Assembly (NCBI GenBank): GCA_003154195.1 | Contig: PMCS01000006.1 | Span: 17,676 to 81,675 of the forward strand | Source: Candidatus Omnitrophota bacterium | Lineage (GTDB): Bacteria > Omnitrophota > Gorgyraeia > Duberdicusellales > 4484-171 | Length of the DNA: 64,000 bases | Direction: 5' to 3' | Program-made: the position numbers and the translations under genes | The notes under the pieces: model-generated | What the model was told of the DNA's origin: nothing | The model's input: only the letters and a program-made list of their open reading frames with translations | Database searches by the model: none | Shown: one piece after another, positions 1 through 64,000 of the stretch | Position numbering within the stretch: position 1 is the first letter of the stretch | Layout of the letters: each line of letters begins with the position of its first letter

Positions 1-338
1 TAAAAGCGTTCAGCAAGCCGCCGGCCTTGATCGCGCGGGCGATCGAGGAAGGAGATTATAATTTTCTGCAGGCGCTCGACGGTATCGGCAAACAAAAAGC
101 AAAGCAGATAATCGCTTCACTTCAGGGTAAAGTGGGCCGGTTTGCCCTGATAAAAGAAGAAGAGCATTCGTCTCTCGCGGCGCATAAGGAAATCGCCCAG
201 GAAGCGCGGCAGATATTAAAACGGTTGCAGTATAACGCCAAAGAAATAGAAGAGATGATTGATAAAGCGTTAGGGGCGCGCCCGGATATCAGTACCACCG
301 AAGATCTTTTGAATGAAGTTTACCGGCAGAAACATTAA
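1..338 (+). CDS. ruvA: Holliday junction branch-migration protein RuvA, C-terminal portion (5' end cut by window edge)
   Basis: Frame is open from position 1 with no upstream Met in the window. The translation has the helix-hairpin-helix motif LQALDGIGKQKAKQIIASL and a RuvA domain-III-like tail, matching the E. coli RuvA C-terminus from memory. Confidence 0.7.
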   Translation, partial: KAFSKPPALIARAIEEGDYNFLQALDGIGKQKAKQIIASLQGKVGRFALIKEEEHSSLAAHKEIAQEARQILKRLQYNAKEIEEMIDKALGARPDISTTEDLLNEVYRQKH

Positions 339-370
339 ATTTGATAAAAACAACATAAAAAGTCAGAGTA

Positions 371-474
371 TCAGGATATCGGGATTTGGGAATTGGGAGA
401 CTGGGAAATTAAGGCTGTCCCTGATTCCCTAATATTCCAATCTCCAAATCCGGATTCCCTGATACCCCAATTTC
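371..474. repeat. Imperfect long hairpin of degenerate GGGATT/TGGGAA units (G-rich arm, C-rich arm); family H copy 1, ends 10 nt before the scpB start
   Basis: Left arm atcaggatatcgggatttgggaattgggagactgggaaatt; right arm is its approximate reverse complement ...aatccggattccctgataccccaatttcc. The G-rich arm has four GGG tracts (G4-capable) on the + strand. Confidence 0.8.
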
Positions 475-483
475 CTCAATCAT

Positions 484-1389
484 ATGGACGAACCGGATAA
501 TATAATTGCTGAAAATACCGCCGCCGGTAATTACGCGGAGGGCGACAACCGTCCTTCCGGTGAACAGGGCGTCGCGGCGATTGTTTCCTCCGGCAATCCG
601 CCCGTTGCGGGTCACGACGGGGCGGGAAACGATAATAAAGACGCCGGAGGCGCTGAGCCGAAAATATCGCGCGGCGCGTTGAACCGCGAAGATATAAAAC
701 CGATTATCGAATCTTTACTCTTTATCAACGAGAAACCTATCGAACCTAAAGAGATCGTGGGTATTTTAGATATTGACCGCAAGGAGATCGAGCTGGCGCT
801 CGATGAATTAGTCGAGCAATACCGTGGCCGTAGATCCGGGGTATGCATAGTGAAGGTTGCCGGAGGGTACCAGATGTGTTCCGCTCCGGAGAGCGCGCCG
901 TGGGTAAAAAAGATGTACCAGGAGCGCAACAAGCAAAAGTTGTCTTTGCCGGCGCTGGAAACCCTGGCGATCGTCGCTTATAAACAGCCCGTTACCCGGA
1001 TGGAGATTGAGGCGATACGCGGCGTTAACGTTGATAATATGGTGAGAAATTTGACTGAGTTGGGGCTGGTTAAAACTGAAGGGAGAAAGGAAGTTATCGG
1101 CAGGCCGTTTCTTTACATTACGACGCGTAAATTCCTGGAATATTTCGGGCTTAATTCATTAAAAGATTTACCTAAACTGGAAGAATTCTCGGCTATCGTG
1201 GCTAAAGACGGCCTCGCCGGCGGTGACGGCGCGGCATCAGCCCCGGCGGCATCCGATATAGTTAAAGAAGAAGCGGCGGGTAAGGTAAACATTGTTGCCG
1301 CCGGCAATGAGCATGATGGCGATTGCGATGATGAAGATGATGCCGATGACGAAGGCGAAGATGATGCCGACGATAGCGGTGAAGATTAA
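484..1389 (+). CDS. scpB: Segregation and condensation protein B (ScpB) with about 70-aa low-complexity N-terminal extension and D/E-rich C-terminal tail
   Basis: Conserved ScpB core: IIESLLFINEKPIEPKEI...GGYQMCS...LSLPALETLAIVAYKQPVTRMEIEAIRGVNVDNMVRNLTELGLV...GRPFLYITTRKFLEYFGL. The tail DGDCDDEDDADDEGEDDADDSGED is atypical. The true start may be downstream of 484. Confidence 0.8.
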   Translation: MDEPDNIIAENTAAGNYAEGDNRPSGEQGVAAIVSSGNPPVAGHDGAGNDNKDAGGAEPKISRGALNREDIKPIIESLLFINEKPIEPKEIVGILDIDRKEIELALDELVEQYRGRRSGVCIVKVAGGYQMCSAPESAPWVKKMYQERNKQKLSLPALETLAIVAYKQPVTRMEIEAIRGVNVDNMVRNLTELGLVKTEGRKEVIGRPFLYITTRKFLEYFGLNSLKDLPKLEEFSAIVAKDGLAGGDGAASAPAASDIVKEEAAGKVNIVAAGNEHDGDCDDEDDADDEGEDDADDSGED

Positions 1390-1433
1390 TGGGACGGAAG
1401 TGGCGATAACTAAACAATAAATAAACACCGTTT

Positions 1434-1617
1434 TTCATTCGCGTAAGCGAATGACAGTTATTTTTTTGCGCAGCAATCCCCGTTGGGGCAATAAAACTTG
1501 GCCTGCCGTAAACGGCAGGACTTAGTTTTATTGATTCGACTACAGCCTCAATCTGCGCTCGCTTGCGCGGTGCTTGATTTTGGCTAAGTCTCATTAAAAA
1601 ATAAAGGAGGTTGTCAG
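1434..1617. repeat. Mosaic structured repeat (CTCATTAA-terminated family) forming the whole metK upstream region
   Basis: Modules: hairpin cattcgcgtaagcgaatg; tttttttgcgcagcaatccccgttgggg; actacagcctcaatctgcgctcgcttgcgcg; ggctaagtctcattaaaaaat. The same modules recur at 5312, 11071, 34165, 44281, 51880, 54266 and 59428. Confidence 0.85.
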
Positions 1618-2754
1618 ATGAAGACGTTTTTTGCTTCTGAGTCAGTCAGCGAGGGGCATCCCGATAAGGTTTGTGACCAGATATCCGACGCGGTATTGGA
1701 CGCTGTTCTTTCTAAGGATCCCCGCGGCAGAGTCGCCTGCGAAAGCTTAGCGACGCGAGGCCTTATTTTAGTTGCCGGAGAAATAACAACAAAGTGTTAC
1801 GTGGAAATACCAAAAATCGTGCGCAATGTCGTCAAGGAAATAGGCTATGACGATCCGGCCATGGGTTTTGACGGAGATACCTGCGGCGTAGTTACGGCGA
1901 TTCAGGAACAGTCTCCCGATATCGCGCTGGGCGTTGATACGGGCGGCGCCGGCGACCAGGGGCTGATGTTTGGTTTAGCCGTTAACGAAACCGAAGAACT
2001 TATGCCGATGCCGATTATGTTGGCGCATGGTTTAGTCAAGCGTTTATCGGATGTGCGTAAGGAAAAAATCCTGCGTTATTTAAGGCCGGACGGGAAATCG
2101 CAGGTTACCGTGGAATACGAAAACGGAAAACCCAAACGAGTCGATGCCGTTATCATCGGCGCCCATCATAACGAGAGCGTCAAAACTGAACAGCTTCGCG
2201 AGGACATAAAAAAATTAGTCATTGACCAGGTTATTCCCAAGGAGATGGTCGATAAGGGCACTAAGATCTTTATCAACGGAACCGGCCGTTTTGAAATCGG
2301 CGGCCCCGTATCGGATACCGGAGTCACGGGAAGGAAGATTATCGTCGATACCTATGGTGGTTACGCGCACCACGGCGGCGGCGCTTTTTCCGGAAAAGAT
2401 CCGACCAAGGTTGACCGTTCCGCTTCGTATATGGCGCGTTACATTGCCAAAAATATCGTAAAAGCGGGGATTGCTTCGATTTGCGAAGTGCAATTATCGT
2501 ATTGCATCGGCATTGCCGAGCCGGTATCCGTCAACGTCAACACTTTCGGGACGGCCCAGGTTGATGAGAAAAAAATATCCAAAGTAATCAGGGAGTTATT
2601 TAAATTAACACCCCGCGGGATCATCGAAGAGCTTAATTTATTACGGCCGATTTATACCAAGACGGCGGCGTACGGCCATTTCGGCAGGGAAGAAGAGGGG
2701 TTTACCTGGGAAAATACCGATAAGGCTAAAGAGCTAAAGAAAATACTTAAGTAA
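1618..2754 (+). CDS. metK: S-adenosylmethionine synthetase
   Basis: Strong SD aaggagg 8 nt upstream. N-terminus [24 protein letters not shown] and [19 protein letters not shown] motifs are diagnostic of MetK. Confidence 0.97.
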
Positions 2755-2968
2755 GCGCTGATGATCGCTGCCCTGGTACCCTGAATAATGTATTTAGGTT
2801 CAGGGCGTCCCGCACCTGGATGTTTATATTCAGGGTAACGGGACTGATTGAGAATCAGCTGATAATCGCGGATAGTAAGATTTATCCGGTATTGGTTTTG
2901 GATTATCTGTGATTATCTGATTCCTTTAATCTGCGATCATCTGTGTTACAAAATTAAAACGAGGAAAA

Positions 2969-4231
2969 ATGAAATACGACGTAAAAAATAAAAGTTTAAG
3001 CAAGGCCGGGAAGAAGCGAATCGAATGGGCGTTGAAACGAATGCCCGTTCTGGAATTAATCCGCGCGCGGTTCGCGAAAGAAAAGCCTTTAAAAGGAGTG
3101 ACGCTGGGCGCCTGCTTGCATGTTACTACCGAAAGCGCGGCGTTGATGCTTACTCTTAAAGAAGCCGGCGCCGACGTGAGTTTATGCGCTTCTAACCCTC
3201 TTTCGACGCAAGACGATACCGCTGCGTCCCTGGTGTGGGATTACGGCATAAAGGTATTTGCCAAGCATGGTGAAGACTCAAAGACGTACTATAGCCATAT
3301 CCGGCAAGTTGTTATGGCGCATCCTCAGGTCACGATGGATGACGGCGCGGACGTTATTGCTTTTATCCATAAAAATCACGCGGCTGATAAGAATATCGTA
3401 TTGCCGTGGGCAAGCACCGAGGAAACGACTACCGGAGTCATCCGTTTGAAAGCCCTGGAGCGGGAGGGCAAACTTTTATACCCGATTGTCGCCGTCAATG
3501 ATGCGCATACCAAGCATCTTTTCGATAATCGTTACGGTACTGGCCAATCAACTCTTGACGGGATCATCCGCGCTACCAATCGCTTGATCGCCGGGACGAC
3601 TTTTGTCGTCGCGGGGTATGGCTGGTGTTCGCGCGGCATTGCCCAGAAAGCCAGGGGCATGGGCGCCAACGTAATCGTTACGGAAGTCGACGCATTCAAA
3701 GCTCTTGAAGCGGTCATGGACGGTTTCCGGGTTATGCCGATGAGCGAAGCAGTTAAGCCGGCTGATGTTATTGTGACGGCAACCGGTGATATCAACGTCG
3801 TCGCCAAACCGCATTTTGCGCTGATGAAAGACGGCGTACTTTTAGCCAACTCCGGCCATTTTAATGTCGAGATAGAATTGCCCGCCTTGGAAAAACTATG
3901 CGTGGCGAAACGCGAAGCTAAACCGATGGTAATGGAATATACTCTTAAAAACCGGAAAAAGATTAATGTTTTAGGCGAGGGGAGGCTGGTCAATCTTGCC
4001 TGTGCCGAAGGCCACCCGGCGGAGGTTATGGATTTAAGTTTTGCCGACCAGTCCTTGAGCGCGGAATATATTGTAAAACATAAAGACGTGCTTGCGAAAA
4101 AAGTATATAAAGTCCCCGACGAAATAGATTATAGCGTCGCGGTTTTAAAACTAAAAGCAATGGGAATCGCAATCGACACCTTGACGGCGGAGCAAAAAAA
4201 ATATCTTTCCAGCTGGGAAGCGGGTACCTAA
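2969..4231 (+). CDS. ahcY: Adenosylhomocysteinase (S-adenosyl-L-homocysteine hydrolase)
   Basis: 420 aa, SD gaggaaaaATG. NAD-binding AGYGWCSRGIAQKARGMGANVIVTEVD and ...KVPDEIDYSVA motifs are typical of SAHH. It is adjacent to metK (SAM cycle). Confidence 0.95.
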   Translation: MKYDVKNKSLSKAGKKRIEWALKRMPVLELIRARFAKEKPLKGVTLGACLHVTTESAALMLTLKEAGADVSLCASNPLSTQDDTAASLVWDYGIKVFAKHGEDSKTYYSHIRQVVMAHPQVTMDDGADVIAFIHKNHAADKNIVLPWASTEETTTGVIRLKALEREGKLLYPIVAVNDAHTKHLFDNRYGTGQSTLDGIIRATNRLIAGTTFVVAGYGWCSRGIAQKARGMGANVIVTEVDAFKALEAVMDGFRVMPMSEAVKPADVIVTATGDINVVAKPHFALMKDGVLLANSGHFNVEIELPALEKLCVAKREAKPMVMEYTLKNRKKINVLGEGRLVNLACAEGHPAEVMDLSFADQSLSAEYIVKHKDVLAKKVYKVPDEIDYSVAVLKLKAMGIAIDTLTAEQKKYLSSWEAGT

Positions 4232-4233
4232 CT

Positions 4234-4302
4234 AACCTAACACTGATTTTCGCTATAGCGAAAATCAGTGTTAGGTTAGGCGACCGAAAAATTCGTTTGA
4301 CA
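4234..4302. repeat. Perfect 20-bp inverted repeat (aacctaacactgattttcgc / gcgaaaatcagtgttaggtt) followed by a second hairpin ccgaaaaatt-cgtttgaca-aatttttcgg, immediately after the ahcY stop
   Basis: Seen directly. There is no U-run after the first stem, so it is not a canonical intrinsic terminator. The second hairpin is followed by a T-rich stretch. Confidence 0.6.
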
Positions 4303-4352
4303 AATTTTTCGGGTGATAGTTATTTTTTTACGAAGTAAAAAAATAAAGTAAT

Positions 4353-5312
4353 ATGAAAATAAAACGTATCGGAGTCTTGACGAGGGATTGCGCCGGCGTA
4401 AATGCCTGTCTCAGGGCGATTGTCCGTACAGCGGCGTATCATAATATCGAAGTCATGGGCATCTTCCGGGGCTATGAAGGCCTGATGAATGACGATATGA
4501 AGATTTTTGACCGCCGTGCGGTTTCGGGAATAATAAATTTAGGCGGAACGATTTTGAAAACTTCCCGCGCGAAAAAATTCATGACCGGCCAAGGCCAGCG
4601 CCGCGCCGTAGCGGTCATCGAGCAGAATAACATCGATGGGCTTATCGTTGTGGGCGGCAACGGTTCGCTTGCCGGGGCGCATGTTTTAGCGGATAAATAT
4701 AATATTCCCGTCATCGGCGTTCCCGCGACCATCGACAACGATATCAATGGAGTGGAGATGTCGATTGGCGCGGATACGGCGATAAATGTTGCTCTCGATG
4801 CATTGGACAAAATCCGCGATACCGCGACATCGCTGGAGCGTATTTTTGTTGTCGAAGTTATGGGGCGCGATTGCGGGTTTATCGCTCTTCGGGCGGCATT
4901 GGCAGGGGGTTGCGAAGATGCTATAATCCCCGAGAAGAAATTCAGTATCGAAAAAATCGCCGAGGAGATTACCGAAGGCAATGTCCGCGGAAAAGTCAGC
5001 TGGATTGTGGTGGTTGCCGAAGGAAAAGCCAAAGCCGGCGTTATCGCCGGGCAAATTACCGGCCTTACGGGATTGGAAACCCGGGAGGTGGTCCTGGGCC
5101 ATATCCAGAGAGGCGGGATACCGACGGCGTTTGACCGGATTTTAGCGGCGCGTTACGGCAATTACGCCGTCGAATTATTAAAAAACGGGGAAAGCGGAAA
5201 GTGCGTTGCGATAAAAAATTATCAAATGTCGTCAGTTCCGCTGGCGCAAGCGATTAAGCATAAGGATATTCAAGCTGAAGATTACTATAAACTAATTAAG
5301 TTGTTGACTTGA
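4353..5312 (+). CDS. pfkA: ATP-dependent 6-phosphofructokinase
   Basis: MKIKRIGVLTRDCAGVNACLRAIV...VVGGNGSLAGAH...IDNDI motifs of PfkA. It is preceded by the short conserved leader ttttttacgaagtaaaaaaataaagtaatATG. Confidence 0.93.
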   Translation: MKIKRIGVLTRDCAGVNACLRAIVRTAAYHNIEVMGIFRGYEGLMNDDMKIFDRRAVSGIINLGGTILKTSRAKKFMTGQGQRRAVAVIEQNNIDGLIVVGGNGSLAGAHVLADKYNIPVIGVPATIDNDINGVEMSIGADTAINVALDALDKIRDTATSLERIFVVEVMGRDCGFIALRAALAGGCEDAIIPEKKFSIEKIAEEITEGNVRGKVSWIVVVAEGKAKAGVIAGQITGLTGLETREVVLGHIQRGGIPTAFDRILAARYGNYAVELLKNGESGKCVAIKNYQMSSVPLAQAIKHKDIQAEDYYKLIKLLT

Positions 5313-5413
5313 TTATTTTTTAAAATACCTTATACCCCCTCGCGTTGCTCGGGGGTAATTCGATTACAGCCTCACTGAGCGTGACATACACGCTCGTTCG
5401 GCTAAATCTCATT
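5312..5413. repeat. Mosaic repeat (CTCATTAA family, short form) abutting the aldolase-like start codon
   Basis: ccccctcgcgttgctcggggg hairpin; tacagcctcactgagcgtgacatacacgctc (7-bp stem); ggctaaatctcattATG. Same module order as 1434..1617 but with different, compensating stem sequences. Confidence 0.75.
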
Positions 5414-6823
5414 ATGATTTTTAAAAACGAAGAAGAAATTTTTCAGGAAGGTATCGTCGCTCAGGATAGCGGCAAGCTTGTGATCAAAGACCGGGATGTC
5501 TTTTGCGACCGGTTTATTGACGATATCGCCGACACTCTTGTTTTGAGCAATTCACGGGACACCAAAAGCGTATGCTATTGGATTGCTTACGAAGCGGCGT
5601 TGCAGTTTGGCATTTTTCCTTCTTCGATGCAGGGTCTTTATGAAGCGCGAGGCAGGAACGAGGTGGGCGGTTTTACCGTTCCGGCGATTAATTTAAGGAC
5701 GCTGGCCTATGATTTATCCCGGGCGGTATTCCGGTCGGCTAAAAAAATTAACGCTTCCGCCTTTATTTTTGAAATTACCCGGGGTGAAATTAATTATACC
5801 GAGCAGACGCCGGAGGAGTATTCAAGCGTTATCTTGCTTGCCGCGATTAAGGAAAATTACAGCGGCCCGGTATTCTTGCAAGGCGATCATTTTGAGATTG
5901 ACGCGGCAAATTATAACTACGATAAGAACCACGAAATCACCGCGATCAAGCAGCTGATTGAGGAAGCGGTCGGCGCCGCGTTCTATAATATCGATATTGA
6001 TTCCTCAACTTTAGTTGAGCTGGCAAAAGAAGATGTCGCCGCGCAACAGAGGCCTAATTATGAAACGTGCGCGTTCCTCACAAAGTTTATCCGCCAGATT
6101 CAGCCTTCCGGTATTTTCATTGCCGTGGGAGGCGAAATCGGCGAAATCGGCGGTAAGAATTCTACGCCGGAGGAATTAAACGTTTTTATGCAAGGTTATC
6201 TGGCTTGCCTTGAAGGGGTTAAGGGGATAACAAAATTGAGTATCCAAACCGGAGCGGTCAGCGGAGGAATCCCTTTACCGGACGGCGCCATCGCCAGAGC
6301 AAATATTGATTTCCAGATTCTGCGTGAGCTTTCGGAATTGGCCCGGCGCCAATACGGTTTATCGGGGTGCGTCCAGCAGGGCGCTTCTACCTTGCCCAAC
6401 GAGGCATTCCATAAATTTTCCGAAGTAGAATGTTCGGAGATACATTTAGCGACGCAGTTTCAAAATACCGTTTACGATTACCTGCCGATTTCCTTAAAAG
6501 AAAAAATTTATGATTGGCTGCACGATAACTATGCCCATGAACGCAAGGCCGGCCAGACCACCGACCAGTTTATCTATGTAACGCGTAAAAACGCATTCGC
6601 GCCGTTTAAGAAAGCTATTTTTTCTCTGCGCCGGGATTTAAAAAATCGAATATCAAAGGCGATGGAAGAGGAGTTTGATTTTTTGTTTGAGCAACTGCGG
6701 ATTAAAGATACGCGTACCATCGTAGAAAAATATATTAAACCCGTGGCCATTGAAAAAAATAAAGAAGATTTTACTTACGAAAAGGTTGGGCGAGATACGC
6801 CCGCCGAGCCGGAGTCCGAATAG
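5414..6823 (+). CDS. Class II aldolase-fold protein (fructose-bisphosphate aldolase class II / GatZ-KbaZ-like), divergent
   Basis: Start moved to the internal Met (track ORF begins 5345) because 5345-5413 is a repeat module. Motifs [24 protein letters not shown] and LATQFQN align to the class II FBA motifs DH, ELGxxGGEEDG, FHGGSG and TDTQ. Several Zn-ligand His positions appear substituted. Adjacent to pfkA. Confidence 0.55.
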
Positions 6824-6897
6824 AGCGTCAGAATGATTTAGCTTTGACACTTTGCCGCTATGACGCTTTGCCGCTATTAATTATAGGGGGAGGAACG

Positions 6898-8562
6898 ATG
6901 CGCTCCGATAAGATTAAAAAAGGTTTAGAGAGGATGCCCAATCGCGCGTTACTGTACGCAACCGGGTTGAGCGCTTCGCATTTAGACCGGCCGTTTATCG
7001 GCATCGCCTCGTCGTTTACGGATCTTATTCCGGGGCATACCAACATGCGTGTTCTGGAGCGCTATATCGAGCGCGGCGTAGAAAACGGCGGCGGAACGCC
7101 TTTTATTTTCGGCGTACCGGGCATTTGCGACGGTATCGCGATGGGGCACGGCGGGATGAAGTATTCCCTGGCTTCGCGTGAGTTGATTGCCGACATCATC
7201 GAAACCGTGGCTGGCGCGCATAGCCTCGATGGCCTGGTGCTTTTGACGAATTGCGACAAGATCACCCCCGGTATGATTATGGGGGCCTTACGCATAAATA
7301 TACCCGTGATTGTGGTTACCGCCGGCCCGATGCTGGCCGGTCATTTTAAGGGGGAACGCAGTCTTTCGCTGATAAAGGGGACATTTGAGGCAGTCGGCAG
7401 GGCTAAGGTCGGACAATTAAGCGAAGCTGACCGAAGGATCATGGAGGTTGAATCGTGCCCCTCCTGCGGGTCATGCCAGGGGCTTTATACCGCTAATACC
7501 ATGGCCTGCATTACGGAAGCCATGGGGTTGTCACTGCCTTATTGCGCTGCGGTTCCCGCGGTTTTAAGCAAAAAAACACGGATTGCCTATGAAAGCGGCC
7601 GGCGTATCGTCGGGCTCGTAAAAAATGATGTGACTCCTTTAAAGATCGTCAATAGAAAATCTTTAGAAAACGCGATAATGGTAGATATGGCTTTGGGCGG
7701 TTCATCGAATACTGTCCTGCATTTAATGGCGATTGCCGACGAAGCCGGGATAACGCTGAAGCTAAAGGATTTTGACCGGATCAGCAAAAAAACCTGTCAT
7801 ATATCGAATATCGACCCGGCGGGAAATTATTTCATGGAAGACTTAGACCGCGCGGGAGGGATACCGGCGGTTTTGAAGCGTTACGGTGATGTCATTAATG
7901 ATAACATCACCGTTTCGGGAATAAATATTAAAAAAATCGCGCAGGGCGCGCATATCTACGACGAAGACGTGATACGGCCGCTGGATAATCCTTATCATAA
8001 AGAAGGCGGAATCGCGATACTCTATGGTAATCTTGCTCCCGATGGCTGTGTGGTAAAGCAGTCGGCCGTCGACCGCGAGATGCTTAAATTCCAGGGCCGG
8101 GCGGTTGTGTTTAATTCCGAGGAACAGGCAATGAGCGCGATACTGGCGGGTAAGATTAAAAAGGGCAGTGTGCTGGTGATCAGGTACGAGGGGCCGGCCG
8201 GCGGCCCGGGGATGCGGGAAATGCTTTCTCCCACGTCCGCGATTATCGGCATGGGGTTACACAAAAATACGGCGTTGATTACCGACGGGCGTTTTTCCGG
8301 CGGGACGCGCGGGCCATGCATCGGGCATATCTCTCCCGAAGCTTCCTCCGGCGGTTTAATCGCCTATCTTAAAGACGGCGATATGATTTCCATCGATATC
8401 CCGCAGCGAAAAATATGCGCCGGGTTAAGCGGCGACGAAATAAAAAAACGTAAACGGTCGATGAGCATTTTGCGGCATAAAATAAAATCAGGATATTTGT
8501 ACCGATACTCTAAAATTGTGACATCGGCTTCTACGGGGGCGGTTTTTAAGCCCGATGTATAG
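6898..8562 (+). CDS. ilvD: Dihydroxy-acid dehydratase
   Basis: Start at the internal Met 6898, preceded by SD gggggagg (track ORF starts 6844). Motifs [23 protein letters not shown] and [20 protein letters not shown]. About 555 aa. Confidence 0.95.
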
Positions 8563-8582
8563 GAATTTCTTTTTAGAGGATA

Positions 8583-8708
8583 TTAGGGGATTAGGATATC
8601 AGGATTTGGGGATTGGGAAATTAGTAGTGAACGGTAAAGAGGCGATAGCCGAATATCCCAATACCCTAATTTCCAAATCCTAATTTCCCGATATCCCAAT
8701 TTCCTTAA
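8583..8708. repeat. G-tract/C-tract imperfect hairpin element, family H copy 2, directly upstream of mreB
   Basis: ggggattaggatatcaggatttggggattgggaaatt ... aatttccaaatcctaatttcccgatatcccaatttcc. Related to the 371..474 element. Confidence 0.8.
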
Positions 8709-8787
8709 TTTAAGAAGGGAATTGTTTCCTTCGCTGCGGTTCGAAATGTTATTGACAATCGACAGCGCCTCTGTTATTATTTTCATA

Positions 8788-9840
8788 ATGAAAATATTTA
8801 ATTTTATTTCAAAAGCGATTAACGCGGTGTTGGGTAATTTTACCAGCGATATCGGTATCGATCTGGGTACGGCGACTACGCTTGTCTATTTACGCGGCGA
8901 AGGGATTGTTTTATGCGAACCTTCGGTCGTGGCAATTTATAAAAATACCGGAGAAGTCGCTGCCGTCGGTGAAGAAGCGAAAAGAATGCTCGGCCGGACT
9001 CCGGGAAGCATGAGCGCGATACGTCCGATGAAAGACGGAGTGATCACCGATTTTGAAGTAACGGAAGAGATGCTTAAGTATTTTATAAAGCGAGTAAGGC
9101 CGAAGGGTTTTCATCTGGGAACCAGGATGGTGATTGCCGTTCCCAGCGGTATTACCGAAGTGGAAAAAAGAGCGGTAAAAGATTCGGCGGTGCGCGCGGG
9201 GGTGCGCGAGGTTATCATGGTAGAACAGGCGCGTGCCGCGGCGATCGGCGTGGGCCTGCCGATCGGCGAACCCCAGGGTAATATGATCATTGATATTGGC
9301 GGAGGAACGACGGAAGTAGCCGTAATTTCGCTTTACGGTATGGTTCACGCCCGTTCGATCAGGGTCGGCGGCGACGAAATGGACGAGGCGATCATCGAAC
9401 ATATGAAGAAACACTATAACCTTATGATCGGCGAGCGCAGCGCCGAGGAAATTAAGATAAAAATCGGCTCGGCAGTGCCTTTAGAAGAAGAGTTGACCAT
9501 GGAAGTACGCGGCAGGGACTTGATAACGGGATTGCCGAAATTTATCAGAATTGGTTCCGAGGAAATTCGTGAGGCGTTGAAGGCCCCCTTGAAAGAAATT
9601 TTAGAGGCAACAAAGGTAACCTTAGAGCGTACGCCGCCGGAATTAGCGGCGGATTTGCTGGAACGCGGAATCGTTCTTTGCGGAGGAGGTTCTCTCCTGC
9701 GCGGTATCGATAAGTTGATTTCGGATGAGACCGGCCTGGCATGTTTCGTTGCCGACGATCCCCTGACTGCCGTCGCGCTGGGGACCGGCAAAATTTTAGA
9801 AGATCCTAAATTCTTGACCAAGATTTCCCTCGTGTCCTAA
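8788..9840 (+). CDS. mreB: Rod shape-determining protein MreB
   Basis: [44 protein letters not shown] and [34 protein letters not shown]. The track ORF starts at a TTG (8722). Alignment to MreB N-termini favours ATG 8788. TTGACA(8751-8756)-17 nt-TATTAT lies just upstream, so the mRNA may be leaderless. Confidence 0.93.
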
Positions 9841-9900
9841 TCCGGCTCCGCCGGATTAGATGACCGAAAAATGAGCTTCGCGCATTTTTCGGTTCGTGAA
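9841..9900 (+). terminator. Two hairpins after mreB (aatccggc-tccg-ccggatt; ccgaaaaatg-agcttcgcg-catttttcgg)
   Basis: Seen directly. The second hairpin is followed by ttcgtg, so a weak U-tract; possible terminator or attenuator between mreB and mreC. Confidence 0.4.
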
Positions 9901-9949
9901 AACTCACACTCTTTCCGCCAGTAAAACACTTCATTAAGATACTTTAATA

Positions 9950-10015
9950 AGACACTTTAAGTCAGACCATTTTTGTCTTATATAACACACTTTAAGCCAG
10001 ACTTGTTTTGTATCA
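9950..10015. repeat. Two to three tandem about 33-bp direct repeats containing ACTTTAAG(T/C)CAGAC
   Basis: gacactttaagtcagaccatttttgtcttata / acacactttaagccagacttgttttgtatcat, plus an upstream half-copy atactttaataag. Confidence 0.6.
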
Positions 10016-10085
10016 TTTAAGGAAAAAATCAATCTTCTAATTATTTTTTGTTTTGATTTTATTCCTTTTCATTCGTGTTCCTGCC

Positions 10086-10114
10086 TTGTCGATAAGCCGA
10101 CTCCGTGGTATAAT
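10086..10114 (+). promoter_or_regulatory. Sigma-70-like promoter with extended -10 (TTGTCG -17 nt- TGgTATAAT) directed toward mreC
   Basis: Hexamers read directly. The transcript would include the GC-rich hairpin repeat 10163..10258 in its 5' UTR. Confidence 0.5.
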
Positions 10115-10162
10115 CCCTTGTATAGTGTTACAGGGTGTTAAAAATACTTTAAAAACAAACAC

Positions 10163-10258
10163 ACCGCATTTTTCCCTGCCTGCCCTCGGCTTCGCCGCGA
10201 GGCGAGCCGGTAGGCAGGACGCAGCCGGAAAAATGCGTCAAACGCATTTTTCCGGCTT
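10163..10258. repeat. GC-rich hairpin module (family G): gcatttttccctgcctgccctcggcttcgccgcgaggcgagccggtaggcagg + ccggaaaaatgcgtcaaacgcatttttccgg
   Basis: Nested inverted repeats seen directly. Related copy at 11631..11834. Confidence 0.8.
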
Positions 10259-10978
10259 GTGATAAATACGAAAATCCCCAAATATACAATCGTAGCCTTG
10301 TTGCTTATCATCTGTACCCTGCCTTTTAGGAATTTTATCGAGGGCGCTTTTCTGTTTTTTTCCCGGCGGCTTATCGTTACCGGCCCGTATTCTTATCAGC
10401 TTAAATTTCAAGAAGCAAAAAGGCAGAACCTTGGTTTGATTATGCAAATCCGCCGGCTTCGTTATCTGCAAACCGAGAACGAACGTTTGCGTAAGGCCCT
10501 TCAATTTAAAGAGGCGCACGCGGCGGATTTAATCGAGGCCAATATAATTTCGTTTAACCCCTCAAGCTGGCGCCGGATCGTCAACGTTGATATCGGCAAA
10601 CGCGCGGGGGTAAAGGATGGCTTGCTGGCGGTAAATGAAGAAGGTTATTTTGTCGGTAAACTCGGCGAGGTCAGGAATAGTTATTCGCGCTTGATTCTTG
10701 CCGATGATGTCGATTGCTCGATACCGGTTTTTATCGGCGAGTCTTCTTACGGTTTGCTGAAGGGGGGATTAAAAGGGGCAAAGGTTTTCTATGTTGAAGC
10801 GGAAGATAAAATCGAAATGGGGCAAAAAGTTTGGATAAAACTATCCTCCCTATCGTTTCCGATTTATGTGGGCCGGGTCATTAAGGCTTCAAAAGATTCG
10901 GAAGGGTTATTCTGGGATATCAACGTGGAACTATCCGCCGGGAATCCGCTGCTGGGCGAAATCTTTATCCTGAAATAA
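10259..10978 (+). CDS. mreC: Rod shape-determining protein MreC
   Basis: GTG start. N-terminal TM helix, a coiled-coil (RRLRYLQTENERLRKALQFKE), then beta-rich domains SRLILADDVDCSIPVFIG. Position between mreB and mreD. Confidence 0.85.
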   Translation: MINTKIPKYTIVALLLIICTLPFRNFIEGAFLFFSRRLIVTGPYSYQLKFQEAKRQNLGLIMQIRRLRYLQTENERLRKALQFKEAHAADLIEANIISFNPSSWRRIVNVDIGKRAGVKDGLLAVNEEGYFVGKLGEVRNSYSRLILADDVDCSIPVFIGESSYGLLKGGLKGAKVFYVEAEDKIEMGQKVWIKLSSLSFPIYVGRVIKASKDSEGLFWDINVELSAGNPLLGEIFILK

Positions 10979-11040
10979 TTTTATCTTACGGTTTACCGTA
11001 AGATAAAATTATCGGCAAATCCGCCGGAGGCGGATTTGGA
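10979..11040 (+). terminator. Reusable terminator cassette: palindrome aattttatcttacggtttaccgtaagataaaatt + atcggcaaatccgccggaggcggatttgga
   Basis: Begins at the mreC stop codon. A near-identical cassette (variant first palindrome, identical second hairpin) follows the lipoprotein gene at 30976..31047. Confidence 0.6.
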
Positions 11041-11070
11041 TTAAACACACGACAAATAATCTATTGGTTT

Positions 11071-11192
11071 TCATCCGCGCAAGCGGATGATGATTATTTT
11101 TTGCGGAGCTTCAAATCCCCTCCGGGGATAATTCGGCTGCCATCTCACGCTACGCGCTATCGCGCTTGCGTTCGATGAAGCCTCATTAATAA
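11071..11192. repeat. Mosaic repeat (CTCATTAA family) abutting the mreD start
   Basis: tcatccgcgcaagcggatga hairpin (covaries with cattcgcgtaagcgaatg at 1436); ttttttgcggagc; cccctccggggataattcggctgccatctcacg; ctacgcgctatcgcgcttgcg; gatgaagcctcattaataaATG. Confidence 0.85.
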
Positions 11193-11630
11193 ATGAAAGG
11201 AAAAAAACTTAATATAATTGGCATTCTACTCTTTTTGTTATTTTTAGATGCTTTTCGGCCATGGGGATATTTATTGCAAGTTGAGTTTGTTTTTTTAGGA
11301 ATTATTTGCCTTGCCCTGTATTGCCCGTTTAATTTTTCCTTTATCAGCGCAATCGCCCTTGGGTATTTGCGGGACTGTCTTTGCGGTACTTTCTTTTTGA
11401 CTTCCCTTGAATTTCCCGCGCTGGTATTTTTTATTGCCTACTCCAAAGATGTTTTTACTCACCGGTACGCGAAATTTTTTATAGTTACGGCGGCGCTTGG
11501 CGCGCATATAATCGTAAACAATCTATTCATCGCCGGTTCGGTTTTTCCTTTAGTGTCTTTGTTTGTTTTGCTCTTTTTTTTGCATTCCCTATTCTTTTTT
11601 TTCGTTGTCGAGCGTATCGCTTTCGCTTAA
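11193..11630 (+). CDS. mreD: Rod shape-determining protein MreD (polytopic membrane protein)
   Basis: 145 aa, five predicted TM helices, in the mreBCD position. The assignment rests on genomic context. Confidence 0.7.
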   Translation: MKGKKLNIIGILLFLLFLDAFRPWGYLLQVEFVFLGIICLALYCPFNFSFISAIALGYLRDCLCGTFFLTSLEFPALVFFIAYSKDVFTHRYAKFFIVTAALGAHIIVNNLFIAGSVFPLVSLFVLLFFLHSLFFFFVVERIAFA

Positions 11631-11834
11631 CCGGGAAAATGCGGTTACGCATTTTTCCGGTCTGGCCTGCCTGCCGGCTCGCCTCGCGGCGTCCGCCTCG
11701 GCGAGCCTTCGGCGAGACGGGAAGCCGAGGGCAGGCAGGGAAAAAAATGCCGGCAGGCAAGCGTCAAAAGCCCGCGGCCTCCCTCGGCTTCGCCGAGAGG
11801 CGAGCGCCGCGAGGCGGGCATTTTTCCGGTTAAT
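11631..11834. repeat. GC-rich hairpin module cluster (family G) filling the mreD-mrdA gap
   Basis: ccgggaaaatgcggttacgcatttttccgg; cctgcctgccggctcgcctcgcggcg...gccgagggcaggcagg; ...cctccctcggcttcgccgagaggcgagc...cgggcatttttccgg. The Arg/Pro-rich six-frame ORFs here are artefacts of the repeat. Confidence 0.85.
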
Positions 11835-13526
11835 ATGAATTACTATTTTATCCGCCGCCTGTATATATTCGGCCTGACGATTCTGGTTATCGCGCTTTTT
11901 TATTCCCAGATTATCCGGGGGAATTATTATCTGGAGCGGGCGAAAAACAATTACGTGCGGGTTATCCCCCTGCGTTCAAAAAGAGGCACGATTTATGACC
12001 GCAACGGCCTGCCTCTCGCTTACGATAACGCGTCGTTTAACATTGCGGTAATACCCTGCCAGATAAAAAATAAAAAAGATTCATTATTCCGGGAACTCGC
12101 CGCTGCGCTGGGATCAGACATCAATATTATTTTACGTAATTACAGCCGCGAGCTGATTAATTATTTCAGCCCGATCGATGTAGCAATCAACATTGATAAG
12201 TCAAAAGCTTTCCAGATCCAGGAAAAATTCAAAGATGTGTTGATCGACCCGCAGCCGCGGCGTTACTATCCTTATCCCCGCGAATTCTCTCATATTTTAG
12301 GATATGTGAAGCGGCAGGATAGTTTTTATGAGAGTTTTAAGAAATATGGTTACGCGCCTTCCGAATACGCGGGGGTTACCGGCATCGAGCAGTATTACGA
12401 TAGTTATTTAAAAGGCGAGGATGGCGGTAATTTAATCGAAATAAATGCCCGGGGCCAGGTAGTAGGGTTTTTAGGCGAACAAAAAGCCCATAAGGGGCAG
12501 GATATCTATCTGACGATCGACGCGCGTTGGCAAAAAATAGTTTTTGATGAACTGGGAGGGCGCATCGGCGCGGTCATTATTATGGATTCCCAGAGTGGTG
12601 AGATCATCGCCATGGTTTCATCCCCCGCGTTCGATCCCAATCAATTTTTAAAAGGTAAGGGCTTAGCGGAAATGCGCGACGAGCGCCACCCGCTGCTTAA
12701 CCGGGCGATTCAGTCCGCTTGCCAGATGGGCTCTACGATAAAACCGATAATCGCTCTCGCCGCGCTGCAAGAAAAAAAAATAACTCCCGCATCCACTTTT
12801 ATTTGCAACGGCACAATGAATCTCGGCCGCGCGTCTTTCCATTGCCTCCATACTCACGGCGCCCAGGATTTATACCAGGGAATAGCGCACTCCTGTAATA
12901 TTTATTTTTATAACGTCGCTTTACGGCTCGGCCCCGATAATATAACAAAGTGGGCAAAACGATTCCGGCTGGACGCAGTTACGGATATCGATTTGCCTTA
13001 CGAGGGGAAAGGTTTTATGCCGACCGTAGAATGGAAGGAGAGAGTTTTAAAAAGTAAATGGTTTGACGGCGATACCTGCAATTTAGCCATCGGCCAGGGT
13101 TCGAGCCAGGTTACCCCTCTGGAGAATTTGTTGGCGATGAATGTGTTCGCGACCTCAGGATATTTAGTGAGGCCCCATCTTTTTAAAAAAGTGGAGGATA
13201 CCGATTCCGGTTTTGGCGAAAGGAATTACCTCGGCGCGGATATCGCCAATATTGATATTGTCAAGACGGGCTTACGCGATGTCGTCGAGGGGGAGGGCGG
13301 CACGGCGCATATTCTAAAAGAATTAAATCTGAAGATCGCCGGCAAAACCGGAACCGCTCAGGTAGGGCCGGGAAAGTCTCCTCACGGATGGTTTCTCGGC
13401 TTTTTTCCCTACGATAATCCCCGATATACTTTTTGCGTATTTCTTGAGCACGGCCAATCAAGCTATATCGCCGTAAAGGCGTTCAAGGCGATTTTGAAAA
13501 AAGCAAGGGAAGGCGGCATTTTATGA
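11835..13526 (+). CDS. mrdA: Penicillin-binding protein 2 (elongasome transpeptidase)
   Basis: N-terminal TM helix, dimerisation domain, and transpeptidase motifs STIKP, SCN and KTGTA. Lies between mreD and rodA. Confidence 0.9.
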   Translation: MNYYFIRRLYIFGLTILVIALFYSQIIRGNYYLERAKNNYVRVIPLRSKRGTIYDRNGLPLAYDNASFNIAVIPCQIKNKKDSLFRELAAALGSDINIILRNYSRELINYFSPIDVAINIDKSKAFQIQEKFKDVLIDPQPRRYYPYPREFSHILGYVKRQDSFYESFKKYGYAPSEYAGVTGIEQYYDSYLKGEDGGNLIEINARGQVVGFLGEQKAHKGQDIYLTIDARWQKIVFDELGGRIGAVIIMDSQSGEIIAMVSSPAFDPNQFLKGKGLAEMRDERHPLLNRAIQSACQMGSTIKPIIALAALQEKKITPASTFICNGTMNLGRASFHCLHTHGAQDLYQGIAHSCNIYFYNVALRLGPDNITKWAKRFRLDAVTDIDLPYEGKGFMPTVEWKERVLKSKWFDGDTCNLAIGQGSSQVTPLENLLAMNVFATSGYLVRPHLFKKVEDTDSGFGERNYLGADIANIDIVKTGLRDVVEGEGGTAHILKELNLKIAGKTGTAQVGPGKSPHGWFLGFFPYDNPRYTFCVFLEHGQSSYIAVKAFKAILKKAREGGIL

Positions 13527-14617
13527 CGGCTCATCATCCTTTACGATTCAGGCTTACTACCGCCAAAACAATAATTTTTTGTTTAGCGATACTTAATGCC
13601 CTGAGCCTGGCCGCTATTTACAGCAGCCTGCACGAAGGGGGAAGTTTTACCGCCCAGGGCCTTTTTTATAAAGAAATTGTCTGGATGATCATTTCCTGGT
13701 TATTTTTGTTATTTTTTTCCTTCGTCAACTACCGTATTTATTATGACCTCGCGTATTTTTTTTATATTTTTAATATAATCCTTCTTTTCATCGTTGGACG
13801 TTTTGGGAAAACCGCGATGGGTGCCACGCGCTGGATCAATATCGCCGGATTTAATTTCCAGCCTTCGGAGGTAGCGAAAATAGCGATAATCTTTCTGTTG
13901 GCGCGTTTTTTCTCTTTTCAGGGCAAGCGCGGTTTTTTGAAAGATTTCCTGGTTCCCCTGGTTTTAGTCGGATTCAGCAGCCTGATCATCCTTAAGCAGC
14001 CCGACCTGGGCACTGCCCTGATTTTAATCTTTCTTTTCCTTTTAACCGGGTTCGCCTCACAGGTAAAAAAAAGATATTTTGTGTTTTTACTTATCGCCGG
14101 CATAGCGGCCGCGCCGTTTTTATTTAACCATCTTAAGGATTATCAAAAAAAACGCCTTATTGTTTTCGTTAACCCCAATGCCGACCCCCTGGGCGCCGGT
14201 TACACGATAATCCAGTCGAAAATCGCCGTCGGTTCCGGACGGTTTTTCGGCAAAGGTTTTTTATCGGGAACGCAGAATCAATTTAACTTTTTACCGGAGC
14301 GCCATACCGATTTTATTTTTACCGTAATCGGCGAAGAGGGAGGGCTTCTCGGTTCGCTCTTCCTTATTTTAATATACTGGCTGATCATCAATACGATTTT
14401 AAAGGAAACCGACCGCCTGAAAGACCCTTTTGCGCAGTATCTGTGTTTCGCGATTGCGACCTTGTTCTTTCTCCATTTGTTTATCAATGTCGGCATGACT
14501 CTGGGGATACTTCCGGTTGTCGGCGTGCCTTTTCTTTTTATGAGTTACGGCGGGACCCACCTGATGGCGAGTTTTATTCTGGCGGGGATATTTCTTAATA
14601 TCTGTCACTCCGAATAA
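13523..14617 (+). CDS. rodA: Peptidoglycan glycosyltransferase RodA (SEDS family)
   Basis: ATGA overlap with the mrdA stop. Ten TM helices with typical SEDS segments GATRWINIAGFNFQPSE and AVGSGRFFGKGFLSGTQ. Confidence 0.9.
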   Translation: MTAHHPLRFRLTTAKTIIFCLAILNALSLAAIYSSLHEGGSFTAQGLFYKEIVWMIISWLFLLFFSFVNYRIYYDLAYFFYIFNIILLFIVGRFGKTAMGATRWINIAGFNFQPSEVAKIAIIFLLARFFSFQGKRGFLKDFLVPLVLVGFSSLIILKQPDLGTALILIFLFLLTGFASQVKKRYFVFLLIAGIAAAPFLFNHLKDYQKKRLIVFVNPNADPLGAGYTIIQSKIAVGSGRFFGKGFLSGTQNQFNFLPERHTDFIFTVIGEEGGLLGSLFLILIYWLIINTILKETDRLKDPFAQYLCFAIATLFFLHLFINVGMTLGILPVVGVPFLFMSYGGTHLMASFILAGIFLNICHSE

Positions 14618-14619
14618 AG

Positions 14620-14692
14620 AAAATTCCGTGCCGGAATTTTCTTTATGAAGGAAAAATACAGTCTGATGAAACGGCTGTATTTTTCTCGAAAT
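14620..14692 (+). terminator. Rho-independent terminator(s) after rodA (agaaaattccg-tgc-cggaattttct + ttat; second hairpin aaaatacagtc...ctgtattttt)
   Basis: Stem-loops followed by T-runs, seen directly. Confidence 0.7.
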
Positions 14693-14878
14693 CGAAGATA
14701 TTATTAGCTAAAATACTTCTTTTGCCAAATTTCCCATGTTATACGGACTCCGTATAATATGATATTACGAAGCAAAGACGGATAAATTAAATAAAAAAGT
14801 GCTATTTTTTGTATGAAAACGGTTTATTTTTGTTAAAATAATCATGGGTAACACAGAAAACACCGAATCCGTATATTA

Positions 14879-15120
14879 ATTGTTGCGCGAAATCCAAATA
14901 ATATAGAACCAGTATTTATTTCGCGCAACGCGGAGCTCAGGCTTCGCCGTTCCGCGCTTTGTCGCGCCTAAATTCAAAAATCGTACGCGCAACAAATCGC
15001 TACAGCGGAATACGCAAAATATAAGCAGGTAAATGCGCCACCTGTATTATCAAAGGAACGCGCACTTACCTGCCACCTACACTTTGCGTATTCCGCTGAG
15101 CTCCGCGTTATGCATAAATT
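14879..15120. repeat. Element A copy 1 (basic form, about 240 bp): 12-bp terminal hairpin gttgcgcgaaat...atttcgcgcaac, large inverted repeat cgcggagctcagg...cctgagctccgcg enclosing nested palindromes
   Basis: Internal palindrome cagcggaatacgcaaaatataagcaggtaa / ttacctgccacctacactttgcgtattccgctg. Two longer copies with a nested insertion are at 16612..17016 and 21062..21510. Confidence 0.9.
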
Positions 15121-15165
15121 AATACAAAAAATCAATCGAATCGAAAATAAAAAATAAAAAAATGT

Positions 15166-15190
15166 GTAGGGACAGGCCTAAGGCCTGTCC
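15166..15190. repeat. REP-like hairpin GTAG-GGACAGGCC-TAA-GGCCTGTCC, 22 nt upstream of the RAYT start
   Basis: 5' GTAG tetranucleotide followed by a perfect 9-bp palindrome. An exact inverted copy lies inside the RAYT ORF at 15496..15520. Confidence 0.8.
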
Positions 15191-15212
15191 AATACCAAAT
15201 ACCAAATAAAAA

Positions 15213-15788
15213 ATGACAAAAATATTAACACGCAAAGCGAATATACGTTTATCGGGATACGATTATACCCGATCAAATCATTATTACGTCACCGCCTGCA
15301 CCGAAAATAAACGCGAATGGTTCGGGGAAATTAAAAATAATGAAATGATATTGAATTCATACGGTAAAATCTGTTTAGAGCACCTGCAAAATCTGCCCGT
15401 TTATTATAAAAATATCAAAATTGATACGTTTGTAATTATGCCCAACCACTTTCATGCGATAATCATTATGCAAAATAATCAAATAAATCATAGCGGACAG
15501 GCCTTAGGCCTGTCCCTACATATATCGCAAAATAAATCATTGTCGAAAATTATCGGCGATTATAAATCGTTTTCTTCACGGGAAATTAATAAAATAACGG
15601 ACAATGGCCATAAATTCAAATGGCAACGCTCGTTTTATGACCACATAATCAGAAACGAAAAATCTCTGCGGAAAATCCGTGAATACATTACCAATAATCC
15701 CGTTGCCTGGGCGGAAGACGAGGAAAATATCAAGTGCATAACCATCAAATCCAGCCGACCTGAACCGTCCTGCTTCGCCCTTCGATAG
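15213..15788 (+). CDS. REP-associated tyrosine transposase (RAYT; IS200/IS605-like Y1 HuH transposase)
   Basis: HuH motif MPNHFHAII and catalytic Tyr context KWQRSFYDHIIRNE, about 67 aa apart. 191 aa, longer than IS200 TnpA and typical of RAYTs. Flanked by GTAG-type REP hairpins and element A copies. Confidence 0.8.
   Translation: MTKILTRKANIRLSGYDYTRSNHYYVTACTENKREWFGEIKNNEMILNSYGKICLEHLQNLPVYYKNIKIDTFVIMPNHFHAIIIMQNNQINHSGQALGLSLHISQNKSLSKIIGDYKSFSSREINKITDNGHKFKWQRSFYDHIIRNEKSLRKIREYITNNPVAWAEDEENIKCITIKSSRPEPSCFALR
15496..15520. repeat. Inverted copy of the GTAG REP hairpin (GGACAGGCCTTAGGCCTGTCC-CTAC), in frame inside the RAYT ORF
   Basis: Exact reverse complement of 15165..15190. Encodes SGQALGLSL in the RAYT reading frame. 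Confidence 0.8.
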
Positions 15789-15789
15789 G

Positions 15790-15850
15790 AAGTGGATAGC
15801 TTTGACGGGCTTCGCAGAGACAGGCCGGCACGAACGGTTCAGGCGGCTGA
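15790..15850. repeat. Inverted repeat gccgacctgaaccgtcc ... ggcacgaacggttcaggcggc just after the RAYT stop
   Basis: 10-bp arms cctgaaccgt / acggttcagg, seen directly. Confidence 0.6.
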
Positions 15851-15862
15851 TTATATTGTTAG

Positions 15863-16546
15863 ATGAAAATAAATATGAAAAATACATCACGAATAATCAT
15901 CTTTCTTCTTGTAGCGTCATCTGTTTTGCCATGTCGTGCAAAACAGATAAATGATCTTCGCCAAGCAGCCATTAATTATGTTGTTGCCGAACATGGACCG
16001 CAAGCAATGGGCATGAAGGAAATTTCATCAGGACAACAGAAAGGCCTAATCGTAACCGTCGAGAAACCACAGTCAAATGACAAGGCCATGTATTGGGTGA
16101 CATTTGAAGAGTCAACGCCCGTATACGCTGGAAAACCACGACCGCAAGAGAAACAGAATCTGCTTCATGCGCTTAGAATTATCGGTCCCGAATTCAGAGG
16201 CGTGTATAACGAGCGCTTGTCGGACGAAGAATTCCAGGCATTATCCGCACTGAAATCACCAAGGGATATCTTGGTTCGGGAGCCGATCGCGCAGGCGATC
16301 ATAAAAGAAAAGGTGTTACCGGGGATTGCCAGAGAATTGCAGGAAGGTCAGTTTTTCGCCAGAGAAACAGAAGCCCACTATTTTATCTTTGACTTTAGCA
16401 CAATGTCGAATAGGGGTCTAACTGGGGTCACTGTATTAGTTGATGAAGATGGGACCGTTATAACGAAATATGAACATATTGCACCAGATGATCTAGCAGC
16501 TAACAAGCCGAATGAAAAAACTACGGGAACAAGCACTGAAAGCTGA
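15863..16546 (+). CDS. Hypothetical secreted protein (signal peptide; possible lipoprotein)
   Basis: N-terminal MKINMKNTSRIIIFLLVASSVLPC signal. Nothing in the sequence indicates a function. Lies in the low-GC island. Confidence 0.55.
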   Translation: MKINMKNTSRIIIFLLVASSVLPCRAKQINDLRQAAINYVVAEHGPQAMGMKEISSGQQKGLIVTVEKPQSNDKAMYWVTFEESTPVYAGKPRPQEKQNLLHALRIIGPEFRGVYNERLSDEEFQALSALKSPRDILVREPIAQAIIKEKVLPGIARELQEGQFFARETEAHYFIFDFSTMSNRGLTGVTVLVDEDGTVITKYEHIAPDDLAANKPNEKTTGTSTES

Positions 16547-16555
16547 AAATAAATT

Positions 16556-17016
16556 TAATATCTAACAATTTCATCCAGCGGACTTTGCCTGCGGCAAAAC
16601 CGCTGATTATTATGTTGCGCGAAATCCAAATAATATGGAATCAGTATTTATTAATGAGACTTCGCCGAATGAACGCGCGCAGCGCGTTCGGTGAGGCGGT
16701 AGTGAAACTTATCCCGCCGTATTCGGCGGGATGTAGTTGAACTATCCCCGCAGGGGGTAGTCGAATTAGCGCAACGCGGAGCTCAGGCTTCGCCGTTCCG
16801 CGCTTTGTCGCGCCTAAATTCAAAAATCGTACGCGCACGATACACCTTAATGTAAGTATTCGGTAAGTCCCGCTGAACCGTAGAGGTGAAGCGGGGACAA
16901 ATCGCTCCAGCAGAATACGCAAAATGTAAGCAGGTAAATGCGCCGCCTGTATCATTCAAAGGAACGCGCACTTACCTGCCACCTACACTTTGCGTATTCC
17001 GCTGAGCTCCGCGTTA
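16556..17016. repeat. Terminator cassette T1 (16556-16611) plus element A copy 2 with a nested reverse-oriented CTCATTAA-family insertion
   Basis: T1 is atctaacaatttcatccagcggactttgcctgcggcaaaaccgctgattatt. A2 begins gttgcgcgaaatccaaataatatggaatcagtatttatt. An inserted segment ttaatgagacttcgccg...gggatagttcaactacatcccgccg follows, then the cgcggagctcagg...ctgagctccgcgtta body. The antisense ORF 16641..16955 is repeat-derived. Confidence 0.9.
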
Positions 17017-17049
17017 GATGTAAAATATAAATAAAACGGGGCGCAAAAA

Positions 17050-18105
17050 ATGGAAAATGTAAAAAAGGTCATAATCGCATTGTTTGGGTATATATACTTC
17101 CTGCAAGGAATGTGCATAATTATCATGCATACCGCTATCTGGACGGTCAGACCGGATTTTCAATATGCATTGAGCACAGGTACGGGCATAGCATTATTGT
17201 GCACGGCAATCGGGCTGTTCAGGTTAAAAGAATTGGCGAGGAAAATCACGATTATTTTAAATATTTTCTTCCTGATTAACACGTGGCTATCCATTTTTTC
17301 GATGTATAAGATAGTGTCAACGGGAAATGGCTGGCTATGGGCTATATGGCATAATATTTGTTTTATTTTGCCGATTTATTTTTTCACTCGACCCGGGATA
17401 AAAGAACAATTCAGAATAAATCCCGCATCAACGCAATTCCCTGGCCCCGCTCCCGCGGCTGATCCTTTAGACACAAATGAAGGCCAAAAACCAATTTCAG
17501 CATGGTTATCTTTAGTATTCCTTATATTACCGTTTGCAGTGGTTATACCTTATTGGTTATTGTCCCCTTCCCCGAAGATCAATTTTTTCAGTGTGCTATT
17601 CATTATTTTCATTTTTACATCATCCATAATCGCCGCTATATCTTTCATAATGATAGCGTTTATCCGCAAAGAAAAGCCGCTACGATTCTTTCGATTGGTA
17701 CTATGGGCAAATATCATTGTTATCGGCTCAATAGTCGCCAACCTATACCTTGCAGGCCAAAAAACAAAAGAAATAGAAGAGCGAGTAACCCGTGAGGTGG
17801 AAAACCGTGATCCAGTTATAATCGCTTTCCGCAAACAGAAAATCGTCCCTCTCATGGTTACCTATTTCGACCTTGCGTGCTTTGAAGCTGAAGATAAATA
17901 CCCTCTTGATAATCAGGCGATAGAAAGAAAGAAAAAACTCGCGTTAAATGCCATTATAAACCATATCGACCGTAACGATTATACCGAATATATATTTAGT
18001 CGCAGCCACCCGGAAAGTATTTTTTATATCAAAACAACTTATAATGGATATAGAAAATTAAAACATAATCTCTATGTAAAATTTATAAACCTAGTTAACG
18101 AATAA
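17050..18105 (+). CDS. Hypothetical polytopic membrane protein with about 120-aa cytoplasmic C-terminal domain
   Basis: 351 aa with multiple hydrophobic segments. No family recognised from the sequence. Low-GC island gene. Confidence 0.6.
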   Translation: MENVKKVIIALFGYIYFLQGMCIIIMHTAIWTVRPDFQYALSTGTGIALLCTAIGLFRLKELARKITIILNIFFLINTWLSIFSMYKIVSTGNGWLWAIWHNICFILPIYFFTRPGIKEQFRINPASTQFPGPAPAADPLDTNEGQKPISAWLSLVFLILPFAVVIPYWLLSPSPKINFFSVLFIIFIFTSSIIAAISFIMIAFIRKEKPLRFFRLVLWANIIVIGSIVANLYLAGQKTKEIEERVTREVENRDPVIIAFRKQKIVPLMVTYFDLACFEAEDKYPLDNQAIERKKKLALNAIINHIDRNDYTEYIFSRSHPESIFYIKTTYNGYRKLKHNLYVKFINLVNE

Positions 18106-18202
18106 GCCGGACCAGGAACTTAAAATTAAACAAAAAGAAATCCAGGGTTTATCACCAAAAAAACTACGGGGTCAAACACTGAAAGCTGAAAAGAAAATAA
18201 AA

Positions 18203-18260
18203 CATCTAACAAACTAATCCAGCGAGATCTCGCCAAGGGCGGACCGCTGATTTTTGTGTT
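18203..18260 (+). terminator. Terminator cassette T2 (atctaacaaactaatccagcgagatctcgccaagggcggaccgctgatttttgtgtt)
   Basis: Stem followed by a T-run. A second copy is at 22069..22135. Confidence 0.55.
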
Positions 18261-18285
18261 ATAATAAAAAGAATAGAGAAAAATT

Positions 18286-19047
18286 ATGAAAAACATTTTT
18301 TGGGCTGTAATTCTCATCGGTGTTTTCTTTGTAACATCTCCCGTCATGGCGAATCAGGACGTTTATAACAGTTTACAATCTACTTTAATTTTAGTGGGTG
18401 AATATACCGGTAATAAAAATTACGATACCGATGCTCATGCTTGGCGTCTTGATTACAAAGTGATAACCATTCTGCAGAATAGCAACAATTCGAACCCAAT
18501 CTATTTTATAACACATTTCTTCAGTATGGATTGTAAACCAGGTCGCATTATTACGGTAAGAGGAATAGTGGATTGGAATAAGGAGAACGCGGAAAAAACC
18601 GAGATAAACAGCCGCTGGATTCTGTTTTTGGAAAATAAATACAATATTAAATACAATAAATACGCCGATTATCCTGGATCGTATCACAGTTTAAGAATCC
18701 CCGCAAGTCAGAATAACATGGATAAAATAAAAAAAGAAATGGAGATTAAAAAAAATCTATATTCCAAATCCTGCGATCAGCTGTCAAAACTCTGGAAAGA
18801 CAATTATAAAAAATTAGACAAAAGCTGTTCAAACGACAGCGATTGCATGAAAAGACCGTCTGCTGATTGCGGAAGAGACTGCATCAACAATATAAACGCA
18901 AACAATGCCGCGATCGAGGAAATGTGTTGGAAACTAGATGGTGCTCGTATAGACAAAGGCTGCATCCCCCAGGGTGAGTGTTCCCCTTATATAACTGAAT
19001 GTAAATGCGTAGACAAACAATGTTCCGCGATAGAGAAAAAGCCTTAG
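18286..19047 (+). CDS. Hypothetical secreted protein with Cys-rich C-terminal domain
   Basis: Signal peptide MKNIFWAVILIGVFFVTSPVMA. The C-terminal 90 aa contain 13 Cys (CSNDSDC, CGRDC, CIPQGEC, CKCVDKQC). AT-rich codon usage. Confidence 0.6.
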   Translation: MKNIFWAVILIGVFFVTSPVMANQDVYNSLQSTLILVGEYTGNKNYDTDAHAWRLDYKVITILQNSNNSNPIYFITHFFSMDCKPGRIITVRGIVDWNKENAEKTEINSRWILFLENKYNIKYNKYADYPGSYHSLRIPASQNNMDKIKKEMEIKKNLYSKSCDQLSKLWKDNYKKLDKSCSNDSDCMKRPSADCGRDCINNINANNAAIEEMCWKLDGARIDKGCIPQGECSPYITECKCVDKQCSAIEKKP

Positions 19048-19161
19048 ACGTAAGCGAGCTAAACGAAAGACGGTTATAACAACGCGCTGCAGGCGACAAA
19101 ACCTGCGGTTTTGCGCCTGAGCTTGGATGTTATGGTTAAAAATATTAGGAGGAATTTATAT

Positions 19162-19800
19162 ATGGCTAGTTTGGAAAAATCGGGATTAGAAATTGTCGCC
19201 AAATTAATGTCAATATCTGCTAGGACCGCTCCAAAGTCCGGCGGTATTGACCATGTACATATAATGGTTGCGTCTTCCAGTAAACAAAAATCTATCGCTG
19301 GCATGATGAAAAAAGTTGCAGAACAAATTTGTCAAAAATTACCAAATAGCAAGCTTGGAAATGCAATAAAAGAAGATTGGGAAAGTGATGCCAGTAGTAT
19401 CATAGAATCCGGCCTTCTGGTGCTAATAGGAGTTGAAGGTAGAAAAGCAATAGGTCTGAATTGTGGAGGATGTGGATTTTCTACCTGTTCAGAAATGTTA
19501 AAACATCGTCGAATTTCCTTAACAGAACATAGTCTTATTGGTCCTTATTGTATTTTTAAAGTAATGGATTTAAGTATTGCGTCAGCATCAGCAGTTAAAA
19601 CTGCAATGGAACACAATGTTGATAACCGTATGATGTATAAAGCAGGAGTTGCGGCTTTAAAATTAGGTATTTTAAATCCATGTGATTTAATAATGGGCAT
19701 ACCGCTATCAGCGACAGGAAAAAATATTTATTTTGATAGAACAGATAAACTTGATGCATGGAAGGTAATCAAATCGAATAAAAATAATAAAGAACCATAA
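19162..19800 (+). CDS. Hypothetical protein with a CGGCGFSTC Cys motif (possible metal/Fe-S binding)
   Basis: Start set at the ATG 9 nt after SD aggagg (track ORF begins at TTG 19111). Motif NCGGCGFSTC plus distal C residues. Resemblance to DUF2148-type ferredoxin-domain proteins is a recollection. Confidence 0.5.
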   Translation: MASLEKSGLEIVAKLMSISARTAPKSGGIDHVHIMVASSSKQKSIAGMMKKVAEQICQKLPNSKLGNAIKEDWESDASSIIESGLLVLIGVEGRKAIGLNCGGCGFSTCSEMLKHRRISLTEHSLIGPYCIFKVMDLSIASASAVKTAMEHNVDNRMMYKAGVAALKLGILNPCDLIMGIPLSATGKNIYFDRTDKLDAWKVIKSNKNNKEP

Positions 19801-19851
19801 CAATTTCATCCAGCGGATTTTGCCTGCGGCAAAACCGCTGATTATTGTGTT
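19796..19851 (+). terminator. Terminator cassette T1 copy 2 (ataacaatttcatccagcggattttgcctgcggcaaaaccgctgattatt)
   Basis: 13-bp stem cagcggttttgcc with a one-base bulge, then a T-rich tail. Near-identical to 16556..16611. Confidence 0.6.
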
Positions 19852-20202
19852 ATGCAAATATTAATAATTATACTGATAATTGTCGGGCTAATTGCAATTG
19901 GCAATATTTATAGTTTCATAAAATATTTAAATGCCGCAACGGAGCATGAAAAACAGGAAAACTATAAAGAAGCTTGTTTTTCATATTCTCAGCTTTTATT
20001 GCACTCTTTGTTCTCGAAAATCCACGGAACATATTACAAAATGAAAATTCAATCGTTGTGGAATACCAATGGTCCTTTTGATTATGAATATAAATACAAC
20101 AATATCATACAAAACAGAGAAGATACCGGTGACAACGAAATAGAATTAAGAGATACCATACAATACATTGGTAAAATTGTTGACGAAAATAAAAATGCAT
20201 AA
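19852..20202 (+). CDS. Hypothetical small membrane-anchored protein
   Basis: N-terminal TM helix MQILIIILIIVGLIAIGNIY. No SD, and the start overlaps the T1 cassette, so the start is uncertain. Confidence 0.4.
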   Translation: MQILIIILIIVGLIAIGNIYSFIKYLNAATEHEKQENYKEACFSYSQLLLHSLFSKIHGTYYKMKIQSLWNTNGPFDYEYKYNNIIQNREDTGDNEIELRDTIQYIGKIVDENKNA

Positions 20203-20270
20203 CAACTCCTTTCAGCGTACGTCAGGGCTGCGCCCTGCCACCGCTGAAGCCGATGTTATAGGAGGGAAAA

Positions 20271-20912
20271 ATGCGGAAATTATTTTTAGCGATTATCTTT
20301 TCTTTATTTTGGCCGGGAGCAACTGGTCCTTATATTCTTTATGCGCAGTCAACAGAGCTTTCCCAGGATAAAAACGGAAATCTTGAACTTCACGTGGTAA
20401 CAGATGAAAACGTTGATATCAAGGTGTTTATTGATGATAAGCTTGCGGTGGACGAACAGTTTCACAAACAGCGAGAAAAATATTCTATAGGAATTGCTCC
20501 ACATAAGGTATTTTGTTTTAATCTTCAACCGGGCAAACATACGCTGTGGGCTGAGGCCAACCCGGGAAAACAGAGTTTTGCGGGTGAGTTTGAAATAAGG
20601 GATAAAGGAGTTGTGATAACACAAAGCTTCGGCCTATTCAATGTTGGCGCCGAGACCGTATTCGACGACTTAATAAAGAACGGCTATATTGACGTTAATG
20701 GTATAATCCGGGAAAAGTTTAAACAGATTGCAGAGTACTCCCAAATGAAGTTAAGCCAAGACTATCGCGACTGGGAAAAACAAAAGATTTATAACATTTT
20801 GCGACAGAGCGATAAACGATGGCTTTCGCTTAGTTACGTTGATCCTCAACGGATAAAGCAAAAGGAACAATTTACTTTGGAAGCGTACGATTGGCAGATT
20901 ATGTATCAATGA
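20271..20912 (+). CDS. Hypothetical secreted protein
   Basis: SD ggaggg 6 nt upstream. Signal peptide MRKLFLAIIFSLFWPGATGPYILYA. No recognisable domain. Confidence 0.6.
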   Translation: MRKLFLAIIFSLFWPGATGPYILYAQSTELSQDKNGNLELHVVTDENVDIKVFIDDKLAVDEQFHKQREKYSIGIAPHKVFCFNLQPGKHTLWAEANPGKQSFAGEFEIRDKGVVITQSFGLFNVGAETVFDDLIKNGYIDVNGIIREKFKQIAEYSQMKLSQDYRDWEKQKIYNILRQSDKRWLSLSYVDPQRIKQKEQFTLEAYDWQIMYQ

Positions 20913-20994
20913 TTGCCTTCGCCGGATAACTCGACTGTGATTTTATTAAAAAATAAAGAAGAACACCCAAGAAAACAAAATTTGGGAAAAAAAC

Positions 20995-21510
20995 CCTATA
21001 ACAAATCAATCAACCGGACTTTTTCGCGGCTTTTTAAAGCCGCTCAAAAGCCGGTTATTTCTATGTTGCGCGAAATCCAAATAATATAGAATCAGTATTT
21101 ATTAATGAGACTTCGTCGAACGAACGTGCGAAGTGCATTCAGTGAGGCGGTAGTGAAACTTATCCTGCCGTATTCGGCGGGATGTAGTTGAACTATCCCC
21201 GCAGGGGGTAGTCGAATTAGCGCAACGCGGAGCTCAGGCTTCGCCGTTCCGCGCTTTGTCGCGCCTAAATTAAAAAATCGTACGCGCACGCGAAGCACCT
21301 TAATGTAAGCATGCAGCGAGTCCCGCCGTAGGCGGGGACAAATCGCTTCCGCCAAAAACAAGATACGGCGGACAGGCCATCGGAAATCGCGTATAAGTAC
21401 GCGGATAAACCTGCCACCTATATCATTTAATAGTAAGCAGGCTTATCCGCTACCTTGATAGCGCAATGGAGTTTATCCTGAGCGAAGTCGAAGGGCTGAG
21501 CTCCGCGGTA
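20995..21510. repeat. Hairpin module (ccggactttttcgcggctttttaaagccgctcaaaagccgg) plus element A copy 3 (longest, about 450 bp)
   Basis: Begins gttgcgcgaaatccaaataatatagaatcagtatttatt + ttaatgagacttcgtcg..., with the same body as copy 2 plus extra internal sequence, and ends ctgagctccgcggta. The antisense ORF 21092..21361 is repeat-derived. Confidence 0.9.
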
Positions 21511-21598
21511 GAACTATATGAAAAATAAAGTCGTAAATTTTACCGCAAAAACACAGCAAATATGTTATAATTTAGCCAAGAACATAGGAGGAATAAAA

Positions 21599-21778
21599 AT
21601 GAGCCCAATAAAATTAGAAGCAAAAAAATTGATCAGCCGTTTACCGGACAGCGCGACATGGGACGACATACTTTACGAATTCCATGTTAAAAGGAAAATC
21701 GATATTGCCCTCGATGCTGTAAAGAGTGGCAAAATTATTTCTCACGAACAAGCTAAAAAGCGCCTGTTATCAAAATGA
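21599..21778 (+). CDS. Type II antitoxin (putative addiction-module antitoxin partner of the ParE/RelE toxin)
   Basis: SD aggagg. 59 aa (MSPIKLEAKKLISRLPDSATWDDILYEFHVKRKIDIALDAVKSGKIISHEQAKKRLLSK). ATGA overlap with the downstream toxin. Confidence 0.65.
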   Translation: MSPIKLEAKKLISRLPDSATWDDILYEFHVKRKIDIALDAVKSGKIISHEQAKKRLLSK

Positions 21779-22068
21779 CAATACTCTGGTCAGAGCCATC
21801 CATTTCGGATTTAAAAAATATTAAAGACTATATCGCCAAAGACTCCCCTTATTATGCCGCCATCTTTATTGAAAAAATAATTACCGCCGTCGAAAAACTT
21901 GCCACCCTTCCACTCGTCGGACGCATCGTTACTGAATGTAACGACAAACACATAAGAGAAGTAATATATCAACACTACCGAATAATTTACAAAATTAATC
22001 ATAAAGCCCTCATCATCTTAACCGTGGTGCATGGCGGCCGTGATTTGTCCGGCTGGGCTAAAAAATAA
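21775..22068 (+). CDS. ParE/RelE-family type II toxin
   Basis: 97 aa with the typical ParE-like pattern ...YYAAIFIEKIITAVEKLATLPLVGRIV...REVIYQHYRIIYKI...ILTVVHGGRDL. Confidence 0.75.
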   Translation: MTILWSEPSISDLKNIKDYIAKDSPYYAAIFIEKIITAVEKLATLPLVGRIVTECNDKHIREVIYQHYRIIYKINHKALIILTVVHGGRDLSGWAKK

Positions 22069-22135
22069 TCAAATTGCTAACCGATCAATCCAGCGAGATC
22101 TCGCCAAAGGCGGACTGCTGATTTATGCGTTGCGC
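22069..22135 (+). terminator. Terminator cassette T2 copy 2 followed by a truncated element-A start (gttgcgcgaaat)
   Basis: aatccagcgagatctcgccaaaggcggactgctgatttatgcgttgcgcgaaat. Confidence 0.55.
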
Positions 22136-22248
22136 GAAATATAATTACTAAAGGTGATCATGTAATGGAGAAATCTCGGCTTCTACTAAAAGAAGTATTT
22201 TCTATCCGCGAAGCGGGCGGCATTTATTTTTTACGGAGTAAAAAATAA

Positions 22249-23871
22249 ATGAATTTTGCTCAGTTCCAAAAACCCCAGCGCTATATCGGCAATGAGTGGA
22301 ATGTCGTCAAAAAAGATCATGCCGGTAGGATAAAAATATGCCTGTCTTACCCTGATACCTACGAAATCGGGATGAGCAATCTAGGTTTACGCATCATCTA
22401 TTCCCTGCTTAACGATTTCGACGATGTTGTTTGCGAGCGGGTTTTCCTGCCCGACGATGATTTTGCCGCGTTTTTCCGAAATTCCCAAGCCCCGCTTTTT
22501 TCCCTGGAGACAAAAACTGCGTTAAAAGATTTCGAGGTTATCGGTTTTAATCTAAGCTGCGAACTTAATCTCACTAATTTTTTAGATATTCTTTCTTTGG
22601 GAGGCATTCCGCTATTGGCCGCCGAGCGCGAGAAAGTGATTATTGTGGGGGGAGGCATTGCCAATCCTGAACCGGTAGCGGATTTTGTCGATGTGTTTTT
22701 TATGGGAGAGTTTGAAGATTCTGCCGCCGCTTTTGTCGAGGTTTTGCGCAAAGTCAAAGATAAAGAGGAACGCCTTAAGGCGCTGGCGCAAATCGACGGG
22801 TTCTATGTCCCGAAATTTTACGCTGCCGGTTTTAACGGCGCTAAATATTCTTTTGAAAAAAAATACGCTGCTGCGAATTTTCCCATCCGCCGCATGTTTG
22901 TAAAAGATTTCAATAACGCGCCTCATCCGGATAAATGGCTTGTTCCTTATGGGCAGATTGTCCATGACCGCGTCCAGGTCGAGATCGCCCGCGGATGCCC
23001 CAACGCCTGCGTTTTTTGCCAGGCACGCGCGGTTTACCGCCCTTATCGCGAGCGGAGCATCCCGGCGATCATGGATATTTTAAGAAAAAGTTACGAGAAT
23101 AGCGGTTATGAGGAATTTACCCTGCTGGCGCTCTCCGTATCGAATTATTCCCATATTGAGGAACTGATCGATGAAAGCATCGATTATTTTAAAGATAAGA
23201 AGGTAGGACTATCGCTGCCATCTTTACGCGTGGATGATATTCTGGGCCGCCTGCATTCCAAGCTTTCAAGCATAAAAAATAGTTCCTTAACGGTTGCGGT
23301 AGAGGCGGCCAGGGATTGTCTGCGCGATAAATTAAATAAGAAAATAGATTTAGCGAAGCTTTTTGAGGCAGGGCAAATCCTGCGCGCGTTAAAAATAAGA
23401 AAGGCCAAGCTTTATTTCATGTTCGGATTTTCCGATGAAACCGATGAAGATTTAGCCGCGATCGGTAAGTTTTTGCACGAATTGAGCTATAAGACGCGGT
23501 TGAATTTAAACGTGAGTATTAATGTGTTTGTGCCTAAGCCTTTTTCCCTGTGGGAGGGTGAAAAAATGGATAGTGAGGAAACCCTGCTCAATAAACGGCA
23601 AATTATCCTTAACCACGCTCCGGCGGTAAGATATATCGATATTTCGATATCGTCGATAAAGAAAAGTATTTTTGAAGGTATCGTGAGCCGTGCCGATCGA
23701 AGTTTTTCCCGTGTTTTGCTTAACGCCTACAGGAAAGGAGCGCGCCGCGATTCCAGTTCCGAGCGCTTTAACTGGGATATCTGGGAAGCGGCGATGAAGG
23801 AGGAAGGATTCGACTGGCATTTTTGTTTAGAGGCGAAAACGGAGAATCATCCGTGGAATATTATTGAATAA
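22249..23871 (+). CDS. Radical SAM protein with N-terminal B12-binding-like domain (TIGR03960-type uncharacterised rSAM)
   Basis: CxxxCxxC motif in VEIARGCPNACVFCQARAVY. 540 aa. Preceded by the conserved short leader ttttttacggagtaaaaaataaATG. Confidence 0.85.
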   Translation: MNFAQFQKPQRYIGNEWNVVKKDHAGRIKICLSYPDTYEIGMSNLGLRIIYSLLNDFDDVVCERVFLPDDDFAAFFRNSQAPLFSLETKTALKDFEVIGFNLSCELNLTNFLDILSLGGIPLLAAEREKVIIVGGGIANPEPVADFVDVFFMGEFEDSAAAFVEVLRKVKDKEERLKALAQIDGFYVPKFYAAGFNGAKYSFEKKYAAANFPIRRMFVKDFNNAPHPDKWLVPYGQIVHDRVQVEIARGCPNACVFCQARAVYRPYRERSIPAIMDILRKSYENSGYEEFTLLALSVSNYSHIEELIDESIDYFKDKKVGLSLPSLRVDDILGRLHSKLSSIKNSSLTVAVEAARDCLRDKLNKKIDLAKLFEAGQILRALKIRKAKLYFMFGFSDETDEDLAAIGKFLHELSYKTRLNLNVSINVFVPKPFSLWEGEKMDSEETLLNKRQIILNHAPAVRYIDISISSIKKSIFEGIVSRADRSFSRVLLNAYRKGARRDSSSERFNWDIWEAAMKEEGFDWHFCLEAKTENHPWNIIE

Positions 23872-23877
23872 AATATT

Positions 23878-23962
23878 GTAGGGGCAGGGTCACCCTGCCC
23901 GGATAAACAATCGATAATTTTCGCCAAATAAAATAATCGGGCGGGGAAACCCAGCCCCTACA
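23878..23962. repeat. REP doublet (BIME-like): GTAG-gggcagggtcaccctgccc ... gggcggggaaacccagcccc-CTAC in inverted orientation
   Basis: GTAG/CTAC termini and GC-rich palindromes seen directly. Same GTAGGG type as the hairpins flanking the RAYT. Confidence 0.7.
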
Positions 23963-23993
23963 ATCTTTTCGTGGTTAACCTGATAAATTTTAC

Positions 23994-24305
23994 ATGGACA
24001 TTCAGAAATACCCCATCAAAGTTACCTTGCATAAACGCGGCGAGATGATTTATTTCTCCCAGCTCGATATGGTGCGTATTTTAGAACGCGCTTTGCGCCG
24101 GGCCGGCCTTCCGATATATTTCACCCAGGGGTTTAACCCCCATGTTAAATTAAGTTTTTTAAACGGGCTCAAGCTCGGCGTGGATGGCAGCTTGGAGGTT
24201 GTTTTGTATTTTACGCAAAAAATCGAACCGGATTCTGTGCGGCAAAAACTTATTCCGCAGTTACCGGAAGGTTTGGATATTATCGGCTGTGAGGTAAAAA
24301 ATTAG
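23994..24305 (+). CDS. Radical-SAM-linked small protein (DUF2344/TIGR03936-like)
   Basis: 103 aa, immediately downstream of the rSAM gene. The conserved rSAM plus small-partner pairing is recalled from memory. No SD. Confidence 0.55.
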   Translation: MDIQKYPIKVTLHKRGEMIYFSQLDMVRILERALRRAGLPIYFTQGFNPHVKLSFLNGLKLGVDGSLEVVLYFTQKIEPDSVRQKLIPQLPEGLDIIGCEVKN

Positions 24306-24385
24306 TCATCGGGCAGTTTGTCTTATAAGTTAAAAAACCCGCTTTTTGAAAGCGGGTTTTTTAACTTATCCACCGATGACTATGT
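24304..24385. terminator. Bidirectional intrinsic terminator embedded in an about 80-bp extended palindrome
   Basis: tagtcatcgggcag...cttataagttaaaaaacccgctttttgaaagcgggttttttaacttat...ccaccgatgacta. The core aacccgcttt-ttgaa-agcgggtt is flanked by A-run and T-run. Sits between convergent genes. Confidence 0.85.
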
Positions 24386-24391
24386 AAAAAA

Positions 24392-24754
24392 TTATCGTAC
24401 GATATATCTTGTTCTTATGCTTTGTGCTTTGAAAAATTCCTTGGTAAATTTAGCCGCTAATCTATAGTCGTAAGGTTTGCAGGAAAACACATTGAGGTAC
24501 GCTTTTAACCAGTATTCGCTGAAATGGCCGGTAATCGAGCTGGTTTCAATGAATTGTAAGAGCGAATACCCTTTTGTTTGAGGTTTTTCCAACCCGAAAT
24601 AGGGCAGTTGAACTCCCTTATATTTTTTCATATCAATAAGCTTGCATAGTCTATCGACATATTCGGCAAGTTTTTTCTTGGAACTCATAACTGCGATGTC
24701 ACAATCCGAAAGATCCATGATCAGTTCAAAACCAAAAGTCCTTTCTTTACCCAT
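24392..24754 (-). CDS. Pyruvoyl-dependent decarboxylase of the S-adenosylmethionine decarboxylase (SpeH) family
   Basis: 120 aa. Aligns to SpeH from memory: GFELIMDLSDCD, LLQFIETSSITGHFSE vs ISESHLTIHTWPE, and VFSCK vs LFTCG. The cleavage-site context is TS rather than ES. Substrate (SAM vs arginine) cannot be set from sequence. Confidence 0.7.
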   Translation of the reverse strand: MGKERTFGFELIMDLSDCDIAVMSSKKKLAEYVDRLCKLIDMKKYKGVQLPYFGLEKPQTKGYSLLQFIETSSITGHFSEYWLKAYLNVFSCKPYDYRLAAKFTKEFFKAQSIRTRYIVR

Positions 24755-25068
24755 TACCTTTGCCCTCCAAAGTGTTTAGTGATTATTAGTCGGTATATTA
24801 ACTTTTTGTTTCTTGAGGCCTGCGTGATTTATTATAGTTAGGAAAGTATTTTCTACCCTTAGAGGCGCAAATACTTTTCTGGACCATATAAAGAATCACT
24901 TTCTTATAACATATTTTTTTATTCTTTGCAATATATTTTTTTGCTAGTTCTTTTAACGATTGCGCAAAGCGTACTCCGCGTGGGCAGTAGTGAAATTTAG
25001 ACGTTTAGCGCGATTTACCCCGTTAGAGAAAGCCGCCGTCGGCGCAGACCGTTAGAGAGCGAAGTTCT

Positions 25069-26322
25069 CTAACGGGGTTTACTTTTTTTTGCGCGTGGCG
25101 CGGGAAACTTTTTTTCTTGTATTTGCGTCGGCAGTCCTATTTCGCCTAATAATCCCAGGAACGGTACCGGGTCTAATTCTTCTACGTTGACCATTGTTTT
25201 GGGATCCCAAATGCCTTTGGCGATAAGCATTGCCGCGGCTACCGGCGGTACGCCGGCGGTATAGGATATCGCCTGTGATTCAACTTCCCCATAGCATTCC
25301 GCGTGATCGCAGATATTGTAAATAAAAATCTCTTTTTTCCTGCCGTTTTTTACGCCCTGGACAAGAGTGCCGATACAGGTTTTTCCCGTATAATTGGGCG
25401 CAAGTGAAGACGGGTCAGGCAACAGGGATTTTAAAACTTTTAGCGGTACGACTTCTATCCCTTCAGCGGTTTTGATCGGCTTTTCCGAAGTTAAACCCAG
25501 ATTAGTCAATACGGTAAATACATTTATATAGTGGTCGCTAAATCCCATCCAGAAGCGGATGGAGTTGGCGTTGATATTTCTTGCCAGGGAGTGCAGCTCG
25601 TCGTGGCCGTTCAGGTAAATGGGCATTTTACCGACTACCGGAAAATCATATATTTTTTTGATTGAATGGACTTTTTCGGCTACCCATTTTCGGTCAGCCC
25701 ACGTCCAGACTTTTTTGAATTCCCGGAAATTTATTTCCGGGTCGAAATTGGTGGCAAAATATTTTCCGTGGTTTCCGGCGTTGACGTCCATGATGTCGAT
25801 TGTATCAATCGTATCGAGGTATTTTTTAGCCGCCAAAGCGCAATAGGCGTTTACTACTCCCGGGTCAAAGCCGGCGCCTAGTATCGCGGTAATGCCCTTT
25901 TCTCTGCAGCGGTCTTTGCGTTTCCACTCGTAGTTGGCGTACCACGGCGGGTCTTCGCATACTTTATTCGGTTCTTCATGGATGGCCGTATCGATGTAGG
26001 CGGCGCCTGTCTGGAGACAAGCCTCGAGAACCGACATATTTATATAAGCCTGGCCTAAATTGATTACAATCTTGGAGTTGGTTTTATGTATTAAGCTGAC
26101 GGTGGCGGGGACATCCAGGGCGTTAACCTGTCGGGAGTATATTCTTTTTGTTTTAATTTTTATGCTGTTTTTTCGTTTAACACTGTCAATGATCGCTTCG
26201 CATTTACTCGGCGTTCGGGAAGCGATGCAGATATCTCCTAATACGTCATTGTTTTGCGCGCATTTATGCGCGGCGACATGGGCAACCCCCCCGGCGCCGA
26301 TGATCAGTATGTTATTTTTCAT
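25069..26322 (-). CDS. Carboxynorspermidine/carboxyspermidine dehydrogenase (saccharopine dehydrogenase-like)
   Basis: N-terminal Rossmann motif ILIIGAGGVAHVAAHKCAQ. 417 aa. Adjacent to the carboxynorspermidine decarboxylase. Confidence 0.8.
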   Translation of the reverse strand: MKNNILIIGAGGVAHVAAHKCAQNNDVLGDICIASRTPSKCEAIIDSVKRKNSIKIKTKRIYSRQVNALDVPATVSLIHKTNSKIVINLGQAYINMSVLEACLQTGAAYIDTAIHEEPNKVCEDPPWYANYEWKRKDRCREKGITAILGAGFDPGVVNAYCALAAKKYLDTIDTIDIMDVNAGNHGKYFATNFDPEINFREFKKVWTWADRKWVAEKVHSIKKIYDFPVVGKMPIYLNGHDELHSLARNINANSIRFWMGFSDHYINVFTVLTNLGLTSEKPIKTAEGIEVVPLKVLKSLLPDPSSLAPNYTGKTCIGTLVQGVKNGRKKEIFIYNICDHAECYGEVESQAISYTAGVPPVAAAMLIAKGIWDPKTMVNVEELDPVPFLGLLGEIGLPTQIQEKKFPAPRAKKSKPR

Positions 26323-26396
26323 AGTTATTTTTCCTCCTCAATTTTTCCCGATATATCGGGAAAAATTGACCCTGAGGCCAAAAAGGCCGAAGAGCC

Positions 26397-27509
26397 TTAA
26401 GATAAATTACTTACGAAATCTTTATACCCAAAACGCCGCGCTACTTCTATTTCTCCATTAAGCCTTTTCACGACAATCGAGGGCATCGCCAGTCCGTTAA
26501 ACCAATTTTTTTTGACCATGGTGTAGCCGGCGGCGTCAGAAATTTTAATTATGCTGCCTATTTTCAACCGTGATTTGAAGCGGTAAGTCCCGAAAATATC
26601 TCCCGCCAGGCAGGAGCGGCCGGCAATCATGTATTTAAACCGCCCCCGGCCGGAATTTTCGATTTTTGCGTTTAATCGATAAATCAATAAATCAAGCATA
26701 TGCGCTTCCGTTGAGGCGTCAATGACGGCGATATCTATTTCGTTATGGACAATATCTACGACTTGGGTTATCAGTTCAGTAGTGCCGGTTACCGCGGATT
26801 CGCCCGGTTCCAGGTACACTTGAACTTTAAAACGTTCGCTGAATTCTTTCAACCGTTTAGCGAATTTTTCTACCGGATAACCGTCGCGGGTAAAGAAAAT
26901 TCCGCCTCCCAGGCTCACCCATTTCAGTTTTTTCAATAAATCCGAGTATCCTCGGCTGATGGAATCGAGGTTCAGGGAAAAGTTTGAAAAATCATCATTC
27001 TCGCAGTTAAAATGAAACATTGCCCCGTTAAGAAGGGGGGATATTTTTAGAAGAATTTTTTTATCACGGACGCCTAACCGGGAATATTGCCGCGCCGGAT
27101 CGGCCAAGTCAAAGTGAGAATAGCTTACCCCGGGGTTTACCCGCAATCCGATTTCTAATCTGCGCACATCGTTGTAAAATAACTTTAATTGCGATATCGA
27201 ATTAAAAATAACCTTATCGGCGATTTTTTTAATCGTGTCGATGTCGGTTTTATTGAATCCTACGCTGTAAGCGTGTACTTCTTTGCCGAATTTTTCATGG
27301 CCGAGGCGGGCTTCATAAGGAGAGCTTGAAGTTGTGCCGTCCAGGTATTGTTTCATCAGGCCGAAAGAACACCATGTAGAAAAACACTTTAGCGCCAGCA
27401 CTACCTTCGCGCCGGAAATATTCTTGACGTATCCGATGATTTTTAAATTTCTTAATAATTTGCGTTCATCAATCAGGTAATAGGGCGTTTCGGGAAGTGT
27501 GTTTTGCAT
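26397..27509 (-). CDS. nspC: Carboxynorspermidine/carboxyspermidine decarboxylase (fold-III PLP decarboxylase)
   Basis: 370 aa, N-terminus PYYLIDERKLLRNLKII. Alanine-racemase-like PLP barrel family. First gene of the minus-strand polyamine operon. Confidence 0.85.
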   Translation of the reverse strand: MQNTLPETPYYLIDERKLLRNLKIIGYVKNISGAKVVLALKCFSTWCSFGLMKQYLDGTTSSSPYEARLGHEKFGKEVHAYSVGFNKTDIDTIKKIADKVIFNSISQLKLFYNDVRRLEIGLRVNPGVSYSHFDLADPARQYSRLGVRDKKILLKISPLLNGAMFHFNCENDDFSNFSLNLDSISRGYSDLLKKLKWVSLGGGIFFTRDGYPVEKFAKRLKEFSERFKVQVYLEPGESAVTGTTELITQVVDIVHNEIDIAVIDASTEAHMLDLLIYRLNAKIENSGRGRFKYMIAGRSCLAGDIFGTYRFKSRLKIGSIIKISDAAGYTMVKKNWFNGLAMPSIVVKRLNGEIEVARRFGYKDFVSNLS

Positions 27510-27699
27510 TTTTTAAATAAACGTTCCGGCTGTTTTTGCCATCCTGTTTCAGGCAAAAAAATTTTTACATTGTATACTTTTCACACAATACATCTACAAA
27601 AATTATCTTAACAACATTTGATTGCACTTGCAAGAAATTTTTTAATGAGCGCATTATTTTTTCTAGTGTACTCACGACGAAAAAATAATAGCGCGAATT

Positions 27700-27960
27700 A
27701 TCCAAAACCGTAGGCGCGCTTAGAGCGCGACTTCAGGTTTTGGGTAATGAGGCTTCGCCGAAATCAAGCGCGAAGCGCGCAGGTTGAGGCGGTAGCCGAA
27801 CTTCCCGCCTGCGCTTCACTCGGCGGGATCACGCTTCCTTGATATAACCATATTAGGAAGGCGGTGAACCTCGAGCGAGGAGCGAAGCGACGAGTCGAGG
27901 GATAATGAGCCTTAATTTTTTTCCGCCTATGGCGGGAAAAAAATCCAGGTCTTATTAATA
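27700..27960. repeat. Mosaic repeat (reverse-oriented modules of the CTCATTAA family) in the polyamine-operon upstream region
   Basis: ccgtaggcgcgcttagagcgcgac; taatgaggcttcgccg; the reverse complement of 27780-27870 matches the ggttcaccgcc..cccgccgag..gcaggcgggaa module at 34220 and 51940; ttttttccgcctatggcgggaaaaaaa hairpin. Confidence 0.8.
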
Positions 27961-28033
27961 AATATTTGACAAAAAATAAAATATGCTTACAATATAGTTT
28001 TCTATATTCGAATATTGAGGAATAAGGAAATAT

Positions 28034-28363
28034 ATGGAAGAATTAGCTTATAAAATAAAAGCGGATTTTCTGGGAGCGTTGGCCCATCCGTTACGCCTCC
28101 AGGTAATCGAGTTTTTAAAAGGCGGCGAGAAAAACGTCGGAGCGATAATTAAGACACTGGGAATCCCCCAATCCAGTCTTTCCCGCCACCTGACTATCTT
28201 GAGGGAAACCGGCATATTGAAATCGCGGCAGCAGGGAACGACGATCTATTACGCTATCGACGACCGGGATATATTCAGCGTTCTGCGGCCGATTGCGGAA
28301 ATGCTGCGGAAGAAACTTAAAAAAACCGAAGCGGTTTTGAATAGTTTAGGCAAAGAGGAATGA
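28034..28363 (+). CDS. ArsR/SmtB-family transcriptional regulator
   Basis: HTH segment LAHPLRLQVIEFLKGGEKNVGAIIKTLGIPQSSLSRHLTILRETGIL. 109 aa. Confidence 0.85.
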   Translation: MEELAYKIKADFLGALAHPLRLQVIEFLKGGEKNVGAIIKTLGIPQSSLSRHLTILRETGILKSRQQGTTIYYAIDDRDIFSVLRPIAEMLRKKLKKTEAVLNSLGKEE

Positions 28364-28409
28364 ATACCCGCCGATGCGTCGTGGCGGATTATCTAAAGGA
28401 GGAAGGGAA

Positions 28410-28637
28410 ATGCCGCAGGCAATAATGTTAACCCCCGGCGATATTATCGAATATACCGAAGGCCATAAAGCGCGAATTACCAAGATAAGAATAATTTCCA
28501 GCGGAGAGTTCGTGACGCAATGTAAACATGACGGAAACGGCGACGATGTTATCCTGACCCTGGATGATGGCCAGGGCATTATCAATTTCTGGCTTAAAGA
28601 CCGGGTTGTGCATAAAATGGCGGAAGCTAAACGATGA
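28410..28637 (+). CDS. Hypothetical small protein
   Basis: Start set at the ATG 7 nt after SD aaaggagg (track ORF begins 28374). 75 aa, no recognisable domain. Confidence 0.5.
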   Translation: MPQAIMLTPGDIIEYTEGHKARITKIRIISSGEFVTQCKHDGNGDDVILTLDDGQGIINFWLKDRVVHKMAEAKR

Positions 28638-28696
28638 TCCTGGGGCTGTTGCGGTGTGCGCGGTTATATTTTACTTGTTTTTAAAGCGCTAAAGCT

Positions 28697-29596
28697 ATGG
28701 AACATTTTGATTTGGGGATTGCCTGGAATTGGGAACCGGACAATGAGTTTGTTGAAGGTTTACACAATGAAGCGCTGGGAAGGGGATTAAAGCCTTATTT
28801 GCTTCATGCTTATAATTTCTACAGTTCTTTGAAAGATATTGCCGAAAGCAATATCTATTTTCGTTTTTTCCTGAACCGGACCAATGAAAATGACAGCGCT
28901 TTTAACGGCCTATCGAATTTTTTAATGAGAAAAAATATCGCGGTTATTAACCGTCCCGATATCGCAAGAAGGTCGGAAGATAAATTTCTAATGCATGCCG
29001 AATTCAAGAAAAATAACATACCGGTGCCGGAAACTTTTTTTCTAATGCCCGGCGACGACAACTGTGTTCTCGAGGCAAAAATAAAAAATTTATCTAAGCC
29101 GTTTGTGCTGAAACCCGCTGCCGGTTCTTGCGGGGATGGGGTGGTTTTGGGCGCTAAATCGGTGGAAGATATTTTGCAATTACGCCGGACTCACGGCGAT
29201 ATTCCCTATCTAGCCCAGGAAAGGATTTTCCCGGAGGATTTAAAAAACAAACCGGCCTGGTTTCGGGTTTTTTGCTGCCATGGAAAAATCACACCTTGCT
29301 GGTGGCACCCCGAAACGCATGCCTATCGCGTCCTGGAACGTAACGAAATGGATAGATTTGAATTATCGCGCTTATTCCGTATAGCGGAACAAATTATCTC
29401 AGTTTGTAAGTTGGATTTTTTTACTACCGAGATAGCGGTCGACGGCAAAGGTGATTTTTTCGTGATCGATTATGCTAATGACCAGCCCGATATGCGCAAG
29501 CAATCTAAATTTAAGGACGGGGTGCCGGATAGAATAGTCGATGGGGTCATCGCTGATATCGTTTCGTTTGTAAAAATGGCGGAAAATAATCAATAA
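28697..29596 (+). CDS. ATP-grasp domain protein (RimK/glutathionylspermidine-synthetase-like fold), function unknown
   Basis: KPFVLKPAAGSCGDGVVLGAKSVEDI and FFVIDYANDQPDM are typical ATP-grasp segments. 299 aa. Confidence 0.6.
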   Translation: MEHFDLGIAWNWEPDNEFVEGLHNEALGRGLKPYLLHAYNFYSSLKDIAESNIYFRFFLNRTNENDSAFNGLSNFLMRKNIAVINRPDIARRSEDKFLMHAEFKKNNIPVPETFFLMPGDDNCVLEAKIKNLSKPFVLKPAAGSCGDGVVLGAKSVEDILQLRRTHGDIPYLAQERIFPEDLKNKPAWFRVFCCHGKITPCWWHPETHAYRVLERNEMDRFELSRLFRIAEQIISVCKLDFFTTEIAVDGKGDFFVIDYANDQPDMRKQSKFKDGVPDRIVDGVIADIVSFVKMAENNQ

Positions 29597-29796
29597 CGTT
29601 TGCGCCAGTTTCGCGGGCGCAGGGCGATATGGGAAATGTATTTGGCCCCCGGCTCCACGAGCCGCTGGCTCGGAGAGTGAAATACATTTTTTGTCCTAAG
29701 AGCCGGCCGATTTAAATTGAATCGGCAAATTCAATTTTAGAAAGGCTGCGCTTGAAATCAGGATAAAGGCATAATGGTTAAAAGGAGGAGGTTGGT

Positions 29797-30222
29797 ATGG
29801 TTAAGGCGGCACGATTGATGGCTTTCAGTCTGGCGGCAACGTTAATTATGGGGGCGGGGGTTCTGCTTTACGCCCAAGAAAAAAACGAACCGAAAATTAC
29901 TTTCCTGACCGGTGAAGTAGTATCGGTGGATTCAGATGCGTCAACAGTGGTGATAAAACAGCTTATCGACGTGGCGGCAAATACATATAAAGATGCCGAT
30001 ATAGCGGTTTTACCGGAAACCAAAATTATCAGAGGCGATGCCGCGTTGACGCTTTCGGAGCTTAACGCCGGTGACAAAGTTGAGGTAGAATCGAAAATCG
30101 ACGCTTCAGGAAAATCAAAGGTAACGGCTATTACCGTTGAGCCTAAAGAAGCAGCAAAGGAAGCAGTGACGGAAGCAGCAAGCGAAGCGGTACCGGCCGG
30201 TAACGATACATCTGACAGATAA
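29797..30222 (+). CDS. Hypothetical secreted protein
   Basis: SD ggaggagg. Signal peptide MVKAARLMAFSLAATLIMGAGVLLYA. Ala/Glu-rich tail. Confidence 0.6.
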   Translation: MVKAARLMAFSLAATLIMGAGVLLYAQEKNEPKITFLTGEVVSVDSDASTVVIKQLIDVAANTYKDADIAVLPETKIIRGDAALTLSELNAGDKVEVESKIDASGKSKVTAITVEPKEAAKEAVTEAASEAVPAGNDTSDR

Positions 30223-30227
30223 TAAAT

Positions 30228-30264
30228 AGCGGCGGCGTAAGTAATTTCGCCGCCGCTATTTTCT
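30228..30264 (+). terminator. Rho-independent terminator (agcggcggcg-taagtaatttc-gccgccgct + attttct)
   Basis: 9-bp GC stem followed by a U-run, seen directly. Confidence 0.8.
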
Positions 30265-30516
30265 AATATTTGTTTTTTGTTTCGAAAAAAATCAGGGAAT
30301 GCATCGGTTAAGAATTATCGGCGTATCTTGACAAAAGATACTGCTGCGTATAAAATATTAATTACTAAGACTTGAGTTTTTCAAGCCGTAGGCGCAGAAA
30401 AACGATTAGTCGCAGTTATACCCCGCGGCTTGCCGCAGGGAGGTTCATTAGTTTTTATATTTTTTTAAGTTCACTAATATCCTATTAACTTATTCAAATC
30501 TATAGTGAGGTGGAGA

Positions 30517-30978
30517 ATGGCAAAGAAAATATTTCTAGCTGTCGCGGTGGTTTTATTTCTTGCTGGTTGCGGTACCGGCAAAAAGATAAACGTTTTGGAG
30601 ACAAAAGTCGATTCCCTGGAAGGTAAGATTAATTCCGTGGAAGGGCGTCAGAGTTCTATCGAGACACAGGCGGGGGATTCGCGGGAATCTATCGGTTATG
30701 TAAAAGGAAAAGTCGATGGTATGCCCAAGGGCCCTTCGACGGTAGTCGTTACCGGCTCCCAGGGCAATAACGGCGGTTTTTCCGGTAAAAAACGGTTGAC
30801 TAACAAGGAAATCCAAACTACGTTGAAAGACGCCGGTTATTATTCCGGGAATATCGATGGAAAACTCGGTAAAAATACTAAAAAGGCGATAAAGGAGTTC
30901 CAGAAAGCAAATGGTTTGAAAGTCGACGGCGTAGCCGGCGACGCGACAATGAGCATGCTGTCGCAATACCTTAAATGA
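30517..30978 (+). CDS. Lipoprotein with C-terminal peptidoglycan-binding domain (PG_binding_1-like)
   Basis: Lipobox LAGC. The C-terminal LKDAGYYSGNIDGKLGKNTKKAIKEFQKANGLKVDGVAGDATMSML matches the peptidoglycan-binding repeat. Start set at the Met after ggtgga. Confidence 0.7.
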   Translation: MAKKIFLAVAVVLFLAGCGTGKKINVLETKVDSLEGKINSVEGRQSSIETQAGDSRESIGYVKGKVDGMPKGPSTVVVTGSQGNNGGFSGKKRLTNKEIQTTLKDAGYYSGNIDGKLGKNTKKAIKEFQKANGLKVDGVAGDATMSMLSQYLK

Positions 30979-31047
30979 ATTTATCCTACGGCAAGCCGCA
31001 GGATAAATTCATCGGCAAATCCGCCGAGGCGGATTTGGAAAAACTCA
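30976..31047 (+). terminator. Terminator cassette (palindrome tgaatttatcctacggcaagccgcaggataaattca + atcggcaaatccgccgaggcggatttgga), second copy
   Basis: Same two-hairpin architecture and identical second hairpin as 10979..11040. The first palindrome differs but keeps its pairing. Confidence 0.6.
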
Positions 31048-31301
31048 AGAAACTTCGGTCTCACCGAAGGTGAGGCCTCACAACTACCATAAAAAATAAG
31101 GATTATGCCTTATTGATAGGGTAAGTAATCTTCGAAAGGCTGCGTATCTTAATCTTGCCTTTGATGATGCCGATTGCCGCATAAAAATTTTCATAATCGT
31201 TTTCCTGCAAGAAAAAATTTATCTCGTAATTATTATTTTGGGGGTTGACTTTTATCTCCGAAATGGACCGATGTTATTTTTTTTACGGAGTAAAAAATAA
31301 A

Positions 31302-33137
31302 ATGGGATATTTTAATGCGTCGATGTCTTTTTCTTTTGACTATCTCTCTCTGTTTTTTCTTGCCGTTATCGCCGTCGTATCTGTTCCCAGCGCGGTATAT
31401 TCTGTAGGCTACCTGAAGGGAGAATATCCGCGGGCAAAAATTATTTTTGCCTGGTTTTTGCTCGTTATGTTTATCCTGGCGATGGTTTTGGTAGTTACGG
31501 TCAGCAACGCATTCGTTTTTCTTATCGTCTGGGAAACGATGTCGCTGGTTTCCTATTTTCTTGTTACTTTCGATAACGAACAAGAAAAATCGTTACGCGC
31601 GGGGATAATTTACATTGTCATGACCCATGTCGGTACGGCATTGATCACGGCGGCGATTTTAACAATGTTTCAGTACAGCCATTCTTTTGATTTTGCGGCG
31701 CTTAAATCCGGTTGCCAAATTATGCCGGAAAATACTAAGAATTTCGTTTTTATTCTCCTTTTTTTCGGTTTTGGCGCCAAAGCCGGGGTAGTGCCTCTGC
31801 ACATCTGGCTTCCTTACGCTCATCCCCAGGCGCCCAGTCACGTATCCGGCATCATGTCGGGGGTAATGATTAAAATCGCCATATATGGGATATTGCGTTT
31901 TGTCATATGCATCCTGGGAGTAACGGCGATGTGGTGGGGAAATATGATTTTAATCATCGCTTCAATTTCCTGCGTTGTAGGGGTTATGTATGCGCTTATG
32001 GAGCATGATATAAAAAAACTTTTAGCCTACCATAGCGTCGAAAATATCGGAATAATTTTGCTGGGTATCGGGGCGGGGATGGTGTTTTTAAAAATGGACC
32101 TTCCCGTCCTGGCGGTTTTTGCGTTTTGCGCCGGGCTCTATCATCTGATCAATCACGCGATCTTCAAGGGGCTGTTATTTTTATGCGCCGGCAGCGTGTA
32201 CAAAGCGACCGGAACGCGCGACATCGAAAAACTGGGCGGCCTCATCAAAGTCATGCCGCGCACGGCGCTGTTTTTTTTAATCGGCTCCATCGCGATTTCC
32301 GGCCTGCCGCCCTTAAACGGCTTTGTCAGCGAATGGCTTACGCTTCAGGCTTTTTTTCTGGGGGCTTTAGCCGGTACTGCCGGCACGAAAATTTTTATGG
32401 GGTTGTGTGCCGCGGTTTTGGCGCTGACCGGCGGCCTTGCCGCCGCGTGTTTCGCGAAAGCCTTCGGGGTAACTTTCTTAGCGATGCCGCGCAGCGCGCG
32501 CGCGGCTAACGCGAAAGAAGTTTCACTGAGCATGAAATCGGCAATGTTTTTTCTGTCTTTGCTTACGGTCATCTTCGGCTTATTCCCGGCGGTAATAATG
32601 AAAATATTAGTCAAAGTTTCCGGCGAGATAACAGGGATCGATACCGCGGCCATGAGTTTTAGCCTGAATAATTTTTCCCTCGCGCCGCAACCCGCGAACC
32701 GCGCGTGTTTATCGAATCCTTTGCTGGCATTAATCCTTATTTTCTTTTGCGGTTTAGCGGCGGCCGTGTATTATCTATTGCCGGGGCGTAGGAATACCGT
32801 AAAAAACCGAACATGGGATTGCGGGTATTATAAGCTGGATAGCCGTAACGAATATACCGCTACGGCATTTTCCAAACCTTTCCGGGCGGCGTTCAGCTTT
32901 TTCTTTTTGCCTTATCGAAAAACCGAAAAAATACGGGAGTCTTTTTATCATGTAAAATATTTCAAATACGAAACGTTCACTACGCCTATTTTCAAACAAT
33001 ATATTTACGACCCGATCGTCAACGCGATATTTATGGCCGCCGGCTACATGCGCCGGATCCAGCGGGGGAGTATCCATCTATATATCGCGTATATTTTTAT
33101 TACTCTATTGGGGCTTATCATTTTTTATCGAGGATAA
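31302..33137 (+). CDS. Hydrogenase-4 component B / formate hydrogenlyase subunit 3-like antiporter-type membrane subunit (NuoL/HyfB family)
   Basis: Start at MGYFNAS with a ggag SD (track ORF begins 31245). Polytopic, with conserved ...WETMSLVSYFLV... and ...LPYAHPQAPSHVSG... segments of the NuoL/HycC/HyfB family. Confidence 0.85.
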   Translation: MGYFNASMSFSFDYLSLFFLAVIAVVSVPSAVYSVGYLKGEYPRAKIIFAWFLLVMFILAMVLVVTVSNAFVFLIVWETMSLVSYFLVTFDNEQEKSLRAGIIYIVMTHVGTALITAAILTMFQYSHSFDFAALKSGCQIMPENTKNFVFILLFFGFGAKAGVVPLHIWLPYAHPQAPSHVSGIMSGVMIKIAIYGILRFVICILGVTAMWWGNMILIIASISCVVGVMYALMEHDIKKLLAYHSVENIGIILLGIGAGMVFLKMDLPVLAVFAFCAGLYHLINHAIFKGLLFLCAGSVYKATGTRDIEKLGGLIKVMPRTALFFLIGSIAISGLPPLNGFVSEWLTLQAFFLGALAGTAGTKIFMGLCAAVLALTGGLAAACFAKAFGVTFLAMPRSARAANAKEVSLSMKSAMFFLSLLTVIFGLFPAVIMKILVKVSGEITGIDTAAMSFSLNNFSLAPQPANRACLSNPLLALILIFFCGLAAAVYYLLPGRRNTVKNRTWDCGYYKLDSRNEYTATAFSKPFRAAFSFFFLPYRKTEKIRESFYHVKYFKYETFTTPIFKQYIYDPIVNAIFMAAGYMRRIQRGSIHLYIAYIFITLLGLIIFYRG

Positions 33138-33151
33138 AATAGCGAGGCATT

Positions 33152-34072
33152 ATGAAAACGATTGTTGTTATCGGGCAAACGTTATTGGTAATCTTGCTTG
33201 CGCCGTTAATCGGCGGCTTCATCCGTAAGATTAAAAATAATTTACGGATGCGCAAGGGCGCGCCGGTTTTACAGCCTTACTATAATTTGAGTAAGCTTTT
33301 CATCAAGCAAGAGGTCGTATCGGATAATTCTTCCTGGATATTTAAAATCACACCATTTATCGTATTGGGGGCGGCAGTCACGGCATTATTACTGGTGCCA
33401 TTTTTTCATACCGGTTTTTCCCTAAGTAATATCGGAGATTTTTTTGCGCTGATATTTATTTTATCGTTAGGCCGTTTTTTTCTCGCTCTCGCCGGCTTAG
33501 ACACCGCCAGTTCGTTCGGCGGTATGGGATCTTCCCGGGAAATGTTTTTATCCAGCCTGGTGGAACCGACGGCAATCCTTGCCGTAATGGCGGTTTCTTT
33601 GAATGCCGGTTCGACCAATCTTGAAATGATCGCAAATGTTGGGGCGATACCGGTTTCTTCGTTATTAGCCGCCTTAGCGTTATTTTTAGTCACAATCGTC
33701 GAGACCGGCCGTATCCCCATCGATAATCAGGAAACCCATCTTGAACTTACCATGATTCATGAAGCGATGGTTTTAGAGTATTCCGGACGATCCCTGGCAA
33801 TGATCGAATTGGCCGCGTATATAAAACAAGCAATATTTTTTTCCTTGATTGCCGGCATTATATTACCGTTCAGTATTGTTTATCCGTTTAGTTACGCGCA
33901 GGTTTTAGCCGGTTTCGCGCTATTCGGCGGAGAGATAGTTGCTATTGCCGTCATAACGGCGGTCACGGAAGTTTCGATTGCGAAAATGCGTTTATTCCGG
34001 GCGGTAGATTTTTTAGCGTTTTCTTTCGCCCTGGGGATTATGGCGGTCGTCGCCCAGTCAATACGGTTGTAA
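33152..34072 (+). CDS. Hydrogenase-4 component C / formate hydrogenlyase subunit 4-like (NuoH/HycD family)
   Basis: 306 aa polytopic protein. The N-terminal LLVILLAPLIGGFIRKIKNNLRMRKGAPVLQPYYNLSKL matches the NuoH-type signature. Confidence 0.85.
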   Translation: MKTIVVIGQTLLVILLAPLIGGFIRKIKNNLRMRKGAPVLQPYYNLSKLFIKQEVVSDNSSWIFKITPFIVLGAAVTALLLVPFFHTGFSLSNIGDFFALIFILSLGRFFLALAGLDTASSFGGMGSSREMFLSSLVEPTAILAVMAVSLNAGSTNLEMIANVGAIPVSSLLAALALFLVTIVETGRIPIDNQETHLELTMIHEAMVLEYSGRSLAMIELAAYIKQAIFFSLIAGIILPFSIVYPFSYAQVLAGFALFGGEIVAIAVITAVTEVSIAKMRLFRAVDFLAFSFALGIMAVVAQSIRL

Positions 34073-34164
34073 GGCATTTAGTATCGTGGTAGTTTTTACA
34101 TTATCAGGAAATGGCTGCGTAGTTTTTTAATTCGTCTTTTCGGGAAGATGGGGTTAATATATTT

Positions 34165-34440
34165 TTCCGGGGGGTGAATTTATTTTTTGCGCAGTAAACC
34201 CCCTCGCTAACGCTTCAGGGGTTCACCGCCTCCCTGATAATTATATCAAGGAAGCGGGATCCCGCCGAGTGAAACGCAGGCGGGAAATTCGACTACCGCC
34301 TCGTCTGGCGACCCCGCCATCCCATAGATGGCGAGGTCTCGTCAATTCGTTTAACGAATTGACGGACTTCAGGCTTGATAATTCAACTAAGCCCTGGGTA
34401 CCGGGCTAGTTTCATTACGGCGAAGTCTCATTAATAATTT
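34165..34440. repeat. Mosaic repeat (CTCATTAA family, long form) inserted between the hyfC-like and hyfE-like genes
   Basis: ggggg...tttattttttgcgcagtaaaccccc; ggggttcaccgcctcc; gcgggatcccgccgag; gcaggcgggaaattcgac; ggataattcaactaagccctgggtaccgggctagtttcattacggcgaagtctcattaataatttATG. Confidence 0.85.
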
Positions 34441-35079
34441 ATGCAAATCGATATATTTTTATTCGGCATGTTAATCGCTAATTTTTTGATGGTTGCGGCG
34501 AAAAGAATTTCCGCTTTAATCAACGGGTTTTGCCTGCAGGCATTGTTGCTTTTTTTAGCTACCTTGATTCTGGCCATCCGTTCAAAAAATATTGAGTTGT
34601 ATATTGTGGCTTTTTTGCTGTTTCTTTTAAAAGTAGTTTTAGTCCCTTATTTTTTACGGCGGATCGTGAAACGGATAAAAGTAGAGGAGAATCTCGGGCT
34701 TTTTGTCAATTCGGCCCTCTCTTTATTTTTAGTCTTAATCTTTACTTATATGGCTTACCTTTTTGCTTCCACATTTATGCCCGTAGGCGAAAGCGTTAAC
34801 GGTATTTCCTGCGTCATCTCGTTATCGGTGATGATGACCGGTGTTTTTATGATGATTTCGCGCATAAAAGCACTGACGCAGATTATCGGGCTTTTAGTCA
34901 TCGAAAACGGTTTGTTTGTGTTTGCCGCGGCAGTTTCCGGCGGCATGCCTTTCATCGTGGAGATAGCGATTTTCTTTGATGTTTTTGTTTGCGTCATAAT
35001 TTTGGGTATTTTTGTTTATCGAATCAACCGGCTTTTTACGCATATTGATGTCAACAAATTAAGGAACCTGAAGGGGTAG
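34441..35079 (+). CDS. Hydrogenase-4 component E-like small membrane subunit (HyfE/NuoK-related)
   Basis: 212 aa, 6-7 TM helices, in the hyf operon position. Assignment rests mainly on context and size. Confidence 0.65.
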   Translation: MQIDIFLFGMLIANFLMVAAKRISALINGFCLQALLLFLATLILAIRSKNIELYIVAFLLFLLKVVLVPYFLRRIVKRIKVEENLGLFVNSALSLFLVLIFTYMAYLFASTFMPVGESVNGISCVISLSVMMTGVFMMISRIKALTQIIGLLVIENGLFVFAAAVSGGMPFIVEIAIFFDVFVCVIILGIFVYRINRLFTHIDVNKLRNLKG

Positions 35080-35134
35080 CGCTTGACCAGTTTTTAAACG
35101 CAAGGCGCGTAGGGAATGCGCGCCGCCCAATCGG

Positions 35135-36610
35135 GTGTCCAGAGGTTATGCGATGCAGTTATTCTATATTCTTGCTCTGCCCTTGCTGCTGATGCTTGTC
35201 CCGGTATTTATAAAAAATAATCGGGTAATCGGGATAATCAATGCGGTAGGGTATTTTTCCCTTTTATTGCCGGCTTTAACCCTGGCGCGTAACTTAGCTT
35301 CCGGCGGTTCCGGGATATCTTTTTTTAACTTTTTCTATGTCGATTCGTTAAGCGCTTTTTTTATTTTGACTACCGCGGTAGTCGGATTTGCCTCCAGCCT
35401 TTATTCCATCGATTATATCGCTAAAGAAACCGCGCATGGCGTTATTTCCGGGAAAAAAGCGAAAATATACTACGCCCTTTTTAATTTATTTCTTTTCTCC
35501 ATGTTTTTCGCGCTCACCGTAAACAACCTGGGGATGTTGTGGGCGGCGATTGAGATGACTACCCTTGCTTCAGCCTTTCTCGTGGGTTTTTACAATACCG
35601 GCGAATCGGTAGAAGCGGCGTGGAAATATATAATTATTTGTTCGGTCGGCATCGCCATCGCCCTTTTCGGGACAATACTTTTTTATTACGCGTTATCCGG
35701 CTCCGGCACGAACAGCCTTAACTGGACGGATATGGCGATGGCCGCCAAAAAACTTGATCCGCGTGTCCTGAAAATCGCATTTTTATTTATTCTGGTCGGT
35801 TATGGGACTAAGGCTGGTGTCGCTCCGATGCACACCTGGCTTCCCGATGCCCATAGCCAGGCGCTTACGCCGATCAGCGCGTTGTTGTCGGCGGTGTTGT
35901 TGAAAACCGCCCTTTACGCGATTTTGCGTTTCGCGATTATCGTAAATAAATGCGCCGGGGAGCAGTATTGCGGAAATTTATTTATATTTTTCGGTTTATT
36001 ATCTTTAGGGATTTCCGCCGGGTTTGTGATTTTGCAAAAAGATATCAAGCGGTTGCTGGCTTACAGCAGTATCGAACATATCGGCGTGGTTCTCGTAGGT
36101 TTTGGTATTTCCGGCGTCCTGGGGATTTATGGCGCGCTAATGCATGTTTTTAACCATGCCGCGGCAAAATCGCTGATGTTTTTTTGCGCCGGTAATATTT
36201 TAAAAAACTACAAGACTACCAACATGAATGTTATCCGCGGCTTAGGCAAAGTCCTGCCGTTTACCGGCGTCGTGGCAATTTTAGGAGCGTTTGCTCTTTC
36301 CGGTTCGCCGCCATTCTCTCTTTTTATCAGCGAAATTATGATTTTAGCCGCCGCCTTTTCCAAAGGCTCCTACATCGTTTGCGCGCTATTTATTATTTTT
36401 CTTTCGGTGGCCTTCGCGGCGATTGTCTACAACCTGAGCCGGGTAGTTTTCGGCAAAAAGCCTGAAGGGATGGTTGTGGAGGGGGAGGCGTTGAGTACGA
36501 AACTGGCGTTTGTTTTTTTATTCGTCTTGATTTGTGTTTTAGGCGTGAAGATTCCCGCGTTTTTTAACGATATCTTAACCGCCGCGGGAAAAGTAGTAAG
36601 CGGGGCTTAA
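35135..36610 (+). CDS. Hydrogenase-4 component F-like antiporter-type membrane subunit (NuoM/NuoN/HyfF family)
   Basis: About 490 aa polytopic protein with ...GYGTKAGVAPMHTWLPDAHSQA... typical of the NuoM/N family. Alternative start at 35153. Confidence 0.8.
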   Translation: MSRGYAMQLFYILALPLLLMLVPVFIKNNRVIGIINAVGYFSLLLPALTLARNLASGGSGISFFNFFYVDSLSAFFILTTAVVGFASSLYSIDYIAKETAHGVISGKKAKIYYALFNLFLFSMFFALTVNNLGMLWAAIEMTTLASAFLVGFYNTGESVEAAWKYIIICSVGIAIALFGTILFYYALSGSGTNSLNWTDMAMAAKKLDPRVLKIAFLFILVGYGTKAGVAPMHTWLPDAHSQALTPISALLSAVLLKTALYAILRFAIIVNKCAGEQYCGNLFIFFGLLSLGISAGFVILQKDIKRLLAYSSIEHIGVVLVGFGISGVLGIYGALMHVFNHAAAKSLMFFCAGNILKNYKTTNMNVIRGLGKVLPFTGVVAILGAFALSGSPPFSLFISEIMILAAAFSKGSYIVCALFIIFLSVAFAAIVYNLSRVVFGKKPEGMVVEGEALSTKLAFVFLFVLICVLGVKIPAFFNDILTAAGKVVSGA

Positions 36611-36615
36611 TCAAT

Positions 36616-38208
36616 ATGCCGGCAAGTTACGAAAAAATCATCAGCGAACTTAAGGAGAAAACCGGAGCTATTCCGCTGCGGCTGGATTATCCTGCCGCGG
36701 ATGAGGCCTATCTCGAAGTTTCTTTATCTGATTTTAACAAAACCTGTTTATGGTTCCACAAGAAGTTTAATTCCCCGGTGATGGCTTTTTTTGCCGTGGA
36801 CGAACGAAAACTCTCCGGCGCCTACGCTATCTATTGCTTGTTTTTAGCGCTGGACGGCAAAAAATGGCTGTTTACGCGCGCGGCGATACCGCAGGATTAC
36901 CCTCGCTTTAATTCTTTAGCCCGGGAAATCTATTCCGCCAGTCGATTTGAGCGGGAGATAAAAGAGATGTTTGGGATCGAACCGGCCGGCAATCCCGATA
37001 CGCGCCGGTTAAATCTGCACGATGAAGTCTGGCCGGCCGGATTTTATCCTTTGCGCAAGGATTTTGATTCCCGTGCGGTACAATCCGGCGAACGGGGGGA
37101 ATATAAATTCGACCGTATCGACGGAGAGGGGGTATTCGAAATCCCCGTAGGGCCGGTACACGCTGGGATAATCGGGCCGGGGCATTTCCGTTTCAGCGTG
37201 GCCGGAGAGCCGATTATCAACCTGGAAATCCGGCTGGGGTTTACCCATCGCGGTGTGGAGAAACTTTTTGAAGGTAAGGATGCGCATACCGGCATAGAAC
37301 TTTCCGAACGCGTTTGCGGCGATGCGGCATTCAGCCATTCACTTTCTTTCTGCCGGGCGATGGAAAAAATAGCTAAGGCTGAACTGCCGGAGCGGGCGCA
37401 ATATTTACGGGCGATATTCCTTGAACTGGAACGGATGTATAATCATGTCAACGATATTGCCGGGATCGCTCTCGACGTCGGGTTTACCTTTGCCGCCGGA
37501 TACGCCGCGGTGATCAAAGAGTCGCTGCTGGGCGTTAATGAAAAATTAACCGGCAGCCGGTACCTTAAGGGCGTGAACGTCTTGGGCGGAGTTTGCCGGG
37601 ATATCGAAGGCGATAAAAAAATATTTTTGAAAAATTACCTCGTCGATACTGGGAACGATTTTAACCGGCTGACCGCGATGCTTTATTCCAGTACTTCGTT
37701 TATGGATCGGGTGGACGGAACGGGGATCTTGAAACGAAAAACTGCTTTCGATTTTGGAGTAACAGGATTGGCCGGCCGCGCCTGCGGTATCGGGCTGGAT
37801 TTACGTAAAAACTTCGAAGAAGTTTATAATAAAGTAAATTTTAAAGCGGCAAAAGAAGAAAAAGGTGATGTCCTGGCGCGGCTTAATGCGAGAATAAAAG
37901 AATTCGAGGAATCCCGGCGGTTGATAAAATATTTTCTCGCCAAGCTGGATGAGGTAAAAACCGGATTGGCCGCGGCCGCTGGGCCGGCAAGAGAAGGCTT
38001 CGGCCTGGGCTATTGTGAATCCTGGCGCGGTCCCTTGCTCTATTGGGTAAAATTGGACGCGGCAGGCCGGATTGAGCGCTGTAAGATAACTGATGCCTCG
38101 GTACATAATTGGCAGGGGTTAGCTTACTCGGTTTTAGGCAACATTATTCCTGATTTTCCGGTTTGCAATAAAAGTTTTGATTTATCCTATGCCGCTAACG
38201 ATTTATAA
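36616..38208 (+). CDS. Group-4 [NiFe]-hydrogenase large-subunit homologue (fused NuoC-NuoD-like; HycE/HyfG family) with degenerate Ni-Fe binding motifs
   Basis: The N-terminal NuoC-like domain is fused. The L1 motif reads ERVCGDAAFSHS where HycE has RxCGxCxxxH. The C-terminal motif reads DFPVCNKSFD where HycE has DPCxxCxxR. Only 2 of the 4 canonical Cys ligands remain. Confidence 0.85.
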   Translation: MPASYEKIISELKEKTGAIPLRLDYPAADEAYLEVSLSDFNKTCLWFHKKFNSPVMAFFAVDERKLSGAYAIYCLFLALDGKKWLFTRAAIPQDYPRFNSLAREIYSASRFEREIKEMFGIEPAGNPDTRRLNLHDEVWPAGFYPLRKDFDSRAVQSGERGEYKFDRIDGEGVFEIPVGPVHAGIIGPGHFRFSVAGEPIINLEIRLGFTHRGVEKLFEGKDAHTGIELSERVCGDAAFSHSLSFCRAMEKIAKAELPERAQYLRAIFLELERMYNHVNDIAGIALDVGFTFAAGYAAVIKESLLGVNEKLTGSRYLKGVNVLGGVCRDIEGDKKIFLKNYLVDTGNDFNRLTAMLYSSTSFMDRVDGTGILKRKTAFDFGVTGLAGRACGIGLDLRKNFEEVYNKVNFKAAKEEKGDVLARLNARIKEFEESRRLIKYFLAKLDEVKTGLAAAAGPAREGFGLGYCESWRGPLLYWVKLDAAGRIERCKITDASVHNWQGLAYSVLGNIIPDFPVCNKSFDLSYAANDL

Positions 38209-38245
38209 AAAATTCGCTGATTTTTCCATATTTTTTGCTTATTTT

Positions 38246-38322
38246 TTATCCGTGACAATCGGTGTTGATCGGTGGCAAAAAAGTTTTTTGGCCACGGATT
38301 GTCACTGATATGCACGGATTAA
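38246..38322. repeat. Palindromic element (family P): ttatccgtgacaatcggtgttgatcggtggc - aaaaaagtttttt - ggccacggattgtcactgatatgcacggattaa
   Basis: About 29-bp arms in inverted orientation around a palindromic A6/T6 centre. Sits between the large and small subunit genes. Second copy at 45140..45232. Confidence 0.8.
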
Positions 38323-38368
38323 TAAATAAAATTCTGTGGTTGTTTTTGACAAAACAAAGAGGACATTT

Positions 38369-38884
38369 ATGTTTGAGATATATAAGAATAGCCTGGCTAA
38401 AGGCCTGGTCACCCGCAAAATTGCCAAAGAAACAATTTTGTCGAAAGATTTCGATAACCTTGGGTTGGAATTAAAAGCGTTAATCAAAGAGAAGTTCGGC
38501 CGGTCATTTCACATCCGTGAGGTTGATACCGGTTCCTGCGGCGGCTGCGAATCGGAAATTATCGCCTGCTCCAATCCCGTTTACGATATCCAGAGATTCG
38601 GGGTGGATTTTGTCGCTTCGCCCCGCCACGCCGACGCGTTACTGGTCACCGGCCCGGTATCGAAAAATATGCTGCTTGCGTTAAAGAAGACTTATGACGC
38701 GATGCCGGAGCCTAAATTCGTTATTTCTTTAGGTGATTGCGCTGCCGATGGAGGAGTTTTTAAAGAGTCATATTATACTATCGGCGGTGTCGATAAAGTC
38801 TTGCCGGTGGTTTTACATATCCCCGGCTGTCCGCCCACTCCGACGCGAATTATCAGCTGTCTTATGTCTTTTTTGCGAAAATGA
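38369..38884 (+). CDS. Hydrogenase small-subunit homologue (NuoB/HycG family, [4Fe-4S])
   Basis: Start at MFEIYK after SD aagagga (track ORF begins 38336). Motifs GSCGGCESEIIAC, GDCAADGG and GCPPTP, the NuoB/HycG cluster-binding cysteines. Confidence 0.9.
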   Translation: MFEIYKNSLAKGLVTRKIAKETILSKDFDNLGLELKALIKEKFGRSFHIREVDTGSCGGCESEIIACSNPVYDIQRFGVDFVASPRHADALLVTGPVSKNMLLALKKTYDAMPEPKFVISLGDCAADGGVFKESYYTIGGVDKVLPVVLHIPGCPPTPTRIISCLMSFLRK

Positions 38885-38939
38885 TATTTTTTTAGTTTTT
38901 TCCTTGCCCGCGAGCCTTCCGAAGAATAAAATAGATTAA

Positions 38940-40785
38940 ATGGATAAAATAAAACTCGGCTGTTTTAAAAAACATTTTTACGCGTATATCGCTTTATCTA
39001 TCGGGATTATCCTTTCCCTACTTCTTTTTATTTATTCCCGTAAACTGGAAACAAAATATTTACATGGTGAATTTAATCTTCTGGCGCGGGATCGCGCCAG
39101 CATCATTATTAACGGCGTATTGGATAACCTGGATTTCGTTAAATCAATAGCTCATTTTTACGCCGGCAGCGTAAGCGTGGAGCGCAACGAATTCCACGAA
39201 TTTACCCGCCAAACCCTTACCGAGCGTCACGATATTTACGAGTTTCGCTGGCTTAAGCGAGTTTCCGGGCCGCAGCGCCAGGCGTTTGAAGAAACGGCTT
39301 CCCGGGAGTTGGGCTATAATTTTTATATCAAAGATCGCGCCGGGGAAGGCGATTTCCTGAGAGCGCCATCGCGCGAAGAATATTTCCCGGTTTTTTTTAT
39401 CGAGCCCGGAGACGCGGCTAAAAATAAAATGTTAGGTTTTGACGCCGCCGGCGTACCGGAACGCTTACGGGCGATGAAAAAGGCTTGCGCTACCGGTGAG
39501 GCGGTAATCGTCCCGGAGTTGGTGATTTTTGGTGAATCAAAATTTAAAACCGCGACGCGTATTTATATCCCTGTCTACCTAAATGGTATTCCCCATAAAA
39601 CTATTGAAGAGCGCCTTAAGAATCTTACCGGTTTCGCGGTCGTTTTATTTAATATGGAAGCTATGGCGGATATTCTACTCAAGGATATGCGCGGGATGGG
39701 TATTGATACTTACGTATATGATGAAGCGCTTCCCGCAGGCAAACGCCTTATTCTAGTTGATTGCTCCCTCGCCCCGGGAAAGCCTATCGTGCCAATTTTC
39801 GGGGAAGAACAGCTAAGGGGTACAACCGGCATCGCCTGGAAAAGGTCGTTTAACGTGGCTGATTCAAAATGGACGATAGTCTGCCGCGCTGCCCCGGCAT
39901 TTTTAAAAAACCATCGGCAGAGGGTGCTAACTCCCTGGTTTATTTTAGCGGTATGCTTACTTATTACCCTAATCGCTGCGCTTTATATCGATAACCTCGT
40001 TAGGCGTGCTTCTATTGTTCAAGCGTTGGTTGAACAAAAAACCGAAGAGTTAAAAGTTCTGCACGCGCAACTCGCTCAGCAGTTCAAAATGGCCGCCATC
40101 GGGCAATTGGCCGGCGGCGTTGCTCATGAAATAAATAATCCCCTCGCAGGTATTTTAAATAATCTCCAATTGATAAAGATGAAGATGGGGGACGGCCGGA
40201 AATTTGAGGTTGCAGAATTTAAGGAAACTTTACAAGTTATGGAAAAATCCGGCCTGCGATGCAAGAATATAGTCAAATCCTTGATTGATTTTTCCGGGCC
40301 TTCGAGTGAATATCTGGAGCCGGTATCGCTTAATGATCTTGTGGCGAAAGCCAGGGAATTGGTTTCCGAAAAATTAAAGATTAACCATATCGATTTCATC
40401 GAAGAACTAGAGCCGGACATGCCTAAAATCATCGGCGACCGCCGGCTTCTACAGCGGGCGGTTTTTGATCTTCTGTCTAATTCTTGCTGGGCAATCGGCA
40501 AAAAAAAACGGGCCTTCCGGCGGTACGGTGCGGATAAAGACATGGCATGAGCAAAAAAACAATCTTGTCGCCATCGCTATTTCCGACACCGGTATCGGCA
40601 TCCCTAAAGAAAATATAAAGAAAATATTCGAACCTTTTTTTACGACTAAAGATGTAGGTGAGGGGACTGGCCTCGCCTTGGCTTTGGTATATAGCGTCGT
40701 TAAGCTTCACAAGGGTACGATTGAGGTGGAAAGCGAAGTTGATAACGGCGCGACATTTACGATAAAACTGCCGGTTGGTGGATAA
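38940..40785 (+). pseudogene. Sensor histidine kinase (periplasmic CHASE-like sensor, TM, HisKA, HATPase_c) interrupted by a +1 frameshift in an A9 run
   Basis: Frame 1 (38940..40550) carries the sensor, TM2 and the H-box MAAIGQLAGGVAHEINNPLAGI and ends ...[14 protein letters not shown]. The ATP-binding G-boxes continue in another frame (40465..40785: GGTVRIKT...DTGIGIP...[10 protein letters not shown]). The junction is caaaaaaaaacggg at about 40499-40508. Deleting one A restores [14 protein letters not shown]. Confidence 0.8.
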
Positions 40786-40836
40786 GCGAGTAAGCAAATA
40801 ATTGGACTTTTTAAAATAAGACGGTCGTGAGACGTC

Positions 40837-40865
40837 TTGACATCAAGGCATCTATATGCTATATT
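40837..40865 (+). promoter_or_regulatory. Canonical sigma-70 promoter TTGACA -17 nt- TATATT driving vapBC; GACGTC palindrome overlaps the -35
   Basis: Hexamers and spacing read directly. SD ggaggtgg and ATG 40885 follow about 20 nt downstream. Confidence 0.6.
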
Positions 40866-40884
40866 ATTAGTGGAGGTGGATTAG

Positions 40885-41127
40885 ATGAAAGCCTATACTT
40901 TAAGATTAAACGATAATATTTTGGACGCGTTAAAGCATATCGGCATAAAAGAAAGGAAAACCGTAAGAGAAATCATGATTGAGCTTATTGAAAGAAAGAT
41001 TTCCACGGGCAGCTCCAAAAGCGAGAGCATCAAAGAACAACGAGAAATGGAAAAAATTATGCATTTACTGAGCCGCGCTCCTGTTCCCAGAGTTACAAAA
41101 TCGATACGCGATGATAGAGAGAGATGA
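40885..41127 (+). CDS. VapB-like antitoxin (ribbon-helix-helix/CopG-like)
   Basis: 80 aa (MKAYTLRLNDNILDALKHIGIKERKTVREIMIELIERKI...). ATGA overlap with the downstream PIN gene. Confidence 0.6.
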   Translation: MKAYTLRLNDNILDALKHIGIKERKTVREIMIELIERKISTGSSKSESIKEQREMEKIMHLLSRAPVPRVTKSIRDDRER

Positions 41128-41510
41128 TGCTTTTTGACGCGAGCAGTATTTACGCGGCGATTGGTAAGGGTAAAACTTCAAGCTTAAAGGGCTTTTATTC
41201 GGTAATTCTTGCCCGGTACGAGCTCGGCAATATTATCTGGAAGGAAACTATTTTAAGAAAAACATATTCTGTCGGCGAAGGGATTTCCGTGGTTAATTTT
41301 TTTGACAAAGTTTTAAGTGAAATGAAATTACTGCATCCCGACCTCGATGCAGTTTTTAAAACTGCCGTGCAGTTTCATCTAAGCTATTACGATGCTTCCT
41401 ATGTATACGCGGCTATTAACGCGAAAATACCTCTTGTGACCGAAGACGAAAAGATTAAAGATAAAGCCGGTAAGCTGTTGAAGATTTATTCGTTTGATGA
41501 CATTGCTTGA
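41124..41510 (+). CDS. VapC toxin (PIN-domain ribonuclease)
   Basis: 128 aa. N-terminal MMLFDASSIYAAI (PIN Asp), ...DASYVYAAINAKIPLVTEDEK (distal acidic residues). Confidence 0.75.
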   Translation: MMLFDASSIYAAIGKGKTSSLKGFYSVILARYELGNIIWKETILRKTYSVGEGISVVNFFDKVLSEMKLLHPDLDAVFKTAVQFHLSYYDASYVYAAINAKIPLVTEDEKIKDKAGKLLKIYSFDDIA

Positions 41511-41526
41511 ATTCGCAAGGAGAAAT

Positions 41527-42315
41527 ATGAAGCTGGATGCCTACAATAAAATTATCTGGGCAGTTATCGGCACCGGCGCGATCTTAGGTTTTATCCTGGT
41601 TATCGCACTTTCCTTAGCCGGCATCTTTTATTCACAGACTAAGGGCGTACGAGTGGAACAAGCCCGCAGCCTCAAGCCTCAGGGAAAAGTTCTGGTTTAT
41701 TACGATCCGATTAATCTTACGCAATCACCGTATACCATGATTCCCGTCGGTTTCAAGGTTGTGCCTGGTTCCGAGGCCGCTACCGGTGACCGTTACAATA
41801 TAGGAATGGCGTGCAAGCGCTGCATTTCCGGTTCTTATTCCGGCTATCGCGGCGAGTTCAACAACATTGTTTTTAGAAGTAAAACGGATAATAGTTCTTT
41901 TTTGTTGTTGGATAAAAAAGGCGTGATTACTTCGTTTTATTACCCGTCTCATGAACAAGGGGAAAAAGATAATAAAAAAGATTTTAATTTTCTATTGTTT
42001 TCTATAGTCGAGGATGATACCAGCGGCGACGGCGTATTGAACGATAGAGATGCCGATACCGTTTATCTGTCCAATTTATCCGGCAAGAATCTGATTAAAA
42101 TAAGCCCGGCAAATACAAAATTGGTAGATTGGAACATCGATTATGATAGCCAGAAAGCTTACCTGACTTTACGGCGTGATTCTAACAATGACAAAAAGTT
42201 TAACGATCATGATGAAATGGATATTATTGCGGTAGACGCGGCCAATCCTCAAGGCGCGGTGACGCTGGTAGACGAAAAAACCAAAGCGGCGATAAAAGCG
42301 ATTTTGAATAAATAA
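41527..42315 (+). CDS. Hypothetical membrane-anchored protein
   Basis: Start after SD aggag (track ORF begins 41494). One N-terminal TM helix, then a 230-aa domain rich in D/N/K with no recognisable motifs. Confidence 0.55.
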   Translation: MKLDAYNKIIWAVIGTGAILGFILVIALSLAGIFYSQTKGVRVEQARSLKPQGKVLVYYDPINLTQSPYTMIPVGFKVVPGSEAATGDRYNIGMACKRCISGSYSGYRGEFNNIVFRSKTDNSSFLLLDKKGVITSFYYPSHEQGEKDNKKDFNFLLFSIVEDDTSGDGVLNDRDADTVYLSNLSGKNLIKISPANTKLVDWNIDYDSQKAYLTLRRDSNNDKKFNDHDEMDIIAVDAANPQGAVTLVDEKTKAAIKAILNK

Positions 42316-42491
42316 GCTACACTCAAGAAAACCATCAAGCAAATATTTCCTGCACGCCCTGAATGCTCTACATATAAAAATTAGTGTTTTCACTTGAGCA
42401 TTACCGTTTTTCTGCTAAAATCTTTTAAGAACAATTAGTTTTTGCTGCTTACTCCTTACTACTAAATATTACTATAAGTTTATGCTATATC

Positions 42492-42564
42492 GCCGACGTA
42501 GCTCAGTTGGTAGAGCAGCTCATTCGTAATGAGCAGGTCGAAGGTTCGACTCCTTTCGTCGGCT
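42492..42564 (+). tRNA. tRNA-Thr (anticodon CGT)
   Basis: Acceptor stem GCCGACG/CGTCGGC, D-arm TAGCTCAGTTGGTAGAGCA, anticodon stem-loop GCTCA-TTCGTAA-TGAGC, T-arm GAAGG-TTCGACT-CCTTT. No encoded CCA. Confidence 0.9.
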
Positions 42565-42678
42565 CGTTGTTTGTTATCCGTTAGCGATGGTGGTATAAAA
42601 TAGCTCATCGTAACTCGAGGGCCTAATACATTGTCGGAAGTAATAAGCGCCTTCGGTGCCCTGCGGCCTGGCGGCCGC

Positions 42679-42696
42679 AGATTACTTGCGACTCCT
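42679..42696 (+). repeat. 18-nt direct repeat of the tRNA-Thr 3' end (cgactcctttcgtcggct), about 115 bp downstream of the tRNA
   Basis: Exact duplicate of tRNA positions about 42547-42564. The pattern resembles an attL/attR remnant of an integrative element. Confidence 0.6.
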
Positions 42697-42959
42697 TTCG
42701 TCGGCTAATGAAACTTAGCTGGTTGCAAGCTCGTAAGAGCGCCGCAACCAGATTAAATAGAAAAATATCTCACCACAGAGAACACGGAGGGTACAGAGAA
42801 AAACATTTATTCTAAATATTTTTTTATTTCTCTGTGAGCTCTGTGCGCTCTGTGGTAAAAATTTTTGTTTTTATTTATCATCAAATTTGTGTCATGTATT
42901 ATTGAAACCGTTTAATTTTTTAATTGCCAATCGACAAATTTATAATCAGAAATAACTCT

Positions 42960-44270
42960 ATGTTCCTTTCTTACATCAAAATTCTCAAAAAACGTAACTT
43001 CAGTTTACTCTGGATCGGCCAGGTGATATCCCAGTTCGGCGACCGGCTTACCCAGATGGCTCTGATCGGGTTAGTTTATCGCCTCGAGCCGGGTTCTTCG
43101 ATGAGCCTGGCTAAAATCTTAAGCCTTGCCGTAATTCCCGTATTCATCATATCCCCCGTATCCGGCGCTTATGTCGACCGCTGGAGTAAACGTAAAACGA
43201 TGTGCATCAGCGATTTTATGCGTGGCACGTTCATTTTGCTTGTGTCGTTGACCTTTTTAAAATTTCACTCGATGCTTCCGGTTTATATTTTTGTTTTTCT
43301 TTCTTTTTGCGCCGGCAGATTTTTTATACCGGCTAAGATGGCGATGATCCCTTCCCTGGTGGACAAGGATGAATTATTCTTGGCGAATTCCCTTGTTTCG
43401 GTAACTTCGATGATCGCCGCGGTGCTGGGCTTTGGTCTGGGCGGCGTGATTGTGGAGAAGTGGGGGGTAGAGTCGGGATTTATTATCGACGCGTCGACTT
43501 TTTTCCTTTCTTCGCTGCTGATTCTTTTTATGCGCGCCAACGACGGCAGTGCGTTTATACCGAAAGATATCCTGGAACTGGGCAGGGAAGCGATTAAAAA
43601 TGTAAAGAATTCTCTTATCTTTGAAATCAAAGACGGCTTGAAATATCTTTTTAAGTCTAGCGAAACGATTTATTCGGTAAAAATCAGGGTAGTATTATTC
43701 GCAGCCCTGGGTTCGCTATATACGGTATTCATTGTGTTTATGCAGAAATGCCTGAATACCGGCACTGCCGGCTTGGGTTGGCTTGCCGTAGCCGCTGGTT
43801 TGGGCATGTTTTTGGGTACGGTTATTTACGGCAAGGTCGGAAAATATTTACCGGTGAAACCGGCAATTAATACTTCCCTTGCCCTTTGCGGGATGCACAT
43901 GCTCGCCTTCGGTTTTCTTCTTAAAAGCCACCCGAATAAAATTTTGGCATTCGCGTATTGCCTTATTTTAGGTATCCTTGCTTCGCCGATCGAAATCGCT
44001 TTGAATACTTTAATCCATAAAGAGAGCGAGAATGCTTTTTTGGGAAGAATTTTCAGTTCCCTGGAGGTAATTCTCCACTTGGCGTTTCTTGTTTTTATGT
44101 TCCTGGCTTCTTTCCTGGCGGAATTGATGACTCCGTTTACTATTATCGCTTCAGTAAGCGTAATGATCATTGTTTTCGCGGTTGTGGAAATGATTGCGGG
44201 AGAAAGGACAGGAAAATCGGATACGGAAAAAAGAGAAGGTGCAGCAGCGAGCGTTTCTTCCGGGTTATAA
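42960..44270 (+). CDS. MFS transporter (12 TM)
   Basis: Start at the ATG 42960 (track ORF begins at TTG 42924). N-terminal MFS signature LLWIGQVISQFGDRLTQMALIGLV. 436 aa. TATAAT at 42941-42946. Confidence 0.8.
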   Translation: MFLSYIKILKKRNFSLLWIGQVISQFGDRLTQMALIGLVYRLEPGSSMSLAKILSLAVIPVFIISPVSGAYVDRWSKRKTMCISDFMRGTFILLVSLTFLKFHSMLPVYIFVFLSFCAGRFFIPAKMAMIPSLVDKDELFLANSLVSVTSMIAAVLGFGLGGVIVEKWGVESGFIIDASTFFLSSLLILFMRANDGSAFIPKDILELGREAIKNVKNSLIFEIKDGLKYLFKSSETIYSVKIRVVLFAALGSLYTVFIVFMQKCLNTGTAGLGWLAVAAGLGMFLGTVIYGKVGKYLPVKPAINTSLALCGMHMLAFGFLLKSHPNKILAFAYCLILGILASPIEIALNTLIHKESENAFLGRIFSSLEVILHLAFLVFMFLASFLAELMTPFTIIASVSVMIIVFAVVEMIAGERTGKSDTEKREGAAASVSSGL

Positions 44271-44280
44271 TAAGCAGATA

Positions 44281-44500
44281 ATTTTATTTTTTGCGCAGCA
44301 ATCCCCGTTGTTGGGGATAATTCGACTATCCCCTACGGGGATAGTTCAACTAAAGACATTTGTTGCGGCTTCGCCACACAAATGTCTAAGTTTCACTACA
44401 GCCTCAATCGGCGTCCCCCTTGCGCGGGGCTTGTAATGAAACTTGCCCCGGGGCACCGGGCTTAGTTTCATTATCGGCTAAGTCTCATTAAAAGAAAATT
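44281..44500. repeat. Mosaic repeat (CTCATTAA family, long form) forming the purN upstream region
   Basis: ttttattttttgcgcagcaatccccgttgttgggga; ggataattcgactatcccctacggggatagttcaactaa; gacatttgttgcggcttcgccacacaaatgtc; tttcactacagcctcaatcggcgtcccccttgcgcggggc; gaaacttgccccggggcaccgggcttagtttcattatcggctaagtctcattaaaagaaaattATG. Confidence 0.9.
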
Positions 44501-45103
44501 ATGAATATAGCAGTTTTTGCTTCGGGTAACGGAACGAATTTTGAAGCGATCGCTAAGGCGATAAGGCGCGGTTATATAAAAGCGAACCTTGCGCTTTTGG
44601 TCTGCGATAATCCCGCAGCTTTTGTTATCAAGCGGGCAAAGCGTCTTAAGATAAAATCAGTCTTAATCGACCGGAATTTATTTTCTACAAAGAACGATTT
44701 TGAAAAAGAAATCATCAGAAACCTGAGAAAAGAAAAGGTTAGTTTGATTATCCTTGCCGGTTTCATGCGGCTGTTAAGTCCCGGCTTTGTCGCGCTTTAT
44801 CGTAACAAGATAATAAATATCCACCCCGCGATATTGCCTTCTTTCAAGGGTATTGATTCGATAAAGAAGGCTTACGAATACGGGTGCAAGGTTGCCGGCG
44901 TTACCGTTCATTTTGTCGACGAAAAAACCGACCACGGTCCGATAATTTTGCAGGAAGCGGTCAAGATTAAAACCGGGATGAGCCTTTCCGGTTTAGAGCG
45001 CCGTATTCATCGCCTGGAGCATAAACTTTACCCCCTGGCTGTTAAGTTATTTGTTGAAGGGGAACTGAAGGTGAGGGGGAGGAGAGTTATTCTTTTGAGT
45101 TGA
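44501..45103 (+). CDS. purN: Phosphoribosylglycinamide formyltransferase
   Basis: MNIAVFASGNGTNFEAIAKA...IINIHPAILPSFKGIDSIKKAYEYGCKVAGVTVHFVDEKTDHGPIILQEAV, the PurN signature. Confidence 0.92.
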   Translation: MNIAVFASGNGTNFEAIAKAIRRGYIKANLALLVCDNPAAFVIKRAKRLKIKSVLIDRNLFSTKNDFEKEIIRNLRKEKVSLIILAGFMRLLSPGFVALYRNKIINIHPAILPSFKGIDSIKKAYEYGCKVAGVTVHFVDEKTDHGPIILQEAVKIKTGMSLSGLERRIHRLEHKLYPLAVKLFVEGELKVRGRRVILLS

Positions 45104-45139
45104 CCCGGAGGCGTGTTATATCCAAGTTTTTATTTTTTT

Positions 45140-45232
45140 AGCCACCGATTGTCACGGATAAACACGGATTTTAATAAAAAACTAAACAAATACATTGTTT
45201 ATCCGTGACAATCAGTGTTAATCCGTGGCTAA
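45140..45232. repeat. Palindromic element family P copy 2 (gccaccgattgtcacggataaacacggat ... atccgtgacaatcagtgttaatccgtggc)
   Basis: Arms match those at 38246..38322 but in swapped order. Sits between purN and the convergent lipoprotein gene. Confidence 0.8.
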
Positions 45233-45247
45233 AATAAGCCGTTGTAG

Positions 45248-46084
45248 CTAATTTCCTTCCAAGAGCGCTTTCCGGGAATAAAAAACCGCGTTTTTGTGGG
45301 CGATATCATTTATCTCAAATGAGTTGATTTCCGGGGCGTCGTAGATTTTTAAAAACCGGCGGATTGATTTTTTTATCTCGTCACCGGCGTTAAACGATAC
45401 CGCGGTTTTGTTTACCGGCGTTACGTCGAGAATCACGGAAAGGCGGCCGTCGGCATAATAAGAATACAGGTCGTTTGTTTTGAAATTTTTGACCATTTCC
45501 TTGTCGGTTAATTTTCGTTCCAGGTTCTGTTTTATGAGATAGGCAAGAAAATTGCCCATCTCCATTTCCGGCATGGTTATATGTTTTCCCAGCGCATCGC
45601 CGATTGCTTCGGTGGTAAGCAAGAAAGTAAAAACTTCCCGCTCCTGCCATTCGCTTAACGAGATCATGCCCGCGTCGACTTTCATTATATCGAGAACCGT
45701 ACCGATATAATAAAGGTCGGCGCCGGTTTTTATATCGGAAAAAACAAACGCATAAAATTTTGGCCGTTTTTCCATACTGAGGATGACGCGTTTTAGCGCG
45801 GTAAAAATCTGGCGCATTTTTGTGTTGGCGTCGTTGTCGAAGGTTTTCTTTTCGGTAAGGATTTTATTGAGGGGAACGTAAACCCAGATAGTGTCGCCGG
45901 CCTCGCGGACAACCGGTTTTACATTAAATTCTTTTCCGCAGATATTAACCAACGATGTTTCGATGTTTTTACGGTTATAGGTATATTTAGGTTTAGAAGG
46001 AGAACAAGCCGGCAAGCATAAGAGAAAAAAAACAACAAGGACGTGCTCAACCAGCTTCTTTAAATACCGCTTCGATTTCGTCAT
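45248..46084 (-). CDS. Hypothetical lipoprotein
   Basis: Lipobox-like FFLLCLPAC. 278 aa. Its 5' end overlaps the 3' end of the upstream FtsH gene by 38 nt, so the start is uncertain. Confidence 0.5.
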   Translation of the reverse strand: MTKSKRYLKKLVEHVLVVFFLLCLPACSPSKPKYTYNRKNIETSLVNICGKEFNVKPVVREAGDTIWVYVPLNKILTEKKTFDNDANTKMRQIFTALKRVILSMEKRPKFYAFVFSDIKTGADLYYIGTVLDIMKVDAGMISLSEWQEREVFTFLLTTEAIGDALGKHITMPEMEMGNFLAYLIKQNLERKLTDKEMVKNFKTNDLYSYYADGRLSVILDVTPVNKTAVSFNAGDEIKKSIRRFLKIYDAPEINSFEINDIAHKNAVFYSRKALLEGN

Positions 46085-49067
46085 AATTGAGTTCTTCTTT
46101 TTCTAATAGCCTGGCCATCAGCTTTTCTAATATCGCGTCTTTTTCTTTTAGCAGCGTTTCGGTTTCTTTCATGCATTCCTGCATTATGTCTTGCACGTCC
46201 GCGTCGAGTTTAGCCATCATTTCTTCGGACATCAATGTTTGCCCGGTACGCTGGTTGGTCAGCGAGGAGAAGTTGCCGATAAACCCGGATTTTCCCATGC
46301 CCCACGACCAGACCATCTGGTGCGCATACTGCATGGCGTTACTGAAATCGCTGCTTACGCCGTCGGATGTAGCGCGGCATTTAAGTTTTTCCGCAGCGTA
46401 TCCACCCAGGGAAACTTTTATACTGCTTAAAATCTGTATTTTGTTATGGACCAATGTTTCAGCTTTCCCCGGCGCCCACATCACGCCGGCGGTTTCTTTG
46501 CGGGGAATAATCGAGAGTTTAAATATTTCCCGGCTGCCGGCTAAGAAATAAGTTACCACCGCGTGCCCCGCTTCATGAACGGCGGTAGAGCGTTTTTCTT
46601 CGTCGCCTAATTTTATACGGCGTTTTAGCCCTAATTCAACGCGTTCGCGCGCTTCATCAATTTCTTTTAATCCCATTGTTTCTTTTTGATTGCGTACGGT
46701 GATCAGCGCTCCTTCGCGTACAATGTTTGATATATCGGCAGGGCTCCAGCCGGCAGTAACGCGGGCGAGCCGGTTGCTGTCGATTTCCTGCGCGTTAAAT
46801 TTAATCTTCGCGAGATAGTAATCAAAAAGTTTGGTGCGGTCTTCCAGGCCGGGTAATTCAACGTATAGTTTTCGGTCAAACCTTCCCGGCCGCAAGAGCG
46901 CCGCGTCAAGAAAATCTTCATTGACGTTGGTCGCGCCGATGATCACGATATTATATTGCTCATTTTTTTCTTTGAGGCCGTCAAGCTCGGTCAAGAGCTG
47001 GTTTAAAGTCTGGTTGTATTCGCGGTCGCCGCCGGAGCGCGCGTCTTCCCGCTTGGCGCCCAGCGCGTCGATTTCATCGATAAAAATGATACAGCCGCCT
47101 TTGGATGAAGCTAATTCCCGCGCTTCCTGGAAAAGATGGCGGATGCGGCTGGCGCCTACGCCGACATACATTTCAACAAATTCCGAACCGGATTTCGCCA
47201 GAAAAGGCAGGCCCGCTTCGTTGGCCATGGCCGAGGCAAGATAGGTCTTACCGCATCCCGGCATCCCAAACATTAAAAGCCCGCGGATGATCCTGCCGCC
47301 TACTTCGTTTAACTGCGCGTGGTCTTTGATCAGGCTGACTATTTCTTTCGCTTCCTGCTTAGCGTCGTCCATGCCGATAACGTCGTCCCAGCCGATTTCG
47401 TTTTCCGATTTTTTCGTAATTTTATCCATAAGGCGAACCTTGCCGTATTCTTTGAAAATCGCCTCGAGCGCGTCGTAATCCAGCTCGTTTTTAGAAACCA
47501 ATTCTCCGGCAATACGCTCCAGGATAACCATTTCTTTGCGCAATAAGTCATGAACCTCGTTAAAGCACTTGTTGATAATATCGGCCTTATCTTTTTCGGC
47601 GATCTGGCGCGAATGCATATCCCACTGTCCGGAAACGGTATTGGGCCCCGATGTTCCCATACCCCACTTGAAAGCCATACTTTCGGCAACCACATTGGCG
47701 GTTTCAAGGTCGTTTCCCACGCCGCTGGTGGTAACGCCGAATTTTATTTTTTCGGCGCAATAGCCGCCTAAGCAAATCCGTATTTCATTCAATAAATCGT
47801 CTTTGTCGGGAGCAAAAACTTCTTCTTTTTGCGCGATCCAGGTCGAGCCCAGAAGGCTTGTCCGGGGGATAATGCTGGCTTTAAAAACGTCTTTTGTCGG
47901 AACCATAAGATAGGTAACGATGGCATGTCCCGCTTCATGATAGGCGGTAGAAATTCGTTCTTTTTCGCTCATCGTAAGGTTTATTTTGATGCCCATGGCA
48001 AGACGTTCGCGCGCTTCCTCGATGTCGGACATCATCACCGACTGTCTTTTTTTGCGGGCCGCGATTAACGATGCTTCGCGGACAATATTGGCGATGTCGG
48101 CGGGAGTGTTTCCGATGGTCAATCTTCCCAGCCGGTCAATTTTTACGTCACTGGTGTTGTATTGGATTTTGTCCAGATAATACTTAAAGATTTCTCCGCG
48201 GTCTTTAAGGTTAGGGAAGCCGATATAAATTTTTCGGTCAAAACGGCCGGCGCGCATCAGGGCCGAGTCAAGTTCATTTTCCGGCACATTGGTGGCGGCG
48301 ACGATAATAATATTTTTCTCTTTTTGCTTGATGCCGTCCATTTCCGCGAGCAACTGGTTGACGGCCATATTATAGCTTTCCGCGCCGCCCAGGCCGAAAC
48401 CGCGCGTGCGCGGCCGGGCTACGGAATCGACTTCGTCGATAAAAATAATACATCCGCCTTTCATGTCGGCAAGTTCGCGCGCCAGCTTAAAGAGTTTCTT
48501 TATTTTCATCGCGCCTAAGCCGACGATAATCCCTTCCAGTTCGCTGCCGATAACCGAGAGAAAGGGTATGCCGCATTCGGTAGCGATTGCTTTTGCCAGG
48601 TACGTTTTGCCGACGCCTGGTTGGCCGATGAGGAGCAAGCCTTTAATCAAAGGGGCGCCGATAGTGGTAAGACGCGTGCGTTCCCGGATAAGCTCTACTG
48701 CTTCCCATGCTTCGCGTTTGGCATCTTCCATACCGATTACGTCTTTCCATTTTATCCCGATTTCATCGCCCCGGAGAGCTTTAGTCTGTAATTTTGAAAA
48801 CTCACTATAGCCGCCGCCCCGGTACATCCAGTAGAGGAAGTATACGTAAATGGCGCCGCCCATGATCGAGCCGATAAGGTAGAGGTAAAGCTGGTAACCC
48901 ATACCGGCCTTCATCTGTTCCTTATAGAATGATTCCATGCCCATCCAGGCTTTAGCGCTGGCGTAGATTACCGTAATCAATGAAATCACCAGGAGCGCTA
49001 ATACCGTAATGACAAGAATGCGCAGCCAGTATAATCGTAAAAAGATTTTTGCTTTTCTTGGATCCAT
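46047..49067 (-). CDS. ftsH: Tandem double-FtsH: membrane-anchored protein with two complete AAA+ ATPase plus M41 zinc-metalloprotease units in one polypeptide
   Basis: SD aggag. Two N-terminal TM helices with no periplasmic domain. Unit 1: Walker A GQPGVGKT, Walker B IIFIDEVD, SRH ATNVPENELDSALMRAGRFDRK, HEAGH. Unit 2: GMPGCGKT, IIFIDEID, ATNVNEDFLDAALLRPGRFDRK, HEAGH. 1006 aa. Confidence 0.9.
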   Translation of the reverse strand: MDPRKAKIFLRLYWLRILVITVLALLVISLITVIYASAKAWMGMESFYKEQMKAGMGYQLYLYLIGSIMGGAIYVYFLYWMYRGGGYSEFSKLQTKALRGDEIGIKWKDVIGMEDAKREAWEAVELIRERTRLTTIGAPLIKGLLLIGQPGVGKTYLAKAIATECGIPFLSVIGSELEGIIVGLGAMKIKKLFKLARELADMKGGCIIFIDEVDSVARPRTRGFGLGGAESYNMAVNQLLAEMDGIKQKEKNIIIVAATNVPENELDSALMRAGRFDRKIYIGFPNLKDRGEIFKYYLDKIQYNTSDVKIDRLGRLTIGNTPADIANIVREASLIAARKKRQSVMMSDIEEARERLAMGIKINLTMSEKERISTAYHEAGHAIVTYLMVPTKDVFKASIIPRTSLLGSTWIAQKEEVFAPDKDDLLNEIRICLGGYCAEKIKFGVTTSGVGNDLETANVVAESMAFKWGMGTSGPNTVSGQWDMHSRQIAEKDKADIINKCFNEVHDLLRKEMVILERIAGELVSKNELDYDALEAIFKEYGKVRLMDKITKKSENEIGWDDVIGMDDAKQEAKEIVSLIKDHAQLNEVGGRIIRGLLMFGMPGCGKTYLASAMANEAGLPFLAKSGSEFVEMYVGVGASRIRHLFQEARELASSKGGCIIFIDEIDALGAKREDARSGGDREYNQTLNQLLTELDGLKEKNEQYNIVIIGATNVNEDFLDAALLRPGRFDRKLYVELPGLEDRTKLFDYYLAKIKFNAQEIDSNRLARVTAGWSPADISNIVREGALITVRNQKETMGLKEIDEARERVELGLKRRIKLGDEEKRSTAVHEAGHAVVTYFLAGSREIFKLSIIPRKETAGVMWAPGKAETLVHNKIQILSSIKVSLGGYAAEKLKCRATSDGVSSDFSNAMQYAHQMVWSWGMGKSGFIGNFSSLTNQRTGQTLMSEEMMAKLDADVQDIMQECMKETETLLKEKDAILEKLMARLLEKEELNYDEIEAVFKEAG

Positions 49068-49283
49068 GAGTTTTTGCTCCTGAAATCCGGCCTCAGGGAA
49101 TATGCCGTCTTGGCCGAATTCATCTTATTTTTACGAAGCGGGTTCCCGCAATAAAAGTATTTTTGTTTATAAGCGGGATTAACTACCCTATTGAAAAGAT
49201 ACCATAATTTTTATTAAGTATCAAGGAGAAAGTGTAAATTATTTGTTGCGCGCCGCGATTTTAGTTTGTATACTATAAAAATA

Positions 49284-49395
49284 GGGTTAAGGATTCGGGT
49301 CAAGATGCTGGCATGAGTGATGGTTAAGGTTGAATTTTTTAAAGTCATAACCCCATCCCTAGCCTACACGGGTATCTTAACCCTGACCCTTACCG
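49284..49395. repeat. G-tract/C-tract hairpin element, family H variant (GGTTAAGG / CCTTAACC units) in the ftsH-SPFH divergent promoter region
   Basis: agggttaaggattcgggtcaag...tggttaaggttg ... ccccatccctagcc...tcttaaccctgacccttacc. Ends about 15 nt before the SD of the SPFH gene. Confidence 0.75.
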
Positions 49396-49413
49396 ATTTA
49401 TTTAAGGAGGTGC

Positions 49414-50499
49414 GTGATGCGCGATTATAACGAAAGCATAAACCCGGAAATAGTCGAGAAGCCCGATTTATTTTTTTCCCGCCTCAAGGAATTCTTTTTT
49501 AAATTTATTTTGCCGGCGATTATCTTAATCGTAATTTTTAAAACTTGCTTTATTTATATCAAGCCCAACGAATTCGGTATAAAGCAGGTAAACATCGGCT
49601 TTCGGACCGGCCTCCAGCATACGGTATATCAGACGGGTTTTCATTTTTTAATGCCGTTTGGTTTCGAGATGATGCACCGTTTCCCGAAAAATATTCAGGT
49701 ATTTGAACTTACCAATTCTCCCCTGACGGCTTCGGCGGGATCGCGCCTTGAGAAAGCCGCGCATATCCAGACTTCCGATGGATTTTTCGTGGATGTCGAC
49801 GTTAGTATAATCTATCGCATTGATGACCCTTATAAAGTTATAACTACGGTTGGCCCGGGCCTGCTTTATGAAGATAGCGCTATTATCCCCAAGGTCGAAC
49901 CAAAACTTAAGGAATCTTTAGGCGAGATGACGACTGAAGAGTTTTATAATAGCCCGTTACGGGTTAAAAAAGTAGCCAGGGCGAAAGAATTGCTGAATAA
50001 AGAATTAGAGCCCAAGGGCATCAAGGTTGAACATGTATTGGTGCGTTATTTTATTTATAGCGAAGAGATCCAGCGCAATATTGAAGAGAAAAAATTAAAG
50101 GACCAGCTGGTGTTTACTAACCAGGCTAAAGCAAGGGCCACGGCGGAAGAGGCGCTGGTCAAAAAAACCACGCAGGAAGGGGCGGCGAATATTAAAGTTA
50201 AGTTAGAGGAAGGCAGGGCATACGCGGTAAGAACGATAGCGGAAAAAGATTTGTATGTGCGCACCAAGAAAGCCGAGGGCGATCTTCTGGTAAAACTTGC
50301 CGAGGCGAGGAAAACCGAATTAATCAACCAGGCCTATCAGAAGAGCGGTTCCGATAAGTTAATCGGCCTTAAGATGGCCGAAGTGTACAAAGGGTTAGAC
50401 GTGATTATGCTTTCTTCCAGCGGCCAGTATGGGATAAACCCCCTGAATTTAGAAAATTCCTTAAAGATGTTCGGCATCGAGGATAAAGGCGATAAGTGA
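49414..50499 (+). CDS. SPFH/band-7 domain protein (HflK/HflC-like FtsH modulator candidate)
   Basis: SD aaggagg. N-terminal TM anchor, then an SPFH domain (...IKPNEFGIKQVNIGFRTGLQHTVYQTGFHFLMPF...) and a coiled-coil tail. Divergent from the tandem FtsH. Confidence 0.8.
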   Translation: MMRDYNESINPEIVEKPDLFFSRLKEFFFKFILPAIILIVIFKTCFIYIKPNEFGIKQVNIGFRTGLQHTVYQTGFHFLMPFGFEMMHRFPKNIQVFELTNSPLTASAGSRLEKAAHIQTSDGFFVDVDVSIIYRIDDPYKVITTVGPGLLYEDSAIIPKVEPKLKESLGEMTTEEFYNSPLRVKKVARAKELLNKELEPKGIKVEHVLVRYFIYSEEIQRNIEEKKLKDQLVFTNQAKARATAEEALVKKTTQEGAANIKVKLEEGRAYAVRTIAEKDLYVRTKKAEGDLLVKLAEARKTELINQAYQKSGSDKLIGLKMAEVYKGLDVIMLSSSGQYGINPLNLENSLKMFGIEDKGDK

Positions 50500-50799
50500 C
50501 GTTGTGAGAAATGAGGGAGATTGATGAAGAAGGGAAAATAGGAAATTACCACAGAGGCCACGGAGGAAGAATTAATCCTCTGTGTTCTCTTAAATGAAGA
50601 ATAGCACATAAACCAATAACCAAGGAAAATAAGAAAGAAAATTTTTGCAATATCTAAAATCGTAAAGTTTGTTTTTTAAAGAAAGGTTTAAGGAAGATAT
50701 AAAAGGGTTTGTAATTCAGGAGTACACAGAGATAAGAAAAAATTATAATTCATTGTTATCCAATAATTTCTCTGTGGTTAGAAGACTGCAGAGGATAAT

Positions 50800-51849
50800 A
50801 TGGAGGGCAGAATGGCGAAAATACAAAAATTCAATAATTTCATCGTTCCGGCAATCGTAATCGGAGTTATCGCGGCGTTTTTTCCTCATTCCACGAAATC
50901 AACGGAAGTGGGTGTGCGCGTGATCAAGTGGTCGCCTTTCGTCAAGAAAGGCGTTCTTCAGATGGTTTACGCTCCCGGCGCGACCTATTTCTTCCCTCCG
51001 ATAATAAACGAGTGGTATGTTTTTGATACCAAGCTTCATAATATGGAGTTGACTACAGTCGGTAATCGAGGCGCGCGCCCCGGCAGAGACGACCTTGTTT
51101 TTAAAACCATCGATGGCAACGATATCGGCCTTGACGTTATATTTTCTTATCGTATCGATCCGACAAAGGCGCATTATATTTTAGAATATGTCGCTAAGAA
51201 TAATACAGAATTGGAGGAGAAGGTTGTCCGTACGTTGACTCGCAGTAGCGCCCGTGATATTTTCGGCGAATTAAAAACGGAAGATTTTTATGTCGCGGAT
51301 AAGCGCACGGAAAAAGCGGACATGGTAAAAGAAGCCTTAAATGGCGTTCTTAATCCTTATGGTGTGATTGTGGAAAGCGTTTTGCCTAAAGATTATCGTT
51401 TTAACGAGGCTTATCAGCAAGCGATTGAAGATAAGAAGATTGCCGATCAGATGGCGGAACGTTTTAAATCGGAAACAAAAGCGACGTTTGAGGAATACCG
51501 CCAGAAGCTTCAGGACGCCCAGGGCGAGGTGAATAAGGTGGTGGCCGATATTAACGGTGAGTATGCTAAGGCGAAAATCGGCGCCGACGCTTACTACGAA
51601 CAGCAAGCGCTGATCGCTAAAGCCATTGAAATCGAAGGTATCGCTGAGGCTAAAGGTATCGAAAAAATGATTGAAGCGCTTAATTCCAGCGGCGGGAAAA
51701 CCATGGTCAAGCTGAAACTTGCCGAGGCTTTAATCGGTAAAAAGATTTATCTATTGCCGTTTTCCGACGCCGGCGGGCTCGATTTAAAAACTACCAATGT
51801 CAATGATCTCTTACGGGTTTACGGAACCCAGAAACTTGGCGGAGAATAA
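50800..51849 (+). CDS. SPFH/band-7 domain protein, second paralogue (HflC/HflK-like)
   Basis: N-terminal TM anchor FIVPAIVIGVIAAFF, an SPFH core (VGVRVIKWSPFVKKGVLQMVYAPGATYFFPP...) and a coiled-coil region. Confidence 0.8.
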   Translation: MEGRMAKIQKFNNFIVPAIVIGVIAAFFPHSTKSTEVGVRVIKWSPFVKKGVLQMVYAPGATYFFPPIINEWYVFDTKLHNMELTTVGNRGARPGRDDLVFKTIDGNDIGLDVIFSYRIDPTKAHYILEYVAKNNTELEEKVVRTLTRSSARDIFGELKTEDFYVADKRTEKADMVKEALNGVLNPYGVIVESVLPKDYRFNEAYQQAIEDKKIADQMAERFKSETKATFEEYRQKLQDAQGEVNKVVADINGEYAKAKIGADAYYEQQALIAKAIEIEGIAEAKGIEKMIEALNSSGGKTMVKLKLAEALIGKKIYLLPFSDAGGLDLKTTNVNDLLRVYGTQKLGGE

Positions 51850-51879
51850 TTTTTTATTCCTATTTTAAATTATTTCCCC

Positions 51880-52134
51880 CATCAGCGAAGCTGATGAGCA
51901 GATATTTTTTTACGCAGTAAACCCCTCCACCGATGTTCCGGGGTTCACCGCCTTCCTAAAATTAATATATCGAGGAAGCGGGATCCCGCCGAGTCGCTAC
52001 TCAGACGCAGGCGGGAAATTCGGCTATCCCCTTACGGGGATAATTCAACTAAGCCCGGGGTACCGGGCAAGTTTCATTACCACCTCGTGCTACGCCTTTC
52101 GGACTTGCGCTCGGTTAAGCCTCATTAAAAATAT
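51880..52134. repeat. Mosaic repeat (CTCATTAA family, long form) abutting the purU start
   Basis: atcagcgaagctgat; tttttttacgcagtaaacccctcc; ggggttcaccgccttcc; gcgggatcccgccgag; gcaggcgggaaattcggctatccccttacggggataattcaactaagcccggggtaccgggcaagtttcattac; cttgcgctcggttaagcctcattaaaaatatATG. Confidence 0.9.
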
Positions 52135-52986
52135 ATGAATAACGCTATTTTACTCATTTCCTGTCCGGATCGGCGGGGAATAACTGCGGCGGTCACCAAT
52201 TTCGTTTATCAAAACAACGGCAATATCGAGCATGCCGACCAGCATATCGACGCCCAGACTAATACTTTTTTTATGCGCATCGAATGGGCGCTCGACGGTT
52301 TCCGGATTGCCCGTGACGCGATTGCCGGGAAGTTCAGTCCAATCGCGAAAAAATTTACGATGACCTGGCCGCTTTATTTCAGCGATCGGCTGCCCCGCGC
52401 GGCGATTTTTGTTTCCGGCCATACCCATGTCCTCTACGATTTGCTTTTACGCTATAAAGAAAAACAATTCAATTGCGAGATCCCCCTGATCATTAGCAAC
52501 CGCTCCGACGCGCGCCATATCGCCGATAATTTTGGGATTGAATATTATGAATTCGCTAAAACTTCGAAAAATAAAAACAGCGTGGAAAAAAAAGAAATCG
52601 CCCTGCTTGCGCAGAAAGGTATCGATACGATTGTTTTAGCGCGTTATATGCAGATTCTGTCAAAAAATTTCGTAAACCGTTTTCCTGACCGCATTATCAA
52701 TATCCACCACTCCTTTTTACCTGCTTTCGCCGGCGCCAATCCCTACGCGCAGGCTTATAACCGCGGCGTAAAAATTATCGGCGCGACCAGCCATTACGCA
52801 ACCCCTAAGTTAGACGCCGGCCCGATTATTGAGCAGGATACCTGCCGCATCAGCCACCGCGATTCGATTGATGACCTGAAGCGTAAAAGCATGGATTTGG
52901 AAAAGGTCGTTTTAGCCCGTGCCTTGCGCTGGCACCTCGAGCGCAAAATCCTCGTTTATAATAACAAAACCGTAGTCTTCGATTAA
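52135..52986 (+). CDS. purU: Formyltetrahydrofolate deformylase
   Basis: N-terminal ACT domain (AILLISCPDRRGITAAVTNFV), then a formyltransferase core IINIHHSFLPAFAGANPYAQAYNRGVKIIGATSHYATPKLDAGPIIEQD. Confidence 0.9.
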   Translation: MNNAILLISCPDRRGITAAVTNFVYQNNGNIEHADQHIDAQTNTFFMRIEWALDGFRIARDAIAGKFSPIAKKFTMTWPLYFSDRLPRAAIFVSGHTHVLYDLLLRYKEKQFNCEIPLIISNRSDARHIADNFGIEYYEFAKTSKNKNSVEKKEIALLAQKGIDTIVLARYMQILSKNFVNRFPDRIINIHHSFLPAFAGANPYAQAYNRGVKIIGATSHYATPKLDAGPIIEQDTCRISHRDSIDDLKRKSMDLEKVVLARALRWHLERKILVYNNKTVVFD

Positions 52987-53059
52987 TACAAATGATAGTG
53001 ATAATAGTGATAGGGGACACCCTTCATAACTTATTGCACACCAAAAAGTTATAAATAAA

Positions 53060-53551
53060 TTACTTACTTCGTCGTCCGCGCCCTTTGGGGTAAAATCGCT
53101 CGCCAAATTTAGCCAACTGGGTAAGGAAGTGGTCAGAGCCTATTGCCGGGACACTGCTTTTGAATAATTTTGTCTCTTCCCGATTATCTTGACTTACCCA
53201 TTGCTTATATTGCTGGGGATCGGTTAACCCATGCCCTTCAATTTCGGGATCGATATCGGTAATGCCGTCGTTTAACCCATTAAGCAGCGGAATGGTCCAA
53301 AAGATGAAAACGAACGTAATTACGCTTATAATCAGGACGCGATGATGAGGATGTTCGCGGGGTTTTTTCTCAACGTCGAAGCTGTTGATATTGAAAGTTT
53401 TCGTAAGTTTATTTGCGATATGCACGAAGTTTTGCTGAAGGGACCGGAAGGGAAAACTCCTTATATGCCGGAGCTTTCGGCAGAGCTTTATGGTGCCAGA
53501 TATGCTGAAGAAATGGGAGAGAGTATTGTACATCGTGCGCGCGCGCTTCAA
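53060..53551 (-). CDS. Hypothetical single-pass membrane protein (doubtful)
   Basis: 163-aa ORF. The TM and C-terminal part (53060-53340) is non-overlapping. The basic N-terminal 70 codons are antisense to the first 70 codons of the Fic-like ORF. May be spurious or use a different start. Confidence 0.3.
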   Translation of the reverse strand: MKRARTMYNTLSHFFSISGTIKLCRKLRHIRSFPFRSLQQNFVHIANKLTKTFNINSFDVEKKPREHPHHRVLIISVITFVFIFWTIPLLNGLNDGITDIDPEIEGHGLTDPQQYKQWVSQDNREETKLFKSSVPAIGSDHFLTQLAKFGERFYPKGRGRRSK

Positions 53552-54217
53552 TGGAGCCAGGAACTATCCGAGCGATTACTGAAAATATTAAAAAATATCA
53601 AGGGAGAATACCTTAACAACGATCGCAGGGTTACCCTTGGATTGTTGGTCGGTATCGCTCAATTTTATTTTTACGGTCTGAGAAGATACCCCTTTCTCGG
53701 TGGTAATAATTCTCTACTCATGAACATTGTTAATGATTTATTACTCCTATGCTTGGGTAAGCGGTATTTCATAGGAAACATTGATTCTGTTCATTCTTAT
53801 GCCTGGGACGATAAAAATCGGCCGGAGCTTCTTTACGCGTATTTTTTACAACGGGTGAAGATCGCCAACTCCGATAACGATAAAGTAAATTGGACGCCGG
53901 AAAAATTGGCAAGATTTAATATCACCCAGGCGGATTTTGACGATATAATAAAATATCTTTCAAGGCAGTCGCAAAGGGACGATCTCAGTTCCAGCCCAAC
54001 CGATTTTGGCGCCGCCAAAATTGATGACGGATTTTTCGCGGCAGCGGAAAATCCGGGGGGTATTGACTTCCGCCGTAAGAATTTCGGTCTCAGTTCGTCG
54101 CCCGCCGCCTCCGCTGTCGGCACCGCTTCCCCGGTTTCCGAGATAACCGGCCTCACCTTTACGATCATTTCCCTCACCGATATACCGCCGAAGGAATTAG
54201 CCTTGTTGATAAACTAA
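53342..54217 (+). CDS. Fic-fold protein with degenerate active-site motif
   Basis: GLRRYPFLGGNNSLLMNIVNDLLLL aligns with the Fic core HPFxDGNGRxxRLLMNLLL, with His to Tyr and GNGR to GNNS changes. Low-complexity Ser/Ala tail. The start may be at a later Met (53420, 53465 or 53513). Confidence 0.45.
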   Translation: MMRMFAGFFLNVEAVDIESFRKFICDMHEVLLKGPEGKTPYMPELSAELYGARYAEEMGESIVHRARALQWSQELSERLLKILKNIKGEYLNNDRRVTLGLLVGIAQFYFYGLRRYPFLGGNNSLLMNIVNDLLLLCLGKRYFIGNIDSVHSYAWDDKNRPELLYAYFLQRVKIANSDNDKVNWTPEKLARFNITQADFDDIIKYLSRQSQRDDLSSSPTDFGAAKIDDGFFAAAENPGGIDFRRKNFGLSSSPAASAVGTASPVSEITGLTFTIISLTDIPPKELALLIN

Positions 54218-54265
54218 ATTCGGCCAAAATTGCATTTTAACATATGAAGCTGGTAGGCTTAGCGC

Positions 54266-54353
54266 ATCCCCGCCCTTTTTTACCGATGAATAATCGATTA
54301 AGGTATAAAAGGGCGGGGTTAATTCGGCTGCCATCTCACGAGAAGCCTCATTA
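54266..54353. repeat. Mosaic repeat (CTCATTAA family, short form) upstream of the por operon promoter
   Basis: ccccgcccttttttaccgatgaataatcgattaaggtataaaagggcgggg hairpin + ttaattcggctgccatctcacgagaagcctcattaaaaa. Shares ggctgccatctcacg with 11130. Confidence 0.8.
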
Positions 54354-54360
54354 AAAATAA

Positions 54361-54389
54361 TTGACAAAGCTTATCCGACGACGTACAAT
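54361..54389 (+). promoter_or_regulatory. Sigma-70-like promoter TTGACA -17 nt- TACAAT immediately after the repeat, directed toward porG
   Basis: Read directly. It is followed by hairpin ccggtttcaaccgg and the short leader ttttttgcggagcaaaaaagaaacatATG. Confidence 0.55.
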
Positions 54390-54476
54390 AAAGCTTCGTT
54401 TTTTATATAATCTTAAAAAATTGCCGGTTTCAACCGGTGATTGGTATTTATTTTTTGCGGAGCAAAAAAGAAACAT

Positions 54477-55022
54477 ATGAAAGAATTAAAAATCTTTGCC
54501 CGAGCCGGACAGGGTGCGATCACTACCGCCGCTATTTTAGGGGAAGCGTTTTTCCACCAGAAGATTTACGCTTACGCTTTCCCCAACTTCGGAGCGGCGC
54601 GGATGGGCGCCCCCATGAACGCTTTTTTGCGTTACGATAATAACCCCGTCAGGTTACGTTCCCAGATTTATAATCCCGATTCGATTATTGTAGTCGATCC
54701 CACGCTGTTCAAGAGCCAGAATTGTTTTGCCGGAATGAAAGACGGTAGCGTGGCGATTATTGCTATCCGTGAAGGGATAAAAGTCGAAGCGCCGAAAAAT
54801 ATTAAAGTTGTAAGCTTACCGGCCGAGCAGATTGCTATGGAAATCATCGGCAGGCCGTTCAGCAATACGGTATTGATGGGCGCGTTTTGTAAAGCCACCG
54901 GAGATTTAAAACTAGAATCGTTGATTGAAGCGGTAAAGATACAATTTGCCGATAAACCGGAAGTATTAGATAAAAATATTCAGGCGGTAAAGAAGGGATT
55001 TGAACTTGGGGCCGCTTCTTAA
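54477..55022 (+). CDS. porG: Pyruvate:ferredoxin oxidoreductase gamma subunit
   Basis: MKELKIFARAGQGAITTAAILGEAFF...YAYAFPNFGAARMGAPMNAFLRY. Start at the internal Met (track ORF begins 54441). Confidence 0.9.
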   Translation: MKELKIFARAGQGAITTAAILGEAFFHQKIYAYAFPNFGAARMGAPMNAFLRYDNNPVRLRSQIYNPDSIIVVDPTLFKSQNCFAGMKDGSVAIIAIREGIKVEAPKNIKVVSLPAEQIAMEIIGRPFSNTVLMGAFCKATGDLKLESLIEAVKIQFADKPEVLDKNIQAVKKGFELGAAS

Positions 55023-55056
55023 GCTCATTTAGAGTTATGCAAAACGGAGATCAAAC

Positions 55057-55308
55057 GTGTTCAGCGTATTAGCAAGCAAAGGAAAGACTTCCCGAAATAA
55101 TAAAACCGGTTCCTGGCGGACATTTAAAAAACCCAATTTTTTACAGAAGAACTGTATCAATTGCGGATTGTGCAAATTAGTTTGTCCGGAAACCTGCATT
55201 ACCGGTAAAGAGAAAAATCAATATTATCCCGATTATGATTACTGCAAGGGCTGTGGGCTTTGTGCCTATATTTGCCCTAAGAAAGATATAGAAATGGTGA
55301 AAGAATAA
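55057..55308 (+). CDS. porD: Pyruvate:ferredoxin oxidoreductase delta subunit (2x[4Fe-4S])
   Basis: Two CxxCxxCxxxCP motifs: CINCGLCKLVCP and CKGCGLCAYICP. 83 aa. Confidence 0.9.
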   Translation: MFSVLASKGKTSRNNKTGSWRTFKKPNFLQKNCINCGLCKLVCPETCITGKEKNQYYPDYDYCKGCGLCAYICPKKDIEMVKE

Positions 55309-55314
55309 AAACCG

Positions 55315-55432
55315 GATTAAGGCTAGGGCTAGGAAGCCGGTTTGGGCTATGGTAATGGTTAGGGCTGATACGAATTACAGCTTTAACCTTAACCCTGATC
55401 CATACGGGCATCGTTACCCTTACCCTAACCAA
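55315..55432. repeat. G-tract/C-tract hairpin element, family H variant copy 2 (GGTTAGGG/CCCTAACC units), ending 18 nt before the porA start
   Basis: ccggattaaggctagggctaggaagccggtttgggctatggtaatggttagggctga ... ctttaaccttaaccctgatcc...cgttacccttaccctaacc. Confidence 0.75.
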
Positions 55433-55449
55433 ATAAAAAGGTATTTGTT

Positions 55450-56625
55450 ATGAAACAATTTATAGAGGGTTCCTGGGCGATGGCTTACGCGGCGAAGTTG
55501 TGCCGGCCGCAAGTGGTTTCCGCTTATCCAATAACGCCTCAAACTCATATCGTTGAGCATATGGCAGAATTTGTCGCTAGCGGTGAACTCGCGGCCGAAT
55601 CGGTGAACGTGGAAAGTGAACATTCCGCGGCCTCGCTCGTTTTGGGCGCTCAGGCTACGGGCGTCAGGACATTTACCGCTACCAGCTCGCAGGGCCTGTT
55701 TTTAATGCAGGAGGTAGTGTTTAACATTGCCGGGATGCGTTTGCCGGTAATGATGGTTTGCGCCAACCGCGCTATCTCGGCGCCGATAAATATCTGGAAC
55801 GACCAGCAGGATTCCATTGCCTTGCGCGACGCCGGTTGGGTTCAGCTATACGCGGAAAATAACCAGGAAGCGCTCGATTTGATTATCGCGGGCTACAAAA
55901 TCGGGGAAAACCCCAAAATTATGCTCCCGATTATGGTTTGCGTGGACGGTTTTATCCTTACTCACGGCATGGAAACCGTAGATATGCCCACTCAGGAAGA
56001 AGTCGATAAATTTCTGCCGAAATACAACCCGCCTTACAAGCTTGATGTGGAAAATCCCATGAGTTTAGGTTTATTGGGCGATCCCACGGTTTATTTAGAA
56101 AATCGATACGCTCTGCATAAAACATTAGAAGAGGTTATACCGGAAATCAATAAAGTGGGGGCGGAGTACAAAAAGGCTTTCGGCCGGGATAGCATCCGTT
56201 TAGTCGAAGAGTATAAGCTCGACGACGCAGAAATTGCCTTAGTCGCGATGGGTTCGGTATGCGGCTCGATTAAAGACGTTGTCGACCAGGAACGCGCCAA
56301 AGGGGCCAAGGTCGGTATGCTTAAAATTGTTTCCTACCGTCCCTTCCCCGGCGAAGCGATAAAGAAAGCGCTTGCTAAAGTTTCTTGCGTGGGAATTCTC
56401 GATAAAAATATTTCTTTAGGCGCGGCCGGCGCGGTATACACGGAAATCAATTCCCTGATGGCCGGCCAGAACAAAAAAGTCAGCGGTTTTGTCGCCGGCT
56501 TGGGTGGAAGAGATATCACGCCCCAGACGATTCAGGAAATAATCAAAACAACAAAAAACGAGGTTAACGCCTGCAAATTTATCGGGTTGAATAAAGAATT
56601 ACTCTGGGATGAATTCCGTGTATAA
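55450..56625 (+). CDS. porA: Pyruvate:ferredoxin oxidoreductase alpha subunit
   Basis: MKQFIEGSWAMAYAAKLCRPQVVSAYPITPQT... 391 aa, typical PorA. Confidence 0.93.
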   Translation: MKQFIEGSWAMAYAAKLCRPQVVSAYPITPQTHIVEHMAEFVASGELAAESVNVESEHSAASLVLGAQATGVRTFTATSSQGLFLMQEVVFNIAGMRLPVMMVCANRAISAPINIWNDQQDSIALRDAGWVQLYAENNQEALDLIIAGYKIGENPKIMLPIMVCVDGFILTHGMETVDMPTQEEVDKFLPKYNPPYKLDVENPMSLGLLGDPTVYLENRYALHKTLEEVIPEINKVGAEYKKAFGRDSIRLVEEYKLDDAEIALVAMGSVCGSIKDVVDQERAKGAKVGMLKIVSYRPFPGEAIKKALAKVSCVGILDKNISLGAAGAVYTEINSLMAGQNKKVSGFVAGLGGRDITPQTIQEIIKTTKNEVNACKFIGLNKELLWDEFRV

Positions 56626-56753
56626 AAAAATTCCTTGTATGCAATTAGGTGGCGCAATGACGGAATTTTTTTATCCGGCTTGACCGCCAAAAACTTTTGA
56701 CTTTTGACGGGTAACCTTTCTCTTTGTTAAAGGTAGGATAAAAAGATAAAGAT

Positions 56754-57671
56754 ATGAATAATGATGAATTGAATAAAACTGCTTCTCAAACTGCTGAACA
56801 TTTCGACGAACATTGTTTTGTTTCCGGCCATACCGCCTGCGCGGGGTGCGGCCAGTCGCTGGCGGCGCGTTTAGTCGCCGACGTAGCGGGAAAAAATCTA
56901 ATGGTAGTCAATGCTACGGGGTGCCTGGAAGTATTTTCCACCAAGGCGCCGGAAACCGCCTGGGGCATCCCCTGGGTGCATTCGCTTTTTGAGAATGCCG
57001 CGGCAGTGGCCAGCGGCGTTGAGGCGGCATTAAGAGTTACCGGCCAGATCGATAAGGTTCGCGTCATCGCCCAGGGCGGCGACGGAGGAACCGCGGATAT
57101 CGGTTTACAGGCGTTATCGGGGATGCTGGAACGCGGCCATGATGTTTTATATGTTTGTTACGATAACGAAGCTTATATGAATACGGGAATCCAGCGCAGC
57201 GGCCTGACTCCGCTTAACACCAATACCACGACTTCTCCCATCGGCAGCAATTCTTCCGGTAATCCGAAATTCAAAAAACCGCTTCTGGAAATATGCGCGG
57301 CGCATAAGATACCTTACGCCGCTTCGGCCTCGGTAGGCTATCCGCAGGACTTGCAGAAAAAAGTGAAGCGCGCCCTCGATACACGCGGCCCGAAATTTAT
57401 CCATGTCCATGTTCCCTGCCCGTTAGGTTGGGCCGCGGAGCCTTCGTTAACGCTTGAGATTGCCAAACTTGCCGTAGCTTGCGGCCTTTTTCCTCTGGTT
57501 GAATATGAATACGGTAAAGTAACTAAAGTATTTAAGATCGGCGCGGTCAAACCGGTTGCCGATTATATAAAATTACAGGGCAGATTCAAACATCTCGCCA
57601 AAAATCAAGAAGCCTTAAGCGCCCTGCAGAAGGTTGCTGATCAAAATATCGAATATTACGGCCTTAAATAA
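56754..57671 (+). CDS. porB: Pyruvate:ferredoxin oxidoreductase beta subunit (TPP-binding)
   Basis: Motifs CAGCG, GGDGGTADIGLQALSG and YDNEAYMNTGIQRS. 305 aa. Confidence 0.93.
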   Translation: MNNDELNKTASQTAEHFDEHCFVSGHTACAGCGQSLAARLVADVAGKNLMVVNATGCLEVFSTKAPETAWGIPWVHSLFENAAAVASGVEAALRVTGQIDKVRVIAQGGDGGTADIGLQALSGMLERGHDVLYVCYDNEAYMNTGIQRSGLTPLNTNTTTSPIGSNSSGNPKFKKPLLEICAAHKIPYAASASVGYPQDLQKKVKRALDTRGPKFIHVHVPCPLGWAAEPSLTLEIAKLAVACGLFPLVEYEYGKVTKVFKIGAVKPVADYIKLQGRFKHLAKNQEALSALQKVADQNIEYYGLK

Positions 57672-57755
57672 GATACCGTAGGGCCGCATGACGTCCGCTT
57701 CCTTCGGAAGCTGGGACGTGGGACGACGGGAAAATTGAAAGCGGAGGTACGAAAA

Positions 57756-57938
57756 ATGAAAATCACGATTGACGAAAATGCTTGCGTGGGATGCGGTTTG
57801 TGCGTATCGGGTTGTCCGGAAGTTTTTGAGATGGCTGATAACGGTATCGCTAAGGTCAAGGCGGTCAAGGCCGGTTGTGGCTGTGATCTTAAAGAAGTTG
57901 CTTCGCAATGCCCGGTAACCGCTATTATCGTTGAATAG
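57756..57938 (+). CDS. Small [4Fe-4S] ferredoxin (likely the POR electron acceptor)
   Basis: SD ggagg. MKITIDENACVGCGLCVSGCPEVF...CGCDLKEVASQCP, a single-cluster ferredoxin. Track ORF begins 57735. Confidence 0.8.
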   Translation: MKITIDENACVGCGLCVSGCPEVFEMADNGIAKVKAVKAGCGCDLKEVASQCPVTAIIVE

Positions 57939-57956
57939 TTTTTCTTAAGGCAGAAT

Positions 57957-57995
57957 TAAAAAACCCCCGTTGATTTATCAACGGGGGTTTTTATT
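57957..57995. terminator. Bidirectional rho-independent terminator (aaaaaa-cccccgttga-ttta-tcaacggggg-ttttt)
   Basis: 10-bp GC-rich stem flanked by an A-run and a T-run, between convergent genes. Confidence 0.9.
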
Positions 57996-58028
57996 TCTAC
58001 AGGCTTGGCAAAGTCGGTGGTAAGTCAC

Positions 58029-59414
58029 TTACTTTTGGTAGGTTTTAAACCCGGTTTCCGCTTTCAGCTTGGCAAGGTATTTGGCTCTTGTCTCGGGTGA
58101 TTGTGAGTGCTTGACGTAGTCGATGTAGCCTTGTTTTTTGGCGGTGAAATCCGCCTGGTCAAACGAGGAAATATCTTTTGCCTGGATAAGGCAGGAACCT
58201 TCGGCCAGTGCCAGCGGTTCCTTGTAAATTTCGTTTTTCTTCAGCGAAAAAATAAGATTTTTAATTTTTGCGTCAAATCCCAATACCGGAACGAATTCGG
58301 AATACCTGAAAAAATCAGTTTCGCCGTACTTAACCTTCGCGTCTTTTTCCAGGGTTTTTAAGTCGGCGATTTTTTCGCCGGTTATTCTTTCCAGCAAAGC
58401 CCGGCAGTATTTATCCGCTAAAACTTTTTTCGCCGCGCGCTCCGCCCGTTTTTTAACTTCGTTCTTTATCTCGGCCAGAGCGGGGATGTAAGCTTCTTCC
58501 TGGCCGGTTTTTTCAATGATACAATAACCTTTTTTTATCTCGATTGCCTCGCCGATTTCCCCCTTTTTTAAGGTAAAAGCAAAATCGTTGATCTCCGGTT
58601 CGTCGCCGATGCCGTAAACCGGGTCTTTGGCCCGGAAATAACCGGTTTCTACCGCGGCCAGGCCGAATTTGGCGGCGAACTCGTCAAGTTTGTCGATTGC
58701 GTCGGCGGCTTTTAAGATTTCGTCTTTTGCGGGGTCATCTTTTGCCACAATCACATATTTTATTTTCGCTTTTGCTTCTTCCTTAAAGGTGTCCTTATTT
58801 TTGTTGTAGAATTCTTCGATTTCCTGGTCGGACGTGTTTACTCGGCCGTCAAAATCATCATCGGATACCAGAAGGTAGGAAATTTTCGCTTTTCGGGTGT
58901 CTTTATCGTACAACTCTCTGATTTGCTTGTCGTCAATCTTGACCGCGGCGTACTTTTCGTAAACTTTTTCTATTTTCATGGTATTGCGCAGCTGTTCTTC
59001 GAAGACGCGCGGTTGTACCCGAAGGGATCTCAACAACCGAAAATAGTTTTCTTTTTTAAACACGCCGCCGAAAGAGAGGGTATCGACAATTTTTTTCGCT
59101 ACCTCTTCGTCGCTTACTTTTATCCGGTCCTTGTCCGCTTTCCAATTTAAAACCAGATAGTCCCAGGCAGTTTTTTTGATCAACTGAGCGGTAAAAGCGT
59201 CTTTTTTCTGGCTGGCATATTGCATTTCTGCCATTCTATAATATGGGAGGAATTCGAAGGAGGATATCTTTCGCTTGGCGATTTCCGCGATTGCGTCGCT
59301 GTCTTTAGTTTTGAAATAAGCGAGGCCGCCCCAGAGCACAAACGCCGGGATGATCATTACGGCCAAAGCGATGAGAATTCTTTTTACATGATGCGCGCGG
59401 AATATCGTAAGCAT
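58029..59414 (-). CDS. Periplasmic chaperone / peptidyl-prolyl isomerase of the PpiD/SurA family
   Basis: N-terminal TM anchor ILIALAVMIIPAFVLWGGLAY. Two parvulin-like segments (...KKGEIGEAIEIKKGYCIIEK...; ...KKNEIYKEPLALAEGSCLIQAKD...). Upstream on the minus strand is ggcgaagtctcattaaaggagaaagaaacaATG. Confidence 0.7.
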   Translation of the reverse strand: MLTIFRAHHVKRILIALAVMIIPAFVLWGGLAYFKTKDSDAIAEIAKRKISSFEFLPYYRMAEMQYASQKKDAFTAQLIKKTAWDYLVLNWKADKDRIKVSDEEVAKKIVDTLSFGGVFKKENYFRLLRSLRVQPRVFEEQLRNTMKIEKVYEKYAAVKIDDKQIRELYDKDTRKAKISYLLVSDDDFDGRVNTSDQEIEEFYNKNKDTFKEEAKAKIKYVIVAKDDPAKDEILKAADAIDKLDEFAAKFGLAAVETGYFRAKDPVYGIGDEPEINDFAFTLKKGEIGEAIEIKKGYCIIEKTGQEEAYIPALAEIKNEVKKRAERAAKKVLADKYCRALLERITGEKIADLKTLEKDAKVKYGETDFFRYSEFVPVLGFDAKIKNLIFSLKKNEIYKEPLALAEGSCLIQAKDISSFDQADFTAKKQGYIDYVKHSQSPETRAKYLAKLKAETGFKTYQK

Positions 59415-59427
59415 TGTTTCTTTCTCC

Positions 59428-59560
59428 TTTAATGAGACTTCGCCGATAATGAAACTTGCCCGGTACCCCGGGCTTAGTTGAATTATCCCCGCAAGGGGAT
59501 AGGCGAAGGGTGATGAGTTCGAAGTTTCACCAAATGCCCGACGGCATTACCGGCAGGCAT
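59428..59560. repeat. Mosaic repeat (CTCATTAA family) in reverse orientation, serving the minus-strand PpiD-like gene
   Basis: Reverse complement reads cgcctatccccttgcggggataattcaactaagcccggggtaccgggcaagtttcattatcggcgaagtctcattaa. Nearly identical to the module at 52040-52090. Confidence 0.85.
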
Positions 59561-59848
59561 TCTTTTGGTCAACATTATAATATATTACCTACCGGGTTGT
59601 AAATTGCAAGATTTATATTCAGAGTAACGGGATAGGAAAAATAATAGTGAAGCTTACGCATTTGCAAGCCGAAGGCGAGGCAAATGTCTCCATCTAAGCT
59701 ATCTCCGCAAGGGAATAGCGTGAATCAAGCCAATGTTTAATGCGGCACCTTGATTTTACATTTTGAATATGTTATACCTTAATAAGGGGTTTGTCTGTGC
59801 CCGCGCTTAGGAGCGAATAAACTCAATGATGGCAAGGGTATTTTCCGT

Positions 59849-62800
59849 ATGCTGGCCAAGAAAACCTGGTTCAAAATAATTAATCTTTGCCTGATTCCGA
59901 TATTTATCGGCTTACCGCTGTCCAGTGAAGCGGCGGCTGCTTCGGCAACGCTTTTGCCTGAACCGGGCGCGATGCTCGGCGTTTCCGCCCCTTTCCAGCC
60001 GGCGACGCTTAAAGGCGTGCGCCTTGACCCCAAAAACCCCTTGAATATCAGGTTTATTATCGACCCCGGTACGGCGGGTGAGGTTGTGCCGGCGGAAGCC
60101 TCGCGCCTGGTGCGGTATTTTTTAGCCGGACTTACCTTGCCCGAGGAAAGTTTATGGGTAAATTTGTCGTTGTATGAGCAGGATCGCGTTATTGATTCTG
60201 CCGTCGCGCAAACCGATTTAGGCCGCGATATGCTGGGCCAGGATTACGTGTTGAAACAATTTATCGCCTCGTTGACCCATCCGGATTCTCCGGTAGGCCG
60301 TGATTATTGGAAGCAAACCTATCAGGCGGCTGCCGAACGCTTCGGCGCGGCTAATGTGCCTTTAAATACCTTCAGCAAAGTCTGGATAACCCACGACCAG
60401 GCCGAAGTCTATGAATATAACGATACCGCGTTTATCAGCAAGGCGAGCTTGAAGGCAATGCTTGAGCAAGACTTGTTAGCGCTGGAGAAAAGCGTTAAGC
60501 CGGTTGGGACAGTTGAGCCGGTTGGGCCAGTTGTAGGGTTAAAATCTCCTAACCGGCACAACAGGCTAAACCGGCTCAACGGACACAACGCCTTAACTGT
60601 CAACAAAGTCGCCTTCGACGTAATGCGCGAGGTTATCGTTCCTGTGATCACGCGGGATATCAATGACGGCGCTAACTTTGCCGCCTTACGCCAGATCTAC
60701 CATTCGCTTATCCTTGCCAAATGGTTTAAAGAGAAATTTAAAGCGTCGTTTTATAAATATTATATCAATAACAAAAACCTTTCGGCGATCGACCTTAAAG
60801 ACCCCAGAGTTAAAGATAAGATTTACGGGCTGTACGCCGAGGCGTTTAAGAAAGGCCTCTACAGTATCATCAAAAAGGAGATCGACCCGGCGAGCAAGCG
60901 GCCGGTGCGCCGGCGTTACTTTTCCGGCGGTATTTCCAGTCCCGTACCGCGGCATCTTACGGTGATCCTCGCGGCTTCCAATCTGATAGAGAAGTTACAA
61001 GCAGAAACGCGTAAGTCGTTCCAAGCTGATGTAAATATTACCTCCGCGAGCCCCGCGGCAAGCCCAAGAGTAATGACCCCTGCTAGTGAAGCTAAAACTA
61101 TCCCCCGTCGGGAGGTAGCGCTCGACAAATTAGAATTGCCGGAATACCTGCGTGCGGCGTTTTTAGCGGAAAAAGATGACTATAATTTTTATTCAGCGCT
61201 AACGGCATTTCAAAACGCGAGGAGCGGCTCAGGGGGGGAGAAGTTAGCGGACATTATGGAAGATAGGAGCGGGCGATATGGCGGGTCGCAACGCCGTTCT
61301 GTTGAGCGTATCATCAGCGGCAGCGGCATGGCTATTGTTGCTTACGCCGAGGCCGCGCGCGACTATCGAGATGTTTTTGAATTGCTTGCGGATATGGCTT
61401 TATATTTCAAAAATAACAATGTTGAAGCTAATTCCTGGCGGAGTTCAGCTTATGCCGCCGCGGCTAAAAGAAATTTGCGCGAAGCTGTTCCGGAGATGCT
61501 CAGGATTATTCTTATTGAGGATAAGGGGATAGTTCATCCTTTGGTTCAAGAAGACATTATTATTGCCTTGGGCATGATGGGTATAAGAAAGAGGCCGGTA
61601 ATAAAGGCGCTTAAAAATGCCGCGGCAAGCCGGCAAATATGGAGGCACGATGCCGCAGTAAAAGCGTTGATTAGTTTAGGGATTCATACTGCCTCAAGTA
61701 CGGTTAATATCGACATTATCGCCGACAGGCTTAAGAAAGAGATAATACCTAAGTATATGAAGCCGTCGTTAAGCTCTAAGGATATGAAAGATTTAATTCT
61801 GGCATTCAGGGTTTTTCTGCGCGACACCTCGCCTGACGCGGCCGATTCATTTTTCCGGCGCGATGATGAAAATGGAAACGAATGGGATATATCTTTTATT
61901 CGCGACGGGACGCGCGCGGAAATAATATGCGGCTCATATTACGGAGCGAACGGTATAAGGCGCCGCGCGCGCATCTTTATCGATGGCGCGTTTACCGCGC
62001 CGGAGAAGGTTAATGCTCCGTTAGTTCTGCCGCTATATATGCTTGCGGTATTTTCAGCTAAAAAGGATAATCCTTTTTTTATTCCCGCTGTTCATGCGCT
62101 GCGACGGGCTCAGGGCGATCTCGCGTTAGCGGCGCCGATCCTCATCGATAGTAATCCCGCGATACCGACATTGGCCGCCATTGCCGCTATTATGGAAAAT
62201 AGGGGTCATCAATATAGTGAACTGGAGCGCCGTTCGATGGCGTCGGCCATTGGTGAAATCGATCCCGGGGGGATGTTTATCGGGATAGATAAAGTCATCG
62301 AGGCGTTATTTGCCGGCCTTAGCCAAGACGACCGGCTTTCCGGTTCGTATATTATCAAGGCGATCGGAGATTTTGTTTCTAAGGCCGACTCCCTGGTTAT
62401 TGAGCAATGCGCCCCTCGCCTGATAGCATCCGAAGGCGTTTTACCCGGTTCAACCGGAAATCGGAGATTTATCGCCGGCGCCTTAAGCAAATTCGGTGAA
62501 CGCGCGGCGTCGGCCGAAACGGAAAGGTATTTATATGATATGGCGGTTCAACCCCGGCGGCAGGCGCAAGGCGTTGCCGGAGGCGATAACTCCGGGGAGC
62601 GGGCTGAGGCAGTACTTGCTTACGCTAATGTAGTAAGGGGTCGTGCCAAAGTTTTTAAAATGCTTGAGCTAATGGCTACCAATATTTCCGATGACCATTC
62701 TTATGTTGCAAGGGCCCGGCGTTTAGCCTATGTGGTTGCCGCTAATAAAAATTTGCGCGAAATTATTCCCGCGATGCTTGACTTGCTTGAACACGCCAAT

Positions 62801-64000
62801 CCCGTAGTTCAGGAAGATGTTGTCCATGCTTTGGGTATGCTGCGCGTTTTAGAGATACCGGCGGAAACAAAAGATTTAATGATTGACGCGCTTACGAAGG
62901 CCGGGGGAAGGAGCCAAAGGTTACGTGAAATCGTCTTAATCGCGTTGAAAGAATTAGGCGTTAATGAGGCCAAAGTCAAAGAGCTTGGCGACGCAATAAC
63001 CGGCTGGGGCATTATTAGAGAAGGTATCATCAAAGAGGGGATACTGGGAAAATTCAGAGAATTTTTGCGTTCCGGCGAGCCGTCCGGCGAATACCGGCAT
63101 GCGGAAGGTAAAAAAACCTGGGCGGTGACTTTCCGGCGCAGGAAAGACAGCGATGACGAAGGCGGCAAGGATAAAGACGGGAAGAATGTGGAAATTTATT
63201 ATAGCTTTGTCGATGATGATGCGCGCGAAAAGAATAAAACCGGGGATTTCTATATCTATGGCGTATTTGTCGCGGCAAGCTCGGCGATAAAGGTCCAGGC
63301 AGAAGAGGTGACCGGCGCGGCCGTCGGTTTAAACGCGGCGGCAAGGCCGGCGGCAGATCTTCGGGCGTCGGAAACAAGGAACTCTTTATATAAATTTGGG
63401 AATTATGGCGACACCAATCATAGATTTCGCATAGTGTCCTCCGCGAGCCCCATGAAGCCGGTTTTAACCGTTTTAACTACACCTTTGACCACAGAGCAAG
63501 AAAAACGTAAAATAAAACTTGAAATAATCGGCGAAGTCATGCGCGATATGGCTAAGGGTTCCCGGTACGCGCATGTCGATACAATAATTGACGCCGCGGA
63601 CCCGATTTTTAGAAAACAACCGGTTCTGGGCCCAGATCCCGATGTGGTGCTGTTGCATGAGGATGATGTCTTTGATGCCGTGGATGAACTCAAGCTTAAA
63701 AGCTCATTCGTATCCCCCTGCTCAGTAAACTCCGAAGGTATGGTCAGCCTGCCGTTATTGAAAACAGAATCCAGTGTCAAAGAACGCGAATATTCGGAAG
63801 AATGGAGGCGTGTAACAACTGAGCACGATTGGAGAGAGGAACCTATCAGCGAAATCATGAGAGACGAACATTTAAACCCGCGGAGCATTCATAGGGCGCT
63901 CGCGGCGATGACCGCTGATCCCGATTATCGATACCGCGTTTATGTGCAAGGCGGATACGTGGTAAGCGAATCAAAAACTGAAAGCAATCGGGGTAAAGCA
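59849..64000 (+). CDS. Giant secreted protein with PBS-lyase/HEAT-like repeats; 1384 codons open in the window, 3' end beyond the window
   Basis: Manual translation from ATG about 59849 gives no in-frame stop to position 64000. N-terminal signal peptide MLAKKTWFKIINLCLIPIFIGLPLSSEAAAASA. Repeated NLREAVPEMLRIILIEDKGIVHPLVQEDIIIALGMMG and NLREIIPAMLDLLEHANPVVQEDVVHALGMLRV modules (HEAT-type). Missing from the supplied ORF track because it has no stop. Confidence 0.7.
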   Translation, partial: MLAKKTWFKIINLCLIPIFIGLPLSSEAAAASATLLPEPGAMLGVSAPFQPATLKGVRLDPKNPLNIRFIIDPGTAGEVVPAEASRLVRYFLAGLTLPEESLWVNLSLYEQDRVIDSAVAQTDLGRDMLGQDYVLKQFIASLTHPDSPVGRDYWKQTYQAAAERFGAANVPLNTFSKVWITHDQAEVYEYNDTAFISKASLKAMLEQDLLALEKSVKPVGTVEPVGPVVGLKSPNRHNRLNRLNGHNALTVNKVAFDVMREVIVPVITRDINDGANFAALRQIYHSLILAKWFKEKFKASFYKYYINNKNLSAIDLKDPRVKDKIYGLYAEAFKKGLYSIIKKEIDPASKRPVRRRYFSGGISSPVPRHLTVILAASNLIEKLQAETRKSFQADVNITSASPAASPRVMTPASEAKTIPRREVALDKLELPEYLRAAFLAEKDDYNFYSALTAFQNARSGSGGEKLADIMEDRSGRYGGSQRRSVERIISGSGMAIVAYAEAARDYRDVFELLADMALYFKNNNVEANSWRSSAYAAAAKRNLREAVPEMLRIILIEDKGIVHPLVQEDIIIALGMMGIRKRPVIKALKNAAASRQIWRHDAAVKALISLGIHTASSTVNIDIIADRLKKEIIPKYMKPSLSSKDMKDLILAFRVFLRDTSPDAADSFFRRDDENGNEWDISFIRDGTRAEIICGSYYGANGIRRRARIFIDGAFTAPEKVNAPLVLPLYMLAVFSAKKDNPFFIPAVHALRRAQGDLALAAPILIDSNPAIPTLAAIAAIMENRGHQYSELERRSMASAIGEIDPGGMFIGIDKVIEALFAGLSQDDRLSGSYIIKAIGDFVSKADSLVIEQCAPRLIASEGVLPGSTGNRRFIAGALSKFGERAASAETERYLYDMAVQPRRQAQGVAGGDNSGERAEAVLAYANVVRGRAKVFKMLELMATNISDDHSYVARARRLAYVVAANKNLREIIPAMLDLLEHANPVVQEDVVHALGMLRVLEIPAETKDLMIDALTKAGGRSQRLREIVLIALKELGVNEAKVKELGDAITGWGIIREGIIKEGILGKFREFLRSGEPSGEYRHAEGKKTWAVTFRRRKDSDDEGGKDKDGKNVEIYYSFVDDDAREKNKTGDFYIYGVFVAASSAIKVQAEEVTGAAVGLNAAARPAADLRASETRNSLYKFGNYGDTNHRFRIVSSASPMKPVLTVLTTPLTTEQEKRKIKLEIIGEVMRDMAKGSRYAHVDTIIDAADPIFRKQPVLGPDPDVVLLHEDDVFDAVDELKLKSSFVSPCSVNSEGMVSLPLLKTESSVKEREYSEEWRRVTTEHDWREEPISEIMRDEHLNPRSIHRALAAMTADPDYRYRVYVQGGYVVSESKTESNRGKA

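Follow-up and report, generated by a model that had tools for sequence, protein, structure and literature searches.

A probable Ehr-type operon, related to Hyf-type group 4 hydrogenases and complex I, in an uncultured Omnitrophota-type bacterium

Six genes and two inserted repeats

The window (the whole 64-kb stretch of DNA analysed) contains six co-directional + strand ORFs at 31302-38884, all full length and intact, encoding in order HyfB/NuoL-like, NuoH/HycD-like, HyfE-like, HyfF/NuoN-like, fused NuoC-NuoD and NuoB-like proteins. The first, EhrA (31302..33137), is an antiporter-like membrane subunit of 611 aa from the ATG, with the ORF open from TTG 31245. It matches Pfam Proton_antipo_M (2e-58) and, slightly below the cut-off, NCBIfam 'hydrogenase 4 subunit B' (653 bits); its top solved-structure match is HycC (7z0s_C, 2e-77). 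EhrB (33152..34072, 306 aa), the HyfC/HycD/NuoH-like membrane anchor, matches Pfam NADHdh (4e-37) and HycD (7z0s_D, 9e-41) as its top solved structure. EhrC (34441..35079, 212 aa) is a small membrane subunit that matches NCBIfam 'hydrogenase 4 membrane subunit' (HyfE, 5e-24) but nothing in Pfam or among solved structures; its position is the same in every complete related locus. EhrD (35153..36610, 485 aa, ORF open from GTG 35135) is a second antiporter-like membrane subunit (Pfam Proton_antipo_M, 2.5e-54; NCBIfam 'hydrogenase 4 subunit F', 3e-149).

The fused HycE-like large subunit, EhrL (36616..38208, 530 aa), carries the Pfam domains Complex1_30kDa (PF00329), NiFeSe_Hases (PF00374, over the N-terminal 67 residues only) and Complex1_49kDa (PF00346), and matches HycE (7z0s_E) both by sequence (1e-66) and by fold (TM 0.88). 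The HycG/MbhJ-like small subunit, EhrS (38369..38884, 171 aa, ORF open from GTG 38336), matches Pfam Oxidored_q6 (1e-30), MbhJ (8e-37) and HycG (6e-36). These matches confirm the six identities and their order, which had been proposed in an earlier sequence-only reading of this DNA.

That reading also held that two repeats have invaded the operon, and both are indeed insertions relative to related loci. A modular intergenic repeat at 34165..34440 lies between the NuoH-like gene and the HyfE-like one, stopping 3 nt short of the ATG of the latter. It has further copies in the window at 27786-27873, 44318-44498, 51939-52131 and 59422-59507, and an Rfam search gave no match. These two genes are 368 nt apart here, whereas in 48 related loci the spacing has a median of 1 nt and never exceeds 91 nt. 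A palindromic repeat (38241..38322) that forms a long hairpin (RNA fold -38.8 kcal/mol, z = -7.2) lies between the genes for the large and small subunits, and one of its arms is found again at 45194-45234. Here the gap is 127-160 nt; across 59 loci the median is 2 nt. The two insertions might impair co-transcription of the operon.

Metal sites of the large and small subunits

The NiFe ligand positions of EhrL were located from the HMMER alignment with HycE and from the 18 nearest hydrogenases that have all four ligand Cys (4-Cys hydrogenases), and are C234, A237, S524 and A527. At the N-terminal motif RVCGDA stands against HycE RVCGIC, so the replacement of the second Cys by Ala was read correctly from the sequence. 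At the C-terminus the pairing of PVCNKSFD with DPCxxCxxH/R was in the wrong register: 'SFDLSYAAND' pairs with HycE 'SLDPCYSCTD', and the nearest 4-Cys hydrogenases end 'PDFPLINKSFELCYACxDR' where EhrL has 'PDFPVCNKSFDLSYAANDL'. DLSYAA is the counterpart of HycE DPCYSC and of ELCYAC in the nearest 4-Cys hydrogenases, which puts the C-terminal ligand positions at S524 and A527. Cys is thus kept at one of the four positions (C234), rather than at the two counted before or at all four, and EhrL lacks the NiFe ligands more fully than had been read. Even C234 is not conserved in the clade: among 120 close EhrL homologues this position is Cys in 12 and Ser in 84, position 237 is Cys in none, and S524 and G527 are found in 119 and 115.

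The Cys of PVCNKS, C517, lies 7 residues upstream of the ligand position, where true hydrogenases have Ile or Val, and is near-invariant (119/120 close homologues). The proton-transfer Glu of catalysis, E21 in MbhL, corresponds to G187 and is lost; all 120 homologues have Gly, Pro or Ala there, whereas Glu is present in 96% of other Ehr and 100% of 4f-like hydrogenases. Since both the NiFe site and this Glu are gone, EhrL is not a hydrogenase, and can neither produce nor use H2. The overall fold and the operon are of Hyf/4f type, and the near-invariance of C517 could be taken to mean that C234 and C517 belong to an unusual ligand set in a working Hyf-like (group 4a/4f) [NiFe] hydrogenase. We consider this extremely unlikely: three ligand positions lack Cys, the clade mostly has Ser at the fourth, C517 pairs with Ile or Val in all 4-Cys relatives, the catalytic Glu is missing, and the 64-kb window holds no hyp or hycI genes. 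The former NiFe pocket would instead be relined by the family-specific Asp236, Asp287, Ser524 and Gly/Ala527, with Cys517 added in the Omnitrophota-type clade.

In the small subunit, the CxxC...C...CPP motif can be laid ungapped over MbhJ and HycG through SCGGCE (MbhJ SCNGCD, HycG GCNGCE), GDC and GCPP, in agreement with the sequence-only reading that the cluster cysteines are kept. C57, C60, C124 and C154 do not vary in any of 62 sequences, which come from several phyla at about 65% identity, and EhrS retains a fully Cys-ligated [4Fe-4S] site. It has no CxxCxxCxxxC motif and no ferredoxin (NuoI-like) domain; small subunits from all 60 close loci measure 165-180 aa and lack a Fer4 motif.

The intact EhrS motif bears on the analogy with MBS/MBX of Pyrococcus furiosus (PDB 6U8Y), which the earlier reading had drawn. 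Those complexes are likewise hydrogenase-derived, with degenerated NiFe cysteines and the E21-type Glu lost, as in MbsL (PMC7684303), and the operon might by that token encode a sulfane-sulfur (polysulfide) reductase whose proximal cluster itself performs the catalysis. MBS, however, is built of 13 subunits that include an Mrp module and MbsN; its MbsL has 2 Cys, and its MbsJ motif is shortened by three residues to give the 3-Cys cluster that catalysis needs (PMC7684303). None of this is seen here: both Cys of the normally spaced EhrS CxxC are invariant, the six genes include neither an Mrp-type module nor an MbsN/NuoI subunit, and MbsL ranks only fifth by sequence among solved relatives of EhrL. 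The analogy fails as a mechanism, and we regard a reductase of this kind as very unlikely.

A minimal complex I or NDH-1-like ferredoxin:quinone oxidoreductase is also unlikely. Homologues of NuoB, NuoCD, NuoH and NuoL/N do occur, relatives carry the NCBI annotation 'NADH-quinone oxidoreductase subunit C', and a preprint (bioRxiv 10.1101/765248, citing Marreiros 2013) suggests an interaction of Ehr with quinone. Yet the Nqo4 residues that hold the quinone head group, His38 and Tyr87, are matched in EhrL by Ile186 and Gly235, EhrS has the hydrogenase CxxC rather than the complex I tandem CC, and every subunit is nearer to FHL than to complex I. NuoA, NuoJ and NuoK, like NuoI, are absent from the operon and the 64-kb window.

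The membrane arm retains the charged residues that serve ion passage in complex I, MBH and FHL. In EhrA, all 43 homologues share E78, K160, K191 and K289, and in EhrD all 63 share E134, K220, K251 and K339. EhrB has many invariant acidic residues, for example E130, E138, E184, E194, E198, E204, E209, E219 and E273.

Family, relatives and neighbourhood

The Ehr complex was named in Geobacter and has also been reported from Margulisbacteria and Nitrospira; it is sister to the group 4f hydrogenases and lacks the CxxC motifs (PMC10284858). The present operon has a group 4/NuoD-homologous large subunit without CxxC pairs, a small subunit with its [4Fe-4S] ligands, and a NuoH-like plus antiporter-like membrane module, and its gene set matches published Ehr (PMC7894505, PMC6349859, PMC10284858). 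We therefore conclude, with a probability of roughly 85%, that it encodes an Ehr complex, which has six subunits and is related both to Hyf-type group 4 [NiFe] hydrogenases and to respiratory complex I, as the sequence-only reading had suggested in calling it Ehr-like and hydrogenase-related. The family is already described, and this is a further member, from an uncultured Omnitrophota-type bacterium.

In Geobacter sulfurreducens the complex is encoded by GSU0739-GSU0745 (EhrA-1, EhrC, EhrL, EhrS and others), which include NuoL-like, HyfE-like, large and small subunits (PMC7894505). As here, there are NuoL-like, NuoH-like, HyfE-like and second antiporter-like subunits, a large subunit without CxxC, and a small subunit (PMC7894505; PMC10284858). 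Compared by published description, our operon differs in its phylum, in the loss of the catalytic Glu (G187) and in its near-invariant Cys517. The Ehr of Riflemargulisbacteria and Saganbacteria (HyfB, HyfF, NuoH, HyfE, fused NuoCD, NuoB; Matheus Carnevali et al. 2019, PMC6349859 supplement) has the same subunit list as the Omnitrophota operon. No FDH/NuoEF neighbour was found here, and the NuoI-like domain that the NuoB gene of Margulisbacteria RA1A also encodes (PMC6349859) is absent here and in the 60 close loci.

The nearest true 4-Cys hydrogenases (for example Planctomycetota 'Ca. Wujingus' and a Desulfotomaculum-like contig), for which the label 4f is taken from PMC10284858, have large subunits 39-43% identical to EhrL. 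They have the same HyfB-NuoH-HyfE-HyfF-NuoCD order followed by the small subunit, and share the motifs 'HAGIIxPGHFRF' and 'DFPLxNKSF' with EhrL, but retain the Glu and the full set of four Cys, and their small subunit (240-263 aa) has an N-terminal 2x[4Fe-4S] ferredoxin domain, which EhrS lacks. Four of the six subunits have their top solved-structure match in E. coli FHL-1 (PDB 7Z0S; HycC, HycD, HycE, HycG), and the gene order parallels that of Hyf (FHL-2), hyfB-C-(D)-E-F-G-(H)-I. Unlike FHL-1 and Hyf, the operon lacks HyfA/HycB, HyfD, HyfH/HycF, HyfJ, FdhF, the maturation genes and the NiFe site.

Identical gene order was found in about 70 species-representative genomes, mostly Omnitrophota but also Elusimicrobia, Margulisiibacteriota, Saganbacteria and Firestonebacteria; the Saganbacteria (WOR-1) and Margulisiibacteriota loci belong to one family with the query, at 52-58% identity. 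A rough NJ tree, computed from 125 representatives at 50% identity, places the query within a large Cys-less 'SGD' radiation, with the 4-Cys 'NKSFELCYAC' hydrogenases basal or interspersed. The Omnitrophota-type clade is marked by Glu187 to Gly, near-invariant Cys517 and a small subunit without a ferredoxin domain.

The 64-kb window contains neither NuoI/HycF/HycB-type genes nor hyp, hycI or formate dehydrogenase genes. The sequence-only reading had listed the same absences, and neither the hyp genes nor the HycF-like subunit that might have overturned it lie nearby. A six-frame search of the window for CxxCxxCxxxC motifs found them only in a pyruvate/2-oxoacid:ferredoxin oxidoreductase cluster at 55033-57935. 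Among 135 related loci there was no conserved partner gene, nor any cis-linked donor or acceptor gene. The lack of a NuoI-type module is frequent within the Ehr family; relatives that possess such a module have a Fer4 domain fused to the small subunit.

It is unlikely that the six genes are the membrane module of a formate-linked formate dehydrogenase-Ehr complex, as proposed for Margulisbacteria and Saganbacteria (PMC6349859). Proteomics did find more Ehr subunits in Geobacter grown on formate (PMC7894505), but no fdhA or nuoEF-like gene occurs in the window or among recurrent neighbours in the 135 loci, and the clade has no Fer4 domain able to wire a partner enzyme to EhrS.

Proposed function

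Ehr complexes descend from ion-pumping hydrogenases, and the one encoded here is probably a ferredoxin-linked ion pump. We infer this redox-pump function from conservation alone. A redox reaction at the interface of EhrL, EhrS and the NuoH-like subunit would be coupled to translocation of H+ or Na+. The electron donor would most plausibly be ferredoxin in its reduced form, which the 2-oxoacid:ferredoxin oxidoreductase encoded at a distance of 16 kb could for instance supply. This donor would dock directly on EhrS, since the complex has neither a subunit nor a domain of the two-cluster NuoI type. The acceptor would be neither protons nor a quinone bound in the manner of complex I.

The single EhrS Fe-S cluster could be merely structural. 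With the catalytic site gone, no input module, and two repeats within the operon, one a strong hairpin, it is conceivable that redox function has been lost, leaving a decaying operon or an Mrp-like cation/proton antiporter that works independently of redox and whose peripheral arm is a vestige. This seems improbable given the six intact ORFs and the four Fe-S cysteines that do not vary across phyla. The peripheral subunits are conserved to the same degree as the membrane subunits, and the EhrL protein is identical in several independent assemblies; in three of these the rest of the operon is identical too, and in one the small subunit is 99% identical. The whole module is under strong purifying selection across several phyla.

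More speculatively, the Omnitrophota-type Ehr, with one Fe-S cluster and six subunits, might be the most pared-down of all known complex-I-like redox pumps, with new chemistry in its rebuilt pocket, though we give this little weight. If so, a pocket of Asp236, Asp287, Ser524 and Cys517 could bind a different metal, or reduce a small soluble substrate with electrons taken straight from ferredoxin. The Omnitrophota-type Ehr may also be under ArsR-type redox or metal control.

Gene set, family and distribution

ORF calling on the window gave six ORFs in one direction at 31302-38884, identified by Pfam and NCBIfam, in order, as a HyfB/NuoL-like antiporter-like subunit, a NuoH/HycD-like subunit, a HyfE-like subunit, a HyfF/NuoN-like antiporter-like subunit, a fused NuoC-NuoD/HycE-like large subunit (EhrL; 36616-38208, 530 aa) and a NuoB-like small subunit (EhrS; 38369-38884). 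The gene calls on a public contig with identical proteins, PMEA01000111.1 (GCA_003154645.1), agree with these genes and match the starts at 31302 and 38369 taken in an earlier sequence-only reading. When sequences of solved structures were compared, the top relatives of four subunits were chains of E. coli formate hydrogenlyase: HycC for the HyfB/NuoL-like subunit (2e-77), HycD for the NuoH-like subunit (9e-41), HycE for EhrL (1e-66) and HycG for EhrS (6e-36), with MBH, complex I and MBS ranked below. An AlphaFold2 model of EhrL (mean pLDDT 85.9; low confidence at the beta1-beta2 loop, 163-210, and the C-terminus, 526-530) superposes best on HycE (TM 0.88, 30% identity). Fold and subunit set are both retained.

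The sequence-only reading had taken the locus for an Ehr (energy-converting hydrogenase-related) complex. That interpretation was right and its observations largely so, the C-terminal alignment of the large subunit excepted; we give a probability of 0.85-0.9 that the locus is an Omnitrophota-type addition to this known, functionally unsolved family. The name Ehr was given for Geobacter sulfurreducens GSU0739-45, whose named subunits EhrA-1 (NuoL-like), EhrC (HyfE-like), EhrL and EhrS were all detected as proteins, higher on formate (PMC7894505). Matheus Carnevali et al. reported Ehr in Riflemargulisbacteria and Saganbacteria, with a subunit list equal to that found here, and proposed an FDH-Ehr complex (PMC6349859). 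Ehr is reported to be phylogenetically near the group 4f hydrogenases but without CxxC motifs (PMC10284858); it has been noted in Elusimicrobia and CPR bacteria (bioRxiv 10.1101/765248; PMC7304191) and goes unmentioned in the Omnitrophota genomics papers PMC10066038 and PMC8542988.

Ehr complexes occur widely. EhrL has 906 relatives at E <= 1e-30 among proteins clustered at 50% identity; the best 150 hits in a library of 1.84 billion proteins so clustered include 125 full-length sequences, most of them without the NiFe cysteines. With each species represented by one genome, 73 loci were found; about 70 encode 52-64%-identical relatives in exactly the gene order seen here, where the contig is long enough. 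Most of these are from Candidatus Omnitrophota, among them MAGs with the deposit name 'uncultured Planctomycetales', and the others are from Elusimicrobia, Margulisiibacteriota, Saganbacteria/WOR-1 and Firestonebacteria. A rough neighbour-joining tree, poorly resolved, places the query within a large Cys-less radiation, with the 4-Cys 4f-like hydrogenases basal or interspersed.

Ligand positions of the large subunit

EhrL had been credited with two of the four NiFe cysteines. The N-terminal half of that claim stands, in that RVCGDA aligns with RVCGIC of HycE, making C234 the first ligand Cys and putting Ala237 at the second position. The C-terminal half was out of register: HMMER pairs 'SFDLSYAAND' of the query with 'SLDPCYSCTD' of HycE. 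Genuine four-Cys hydrogenases make up 18 of the 125 full-length sequences and have the 'PDFP(L/V)xNKSF' context of the query, ending '...NKSFELCYACxDR' where the query ends '...CNKSFDLSYAANDL'. This shared 'NKSF' context fixes the register, and the C-terminal ligand positions are therefore Ser524 and Ala527. Cys517, the 'PVCNKS' residue previously read as a ligand, pairs with Ile or Val in true hydrogenases. With Ala237, Ser524 and Ala527 at ligand positions and Cys517 off position, EhrL keeps only one of the four ligand cysteines, whether judged against HycE or the nearest 4-Cys hydrogenases, and the NiFe site is lost.

Even that one Cys is under no selection. In 120 close homologues (57-64% identity), which form the query's clade, position 234 holds Ser 84 times, Ala 13 times, Thr 9 times and Cys only 12 times, and Cys never occurs at position 237. 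Other residues are kept instead. Position 524 is Ser in 119/120 and position 527 Gly in 115/120, both residues specific to the Cys-less family vis-à-vis its 4-Cys relatives. The same specificity is seen for Asp236, the 'x' of CGxC (119/120 of the clade, plus most Cys-less representatives), and for Asp287, which is Gly in 4-Cys hydrogenases. Cys517 is likewise present in 119/120; it recurs in about one-third of the Cys-less representatives and in no 4-Cys representative.

The Glu of 'HAGIIEPGH' is the counterpart of MbhL E21, a proton-reduction residue (PMC7684303). All 18 4f-like hydrogenases have it, as do 96% of other Cys-less relatives; in the query's clade every one of the 120 members carries Gly, Pro or Ala there. 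EhrL is no hydrogenase, and protons are excluded as the acceptor because there is neither a NiFe site nor a catalytic Glu.

Relatives of EhrL are named 'NADH-quinone oxidoreductase subunit C' at NCBI and 'Ni,Fe-hydrogenase III large subunit' at JGI, both of which are misleading. The Pfam family PF00346, used as a 'respiratory complex I' marker in an Omnitrophota survey (PMC10066038), matches EhrL at 1.5e-31, so complex I surveys that score it would count EhrL. The misnaming and this match can lead to overestimates of respiration or H2 metabolism in uncultured phyla. Ehr complexes lie on the evolutionary route that links hydrogenases with complex I. The locus adds a corrected ligand map of the large subunit, and a large Omnitrophota-centred clade from which the catalytic Glu is gone as well, together with any input domain of the NuoI type.

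Small subunit, membrane arm and electron input

EhrS gives an ungapped alignment with MbhJ and HycG across SCGGCE, GDC and GCPP, and its four cluster cysteines are invariant (62/62 sequences). The Fe-S site is intact, as first read from the sequence, except that the 'AC' then included in the motif is no ligand position. In both antiporter-like subunits the canonical TM5 Glu and the lysines of TM7, TM8 and TM12 are invariant among homologues (43/43 and 63/63), by helix labels that we take from established NuoL/M/N knowledge and from alignments with HycC and MbhH. A long run of acidic residues is kept in the alignment of NuoH-like homologues; the ion-translocation apparatus, too, is intact. Conservation of this kind indicates purifying selection on the complex across phyla, and the complex would still be a redox-coupled H+/Na+ pump.

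The nearest true hydrogenase loci share the order HyfB-NuoH-HyfE-HyfF-NuoCD, but there the small subunit, at 240-263 aa, joins a 2x[4Fe-4S] ferredoxin domain to NuoB, and EhrS is without that domain. All 60 scored loci of the query's clade have a small subunit of 165-180 aa with no ferredoxin-type motifs, as do many other Cys-less clades; one other Ehr clade has the ferredoxin-NuoB fusion, and the Margulisbacteria Ehr is described as having it (PMC6349859 supplement). The 64-kb window has no genes for NuoI/HycF, HycB/HyfA, formate dehydrogenase, hyp or hycI. The absence of a NuoI-type module is real and informative, yet it is a common Ehr variant and not a peculiarity of the locus. It goes with Cys517 as a tendency rather than a rule, the domain being missing from 75/77 C517-type and 32/41 non-C517 Ehr small subunits. 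In another Cys517-type clade, one locus (L081; GCA_964604315.1, CAZRYK010000013.1) has the small subunit gene first and a complete F-type ATP synthase operon within 3.5 kb after the Ehr operon.

With no NuoI-type wire, the donor would have to reach the EhrS cluster directly. Across all six frames of the window, CxxCxxCxxxC motifs are confined to 55033-55305 and 57672-57935, which fall within a 2-oxoacid:ferredoxin oxidoreductase cluster ~16 kb downstream of the operon. This cluster (54441-57935) encodes a four-subunit 2-oxoacid (pyruvate):ferredoxin oxidoreductase, namely gamma, delta with 2x[4Fe-4S], alpha and beta, plus an extra Fer4 ORF, and could plausibly supply the organism with reduced ferredoxin. 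For a fermentative/acetogenic anaerobe with such an enzyme nearby, reduced ferredoxin would be the natural donor candidate, and we propose a ferredoxin-driven pump tentatively. Quinone binding in the style of complex I is unlikely, because the residues aligned with His38 and Tyr87 are Ile186 and Gly235 and EhrS has CxxC rather than CC. An MBS mechanism is also unlikely, because the motif of the small subunit has its full length and all four of its Cys are invariant (PMC7684303).

Flanking ORFs within 5-6 kb were clustered at 67 and then 135 related loci, the latter taking in 80 metagenome loci of more distant Ehr and 4f relatives. No conserved electron-input partner emerged: no neighbour cluster exceeded ~11% of loci, and no FDH, NuoEF or ferredoxin was found among their flanking ORFs. 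The locus itself shows no cis-linked partner enzyme, and the role of Ehr is no more testable here than with the Geobacter homologue. The commonest neighbours were histidine kinases (15/135), ArsR-type regulators (14/135, mostly upstream on the same strand, in several clades, e.g. L021, L022, L039, L050, L083) and a small DUF486-like membrane protein (11/135). In the window an HTH regulator of the ArsR/SmtB type is encoded upstream of the operon (28034-28363); the recurrence hints weakly at control that responds to metals or redox state. Directly downstream, a CHASE-HisKA sensor kinase (38940-40550) stops short of its ATPase domain, and HATPase_c is a separate overlapping ORF in another frame (40528-40785). 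Independent assemblies (L001, L003) show the same split, so the frameshift is either real or programmed.

Repeats in and around the operon

Genes in related loci are closely spaced (median gaps about -4 to 3 nt), and the NuoH/HyfE spacer (368 nt) and EhrL/EhrS spacer (127-160 nt) are the largest or nearly so among ~50-60 such loci. All six ORFs are intact despite both insertions. In the first spacer short units form a mosaic (34165-34440), with further copies of this modular repeat at 27786-27873 (-), 44318-44498, 51939-52131, 59422-59507 (-) and 11157-11194. The last unit ('..AAGTCTCATTAAWA' / '..CGGCKAAGYCTCATTAAWA') stops, in four cases, no more than about a dozen nt short of a start codon, the genes being unrelated: hyfE-like at 34441, a formyltransferase at 52135, an ORF at 44501 and a SurA-like gene at 59414 (-). 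The repeat might be a mobile 5'-leader or promoter cassette. Rfam gave no match for the repeats. Scanned for sigma-70 promoters and terminators, the operon yielded as many hits as shuffled controls did. The second spacer holds a hairpin at 38241-38322, an 80-nt near-perfect palindrome (RNA fold -38.8 kcal/mol, z = -7.2), of which one arm only is found at 45194-45234.

Other direct-repeat families, with 244-nt, 72-nt and 81-nt units in 2-5 copies each, are dense at 14800-22200, interleaved with short ORFs of no known family and adjoining an IS200-like Y1 transposase ORF (15213-15788). A 1006-aa protein at 46047-49067 (-), with precomputed Pfam matches to AAA (x2) and Peptidase_M41 (x2), may be an FtsH-like protease duplicated in tandem within a single polypeptide. 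Very large surface proteins are known from Omnitrophota, and the ORF of at least 1405 codons at 59786-64000 (+), which exits the window end and has an internal 62-nt repeat at 61439 and 62717, is possibly one of these.

Follow-up and report, generated by a model that had tools for sequence, protein, structure and literature searches.

FtsH-type proteases carry out membrane protein quality control universally, in bacteria, mitochondria, and chloroplasts. In canonical FtsH (E. coli; 2CE7, 2DHR, and 7VHP), two N-terminal transmembrane (TM) helices precede a single AAA+ module and then a single M41 protease domain. The division of labor among the six subunits of such rings has mostly been approached through artificial linkage of subunits or through rings of two paralogs, whose subunit order is uncertain. 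The latter, namely mitochondrial m-AAA (Yta10/Yta12 and AFG3L2/SPG7) and the type A/B FtsH of chloroplasts and cyanobacteria (PMC3339871), bring two diverged paralogs together, and the protease site of one of them can be dispensable. The plastid pseudoproteases FtsHi and Ycf2 keep the M41 domain after loss of HExxH (PMC10500165, PMC11266112). Type II AAA+ proteins (p97/Cdc48, NSF, and ClpA/ClpB; PMC5447069) carry two classic AAA modules per polypeptide, and in engineered covalently linked ClpX pseudohexamers (10.1101/704999), which are laboratory constructs, ring neighbors are joined by peptide in a fixed subunit order. In the FtsH-HflK/HflC complex, periplasmic residues 62 to 64 of E. coli FtsH contact HflK (10.1101/2024.08.09.604662).

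The window analyzed here is a 64,000-nucleotide stretch of the Candidatus Omnitrophota contig PMCS01000006.1. Within it, a gene at 46047..49067 on the minus strand encodes a protein that shares with canonical FtsH the order of AAA+ and M41 domains, the two N-terminal TM helices, and the catalytic motifs, but that carries two AAA-M41 units in one chain, has no match to the periplasmic domain family FtsH_ext, and is accompanied by a constant lipoprotein partner gene. We consider it rather probable that the gene is a maintained fusion of two FtsH cytoplasmic modules behind one membrane hairpin, specifying a processive protease that has the lipoprotein as its partner and SPFH proteins as optional additions. 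No account of a naturally occurring tandem FtsH turned up in a search of the available literature, in agreement with an earlier reading of the sequence alone, to which no such architecture was known.

The open reading frame begins with ATG, ends with one terminal stop, and runs through a single 1,006-amino-acid (aa) frame without internal stops. As the sequence-only reading had expected, Pfam detects AAA (PF00004; E = 4e-75) and Peptidase_M41 (PF01434; E = 5e-73) in two stretches each, together with two stretches of AAA_lid_3 (E = 1e-19). The N-terminal membrane hairpin, at about aa 14 to 81 (48825..49028, minus strand, as are all parts of the gene), is a module common to single-unit relatives as judged with a custom hidden Markov model (HMM). 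The AlphaFold2 (AF2) model places here two long helices (residues 3 to 42 and 46 to 82) joined by a 3-residue turn, the hydrophobic cores lying about 20 residues apart. FtsH_ext gave no match in the tandem protein, whereas proteins P0243 and P0249 do match it in the same kind of search. Given the missing FtsH_ext and the short turn between the helices, the hairpin lacks a periplasmic domain, which agrees with the single two-helix anchor proposed earlier.

Behind the hairpin, the unit 1 AAA+ module (aa 105 to 362; 47982..48755) retains Walker A (GQPGVGKT at 148, with K154), Walker B (IIFIDE at 207, with D211/E212), the sensor-1 residue N260, and the second-region-of-homology arginines R272/R275; its pore-1 loop reads IIVG. 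The unit 1 M41 domain (aa 366 to 538; 47454..47972) carries the zinc site HEAGH at 377 to 381, and D453. A 21-aa linker (aa 539 to 559, KEYGKVRLMDKITKKSENEIG; 47391..47453) follows, modeled with low confidence (pLDDT below 50 at aa 548 to 555). The unit 2 AAA+ module (aa 560 to 816; 46620..47390) has GMPGCGKT at 601 (K607), IIFIDE at 660 (D664/E665), N714, R726/R729, and a pore-1 loop reading MYVG, and the unit 2 M41 domain (aa 820 to 1006; 46050..46610) has HEAGH at 831 to 835 and D907, all invariant in the family. D453 and D907 are presumably the third zinc ligands, by analogy with FtsH structures. This inventory bears out the intact motifs that had been noticed in both units, and by these motifs both units look catalytically competent in the source organism. 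The two halves (aa 86 to 545 and aa 546 to 1006) align end to end with 46% protein identity (E = 5e-148).

Comparison with known families indicates a diverged FtsH relative. Of the NCBIfam models, FtsH_fam (TIGR01241) scores highest with each unit. Among solved chains, YME1, bacterial FtsH, and AFG3L2 come closest, and each AAA module also matches p97 and Cdc48 strongly in sequence. The whole chain reaches 854 bits against TIGR01241, in 2 stretches, because the scores of the two units add up. Taken separately, the units reach 406 bits (unit 1) and 459 bits (unit 2), and the single-unit relative P0056 reaches 491 bits, each below the equivalog cutoff of 600, which suggests that the family has diverged from FtsH and that its substrates may differ. 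Its Walker A also departs from that of canonical FtsH: of the 65 single forms, 64 read GPPGCGKT, which is also the consensus of the double forms; the window itself has GQPGVGKT and GMPGCGKT.

Two separate genes could masquerade as one if an assembly had collapsed or chimerically joined a tandem duplication, or if a stop or frameshift had been missed. Every assembly examined is metagenomic, and in one relative (L094) the equivalent region consists of two adjacent open reading frames in different frames. However, the 3,021-nucleotide gene is identical, with zero differences, in five independent public assemblies (NCBI GCA_003154645.1, two ENA assemblies, JGI 3300031902, and Logan SRR6960558), so that at least five samples or pipelines have independently yielded the same sequence. 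Collapse of a duplication is unlikely since the halves differ too much as DNA: they share 64% identity over 444 nucleotides, their longest near-exact match is 35 nucleotides, and there is no long repeat. In addition, about 60 homologous clusters retain an uninterrupted frame at 48 to 73% identity. We give the artefactual explanation virtually no credence, and it is effectively refuted; the view that this is one gene, neither a gene pair nor a misassembly, has thus held.

The double-form family comprises about 60 sequence clusters (at 90% identity) in public data from metagenome-assembled genomes (MAGs), so the architecture is not confined to the source genome, the outcome for which a survey of relatives had been proposed. 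Clustering at 50% identity reduces it to one representative, P0044. The full-length double homologs whose source is named all come from MAGs, most of them labeled Omnitrophota or Omnitrophica, and their genes are annotated merely as "AAA family ATPase" or "FtsH," a labeling that the present finding corrects. The wider family, the majority of which is single unit and about 555 aa long, would constitute a protease clade lacking the periplasmic domain, encountered here in Omnitrophota-labeled data only. Sixty-five complete single-unit forms have the same N-terminal module in the custom HMM search. A profile scan of genome contigs, made with a full-length alignment and generic patterns, placed 5 of 80 loci in the family, all of them single unit; the scan was dominated by canonical FtsH and included no double form among its 80 loci, so it is no taxonomic survey of double forms. 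No three-unit (AAA-M41) chain occurred among the best 150 matches listed from a search of 1.84 billion representatives, their architectures being judged by length and number of matched stretches, with 7 checked by Pfam. PADLOC returned generic AAA matches alone and no tie to a defense system.

The genomic context suggests how the double form may have arisen. The lipoprotein-PurN synteny of the window is found again at two loci of single-unit form, L006 and L063, the latter of which also has the MFS gene; this common synteny points to in-place duplication and fusion. The ancestral form would have been the single-unit gene of about 555 aa, and in one sub-lineage the soluble part, from just after TM2, would have been duplicated in place with the frame kept. 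In a neighbor-joining tree of the units, the unit 2 sequences form a monophyletic group lying within the single forms, and unit 1 is split into two long-branch groups, a split from which we do not derive the number of fusion events (one or two).

Across 41 double forms, the two units are held to different standards. The Walker A lysine, the Walker B Asp-Glu pair, the sensor-1 asparagine, and both arginines are invariant in both units. The HExxH of unit 2 is likewise invariant, as is D907, and D453 of unit 1 is at least 90% conserved. The first zinc histidine of unit 1 is His in 21 of 41 forms and Tyr in the other 20 (YEAGH), the second has been lost in 7 of 41, and 21 of 41 have lost at least one unit 1 zinc histidine. 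Mean pairwise identity is comparable for the four domains (51 to 69%), and the unit 1 AAA module evolves faster than that of unit 2 (62% versus 69%). The YEAGH variants recall the FtsHi/Ycf2 condition of an M41 domain kept after loss of its zinc-binding HExxH; unlike those plastid proteins, the family is bacterial, joins inactive and active modules in one chain, and in the window retains HEAGH in unit 1. The product is most likely a membrane-anchored, ATP-dependent machine that degrades processively in the manner of FtsH. Both ATPase modules would be required and unit 2 would be the obligatory protease; the protease site of unit 1, intact in the window and degenerate in half of the family, would be dispensable. 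Within this one family, two strictly conserved ATPases stand beside a protease site that is free to decay.

The AF2 model of the full 1,006-aa chain has good domains (pLDDT 79.6) but a pTM of 0.45, so the relative placement of the units is not fixed by the model. As a proposal, we prefer a three-chain ring with unit 1 and unit 2 in alternation, as in the two-paralog hetero-hexamers, and with three membrane anchors only; such a trimer of dimers, as envisaged in the sequence-only reading, is plausible. In contrast to the two-paralog rings, the paralogs of the tandem protease are covalently joined, so that their ratio would be fixed at 1:1, and one of them alone has the membrane anchor.

The main rival of the three-chain ring is a stack of two tiers, which would be reminiscent of type II AAA+ proteins, except that a protease disc would follow each of the two ATPase rings. 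Six chains would form a membrane-proximal FtsH ring of units 1 and, beneath it, a second ring of units 2, connected through the short linkers. Classic AAA proteins with a natural tandem arrangement, such as p97, NSF, and ClpA/B, normally form two stacked rings. The linker, 21 to 27 aa across the 41 double forms, is short and nearly constant in length, its sequence is also conserved in group B, and it would suit a connection from the bottom of one ring to the top of the next. In a single ring, by comparison, these 21 to 27 aa would have to bridge the distance between an M41 terminus and the upper face of the adjacent AAA module, which counts against the three-chain model. Omnitrophota relatives also include chains with three AAA modules and a single M41 domain and chains with four AAA modules and a single M41 domain; four AAA modules cannot tile a six-membered ring, and one M41 domain per chain needs six chains for a disc, which favors stacking there. 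Where unit 1 has lost its protease site, as in half of the family, a polypeptide could, moreover, travel on to the second tier without being cut. In the source organism, however, the upper protease site is intact, so a substrate would be cut before reaching the second tier. In the tandem protease a full protease domain separates the two AAA modules and each has its own M41, unlike in type II proteins, and no protease chamber is known to lie between two AAA rings. In stacked AAA proteins, one of the tiers has often degenerated, whereas both ATPase sites are invariant here. FtsH-type rings that mix active and inactive subunits, on the other hand, are well documented, for example, FtsHi and m-AAA (PMC10500165 and PMC11266112). 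We regard the stacked arrangement as a serious but rather unlikely rival.

If the three-chain ring is correct, two specialized units would alternate in fixed order with only three anchors, and in half of the lineage live and dead protease sites would alternate as well. The tandem protease would then offer in nature what single-chain AAA+ rings have been engineered to provide for work on subunit coordination; it resembles the linked ClpX constructs in concept and differs from them in being a natural gene maintained across a clade. A natural 1:1 chain could serve as a tool for finding out at which ring positions the individual ATPase, pore-loop, and protease sites are needed, and how many anchors a membrane-extracting protease needs.

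The pore loops raise a separate question about the window and its nearest kin. In the window protein, the aromatic residue of the unit 1 pore-1 loop is gone (I181), and Ile or Leu (IIVG or ILVG) occupies this position in the closest relatives as well (P0001 to P0005); the other 36 double forms have Phe or Tyr here, and unit 2 always has Tyr or Phe. Unit 1 may therefore not grip substrate in this sub-lineage: it would provide ATP hydrolysis and anchoring only, leaving unit 2 alone to translocate with three working pore loops, and the faster evolution of the unit 1 AAA module is consistent with such a retreat. Yet the adjoining Gly183 and all ATPase residues are still invariant, and in E. coli FtsH replacement of the pore Phe by aliphatic residues is reported to leave partial activity. 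We hold a non-gripping unit 1 to be doubtful. It would fit either assembly model.

The strongest association at the locus, as supported by gene order, is with the partner lipoprotein. Its gene (278 aa; 45248..46084, minus strand) overlaps the 3' end of the protease gene by 38 nucleotides and lies directly downstream of the protease in 69 of 71 loci (58 of 59 single form and 11 of 12 double form), which upholds the earlier assignment of both genes to one predicted operon. The family loci compared were about 20 kb in extent. The window protein has a predicted signal peptide and lipobox (...FFLLCLPAC|S, with the lipobox cysteine at Cys27) and repeated helix-strand-strand elements. In alignments of 40 and 60 sequences, Cys27 shows at least 90% conservation, usually in an L-x-G/A-C context. 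An alignment derived from the loci retrieved 368 homologs, against 3 with a single-sequence query. None of the 368 has a Pfam domain, and among the 120 of them listed, every one with a named source is labeled Omnitrophota or Omnitrophica. AF2 models the lipoprotein with confidence (pLDDT 92.3 and pTM 0.83). Foldseek against the PDB gave only weak, nonspecific matches (TM at most 0.25), and the family profile matched no PDB sequence. Low-probability Foldseek matches to S-adenosylmethionine synthetase and to the secretion- and flagellar-ring proteins CdsD and FliF were set aside. The lipoprotein would work at the periplasmic face of the anchor, where it may either substitute for the absent periplasmic domain or exert a regulatory function; it is a newly recognized candidate for the regulation of an FtsH without such a domain. 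More tentatively, Omnitrophota may possess a modular FtsH kit, in which a lipoprotein of new fold takes the place of the periplasmic domain and the cytoplasmic part comes as AAA-M41, (AAA-M41)x2, AAAx3-M41, or AAAx4-M41, the (AAA-M41)x2 form assembling as a three-chain pseudo-hexamer.

On the other side of the protease gene lie two SPFH genes, separated from it by a divergent intergenic region of 346 bp (49068..49413, delimited by the open reading frames), in which promoter-like matches were not above chance (14 versus 10.5 ± 3.1 expected). The first (49414..50499, plus strand) encodes 361 aa and the second (50800..51849, plus strand) 349 aa; both have N-terminal hydrophobic segments, visible in the sequences and read as TM segments. 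They match Band_7 (PF01145) with 101.6 and 91.3 bits (E = 7e-29 and 1e-25) against a cutoff of 23.6 and are 27% identical to each other by pairwise BLAST. Neither is an HflK or HflC equivalog: they score 25.8 and 31.9 bits with the HflK model TIGR01933 (cutoff, 159.4 bits), and the HflC model TIGR01932 (cutoff, 134.4 bits) gave no match to either. As a positive control, the neighbors of the protease in locus L003 score 288.5 bits (HflK) and 280.6 bits (HflC), both above the cutoffs.

The sequence-only reading took these genes as a mirror of the FtsH-HflK/HflC association. Their presence and divergent orientation stand, and the analogy gains from L003 and L176, where an HflK-HflC pair fills the same slot; the likeness to HflK did not survive the cutoff, and an SPFH pair adjoins only 3 of 12 double-form loci in a neighbor search with an HMM built from six seeds. 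One could still suppose an obligate holoenzyme of the HflKC type, with an SPFH cage that encloses and regulates the double protease and makes the SPFH pairing the key to the locus. SPFH genes adjoin none of about 70 single-form loci, so their adjacency appears specific to double forms. Nevertheless, the pair is absent beside 9 of 12 double forms, including P0003 (69% identity), the closest relative with upstream context; the SPFH pair of the window and the HflK/HflC pair of the relatives are not orthologs; and, unlike E. coli FtsH, the protease has no periplasmic domain of the kind used for contact with HflK. The two SPFH genes are also divided by a terminator-like hairpin at 50559 to 50584. 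Such a holoenzyme seems improbable to us, and we favor the view that the two SPFH genes would be an optional, lineage-specific accessory outside the core system. The window SPFH proteins share 23 to 29% identity with the HflK-type gene and have no detectable match to the HflC-type gene. In L003 and L176, the slot lies between PurU and the protease, and the L176 pair is 61 to 68% identical to the HflK-HflC pair of L003.

The protease gene (46047 to 49067, minus strand) is a single uninterrupted frame of 1,006 codons, and the observations first made on it from the sequence alone were confirmed. The expected Pfam architecture was recovered, with two AAA, two AAA_lid_3, and two Peptidase_M41 domains, and the NCBIfam FtsH model matched two stretches of the chain. 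Unit 1 (N-terminal; amino acids [aa] 86 to 545) and unit 2 (C-terminal; aa 546 to 1006) are 46% identical across the full unit length. Motifs described as intact in both units by the sequence-only reading were each located twice: Walker A at residues 148 and 601, Walker B at 207 and 660, the second-region-of-homology arginines at R272/R275 and R726/R729, and the HEAGH zinc sites at 377 and 831. The single two-helix anchor without a periplasmic domain was likewise borne out: AF2 placed N-terminal hairpin helices at residues 3 to 42 and 46 to 82, and Pfam found no FtsH_ext domain in this chain, using a model that does match other proteins.

A collapsed repeat could also yield a double frame, but here this is impossible: the DNA of the two halves is only 64% identical over 444 nucleotides (nt), and their longest near-exact match is 35 nt. 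The same 3,021-nt gene is present, identical and intact, in NCBI GCA_003154645.1 (PMEA01000111.1), ENA ERZ27250262 and ERZ27256921, JGI 3300031902, and Logan SRR6960558. Public contigs of the same organism were reached via the lipoprotein sequence; because 36948 to 54084 of the window is 99.1 to 100% identical to the metagenome-assembled genome (MAG) contig PMEA01000111.1 and to contigs of four other samples, this organism has been sampled repeatedly. The frame is also unbroken in ∼60 clusters of full-length homologs (48 to 73% identity), so that the double form extends beyond the window. With an uninterrupted frame, divergent halves, and an identical gene in several assemblies, neither two separate genes nor a misassembly, the explanations that the sequence-only reading had set against a fusion, applies: the tandem fusion is real and conserved.

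Source-named homologs of the double protease are all MAG labelled, most commonly as Candidatus Omnitrophota or Omnitrophica, with a few labelled Aureabacteria, Patescibacteria, Deltaproteobacteria, or, in one case, an archaeon. Scanning metagenomes with the junction between the units as the seed gave 80 loci, whose architectures were sorted with our own HMMs for the N-terminal hairpin, AAA module, and M41 module. These loci held 65 complete single-unit open reading frames (ORFs; hairpin-AAA-M41, ∼555 aa) and about a dozen double forms. HExGH is intact in 65/65 single-unit forms, which have a GPPGCGKT Walker A and an aromatic pore loop. Against the NCBIfam FtsH equivalog cutoff of 600 bits, unit 1 scored 406, unit 2 scored 459, and the single-unit protein P0056 scored 491; scores below the cutoff place the family as a diverged FtsH-like clade, not a standard FtsH ortholog.

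Further architectures occur within the same protein family: hairpin-AAAx3-M41 (∼1,100 aa), hairpin-AAAx4-M41 (∼1,370 aa), and hairpin-AAA-M41-M41-AAA-M41 (1,217 aa). P0085 and P0109 (∼1,100 aa) and P0028 and P0048 (∼1,370 aa) have the window-type hairpin, three or four AAA modules, and one C-terminal M41, and their source-named members are labelled Omnitrophica/Omnitrophota; in P0109, Walker B is lost in the second AAA module (ISNID). The extra-M41 variant is P0014, at metagenomic locus L089:548-4201. At another locus, L094, the same layout is divided between adjoining ORFs in different frames (7827 to 9524 and 9536 to 11515), which would reflect either a frameshift or a natural intermediate with two genes.

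The closest solved chains, YME1, bacterial FtsH, and AFG3L2, are all single-unit, whereas the window protease is double-unit. The sequence-only reading knew of no such architecture, and a full-text collection that omits most subscription-journal papers yielded neither an account of a natural tandem FtsH nor one of FtsH in Omnitrophota. FtsH itself has been studied very thoroughly, but this tandem layout of it, which is genuine and conserved, is unstudied, and its partner protein is new. Among 1.84 billion cluster representatives, the double family has one representative, P0044, and the 150 best listed matches, judged by length and number of matched stretches, include no three-unit (AAA-M41) chain. 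That search also returned P0249 (1,428 aa; a cluster of 6 from JGI metagenomes), which is unrelated and contains two full FtsH copies separated by a second hydrophobic segment, with FtsH_ext (Pfam) on the first copy only; its Ala-rich sequence has a eukaryotic/organellar look, and the chain could be a true fusion or a product of merged eukaryotic gene models. Two other proteins from outside the window are P0266 (2,124 aa, metagenomic), with six classic AAA modules and no M41 among its listed Pfam hits, a candidate natural single-chain AAA hexamer, and P0281 (2,055 aa), with six matched stretches.

None of the 41 double forms departs, in either unit, from the Walker A lysine, the Walker B Asp-Glu, the sensor-1 Asn, or the two arginines, and the unit-2 HExxH is likewise invariant. 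In unit 1, the first zinc histidine is Tyr in 20/41 and the second histidine is missing in 7/41. In group A, to which the window belongs, the first histidine is kept (nearly all members read HEAGH) and linkers are mostly 21 to 25 aa long; group B has YEAGH in unit 1 and a 26-aa linker of conserved sequence. The unit-2 pore-loop residue is Tyr or Phe throughout, while the unit-1 aromatic is replaced by Ile or Leu in the window protein and its closest relatives, P0001 to P0005. This pattern suggests that both ATPase motors are needed and that unit 2 is the indispensable protease, with unit 1 drifting to a supporting role. Such roles agree with what is established for two-paralog FtsH rings and for FtsHi pseudoproteases (PMC3339871, PMC10500165, PMC11266112).

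The AF2 monomer (pTM 0.45) left the relative position of the two units unfixed. Three chains could form one ring with units 1 and 2 alternating; we give this close to an even chance, because good documentation exists for rings that combine two FtsH paralogs, or live with dead protease sites, and because both ATPases are strictly conserved. The chains with three or four AAA modules and one M41 bear on the same question, since they fit poorly into one ring. They speak instead for a two-tier stack of six chains, as do the short linker and the general rule that natural tandem AAA proteins stack; we hold the stack to be possible but rather unlikely.

Downstream synteny is common to the window and the single-unit loci L006 and L063: the lipoprotein gene comes first, PurN next but on the other strand, and in L063, as in the window, MFS third. 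The inter-unit linker (21 to 27 aa) is similar in length to the TM2-to-AAA stretch of single forms. In a neighbor-joining tree, too crude for counting fusion events, all unit-2 sequences cluster in a single clade that lies among the single forms, and unit-1 sequences fall into two groups with longer branches. We read these features together as the mark of the soluble part having been duplicated in tandem at its original site, after which unit 1 changed faster.

The lipoprotein gene (45248 to 46084, minus strand; 278 aa, with a signal peptide and lipobox cysteine) shares 38 nt with the protease gene. In loci with enough sequence, a homolog lies directly downstream of the protease, usually overlapping, in 58/59 single-form and 11/12 double-form cases, a strong link that supports the shared operon proposed earlier. 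None of the 368 detectable family members has a Pfam domain, the lipobox cysteine is at least 90% conserved, and source-named homologs among the 120 listed are all hypothetical proteins from Omnitrophota. The confident AF2 model (pLDDT 92.3, pTM 0.83) consists of repeated helix-strand-strand elements and had no convincing PDB match by Foldseek or by a profile search of PDB sequences. Three double-form loci have a much longer downstream gene (597 to 683 aa) with TPR repeats (L003:11014-13065, L175:9008-11005, and L176:8966-10759); in L003, where the comparison was made, its N-terminal part matches the partner lipoprotein. Lipoproteins face the periplasm, and we therefore infer that this one acts at the periplasmic face of the protease anchor, where it may substitute for the periplasmic domain that the protease lacks.

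The divergent neighbors (49414 to 50499 and 50800 to 51849, both plus strand) are SPFH/Band 7 proteins by Pfam, 27% identical to each other. The sequence-only reading likened them to the FtsH-HflK/C association; the SPFH adjacency held, but against the HflK model (cutoff, 159 bits) the two proteins scored 26 and 32 bits, and neither matched the HflC model (NCBIfam). Of 12 double-form loci that include upstream sequence, three (the window, L003, and L176) have an SPFH pair adjoining the protease, and L001, L004/L005, L086, L088, L092, L173, L174, L175, and L177 do not; none was found near ∼70 single-form loci. The L003 pair is a genuine HflK-HflC (288 and 281 bits), to which the L176 pair is 61 to 68% identical; these overlapping genes occupy the slot between PurU and the protease (L003:5876-7829; L176:3918-5856). 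The matching slot of the window (49414 to 51849) holds two mutually paralogous, non-HflK/HflC genes, distantly related to the HflK-type gene only and without detectable relation to the HflC-type gene, reflecting either replacement or extreme divergence. SPFH pairs beside the double form are thus a recurrent yet nonobligatory tendency involving nonorthologous genes, and the link to the protease is weak and patchy. E. coli HflK contacts residues 62 to 64 of the FtsH periplasmic domain (10.1101/2024.08.09.604662); the window protease, in contrast, lacks that domain, so any SPFH interaction would have to differ in kind.

Short intergenic elements of 40 to 60 nt, with the G+C-rich palindrome GCCCGGGGTACCGGGC, occur in both orientations at 34377 to 34418, 52019 to 52080, and 59447 to 59507 (inverted), with related copies at 27786 to 27873, 34241 to 34302, and 51939 to 51994. 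One copy directly follows the second SPFH gene, and possible readings of the elements are REP-like repeats or shared terminators. A low-GC region (14800 to 22200; 0.36 to 0.40) contains several small genes, most without a Pfam match and one with DUF2148, parted by repeated intergenic blocks in what looks like a cassette-type array: a 244-nt pair (94% identity), hairpin-containing blocks, and 72-nt blocks (3 and 4 copies). The sole tRNA of the window is tRNA-Thr (CGT), at 42492 to 42565 on the plus strand.

What the first reader, a model, noticed from the sequence alone, without database searches (positions are those of the whole stretch)
59849..64000. Giant secreted HEAT-repeat ORF (more than 1384 aa, continues past the window) that the supplied ORF track misses
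Manual translation from the first in-frame ATG gives 1384 codons to the window edge with no stop. The protein starts with a classical signal peptide. It contains repeated PBS-lyase/HEAT-like modules (NLREAVPEMLRIIL...VQEDIIIALGMMG; NLREIIPAMLDLLEHANPVVQEDVVHALGMLRV) and a Lys/Asp-rich acidic segment.

It has an about 330-nt 5' UTR that shares a 22-nt motif (tttatattcagRgtaacggga) with the ahcY upstream region.

Giant extracellular repeat proteins are candidates for cell-cell or host-attachment functions. Their presence is a hallmark of some uncultured lineages.
Basis: seen in the sequence. Interest (0 to 1): 0.55.

Follow-up and report, generated by a model that had tools for sequence, protein, structure and literature searches.

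The report
Capped modular export protein, Omnitrophota family
The open reading frame is a real gene for a 1,840-residue (large but not giant) exported protein. It belongs to a very large, so far unannotated protein family of the uncultured phylum Omnitrophota, in which the same N-terminal domain and the same short C-terminal tag bracket very different middle parts, including whole glycolytic enzymes.

Summary
The ORF at 59849-64000 is real. All 1384 codons are open, the coding signal is in frame 1 only, and identical contigs show it ends 456 codons past the window (1,840 aa, so not giant). It has a Sec-type signal peptide. HEAT similarity is sub-threshold and covers one ~60-aa stretch. The shared 21-nt upstream motif exists; its function is unknown.

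Only residues ~10-370 have homologues, and there are thousands: 7,704 clusters at 50% identity, and every named hit is Omnitrophota. Family members share four parts:
- a signal peptide;
- a ~330-aa N-terminal domain ("N-cap") with no Pfam, NCBIfam, PDB-sequence or Foldseek-PDB match, ending in an invariant YFSGG;
- a hypervariable cargo;
- a ~55-aa C-terminal tag ("C-cap", GGI[DK][LM]...F-x-I-[IV]).

Cargo elsewhere includes TIM, enolase, PGK, PPDK, kinases, receiver and radical-SAM domains. Here it is an orphan: two HEAT-like modules plus three ~190-aa repeats.

Best reading: a Sec-exported modular protein whose two caps are shared export, anchoring or assembly handles. C-cap docking onto N-cap is inferred, not shown. 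The family shares its cargo repertoire with the published Omnitrophota giant proteins, but the cap architecture was not found in the papers or libraries I could search.

The parts
59849..64000 (+). Coding sequence, residues 1-1384 of a 1,840-aa protein. The last 456 codons, including repeats B2 and B3 and the C-cap, lie beyond the window.
   Evidence: Open frame. Coding score is positive in frame 1 only. The full gene is recovered on identical contigs, L002 4044..9566(-) and L001 243..5765(-), with 1384/1384 residues identical.
59849..59935 (+). Signal peptide or signal anchor (aa 1-29): basic n-region, 17-residue hydrophobic run, AxA-rich c-region.
   Evidence: Sequence. AF2 helix at aa 3-24. 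It is the only hydrophobic segment in the protein. Family-wide N-in charge bias.
59936..60931 (+). N-cap: conserved ~330-aa alpha/beta domain (aa 30-361) ending in the invariant YFSGG. It defines the family.
   Evidence: It is the only part with homologues. 7,704 cluster representatives match. About 35 columns are invariant. The AF2 model has pTM 0.73 and core pLDDT above 90. No Pfam, NCBIfam, PDB-sequence or Foldseek-PDB match.
60493..60601 (+). Imperfect ~100-nt palindrome lying in frame inside the variable loop of the N-cap (aa 216-251, low pLDDT).
   Evidence: Inverted repeat with 34-nt arms, 79% complementary. RNA fold -51.5 kcal/mol, z=-5.5. The same peptide occurs in P0121 and twice in P0024.
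60932..61126 (+). Disordered Ser/Pro/Ala-rich linker (aa 362-426) between the N-cap and the cargo.
   Evidence: pLDDT 32-44 for aa 363-420. Homology ends here.
61127..61768 (+). Cargo module A1 (aa 427-640), containing the NLREAVPEML motif. It is homologous to A2.
   Evidence: Internal similarity to aa 724-797 and 921-1041. No Pfam hit on its own.
62018..62980 (+). Cargo module A2 (aa 724-1044). Its aa 956-1017 (62714-62899) is the only HEAT-like stretch seen by Pfam.
   Evidence: HEAT_2 24-26.6 bits, below the 27.7 cut-off; HEAT_EZ 23.8 bits, below 27. Duplication of A1.
63134..63268 (+). Lys/Asp/Glu-rich charged segment (aa 1096-1140).
   Evidence: Sequence; 44% charged residues.
63461..64000 (+). 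Cargo repeat B1 (aa 1205-1384, cut by the window end), the first of three ~190-aa repeats. B2, B3 and the C-cap (aa 1787-1840) lie outside the window.
   Evidence: Self-comparison E down to 2e-19. Alignment A6 has 33 invariant columns. C-cap HMM hit at aa 1787-1837, E=2.6e-10.
59612..59632 (+). 21-nt motif TTTATATTCAGAGTAACGGGA, 217-237 nt upstream of the ATG.
   Evidence: Two copies in the window, none in 100 shuffles. No Rfam match. Function unknown.
2823..2843 (+). Second copy of the 21-nt motif (TTTATATTCAGGGTAACGGGA), 126-146 nt upstream of the AdoHcyase gene (2969..4231).
   Evidence: No Rfam match.
59484..59502 (.). Perfect 7-4-7 palindrome TATCCCC-GCAA-GGGGATA in the divergent intergenic region. 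A second copy lies at 59700-59718 and a third at 52024-52042.
   Evidence: Three copies against 0.02 expected.
58029..59414 (-). Divergent neighbour: a PpiD-like periplasmic chaperone (SurA_N_2/SurA_N_3/Rotamase_2), named 'parvulin-like peptidyl-prolyl isomerase' by a source.
   Evidence: The adjacency is specific to this locus: none of the 80 other family loci has it.
53342..54217 (+). [quoted passage not shown] It shows the tag can occur on its own.
   Evidence: C-cap HMM E=3.6e-11. No Pfam family.

Best explanation
The ORF encodes a 1,840-aa, Sec-exported, modular protein of an Omnitrophota bacterium. It is one member of a very large phylum-restricted family that I call 'capped cargo' proteins.

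Shown:
1. The gene is real and ends 456 codons past the window.
2. Its architecture is: signal peptide; a ~330-aa conserved N-terminal alpha/beta domain (N-cap) ending in YFSGG; a disordered Ser/Pro linker; a cargo; and a ~55-aa C-terminal tag (C-cap, GGIKM...IFTIVSL).
3. The two caps are shared by thousands of proteins, and the part between them is freely exchanged. It can be intact TIM, or enolase, PGK, PPDK, PGM, kinase, methyltransferase, receiver, J, radical-SAM or HEAT domains.
4. The cargo of this protein is an orphan built from internal duplications: two partly HEAT-like helical modules, a charged segment, and three ~190-aa repeats.

Inferred:
- The N-terminal signal sends the whole polypeptide across the cytoplasmic membrane. 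There is no second TM segment to bring the cargo back.
- The caps are common handling modules. The N-cap is an anchoring or receptor domain, and the C-cap is a docking or sorting tag that binds an N-cap in cis or in trans. Family members would then be retained and assembled at the cell envelope as multi-protein arrays.
- With its helical-repeat cargo, this member would act as a binding or scaffolding subunit rather than an enzyme.

I put about 0.85 on 'real exported member of the capped family' and about 0.3 on the specific C-cap-onto-N-cap docking mechanism.
For: Gene reality.

Family:
- 232 word-index hits match only query aa ~10-370, always at the subject's N-terminus.
- Exhaustive phmmer finds 7,704 representatives, 5,995 of them at E<=1e-30.
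- At least 592 matches occur in species genomes, and every named one is Omnitrophota.

Caps are paired:
- The C-cap is found in 194 of 243 members, at a median of 1 residue from the C-terminus and never deep inside a protein.
- In 1.19 Mb of loci, 105 ORFs have an N-cap, 75 have a C-cap and 62 have both. Nearly all single-cap ORFs are cut by a locus end.
- The target's own C-cap scores E=2.6e-10.

Export:
- Family-wide charge bias is N-in, followed by AxA-type sites.
- 204 of 243 members, including the target, have no further hydrophobic segment.

N-cap is a real folded domain under strong constraint:
- About 35 columns are invariant.
- AF2 pTM is 0.73.
- Median identity is ~50% both within and between genomes.

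Docking hint:
- In the two-cap model of P0129, the mostly extended C-cap reaches pLDDT 80-93 although a disordered 80-residue linker precedes it.
- The invariant 'WV' of LWVNLSPYE becomes a strand, and its block rises from pLDDT 59-66 (N-cap-only model of the target) to 81-91.
- A C-cap-only protein exists in this window.

Cargo exchange:
- Pfam on members.
- A tandem array of aldolase-like, TIM+enolase and PGK+PPDK genes, all with both caps.
- TIM catalytic motifs are intact in P0020 and P0005.

Orphan cargo.
Against: - No coordinates or PAE were available, so C-cap/N-cap contact rests on pLDDT and DSSP strings from two different proteins.
- No signal-peptide predictor could be run.
- Much of the family's cargo is classically cytoplasmic (radical SAM, receiver, sigma-70 region 4, J domain, ATP-dependent glycolytic enzymes). 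This sits badly with export.
- No partner machinery was identified. The window holds no secretion genes, and the PpiD-like neighbour is not conserved in other loci.
- A few complete members lack a detectable C-cap.
- The window's affiliation to Omnitrophota rests on family membership only.
Confidence: 0.6

Rival explanations
1. Host- or prey-directed effector. The caps are recognition signals for a dedicated secretion system, and the cargo is delivered into or onto another cell, where 'cytoplasmic' domains make sense.
For: - The cargo repertoire is typical of effectors or of cytoplasmic proteins: kinases, ankyrin, J, receiver, radical SAM, glycolytic enzymes.
- A C-cap-only protein without a signal peptide exists, as expected for a C-terminal secretion signal.
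- Omnitrophota are host-dependent or predatory, and RNA from V. archaeovorus is seen inside prey cells (PMC10066038; PMC13153191).
- Giant relatives sit next to T2SS/Tad-like loci and PilZ genes. PilZ genes also interleave with capped genes in L089.
Against: - An N-terminal Sec signal plus a 330-aa folded N-domain is not expected for one-step C-terminal-signal systems.
- No secretion genes lie in the window or downstream.
- This protein's own cargo has no recognisable effector domain.
- Nothing here shows translocation.
Confidence: 0.2
2. Cytoplasmic-face, membrane-tethered assemblies. The N-terminal helix is only an anchor, the N-cap is a scaffold, and the cargo (for example a glycolytic metabolon) works inside the cell.
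For: - Cargo functions are cytoplasmic.
- A tandem array encodes most of lower glycolysis as capped proteins with intact TIM motifs.
- Both preprints report doubts about predicted extracellular localisation of such domains.
Against: - The charge distribution is strongly N-in, which places the C-terminal bulk outside.
- AxA-type sites follow the helix.
- 84% of members have no second TM segment to return the chain to the cytoplasm.
Confidence: 0.15
3. One reading: a giant extracellular HEAT-repeat adhesin for cell-cell or host attachment, possibly sortase- or LPXTG-anchored.
For: - Signal peptide.
- HEAT-like duplicated modules.
- HEAT is the most frequent domain of the giant Omnitrophota 'Archaeovorins'.
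Against: - The protein is 1,840 aa, not giant.
- HEAT_2 is below Pfam's cut-off and covers about 60 of 1,840 residues.
- There are no LPXTG, RTX, C-terminal TM or adhesin domains.
- The defining conserved parts are the caps, not the repeats.
Confidence: 0.12
4. Pro-protein. Both caps are removable pro-domains cut at their invariant Gly-Gly boundaries (YFSGG| and GG|IDL), for example by the C39-type double-glycine peptidases common in Omnitrophota long proteins. This would release free cargo.
For: - Invariant GG at the end of the N-cap and at the start of the C-cap.
- A disordered linker follows YFSGG.
- C39 peptidase domains are reported in giant relatives.
Against: - GG may simply be a structural turn. 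Eleven GG dipeptides occur in this protein.
- No C39 gene is in the window.
- There is no proteomic evidence.
Confidence: 0.08
5. Not a gene: a chance open frame or an assembly artefact.
For: None beyond its absence from the ORF list, which the lister's rule about ORFs running off the end explains.
Against: - Frame-specific coding signal.
- Thousands of homologues at E down to 1e-116.
- An identical gene on at least 4 independent contigs from different samples.
Confidence: 0.01

Closest known systems
Omnitrophota long and giant multi-domain proteins ('Archaeovorins' and multi-enzyme giants; West-Roberts et al. 2023 bioRxiv 10.1101/2023.11.21.568195; Nielsen & Lui 2026 bioRxiv 10.64898/2026.06.07.730766)
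   Same: - Same phylum.
- N-terminal signal peptide or TM segment.
- Same cargo repertoire: HEAT_2, PPDK, PGM/PMM, glycosyltransferase/starch synthase, receiver, radical SAM, methyltransferase, HATPase_c.
- Internal repeats, fast-diverging sequence, and PilZ genes interleaved in some loci.
- A Rotamase_2 PPIase lies next to this gene.
   Different: - Those papers treat proteins of 10,000 aa or more (or genes above 90 kb) with many TM helices. This family is 0.5-3.9 kaa and mostly has a single N-terminal hydrophobic segment.
- The papers say the N-terminal regions 'generally lack identifiable domains' and describe neither the N-cap nor the C-cap.
- No T2SS/Tad locus is near this gene.
- Whether the giants carry the caps was not testable here.
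Type IX secretion cargo (N-terminal Sec signal, variable functional domains, conserved C-terminal sorting domain)
   Same: The logic is the same: a Sec signal, arbitrary cargo, and a small beta-rich tag at the extreme C-terminus shared by many otherwise unrelated proteins of one phylum.
   Different: - No hit to T9SS CTD models (TIGR04183/PF18962 types) in Pfam or NCBIfam.
- The C-cap is shorter (~55 aa).
- T9SS cargo has no common N-terminal domain.
- T9SS belongs to Bacteroidota, not to the PVC group.
Two-partner secretion TpsA proteins (signal peptide, conserved ~250-aa N-terminal TPS domain, long variable passenger)
   Same: A conserved N-terminal domain directly after the signal peptide acts as the common handle of long, highly variable exported proteins with many paralogues.
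   Different: - No TPS/Haemagg_act hit.
- The N-cap is a mixed alpha/beta fold in the AF2 model, not a beta-helix.
- TpsA proteins have no shared C-terminal tag.
- No TpsB-like gene is adjacent.
Cellulosome cohesin-dockerin assemblies, and SLH-anchored surface enzymes
   Same: Many different enzymes carry one small terminal docking module that binds a receptor domain to build envelope-bound multi-enzyme complexes. The C-cap-only protein would be a pure 'dockerin-bearing' subunit.
   Different: - No dockerin, cohesin or SLH hit.
- Here the receptor candidate and the tag sit on the same polypeptide.
- Binding is inferred only from AF2 confidence patterns.
LapA-like RTX adhesins (N-terminal retention module, long repeats, C-terminal T1SS signal)
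   Same: Two-ended design: an N-terminal retention domain and a C-terminal ~60-aa signal bracket a long repetitive middle.
   Different: - Those proteins lack a Sec signal and carry GGxGxD repeats, which are absent here.
- No T1SS genes are nearby.

Membership tests
Omnitrophota 'capped cargo' family (unnamed; defined here) | N-terminal basic and hydrophobic signal segment directly before the conserved domain | tested here: met
   aa 1-29.
Omnitrophota 'capped cargo' family (unnamed; defined here) | N-cap domain with the invariant motifs LWVNLSxYE, QDYxLKQ, NKVWI, NF..LRQIY, YFSGG | tested here: met
   E=3e-113 to the best homologue. All invariant columns are present in the query.
Omnitrophota 'capped cargo' family (unnamed; defined here) | C-cap (GGI[DKN][LMF] ... 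G/x-F/L-T/S-F/P-x-I-I/V) at the extreme C-terminus | tested here: met
   aa 1787-1837 of the full-length protein from L002, HMM E=2.6e-10. It lies outside the window.
HEAT-repeat / PBS-lyase HEAT-like proteins (Pfam HEAT_2 PF13646, HEAT_PBS PF03130) | Score at or above Pfam's gathering threshold | tested here: not met
   HEAT_2 24.0 bits (whole protein) and 26.6 bits (module A2), below 27.7. HEAT_EZ 23.8 bits, below 27. No PF03130 hit. Module A1 gives no hit.
HEAT-repeat / PBS-lyase HEAT-like proteins | Tandem array of helix-turn-helix repeats forming a solenoid | not tested
Only sequence similarity of two duplicated modules is shown.
Giant 'Archaeovorin'-type proteins (West-Roberts 2023) | Gene above 90 kb (over 30,000 aa) with many TM helices | tested here: not met
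   1,840 aa with one hydrophobic segment.
Giant 'Archaeovorin'-type proteins (West-Roberts 2023) | Conserved neighbourhood: T2SS/T4P-like locus and Rotamase_2 PPIase upstream, PilZ downstream | tested here: inconclusive
   A Rotamase_2 PPIase is adjacent. No T2SS or pilus genes are in the 64 kb. tmRNA and rpe lie downstream rather than PilZ.
T9SS cargo | C-terminal domain matching T9SS CTD models | tested here: not met
   No such hit in NCBIfam or Pfam at E<=1 for the full-length target or for three members with C-caps.
TpsA (two-partner secretion) | N-terminal TPS (Haemagg_act) domain | tested here: not met
   No Pfam or NCBIfam hit on the N-terminal 400 aa. The AF2 model is alpha/beta, not a beta-helix.
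Sortase substrates and other C-terminal anchor classes | LPXTG-type motif, or a CTERM sorting signal, followed by a TM helix and a basic tail | tested here: not met
   No LPxTG. C-terminal hydropathy stays at or below 1.39. No NCBIfam CTERM model hit.
RTX / T1SS substrates | GGxGxD nonapeptide repeats before a C-terminal signal, and no Sec signal | tested here: not met
   No nonapeptide repeats. A Sec-type N-terminus is present.
ClyA-family alpha-pore-forming toxins (NheA, Hbl, MakA/B/E) | Significant structural superposition | tested here: not met

The most novel reading that the evidence does not exclude
The N-cap and C-cap are the two handles of a previously unrecognised, Omnitrophota-specific export and assembly (or host-delivery) system. 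The system would take fully functional 'cytoplasmic' enzymes out of the cell. These include a near-complete lower-glycolysis set encoded as tandem capped genes. The protein in this window would be a non-enzymatic scaffold subunit of that system.
Probability: 0.25. Interest if true: 0.85.

Novelty: new variant of a known kind. Interest (0 to 1): 0.6.

Why it matters
Omnitrophota are abundant, uncultured, ultra-small bacteria thought to live on or prey upon other microbes. Their very long exported multi-enzyme proteins are a recognised puzzle. This gene points to a discrete family that can be searched for by sequence: 7,704 clusters at 50% identity, defined by two conserved ends around freely exchanged cargo.

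The two caps give practical handles:
- to list the whole repertoire in each genome;
- to search by co-occurrence for the machinery that recognises them;
- to test experimentally where enzymes such as TIM, enolase, PGK and PPDK end up in these cells.

The N-cap is a confidently modelled domain with no sequence or Foldseek-PDB relative, so it may be a new fold. For this particular protein the practical consequence is modest: it should be annotated as a member of this family, not as a giant HEAT-repeat adhesin.

Tried and rejected
- Homologues of the cargo (aa 400-1790): none at E<=1e-3.
- Profile searches of modules A and B and of the N-cap against PDB sequences: nothing below E=0.2.
- Pfam at E<=10 on single modules: only the sub-threshold HEAT hits.
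- C-cap profile against the 5.8-billion-protein set: only 14 short fragments among 264 candidates, which was uninformative.
- PPIase synteny as a family feature: rejected, with 0 of 80 other loci showing it.
- 'SSP' junction motif as a family signature: only 0.43 sites per cargo, and not among the over-represented tripeptides listed, so not pursued.
- Fic-like reading of the 291-aa C-cap-only protein (YPFLGGNNS): no Pfam support.
- The 21-nt motif as a known RNA element: no Rfam match in either intergenic region. The metagenome scan found it only in one unrelated sequence family, which are chance matches. The two upstream regions share little beyond the motif.
- Concerted evolution of the caps within genomes: mostly rejected. 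Tandem paralogues are usually as divergent (~50%) as proteins from different genomes, and only a few recent duplicates reach 70-85%.
- An organism label from housekeeping neighbours: sources give product names only.

Full report
OBSERVATION

Translating window 59849-64000 (+) gives 1384 codons with no stop. The frame is closed by TAA at 59783-59785, and no alternative start codon lies between that stop and the ATG at 59849. A codon-usage log-odds score trained on 21 other long ORFs of the window is +0.31 bits/codon in frame 1 and negative in the five other frames. The training genes score 0.11-0.53. The ORF lister leaves the gene out only because, by its own rule, it omits ORFs that run off an end.

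The divergent upstream gene (58029..59414, -) led to four independent metagenome contigs that carry the same locus. On these the gene is complete: 1,840 aa, identical to the window over all 1384 residues. The protein is therefore large but not giant. It ends 456 codons past the window, and a tmRNA gene and rpe follow it.

The Lys/Asp-rich stretch is at aa 1096-1140. Pfam sees only HEAT_2, at 24-26.6 bits against a cut-off of 27.7, over aa 956-1017. NCBIfam and PDB sequences give nothing.

The shared upstream motif is real. It is 21 nt long, 20 of 21 bases are identical, it lies at 2823-2843 and 59612-59632, and it was not found in any of 100 shuffles. It matches no Rfam family. The two regions share little else. 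A scan of metagenome contigs found the motif only in one unrelated sequence. No transcription start is known, so the '330-nt 5' UTR' is not established. The 434-nt gap is a divergent intergenic region.

WHAT IT IS

A search of 5.8 billion proteins returned 232 hits. Every one aligns only to query residues ~10-370, always at the subject's own N-terminus. Nothing matches residues 420-1384. The hits are 0.8-2.3 kaa proteins of Candidatus Omnitrophota.

Behind the shared N-terminal part these proteins carry very different Pfam domains:
- glycolytic and related enzymes: triosephosphate isomerase, enolase, phosphoglycerate kinase, pyruvate phosphate dikinase, phosphoglycerate and phosphogluco-mutases, FBP aldolase/phosphatase, glucose-6-phosphate isomerase, glycogen synthase;
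- signalling and other domains: protein kinases, methyltransferases, receiver, J, FHA, ankyrin, sigma-70 region 4, radical SAM and HEAT.

An exhaustive phmmer search with residues 30-374 against 1.84 billion cluster representatives found 7,704 proteins at E<=1e-3 and 5,995 at E<=1e-30. The domain is N-terminal in all listed hits, and their lengths run from 422 to 3,895 aa. In species-representative genomes there are at least 592 matches. Every named record is Omnitrophota, apart from MAGs generically labelled Planctomycetales, and several copies occur per genome.

The domain, which I call the N-cap, has about 35 invariant positions, including W103, E110, D132, Y133, K136, W154, N272, R281, Q282 and W292. 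It ends in an invariant YFSGG. AlphaFold2 with the family alignment gives a confident mixed alpha/beta model (pTM 0.73; 178 residues at pLDDT 90 or above). The model has three long beta-hairpins and six helices, followed by a disordered linker. It has no Pfam, NCBIfam or PDB-sequence match. It also has no significant Foldseek match in the PDB. The top hits for both models are ClyA-type toxins, but at E=0.14-0.6 and TM ~0.1, which I treat as noise.

A second shared element lies at the other end. Most members finish with a ~55-aa tag, GGI[DKN][LMF] ... G-[FL]-[TS]-[FP]-x-I-[IV]. An HMM of this tag finds it in 194 of 243 family proteins, at a median of one residue from the C-terminus and never deep inside a protein.

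In 1.19 Mb of Omnitrophota DNA fetched around N-cap genes, 105 ORFs have an N-cap, 75 have a C-cap and 62 have both. Almost every single-cap ORF is cut by the end of the fetched stretch or by a frameshift. The target's own C-terminus, NPLGGIKMSGLQVSAAPGSSPVSFAAIGPEFFKNIIFTIVSLRK, matches at E=2.6e-10. Neither cap matches T9SS CTD, TPS, autotransporter, dockerin or CTERM-sorting models. The protein has no LPXTG motif, RTX repeats or C-terminal TM helix.

One clear exception to the pairing lies in this very window. The 291-aa product of 53342..54217 has no signal peptide and no N-cap, but it ends in a typical C-cap (E=3.6e-11). The tag can therefore act independently.

The cargo of the target (aa ~427-1786) has no detectable homologue anywhere. 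It is built by internal duplication: two modules A (partly HEAT-like), a charged segment, and three ~190-aa repeats B. None has a PDB or Pfam relative.

TOPOLOGY AND MECHANISM

Across the family the hydrophobic N-terminal run (mean 18 residues) is preceded by 3.0 Lys/Arg and followed by 1.0. This holds in 139 of 169 members, and AxA-type sites commonly follow the run. This is the signature of a Sec signal peptide or an N-in signal anchor. By a hydropathy scan, 204 of 243 members, including the target, have no further hydrophobic segment. The N-cap, cargo and C-cap are therefore predicted to lie together outside the cytoplasmic membrane.

This is uncomfortable for cargo such as radical-SAM, receiver or ATP-dependent glycolytic domains. 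Both preprints on Omnitrophota long proteins voice the same discomfort. At least some cargo is likely to be functional. P0020 and P0005 keep the TIM catalytic Lys, His and Glu motifs, whereas the P0021/P0013 group has lost them. On one contig three tandem genes encode an aldolase-like domain, TIM+enolase and PGK+PPDK. All three carry both caps and nearly identical signal peptides, and small PilZ genes lie between them.

A near-minimal member (P0129: N-cap, a 120-aa spacer, C-cap) was modelled as a whole. The C-cap is mostly extended, yet it reaches pLDDT 80-93 after an 80-residue disordered linker. The invariant 'WV' of LWVNLSPYE becomes a strand, and its block rises to pLDDT 81-91, compared with 59-66 in the N-cap-only model of the target. 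I read this as a hint that the C-cap docks on the conserved face of the N-cap. Coordinates and PAE were not available, so this is inference.

N-cap identity is ~50% both between tandem paralogues and between genomes, with a few recent duplicates at 70-85%. The domain is therefore ancient and strongly constrained, and the paralogues are not being homogenised.

My best explanation follows. This is a Sec-exported modular protein whose two caps are family-wide handling modules for anchoring or reception (N-cap) and for docking or sorting (C-cap). This member contributes a non-enzymatic, helical-repeat binding or scaffold cargo. The rivals are:
- delivery as effectors to host or prey, which is plausible given the lifestyle and the transfer of predator RNA into prey cells (PMC13153191);
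- cytoplasmic-face tethering, which the charge bias and the lack of a second TM segment contradict;
- removal of both caps at their Gly-Gly borders;

CONTEXT

The window is an ordinary chromosomal region. It encodes ScpB, MetK, AhcY, PFK, IlvD, MreB/MreC/PBP2/RodA, an Ech-type hydrogenase, a CHASE kinase, tRNA-Thr, a tandem double FtsH, two Band_7 proteins, PurU, pyruvate:ferredoxin oxidoreductase and a PpiD-like chaperone. It holds no secretion system.

The PpiD-like neighbour makes functional sense for a long exported protein. It also echoes the Rotamase_2 gene reported near giant genes. However, it is not a conserved neighbour of the family, because none of the 80 other loci has it. Sources list the exact protein without a name, or as 'hypothetical protein'.

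COMPARISON WITH WHAT IS KNOWN

The closest known things are the long and giant Omnitrophota proteins (West-Roberts 2023; Nielsen & Lui 2026). They share the phylum, signal peptides, cargo repertoire, repeats and PilZ neighbours. Those studies, however, concern proteins of 10 kaa or more. They state that the N-terminal regions lack identifiable domains, and they describe no common N- or C-terminal module. Seymour 2023 does not mention fusions or signal peptides at all. A full-text search for a conserved N-terminal domain in Omnitrophota found nothing relevant.

In its logic the design resembles T9SS cargo (a shared C-terminal tag), TpsA proteins (a shared N-terminal secretion domain), cohesin-dockerin assemblies, and LapA-type adhesins (two functional ends). 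It fails the defining sequence tests of each, so these are analogies of function, not memberships.

VERDICT

The gene is not a giant HEAT-repeat adhesin. It is a mid-sized member of a huge, unannotated, two-capped cargo family. Within the limits of the libraries and papers I could search, that architecture is a new variant of the known Omnitrophota large-exported-protein theme. How the caps work remains inferred.

Noticed in passing
window 53342-54217 (+): A 291-aa protein with no signal peptide, no N-cap and no Pfam family ends in a clear C-cap (ENPGGIDFRRKNFGLSSSPAASAVGTASPVSEITGLTFTIISLTDIPP, HMM E=3.6e-11). It is the only complete C-cap-only gene seen in 1.19 Mb of related DNA. It lies between purU and the pyruvate:ferredoxin oxidoreductase genes.
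   Followed up: partly
window 60493-60601 (+), inside the N-cap coding region: A ~100-nt imperfect palindrome (34-nt arms, 79% complementary; RNA fold -51.5 kcal/mol, z=-5.5) lies in frame and encodes the variable loop VKPVGTVEPVGPVVGLKSPNRHNRLNRLNGHN. Nearly the same peptide occurs in P0121 and at two positions in P0024. This suggests a palindromic element that inserts in frame, comparable to Rickettsia palindromic elements. This is its only copy in the window.
   Followed up: partly
window 52024-52042 (-), 59484-59502, 59700-59718: Three copies of a 7-4-7 palindrome, TATCCCC-GCAA-GGGGATA, against 0.02 expected. Two lie in the divergent region between the PpiD-like gene and the target, and one lies 93 nt upstream of purU. 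It could be an operator or a small hairpin element. The only Rfam hits were weak CRISPR-repeat-like matches far below threshold.
   Followed up: partly
L089 7002-22171 (contig Hain_H43_02um_R3_326, Omnitrophota): A tandem array of three capped genes encodes an aldolase-like (GatZ_KbaZ) domain, TIM+enolase and PGK+PPDK. That is most of lower glycolysis, each gene with a signal peptide, an N-cap and a C-cap. A PilZ gene lies between the second and third genes, and the signal peptides are nearly identical.
   Followed up: partly
family members P0021, P0013, P0018, P0026 against P0020, P0005: TIM-barrel cargo comes in two states. Catalytic Lys/His/Glu motifs are intact in P0020 and P0005 (NWKM, GHSERR, AYEPVWAIG). 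They are replaced in the P0021/P0013 group, which makes those likely pseudo-enzymes.
   Followed up: partly
window 46047-49067 (-): A 1,006-aa protein contains two complete FtsH units in tandem (AAA + AAA_lid_3 + Peptidase_M41, twice), which is an unusual duplicated FtsH. Two Band_7 (HflK/C-like) genes lie beside it, on the opposite strand.
   Followed up: no
L002 3122-3546 (-), about 0.5 kb beyond the target's stop codon and outside the window: A tmRNA gene (Rfam 151.6 bits) lies immediately downstream of the target. ARAGORN predicts an unusually long 33-residue tag peptide.
   Followed up: no
window 15213-15788 (+): An IS200-like Y1 transposase fragment (Y1_Tnp, E=1.9e-8) sits next to several ORFs without any Pfam family (15863-19047), in an otherwise housekeeping region.
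   Followed up: no
L090 1-9500 (1.19-Mb Omnitrophota contig, upstream of capped gene P0019): The stretch upstream of this capped gene holds a serine recombinase and then PIN, patatin and TIR_2 domain genes. This looks like a small defence or mobile island.
   Followed up: no
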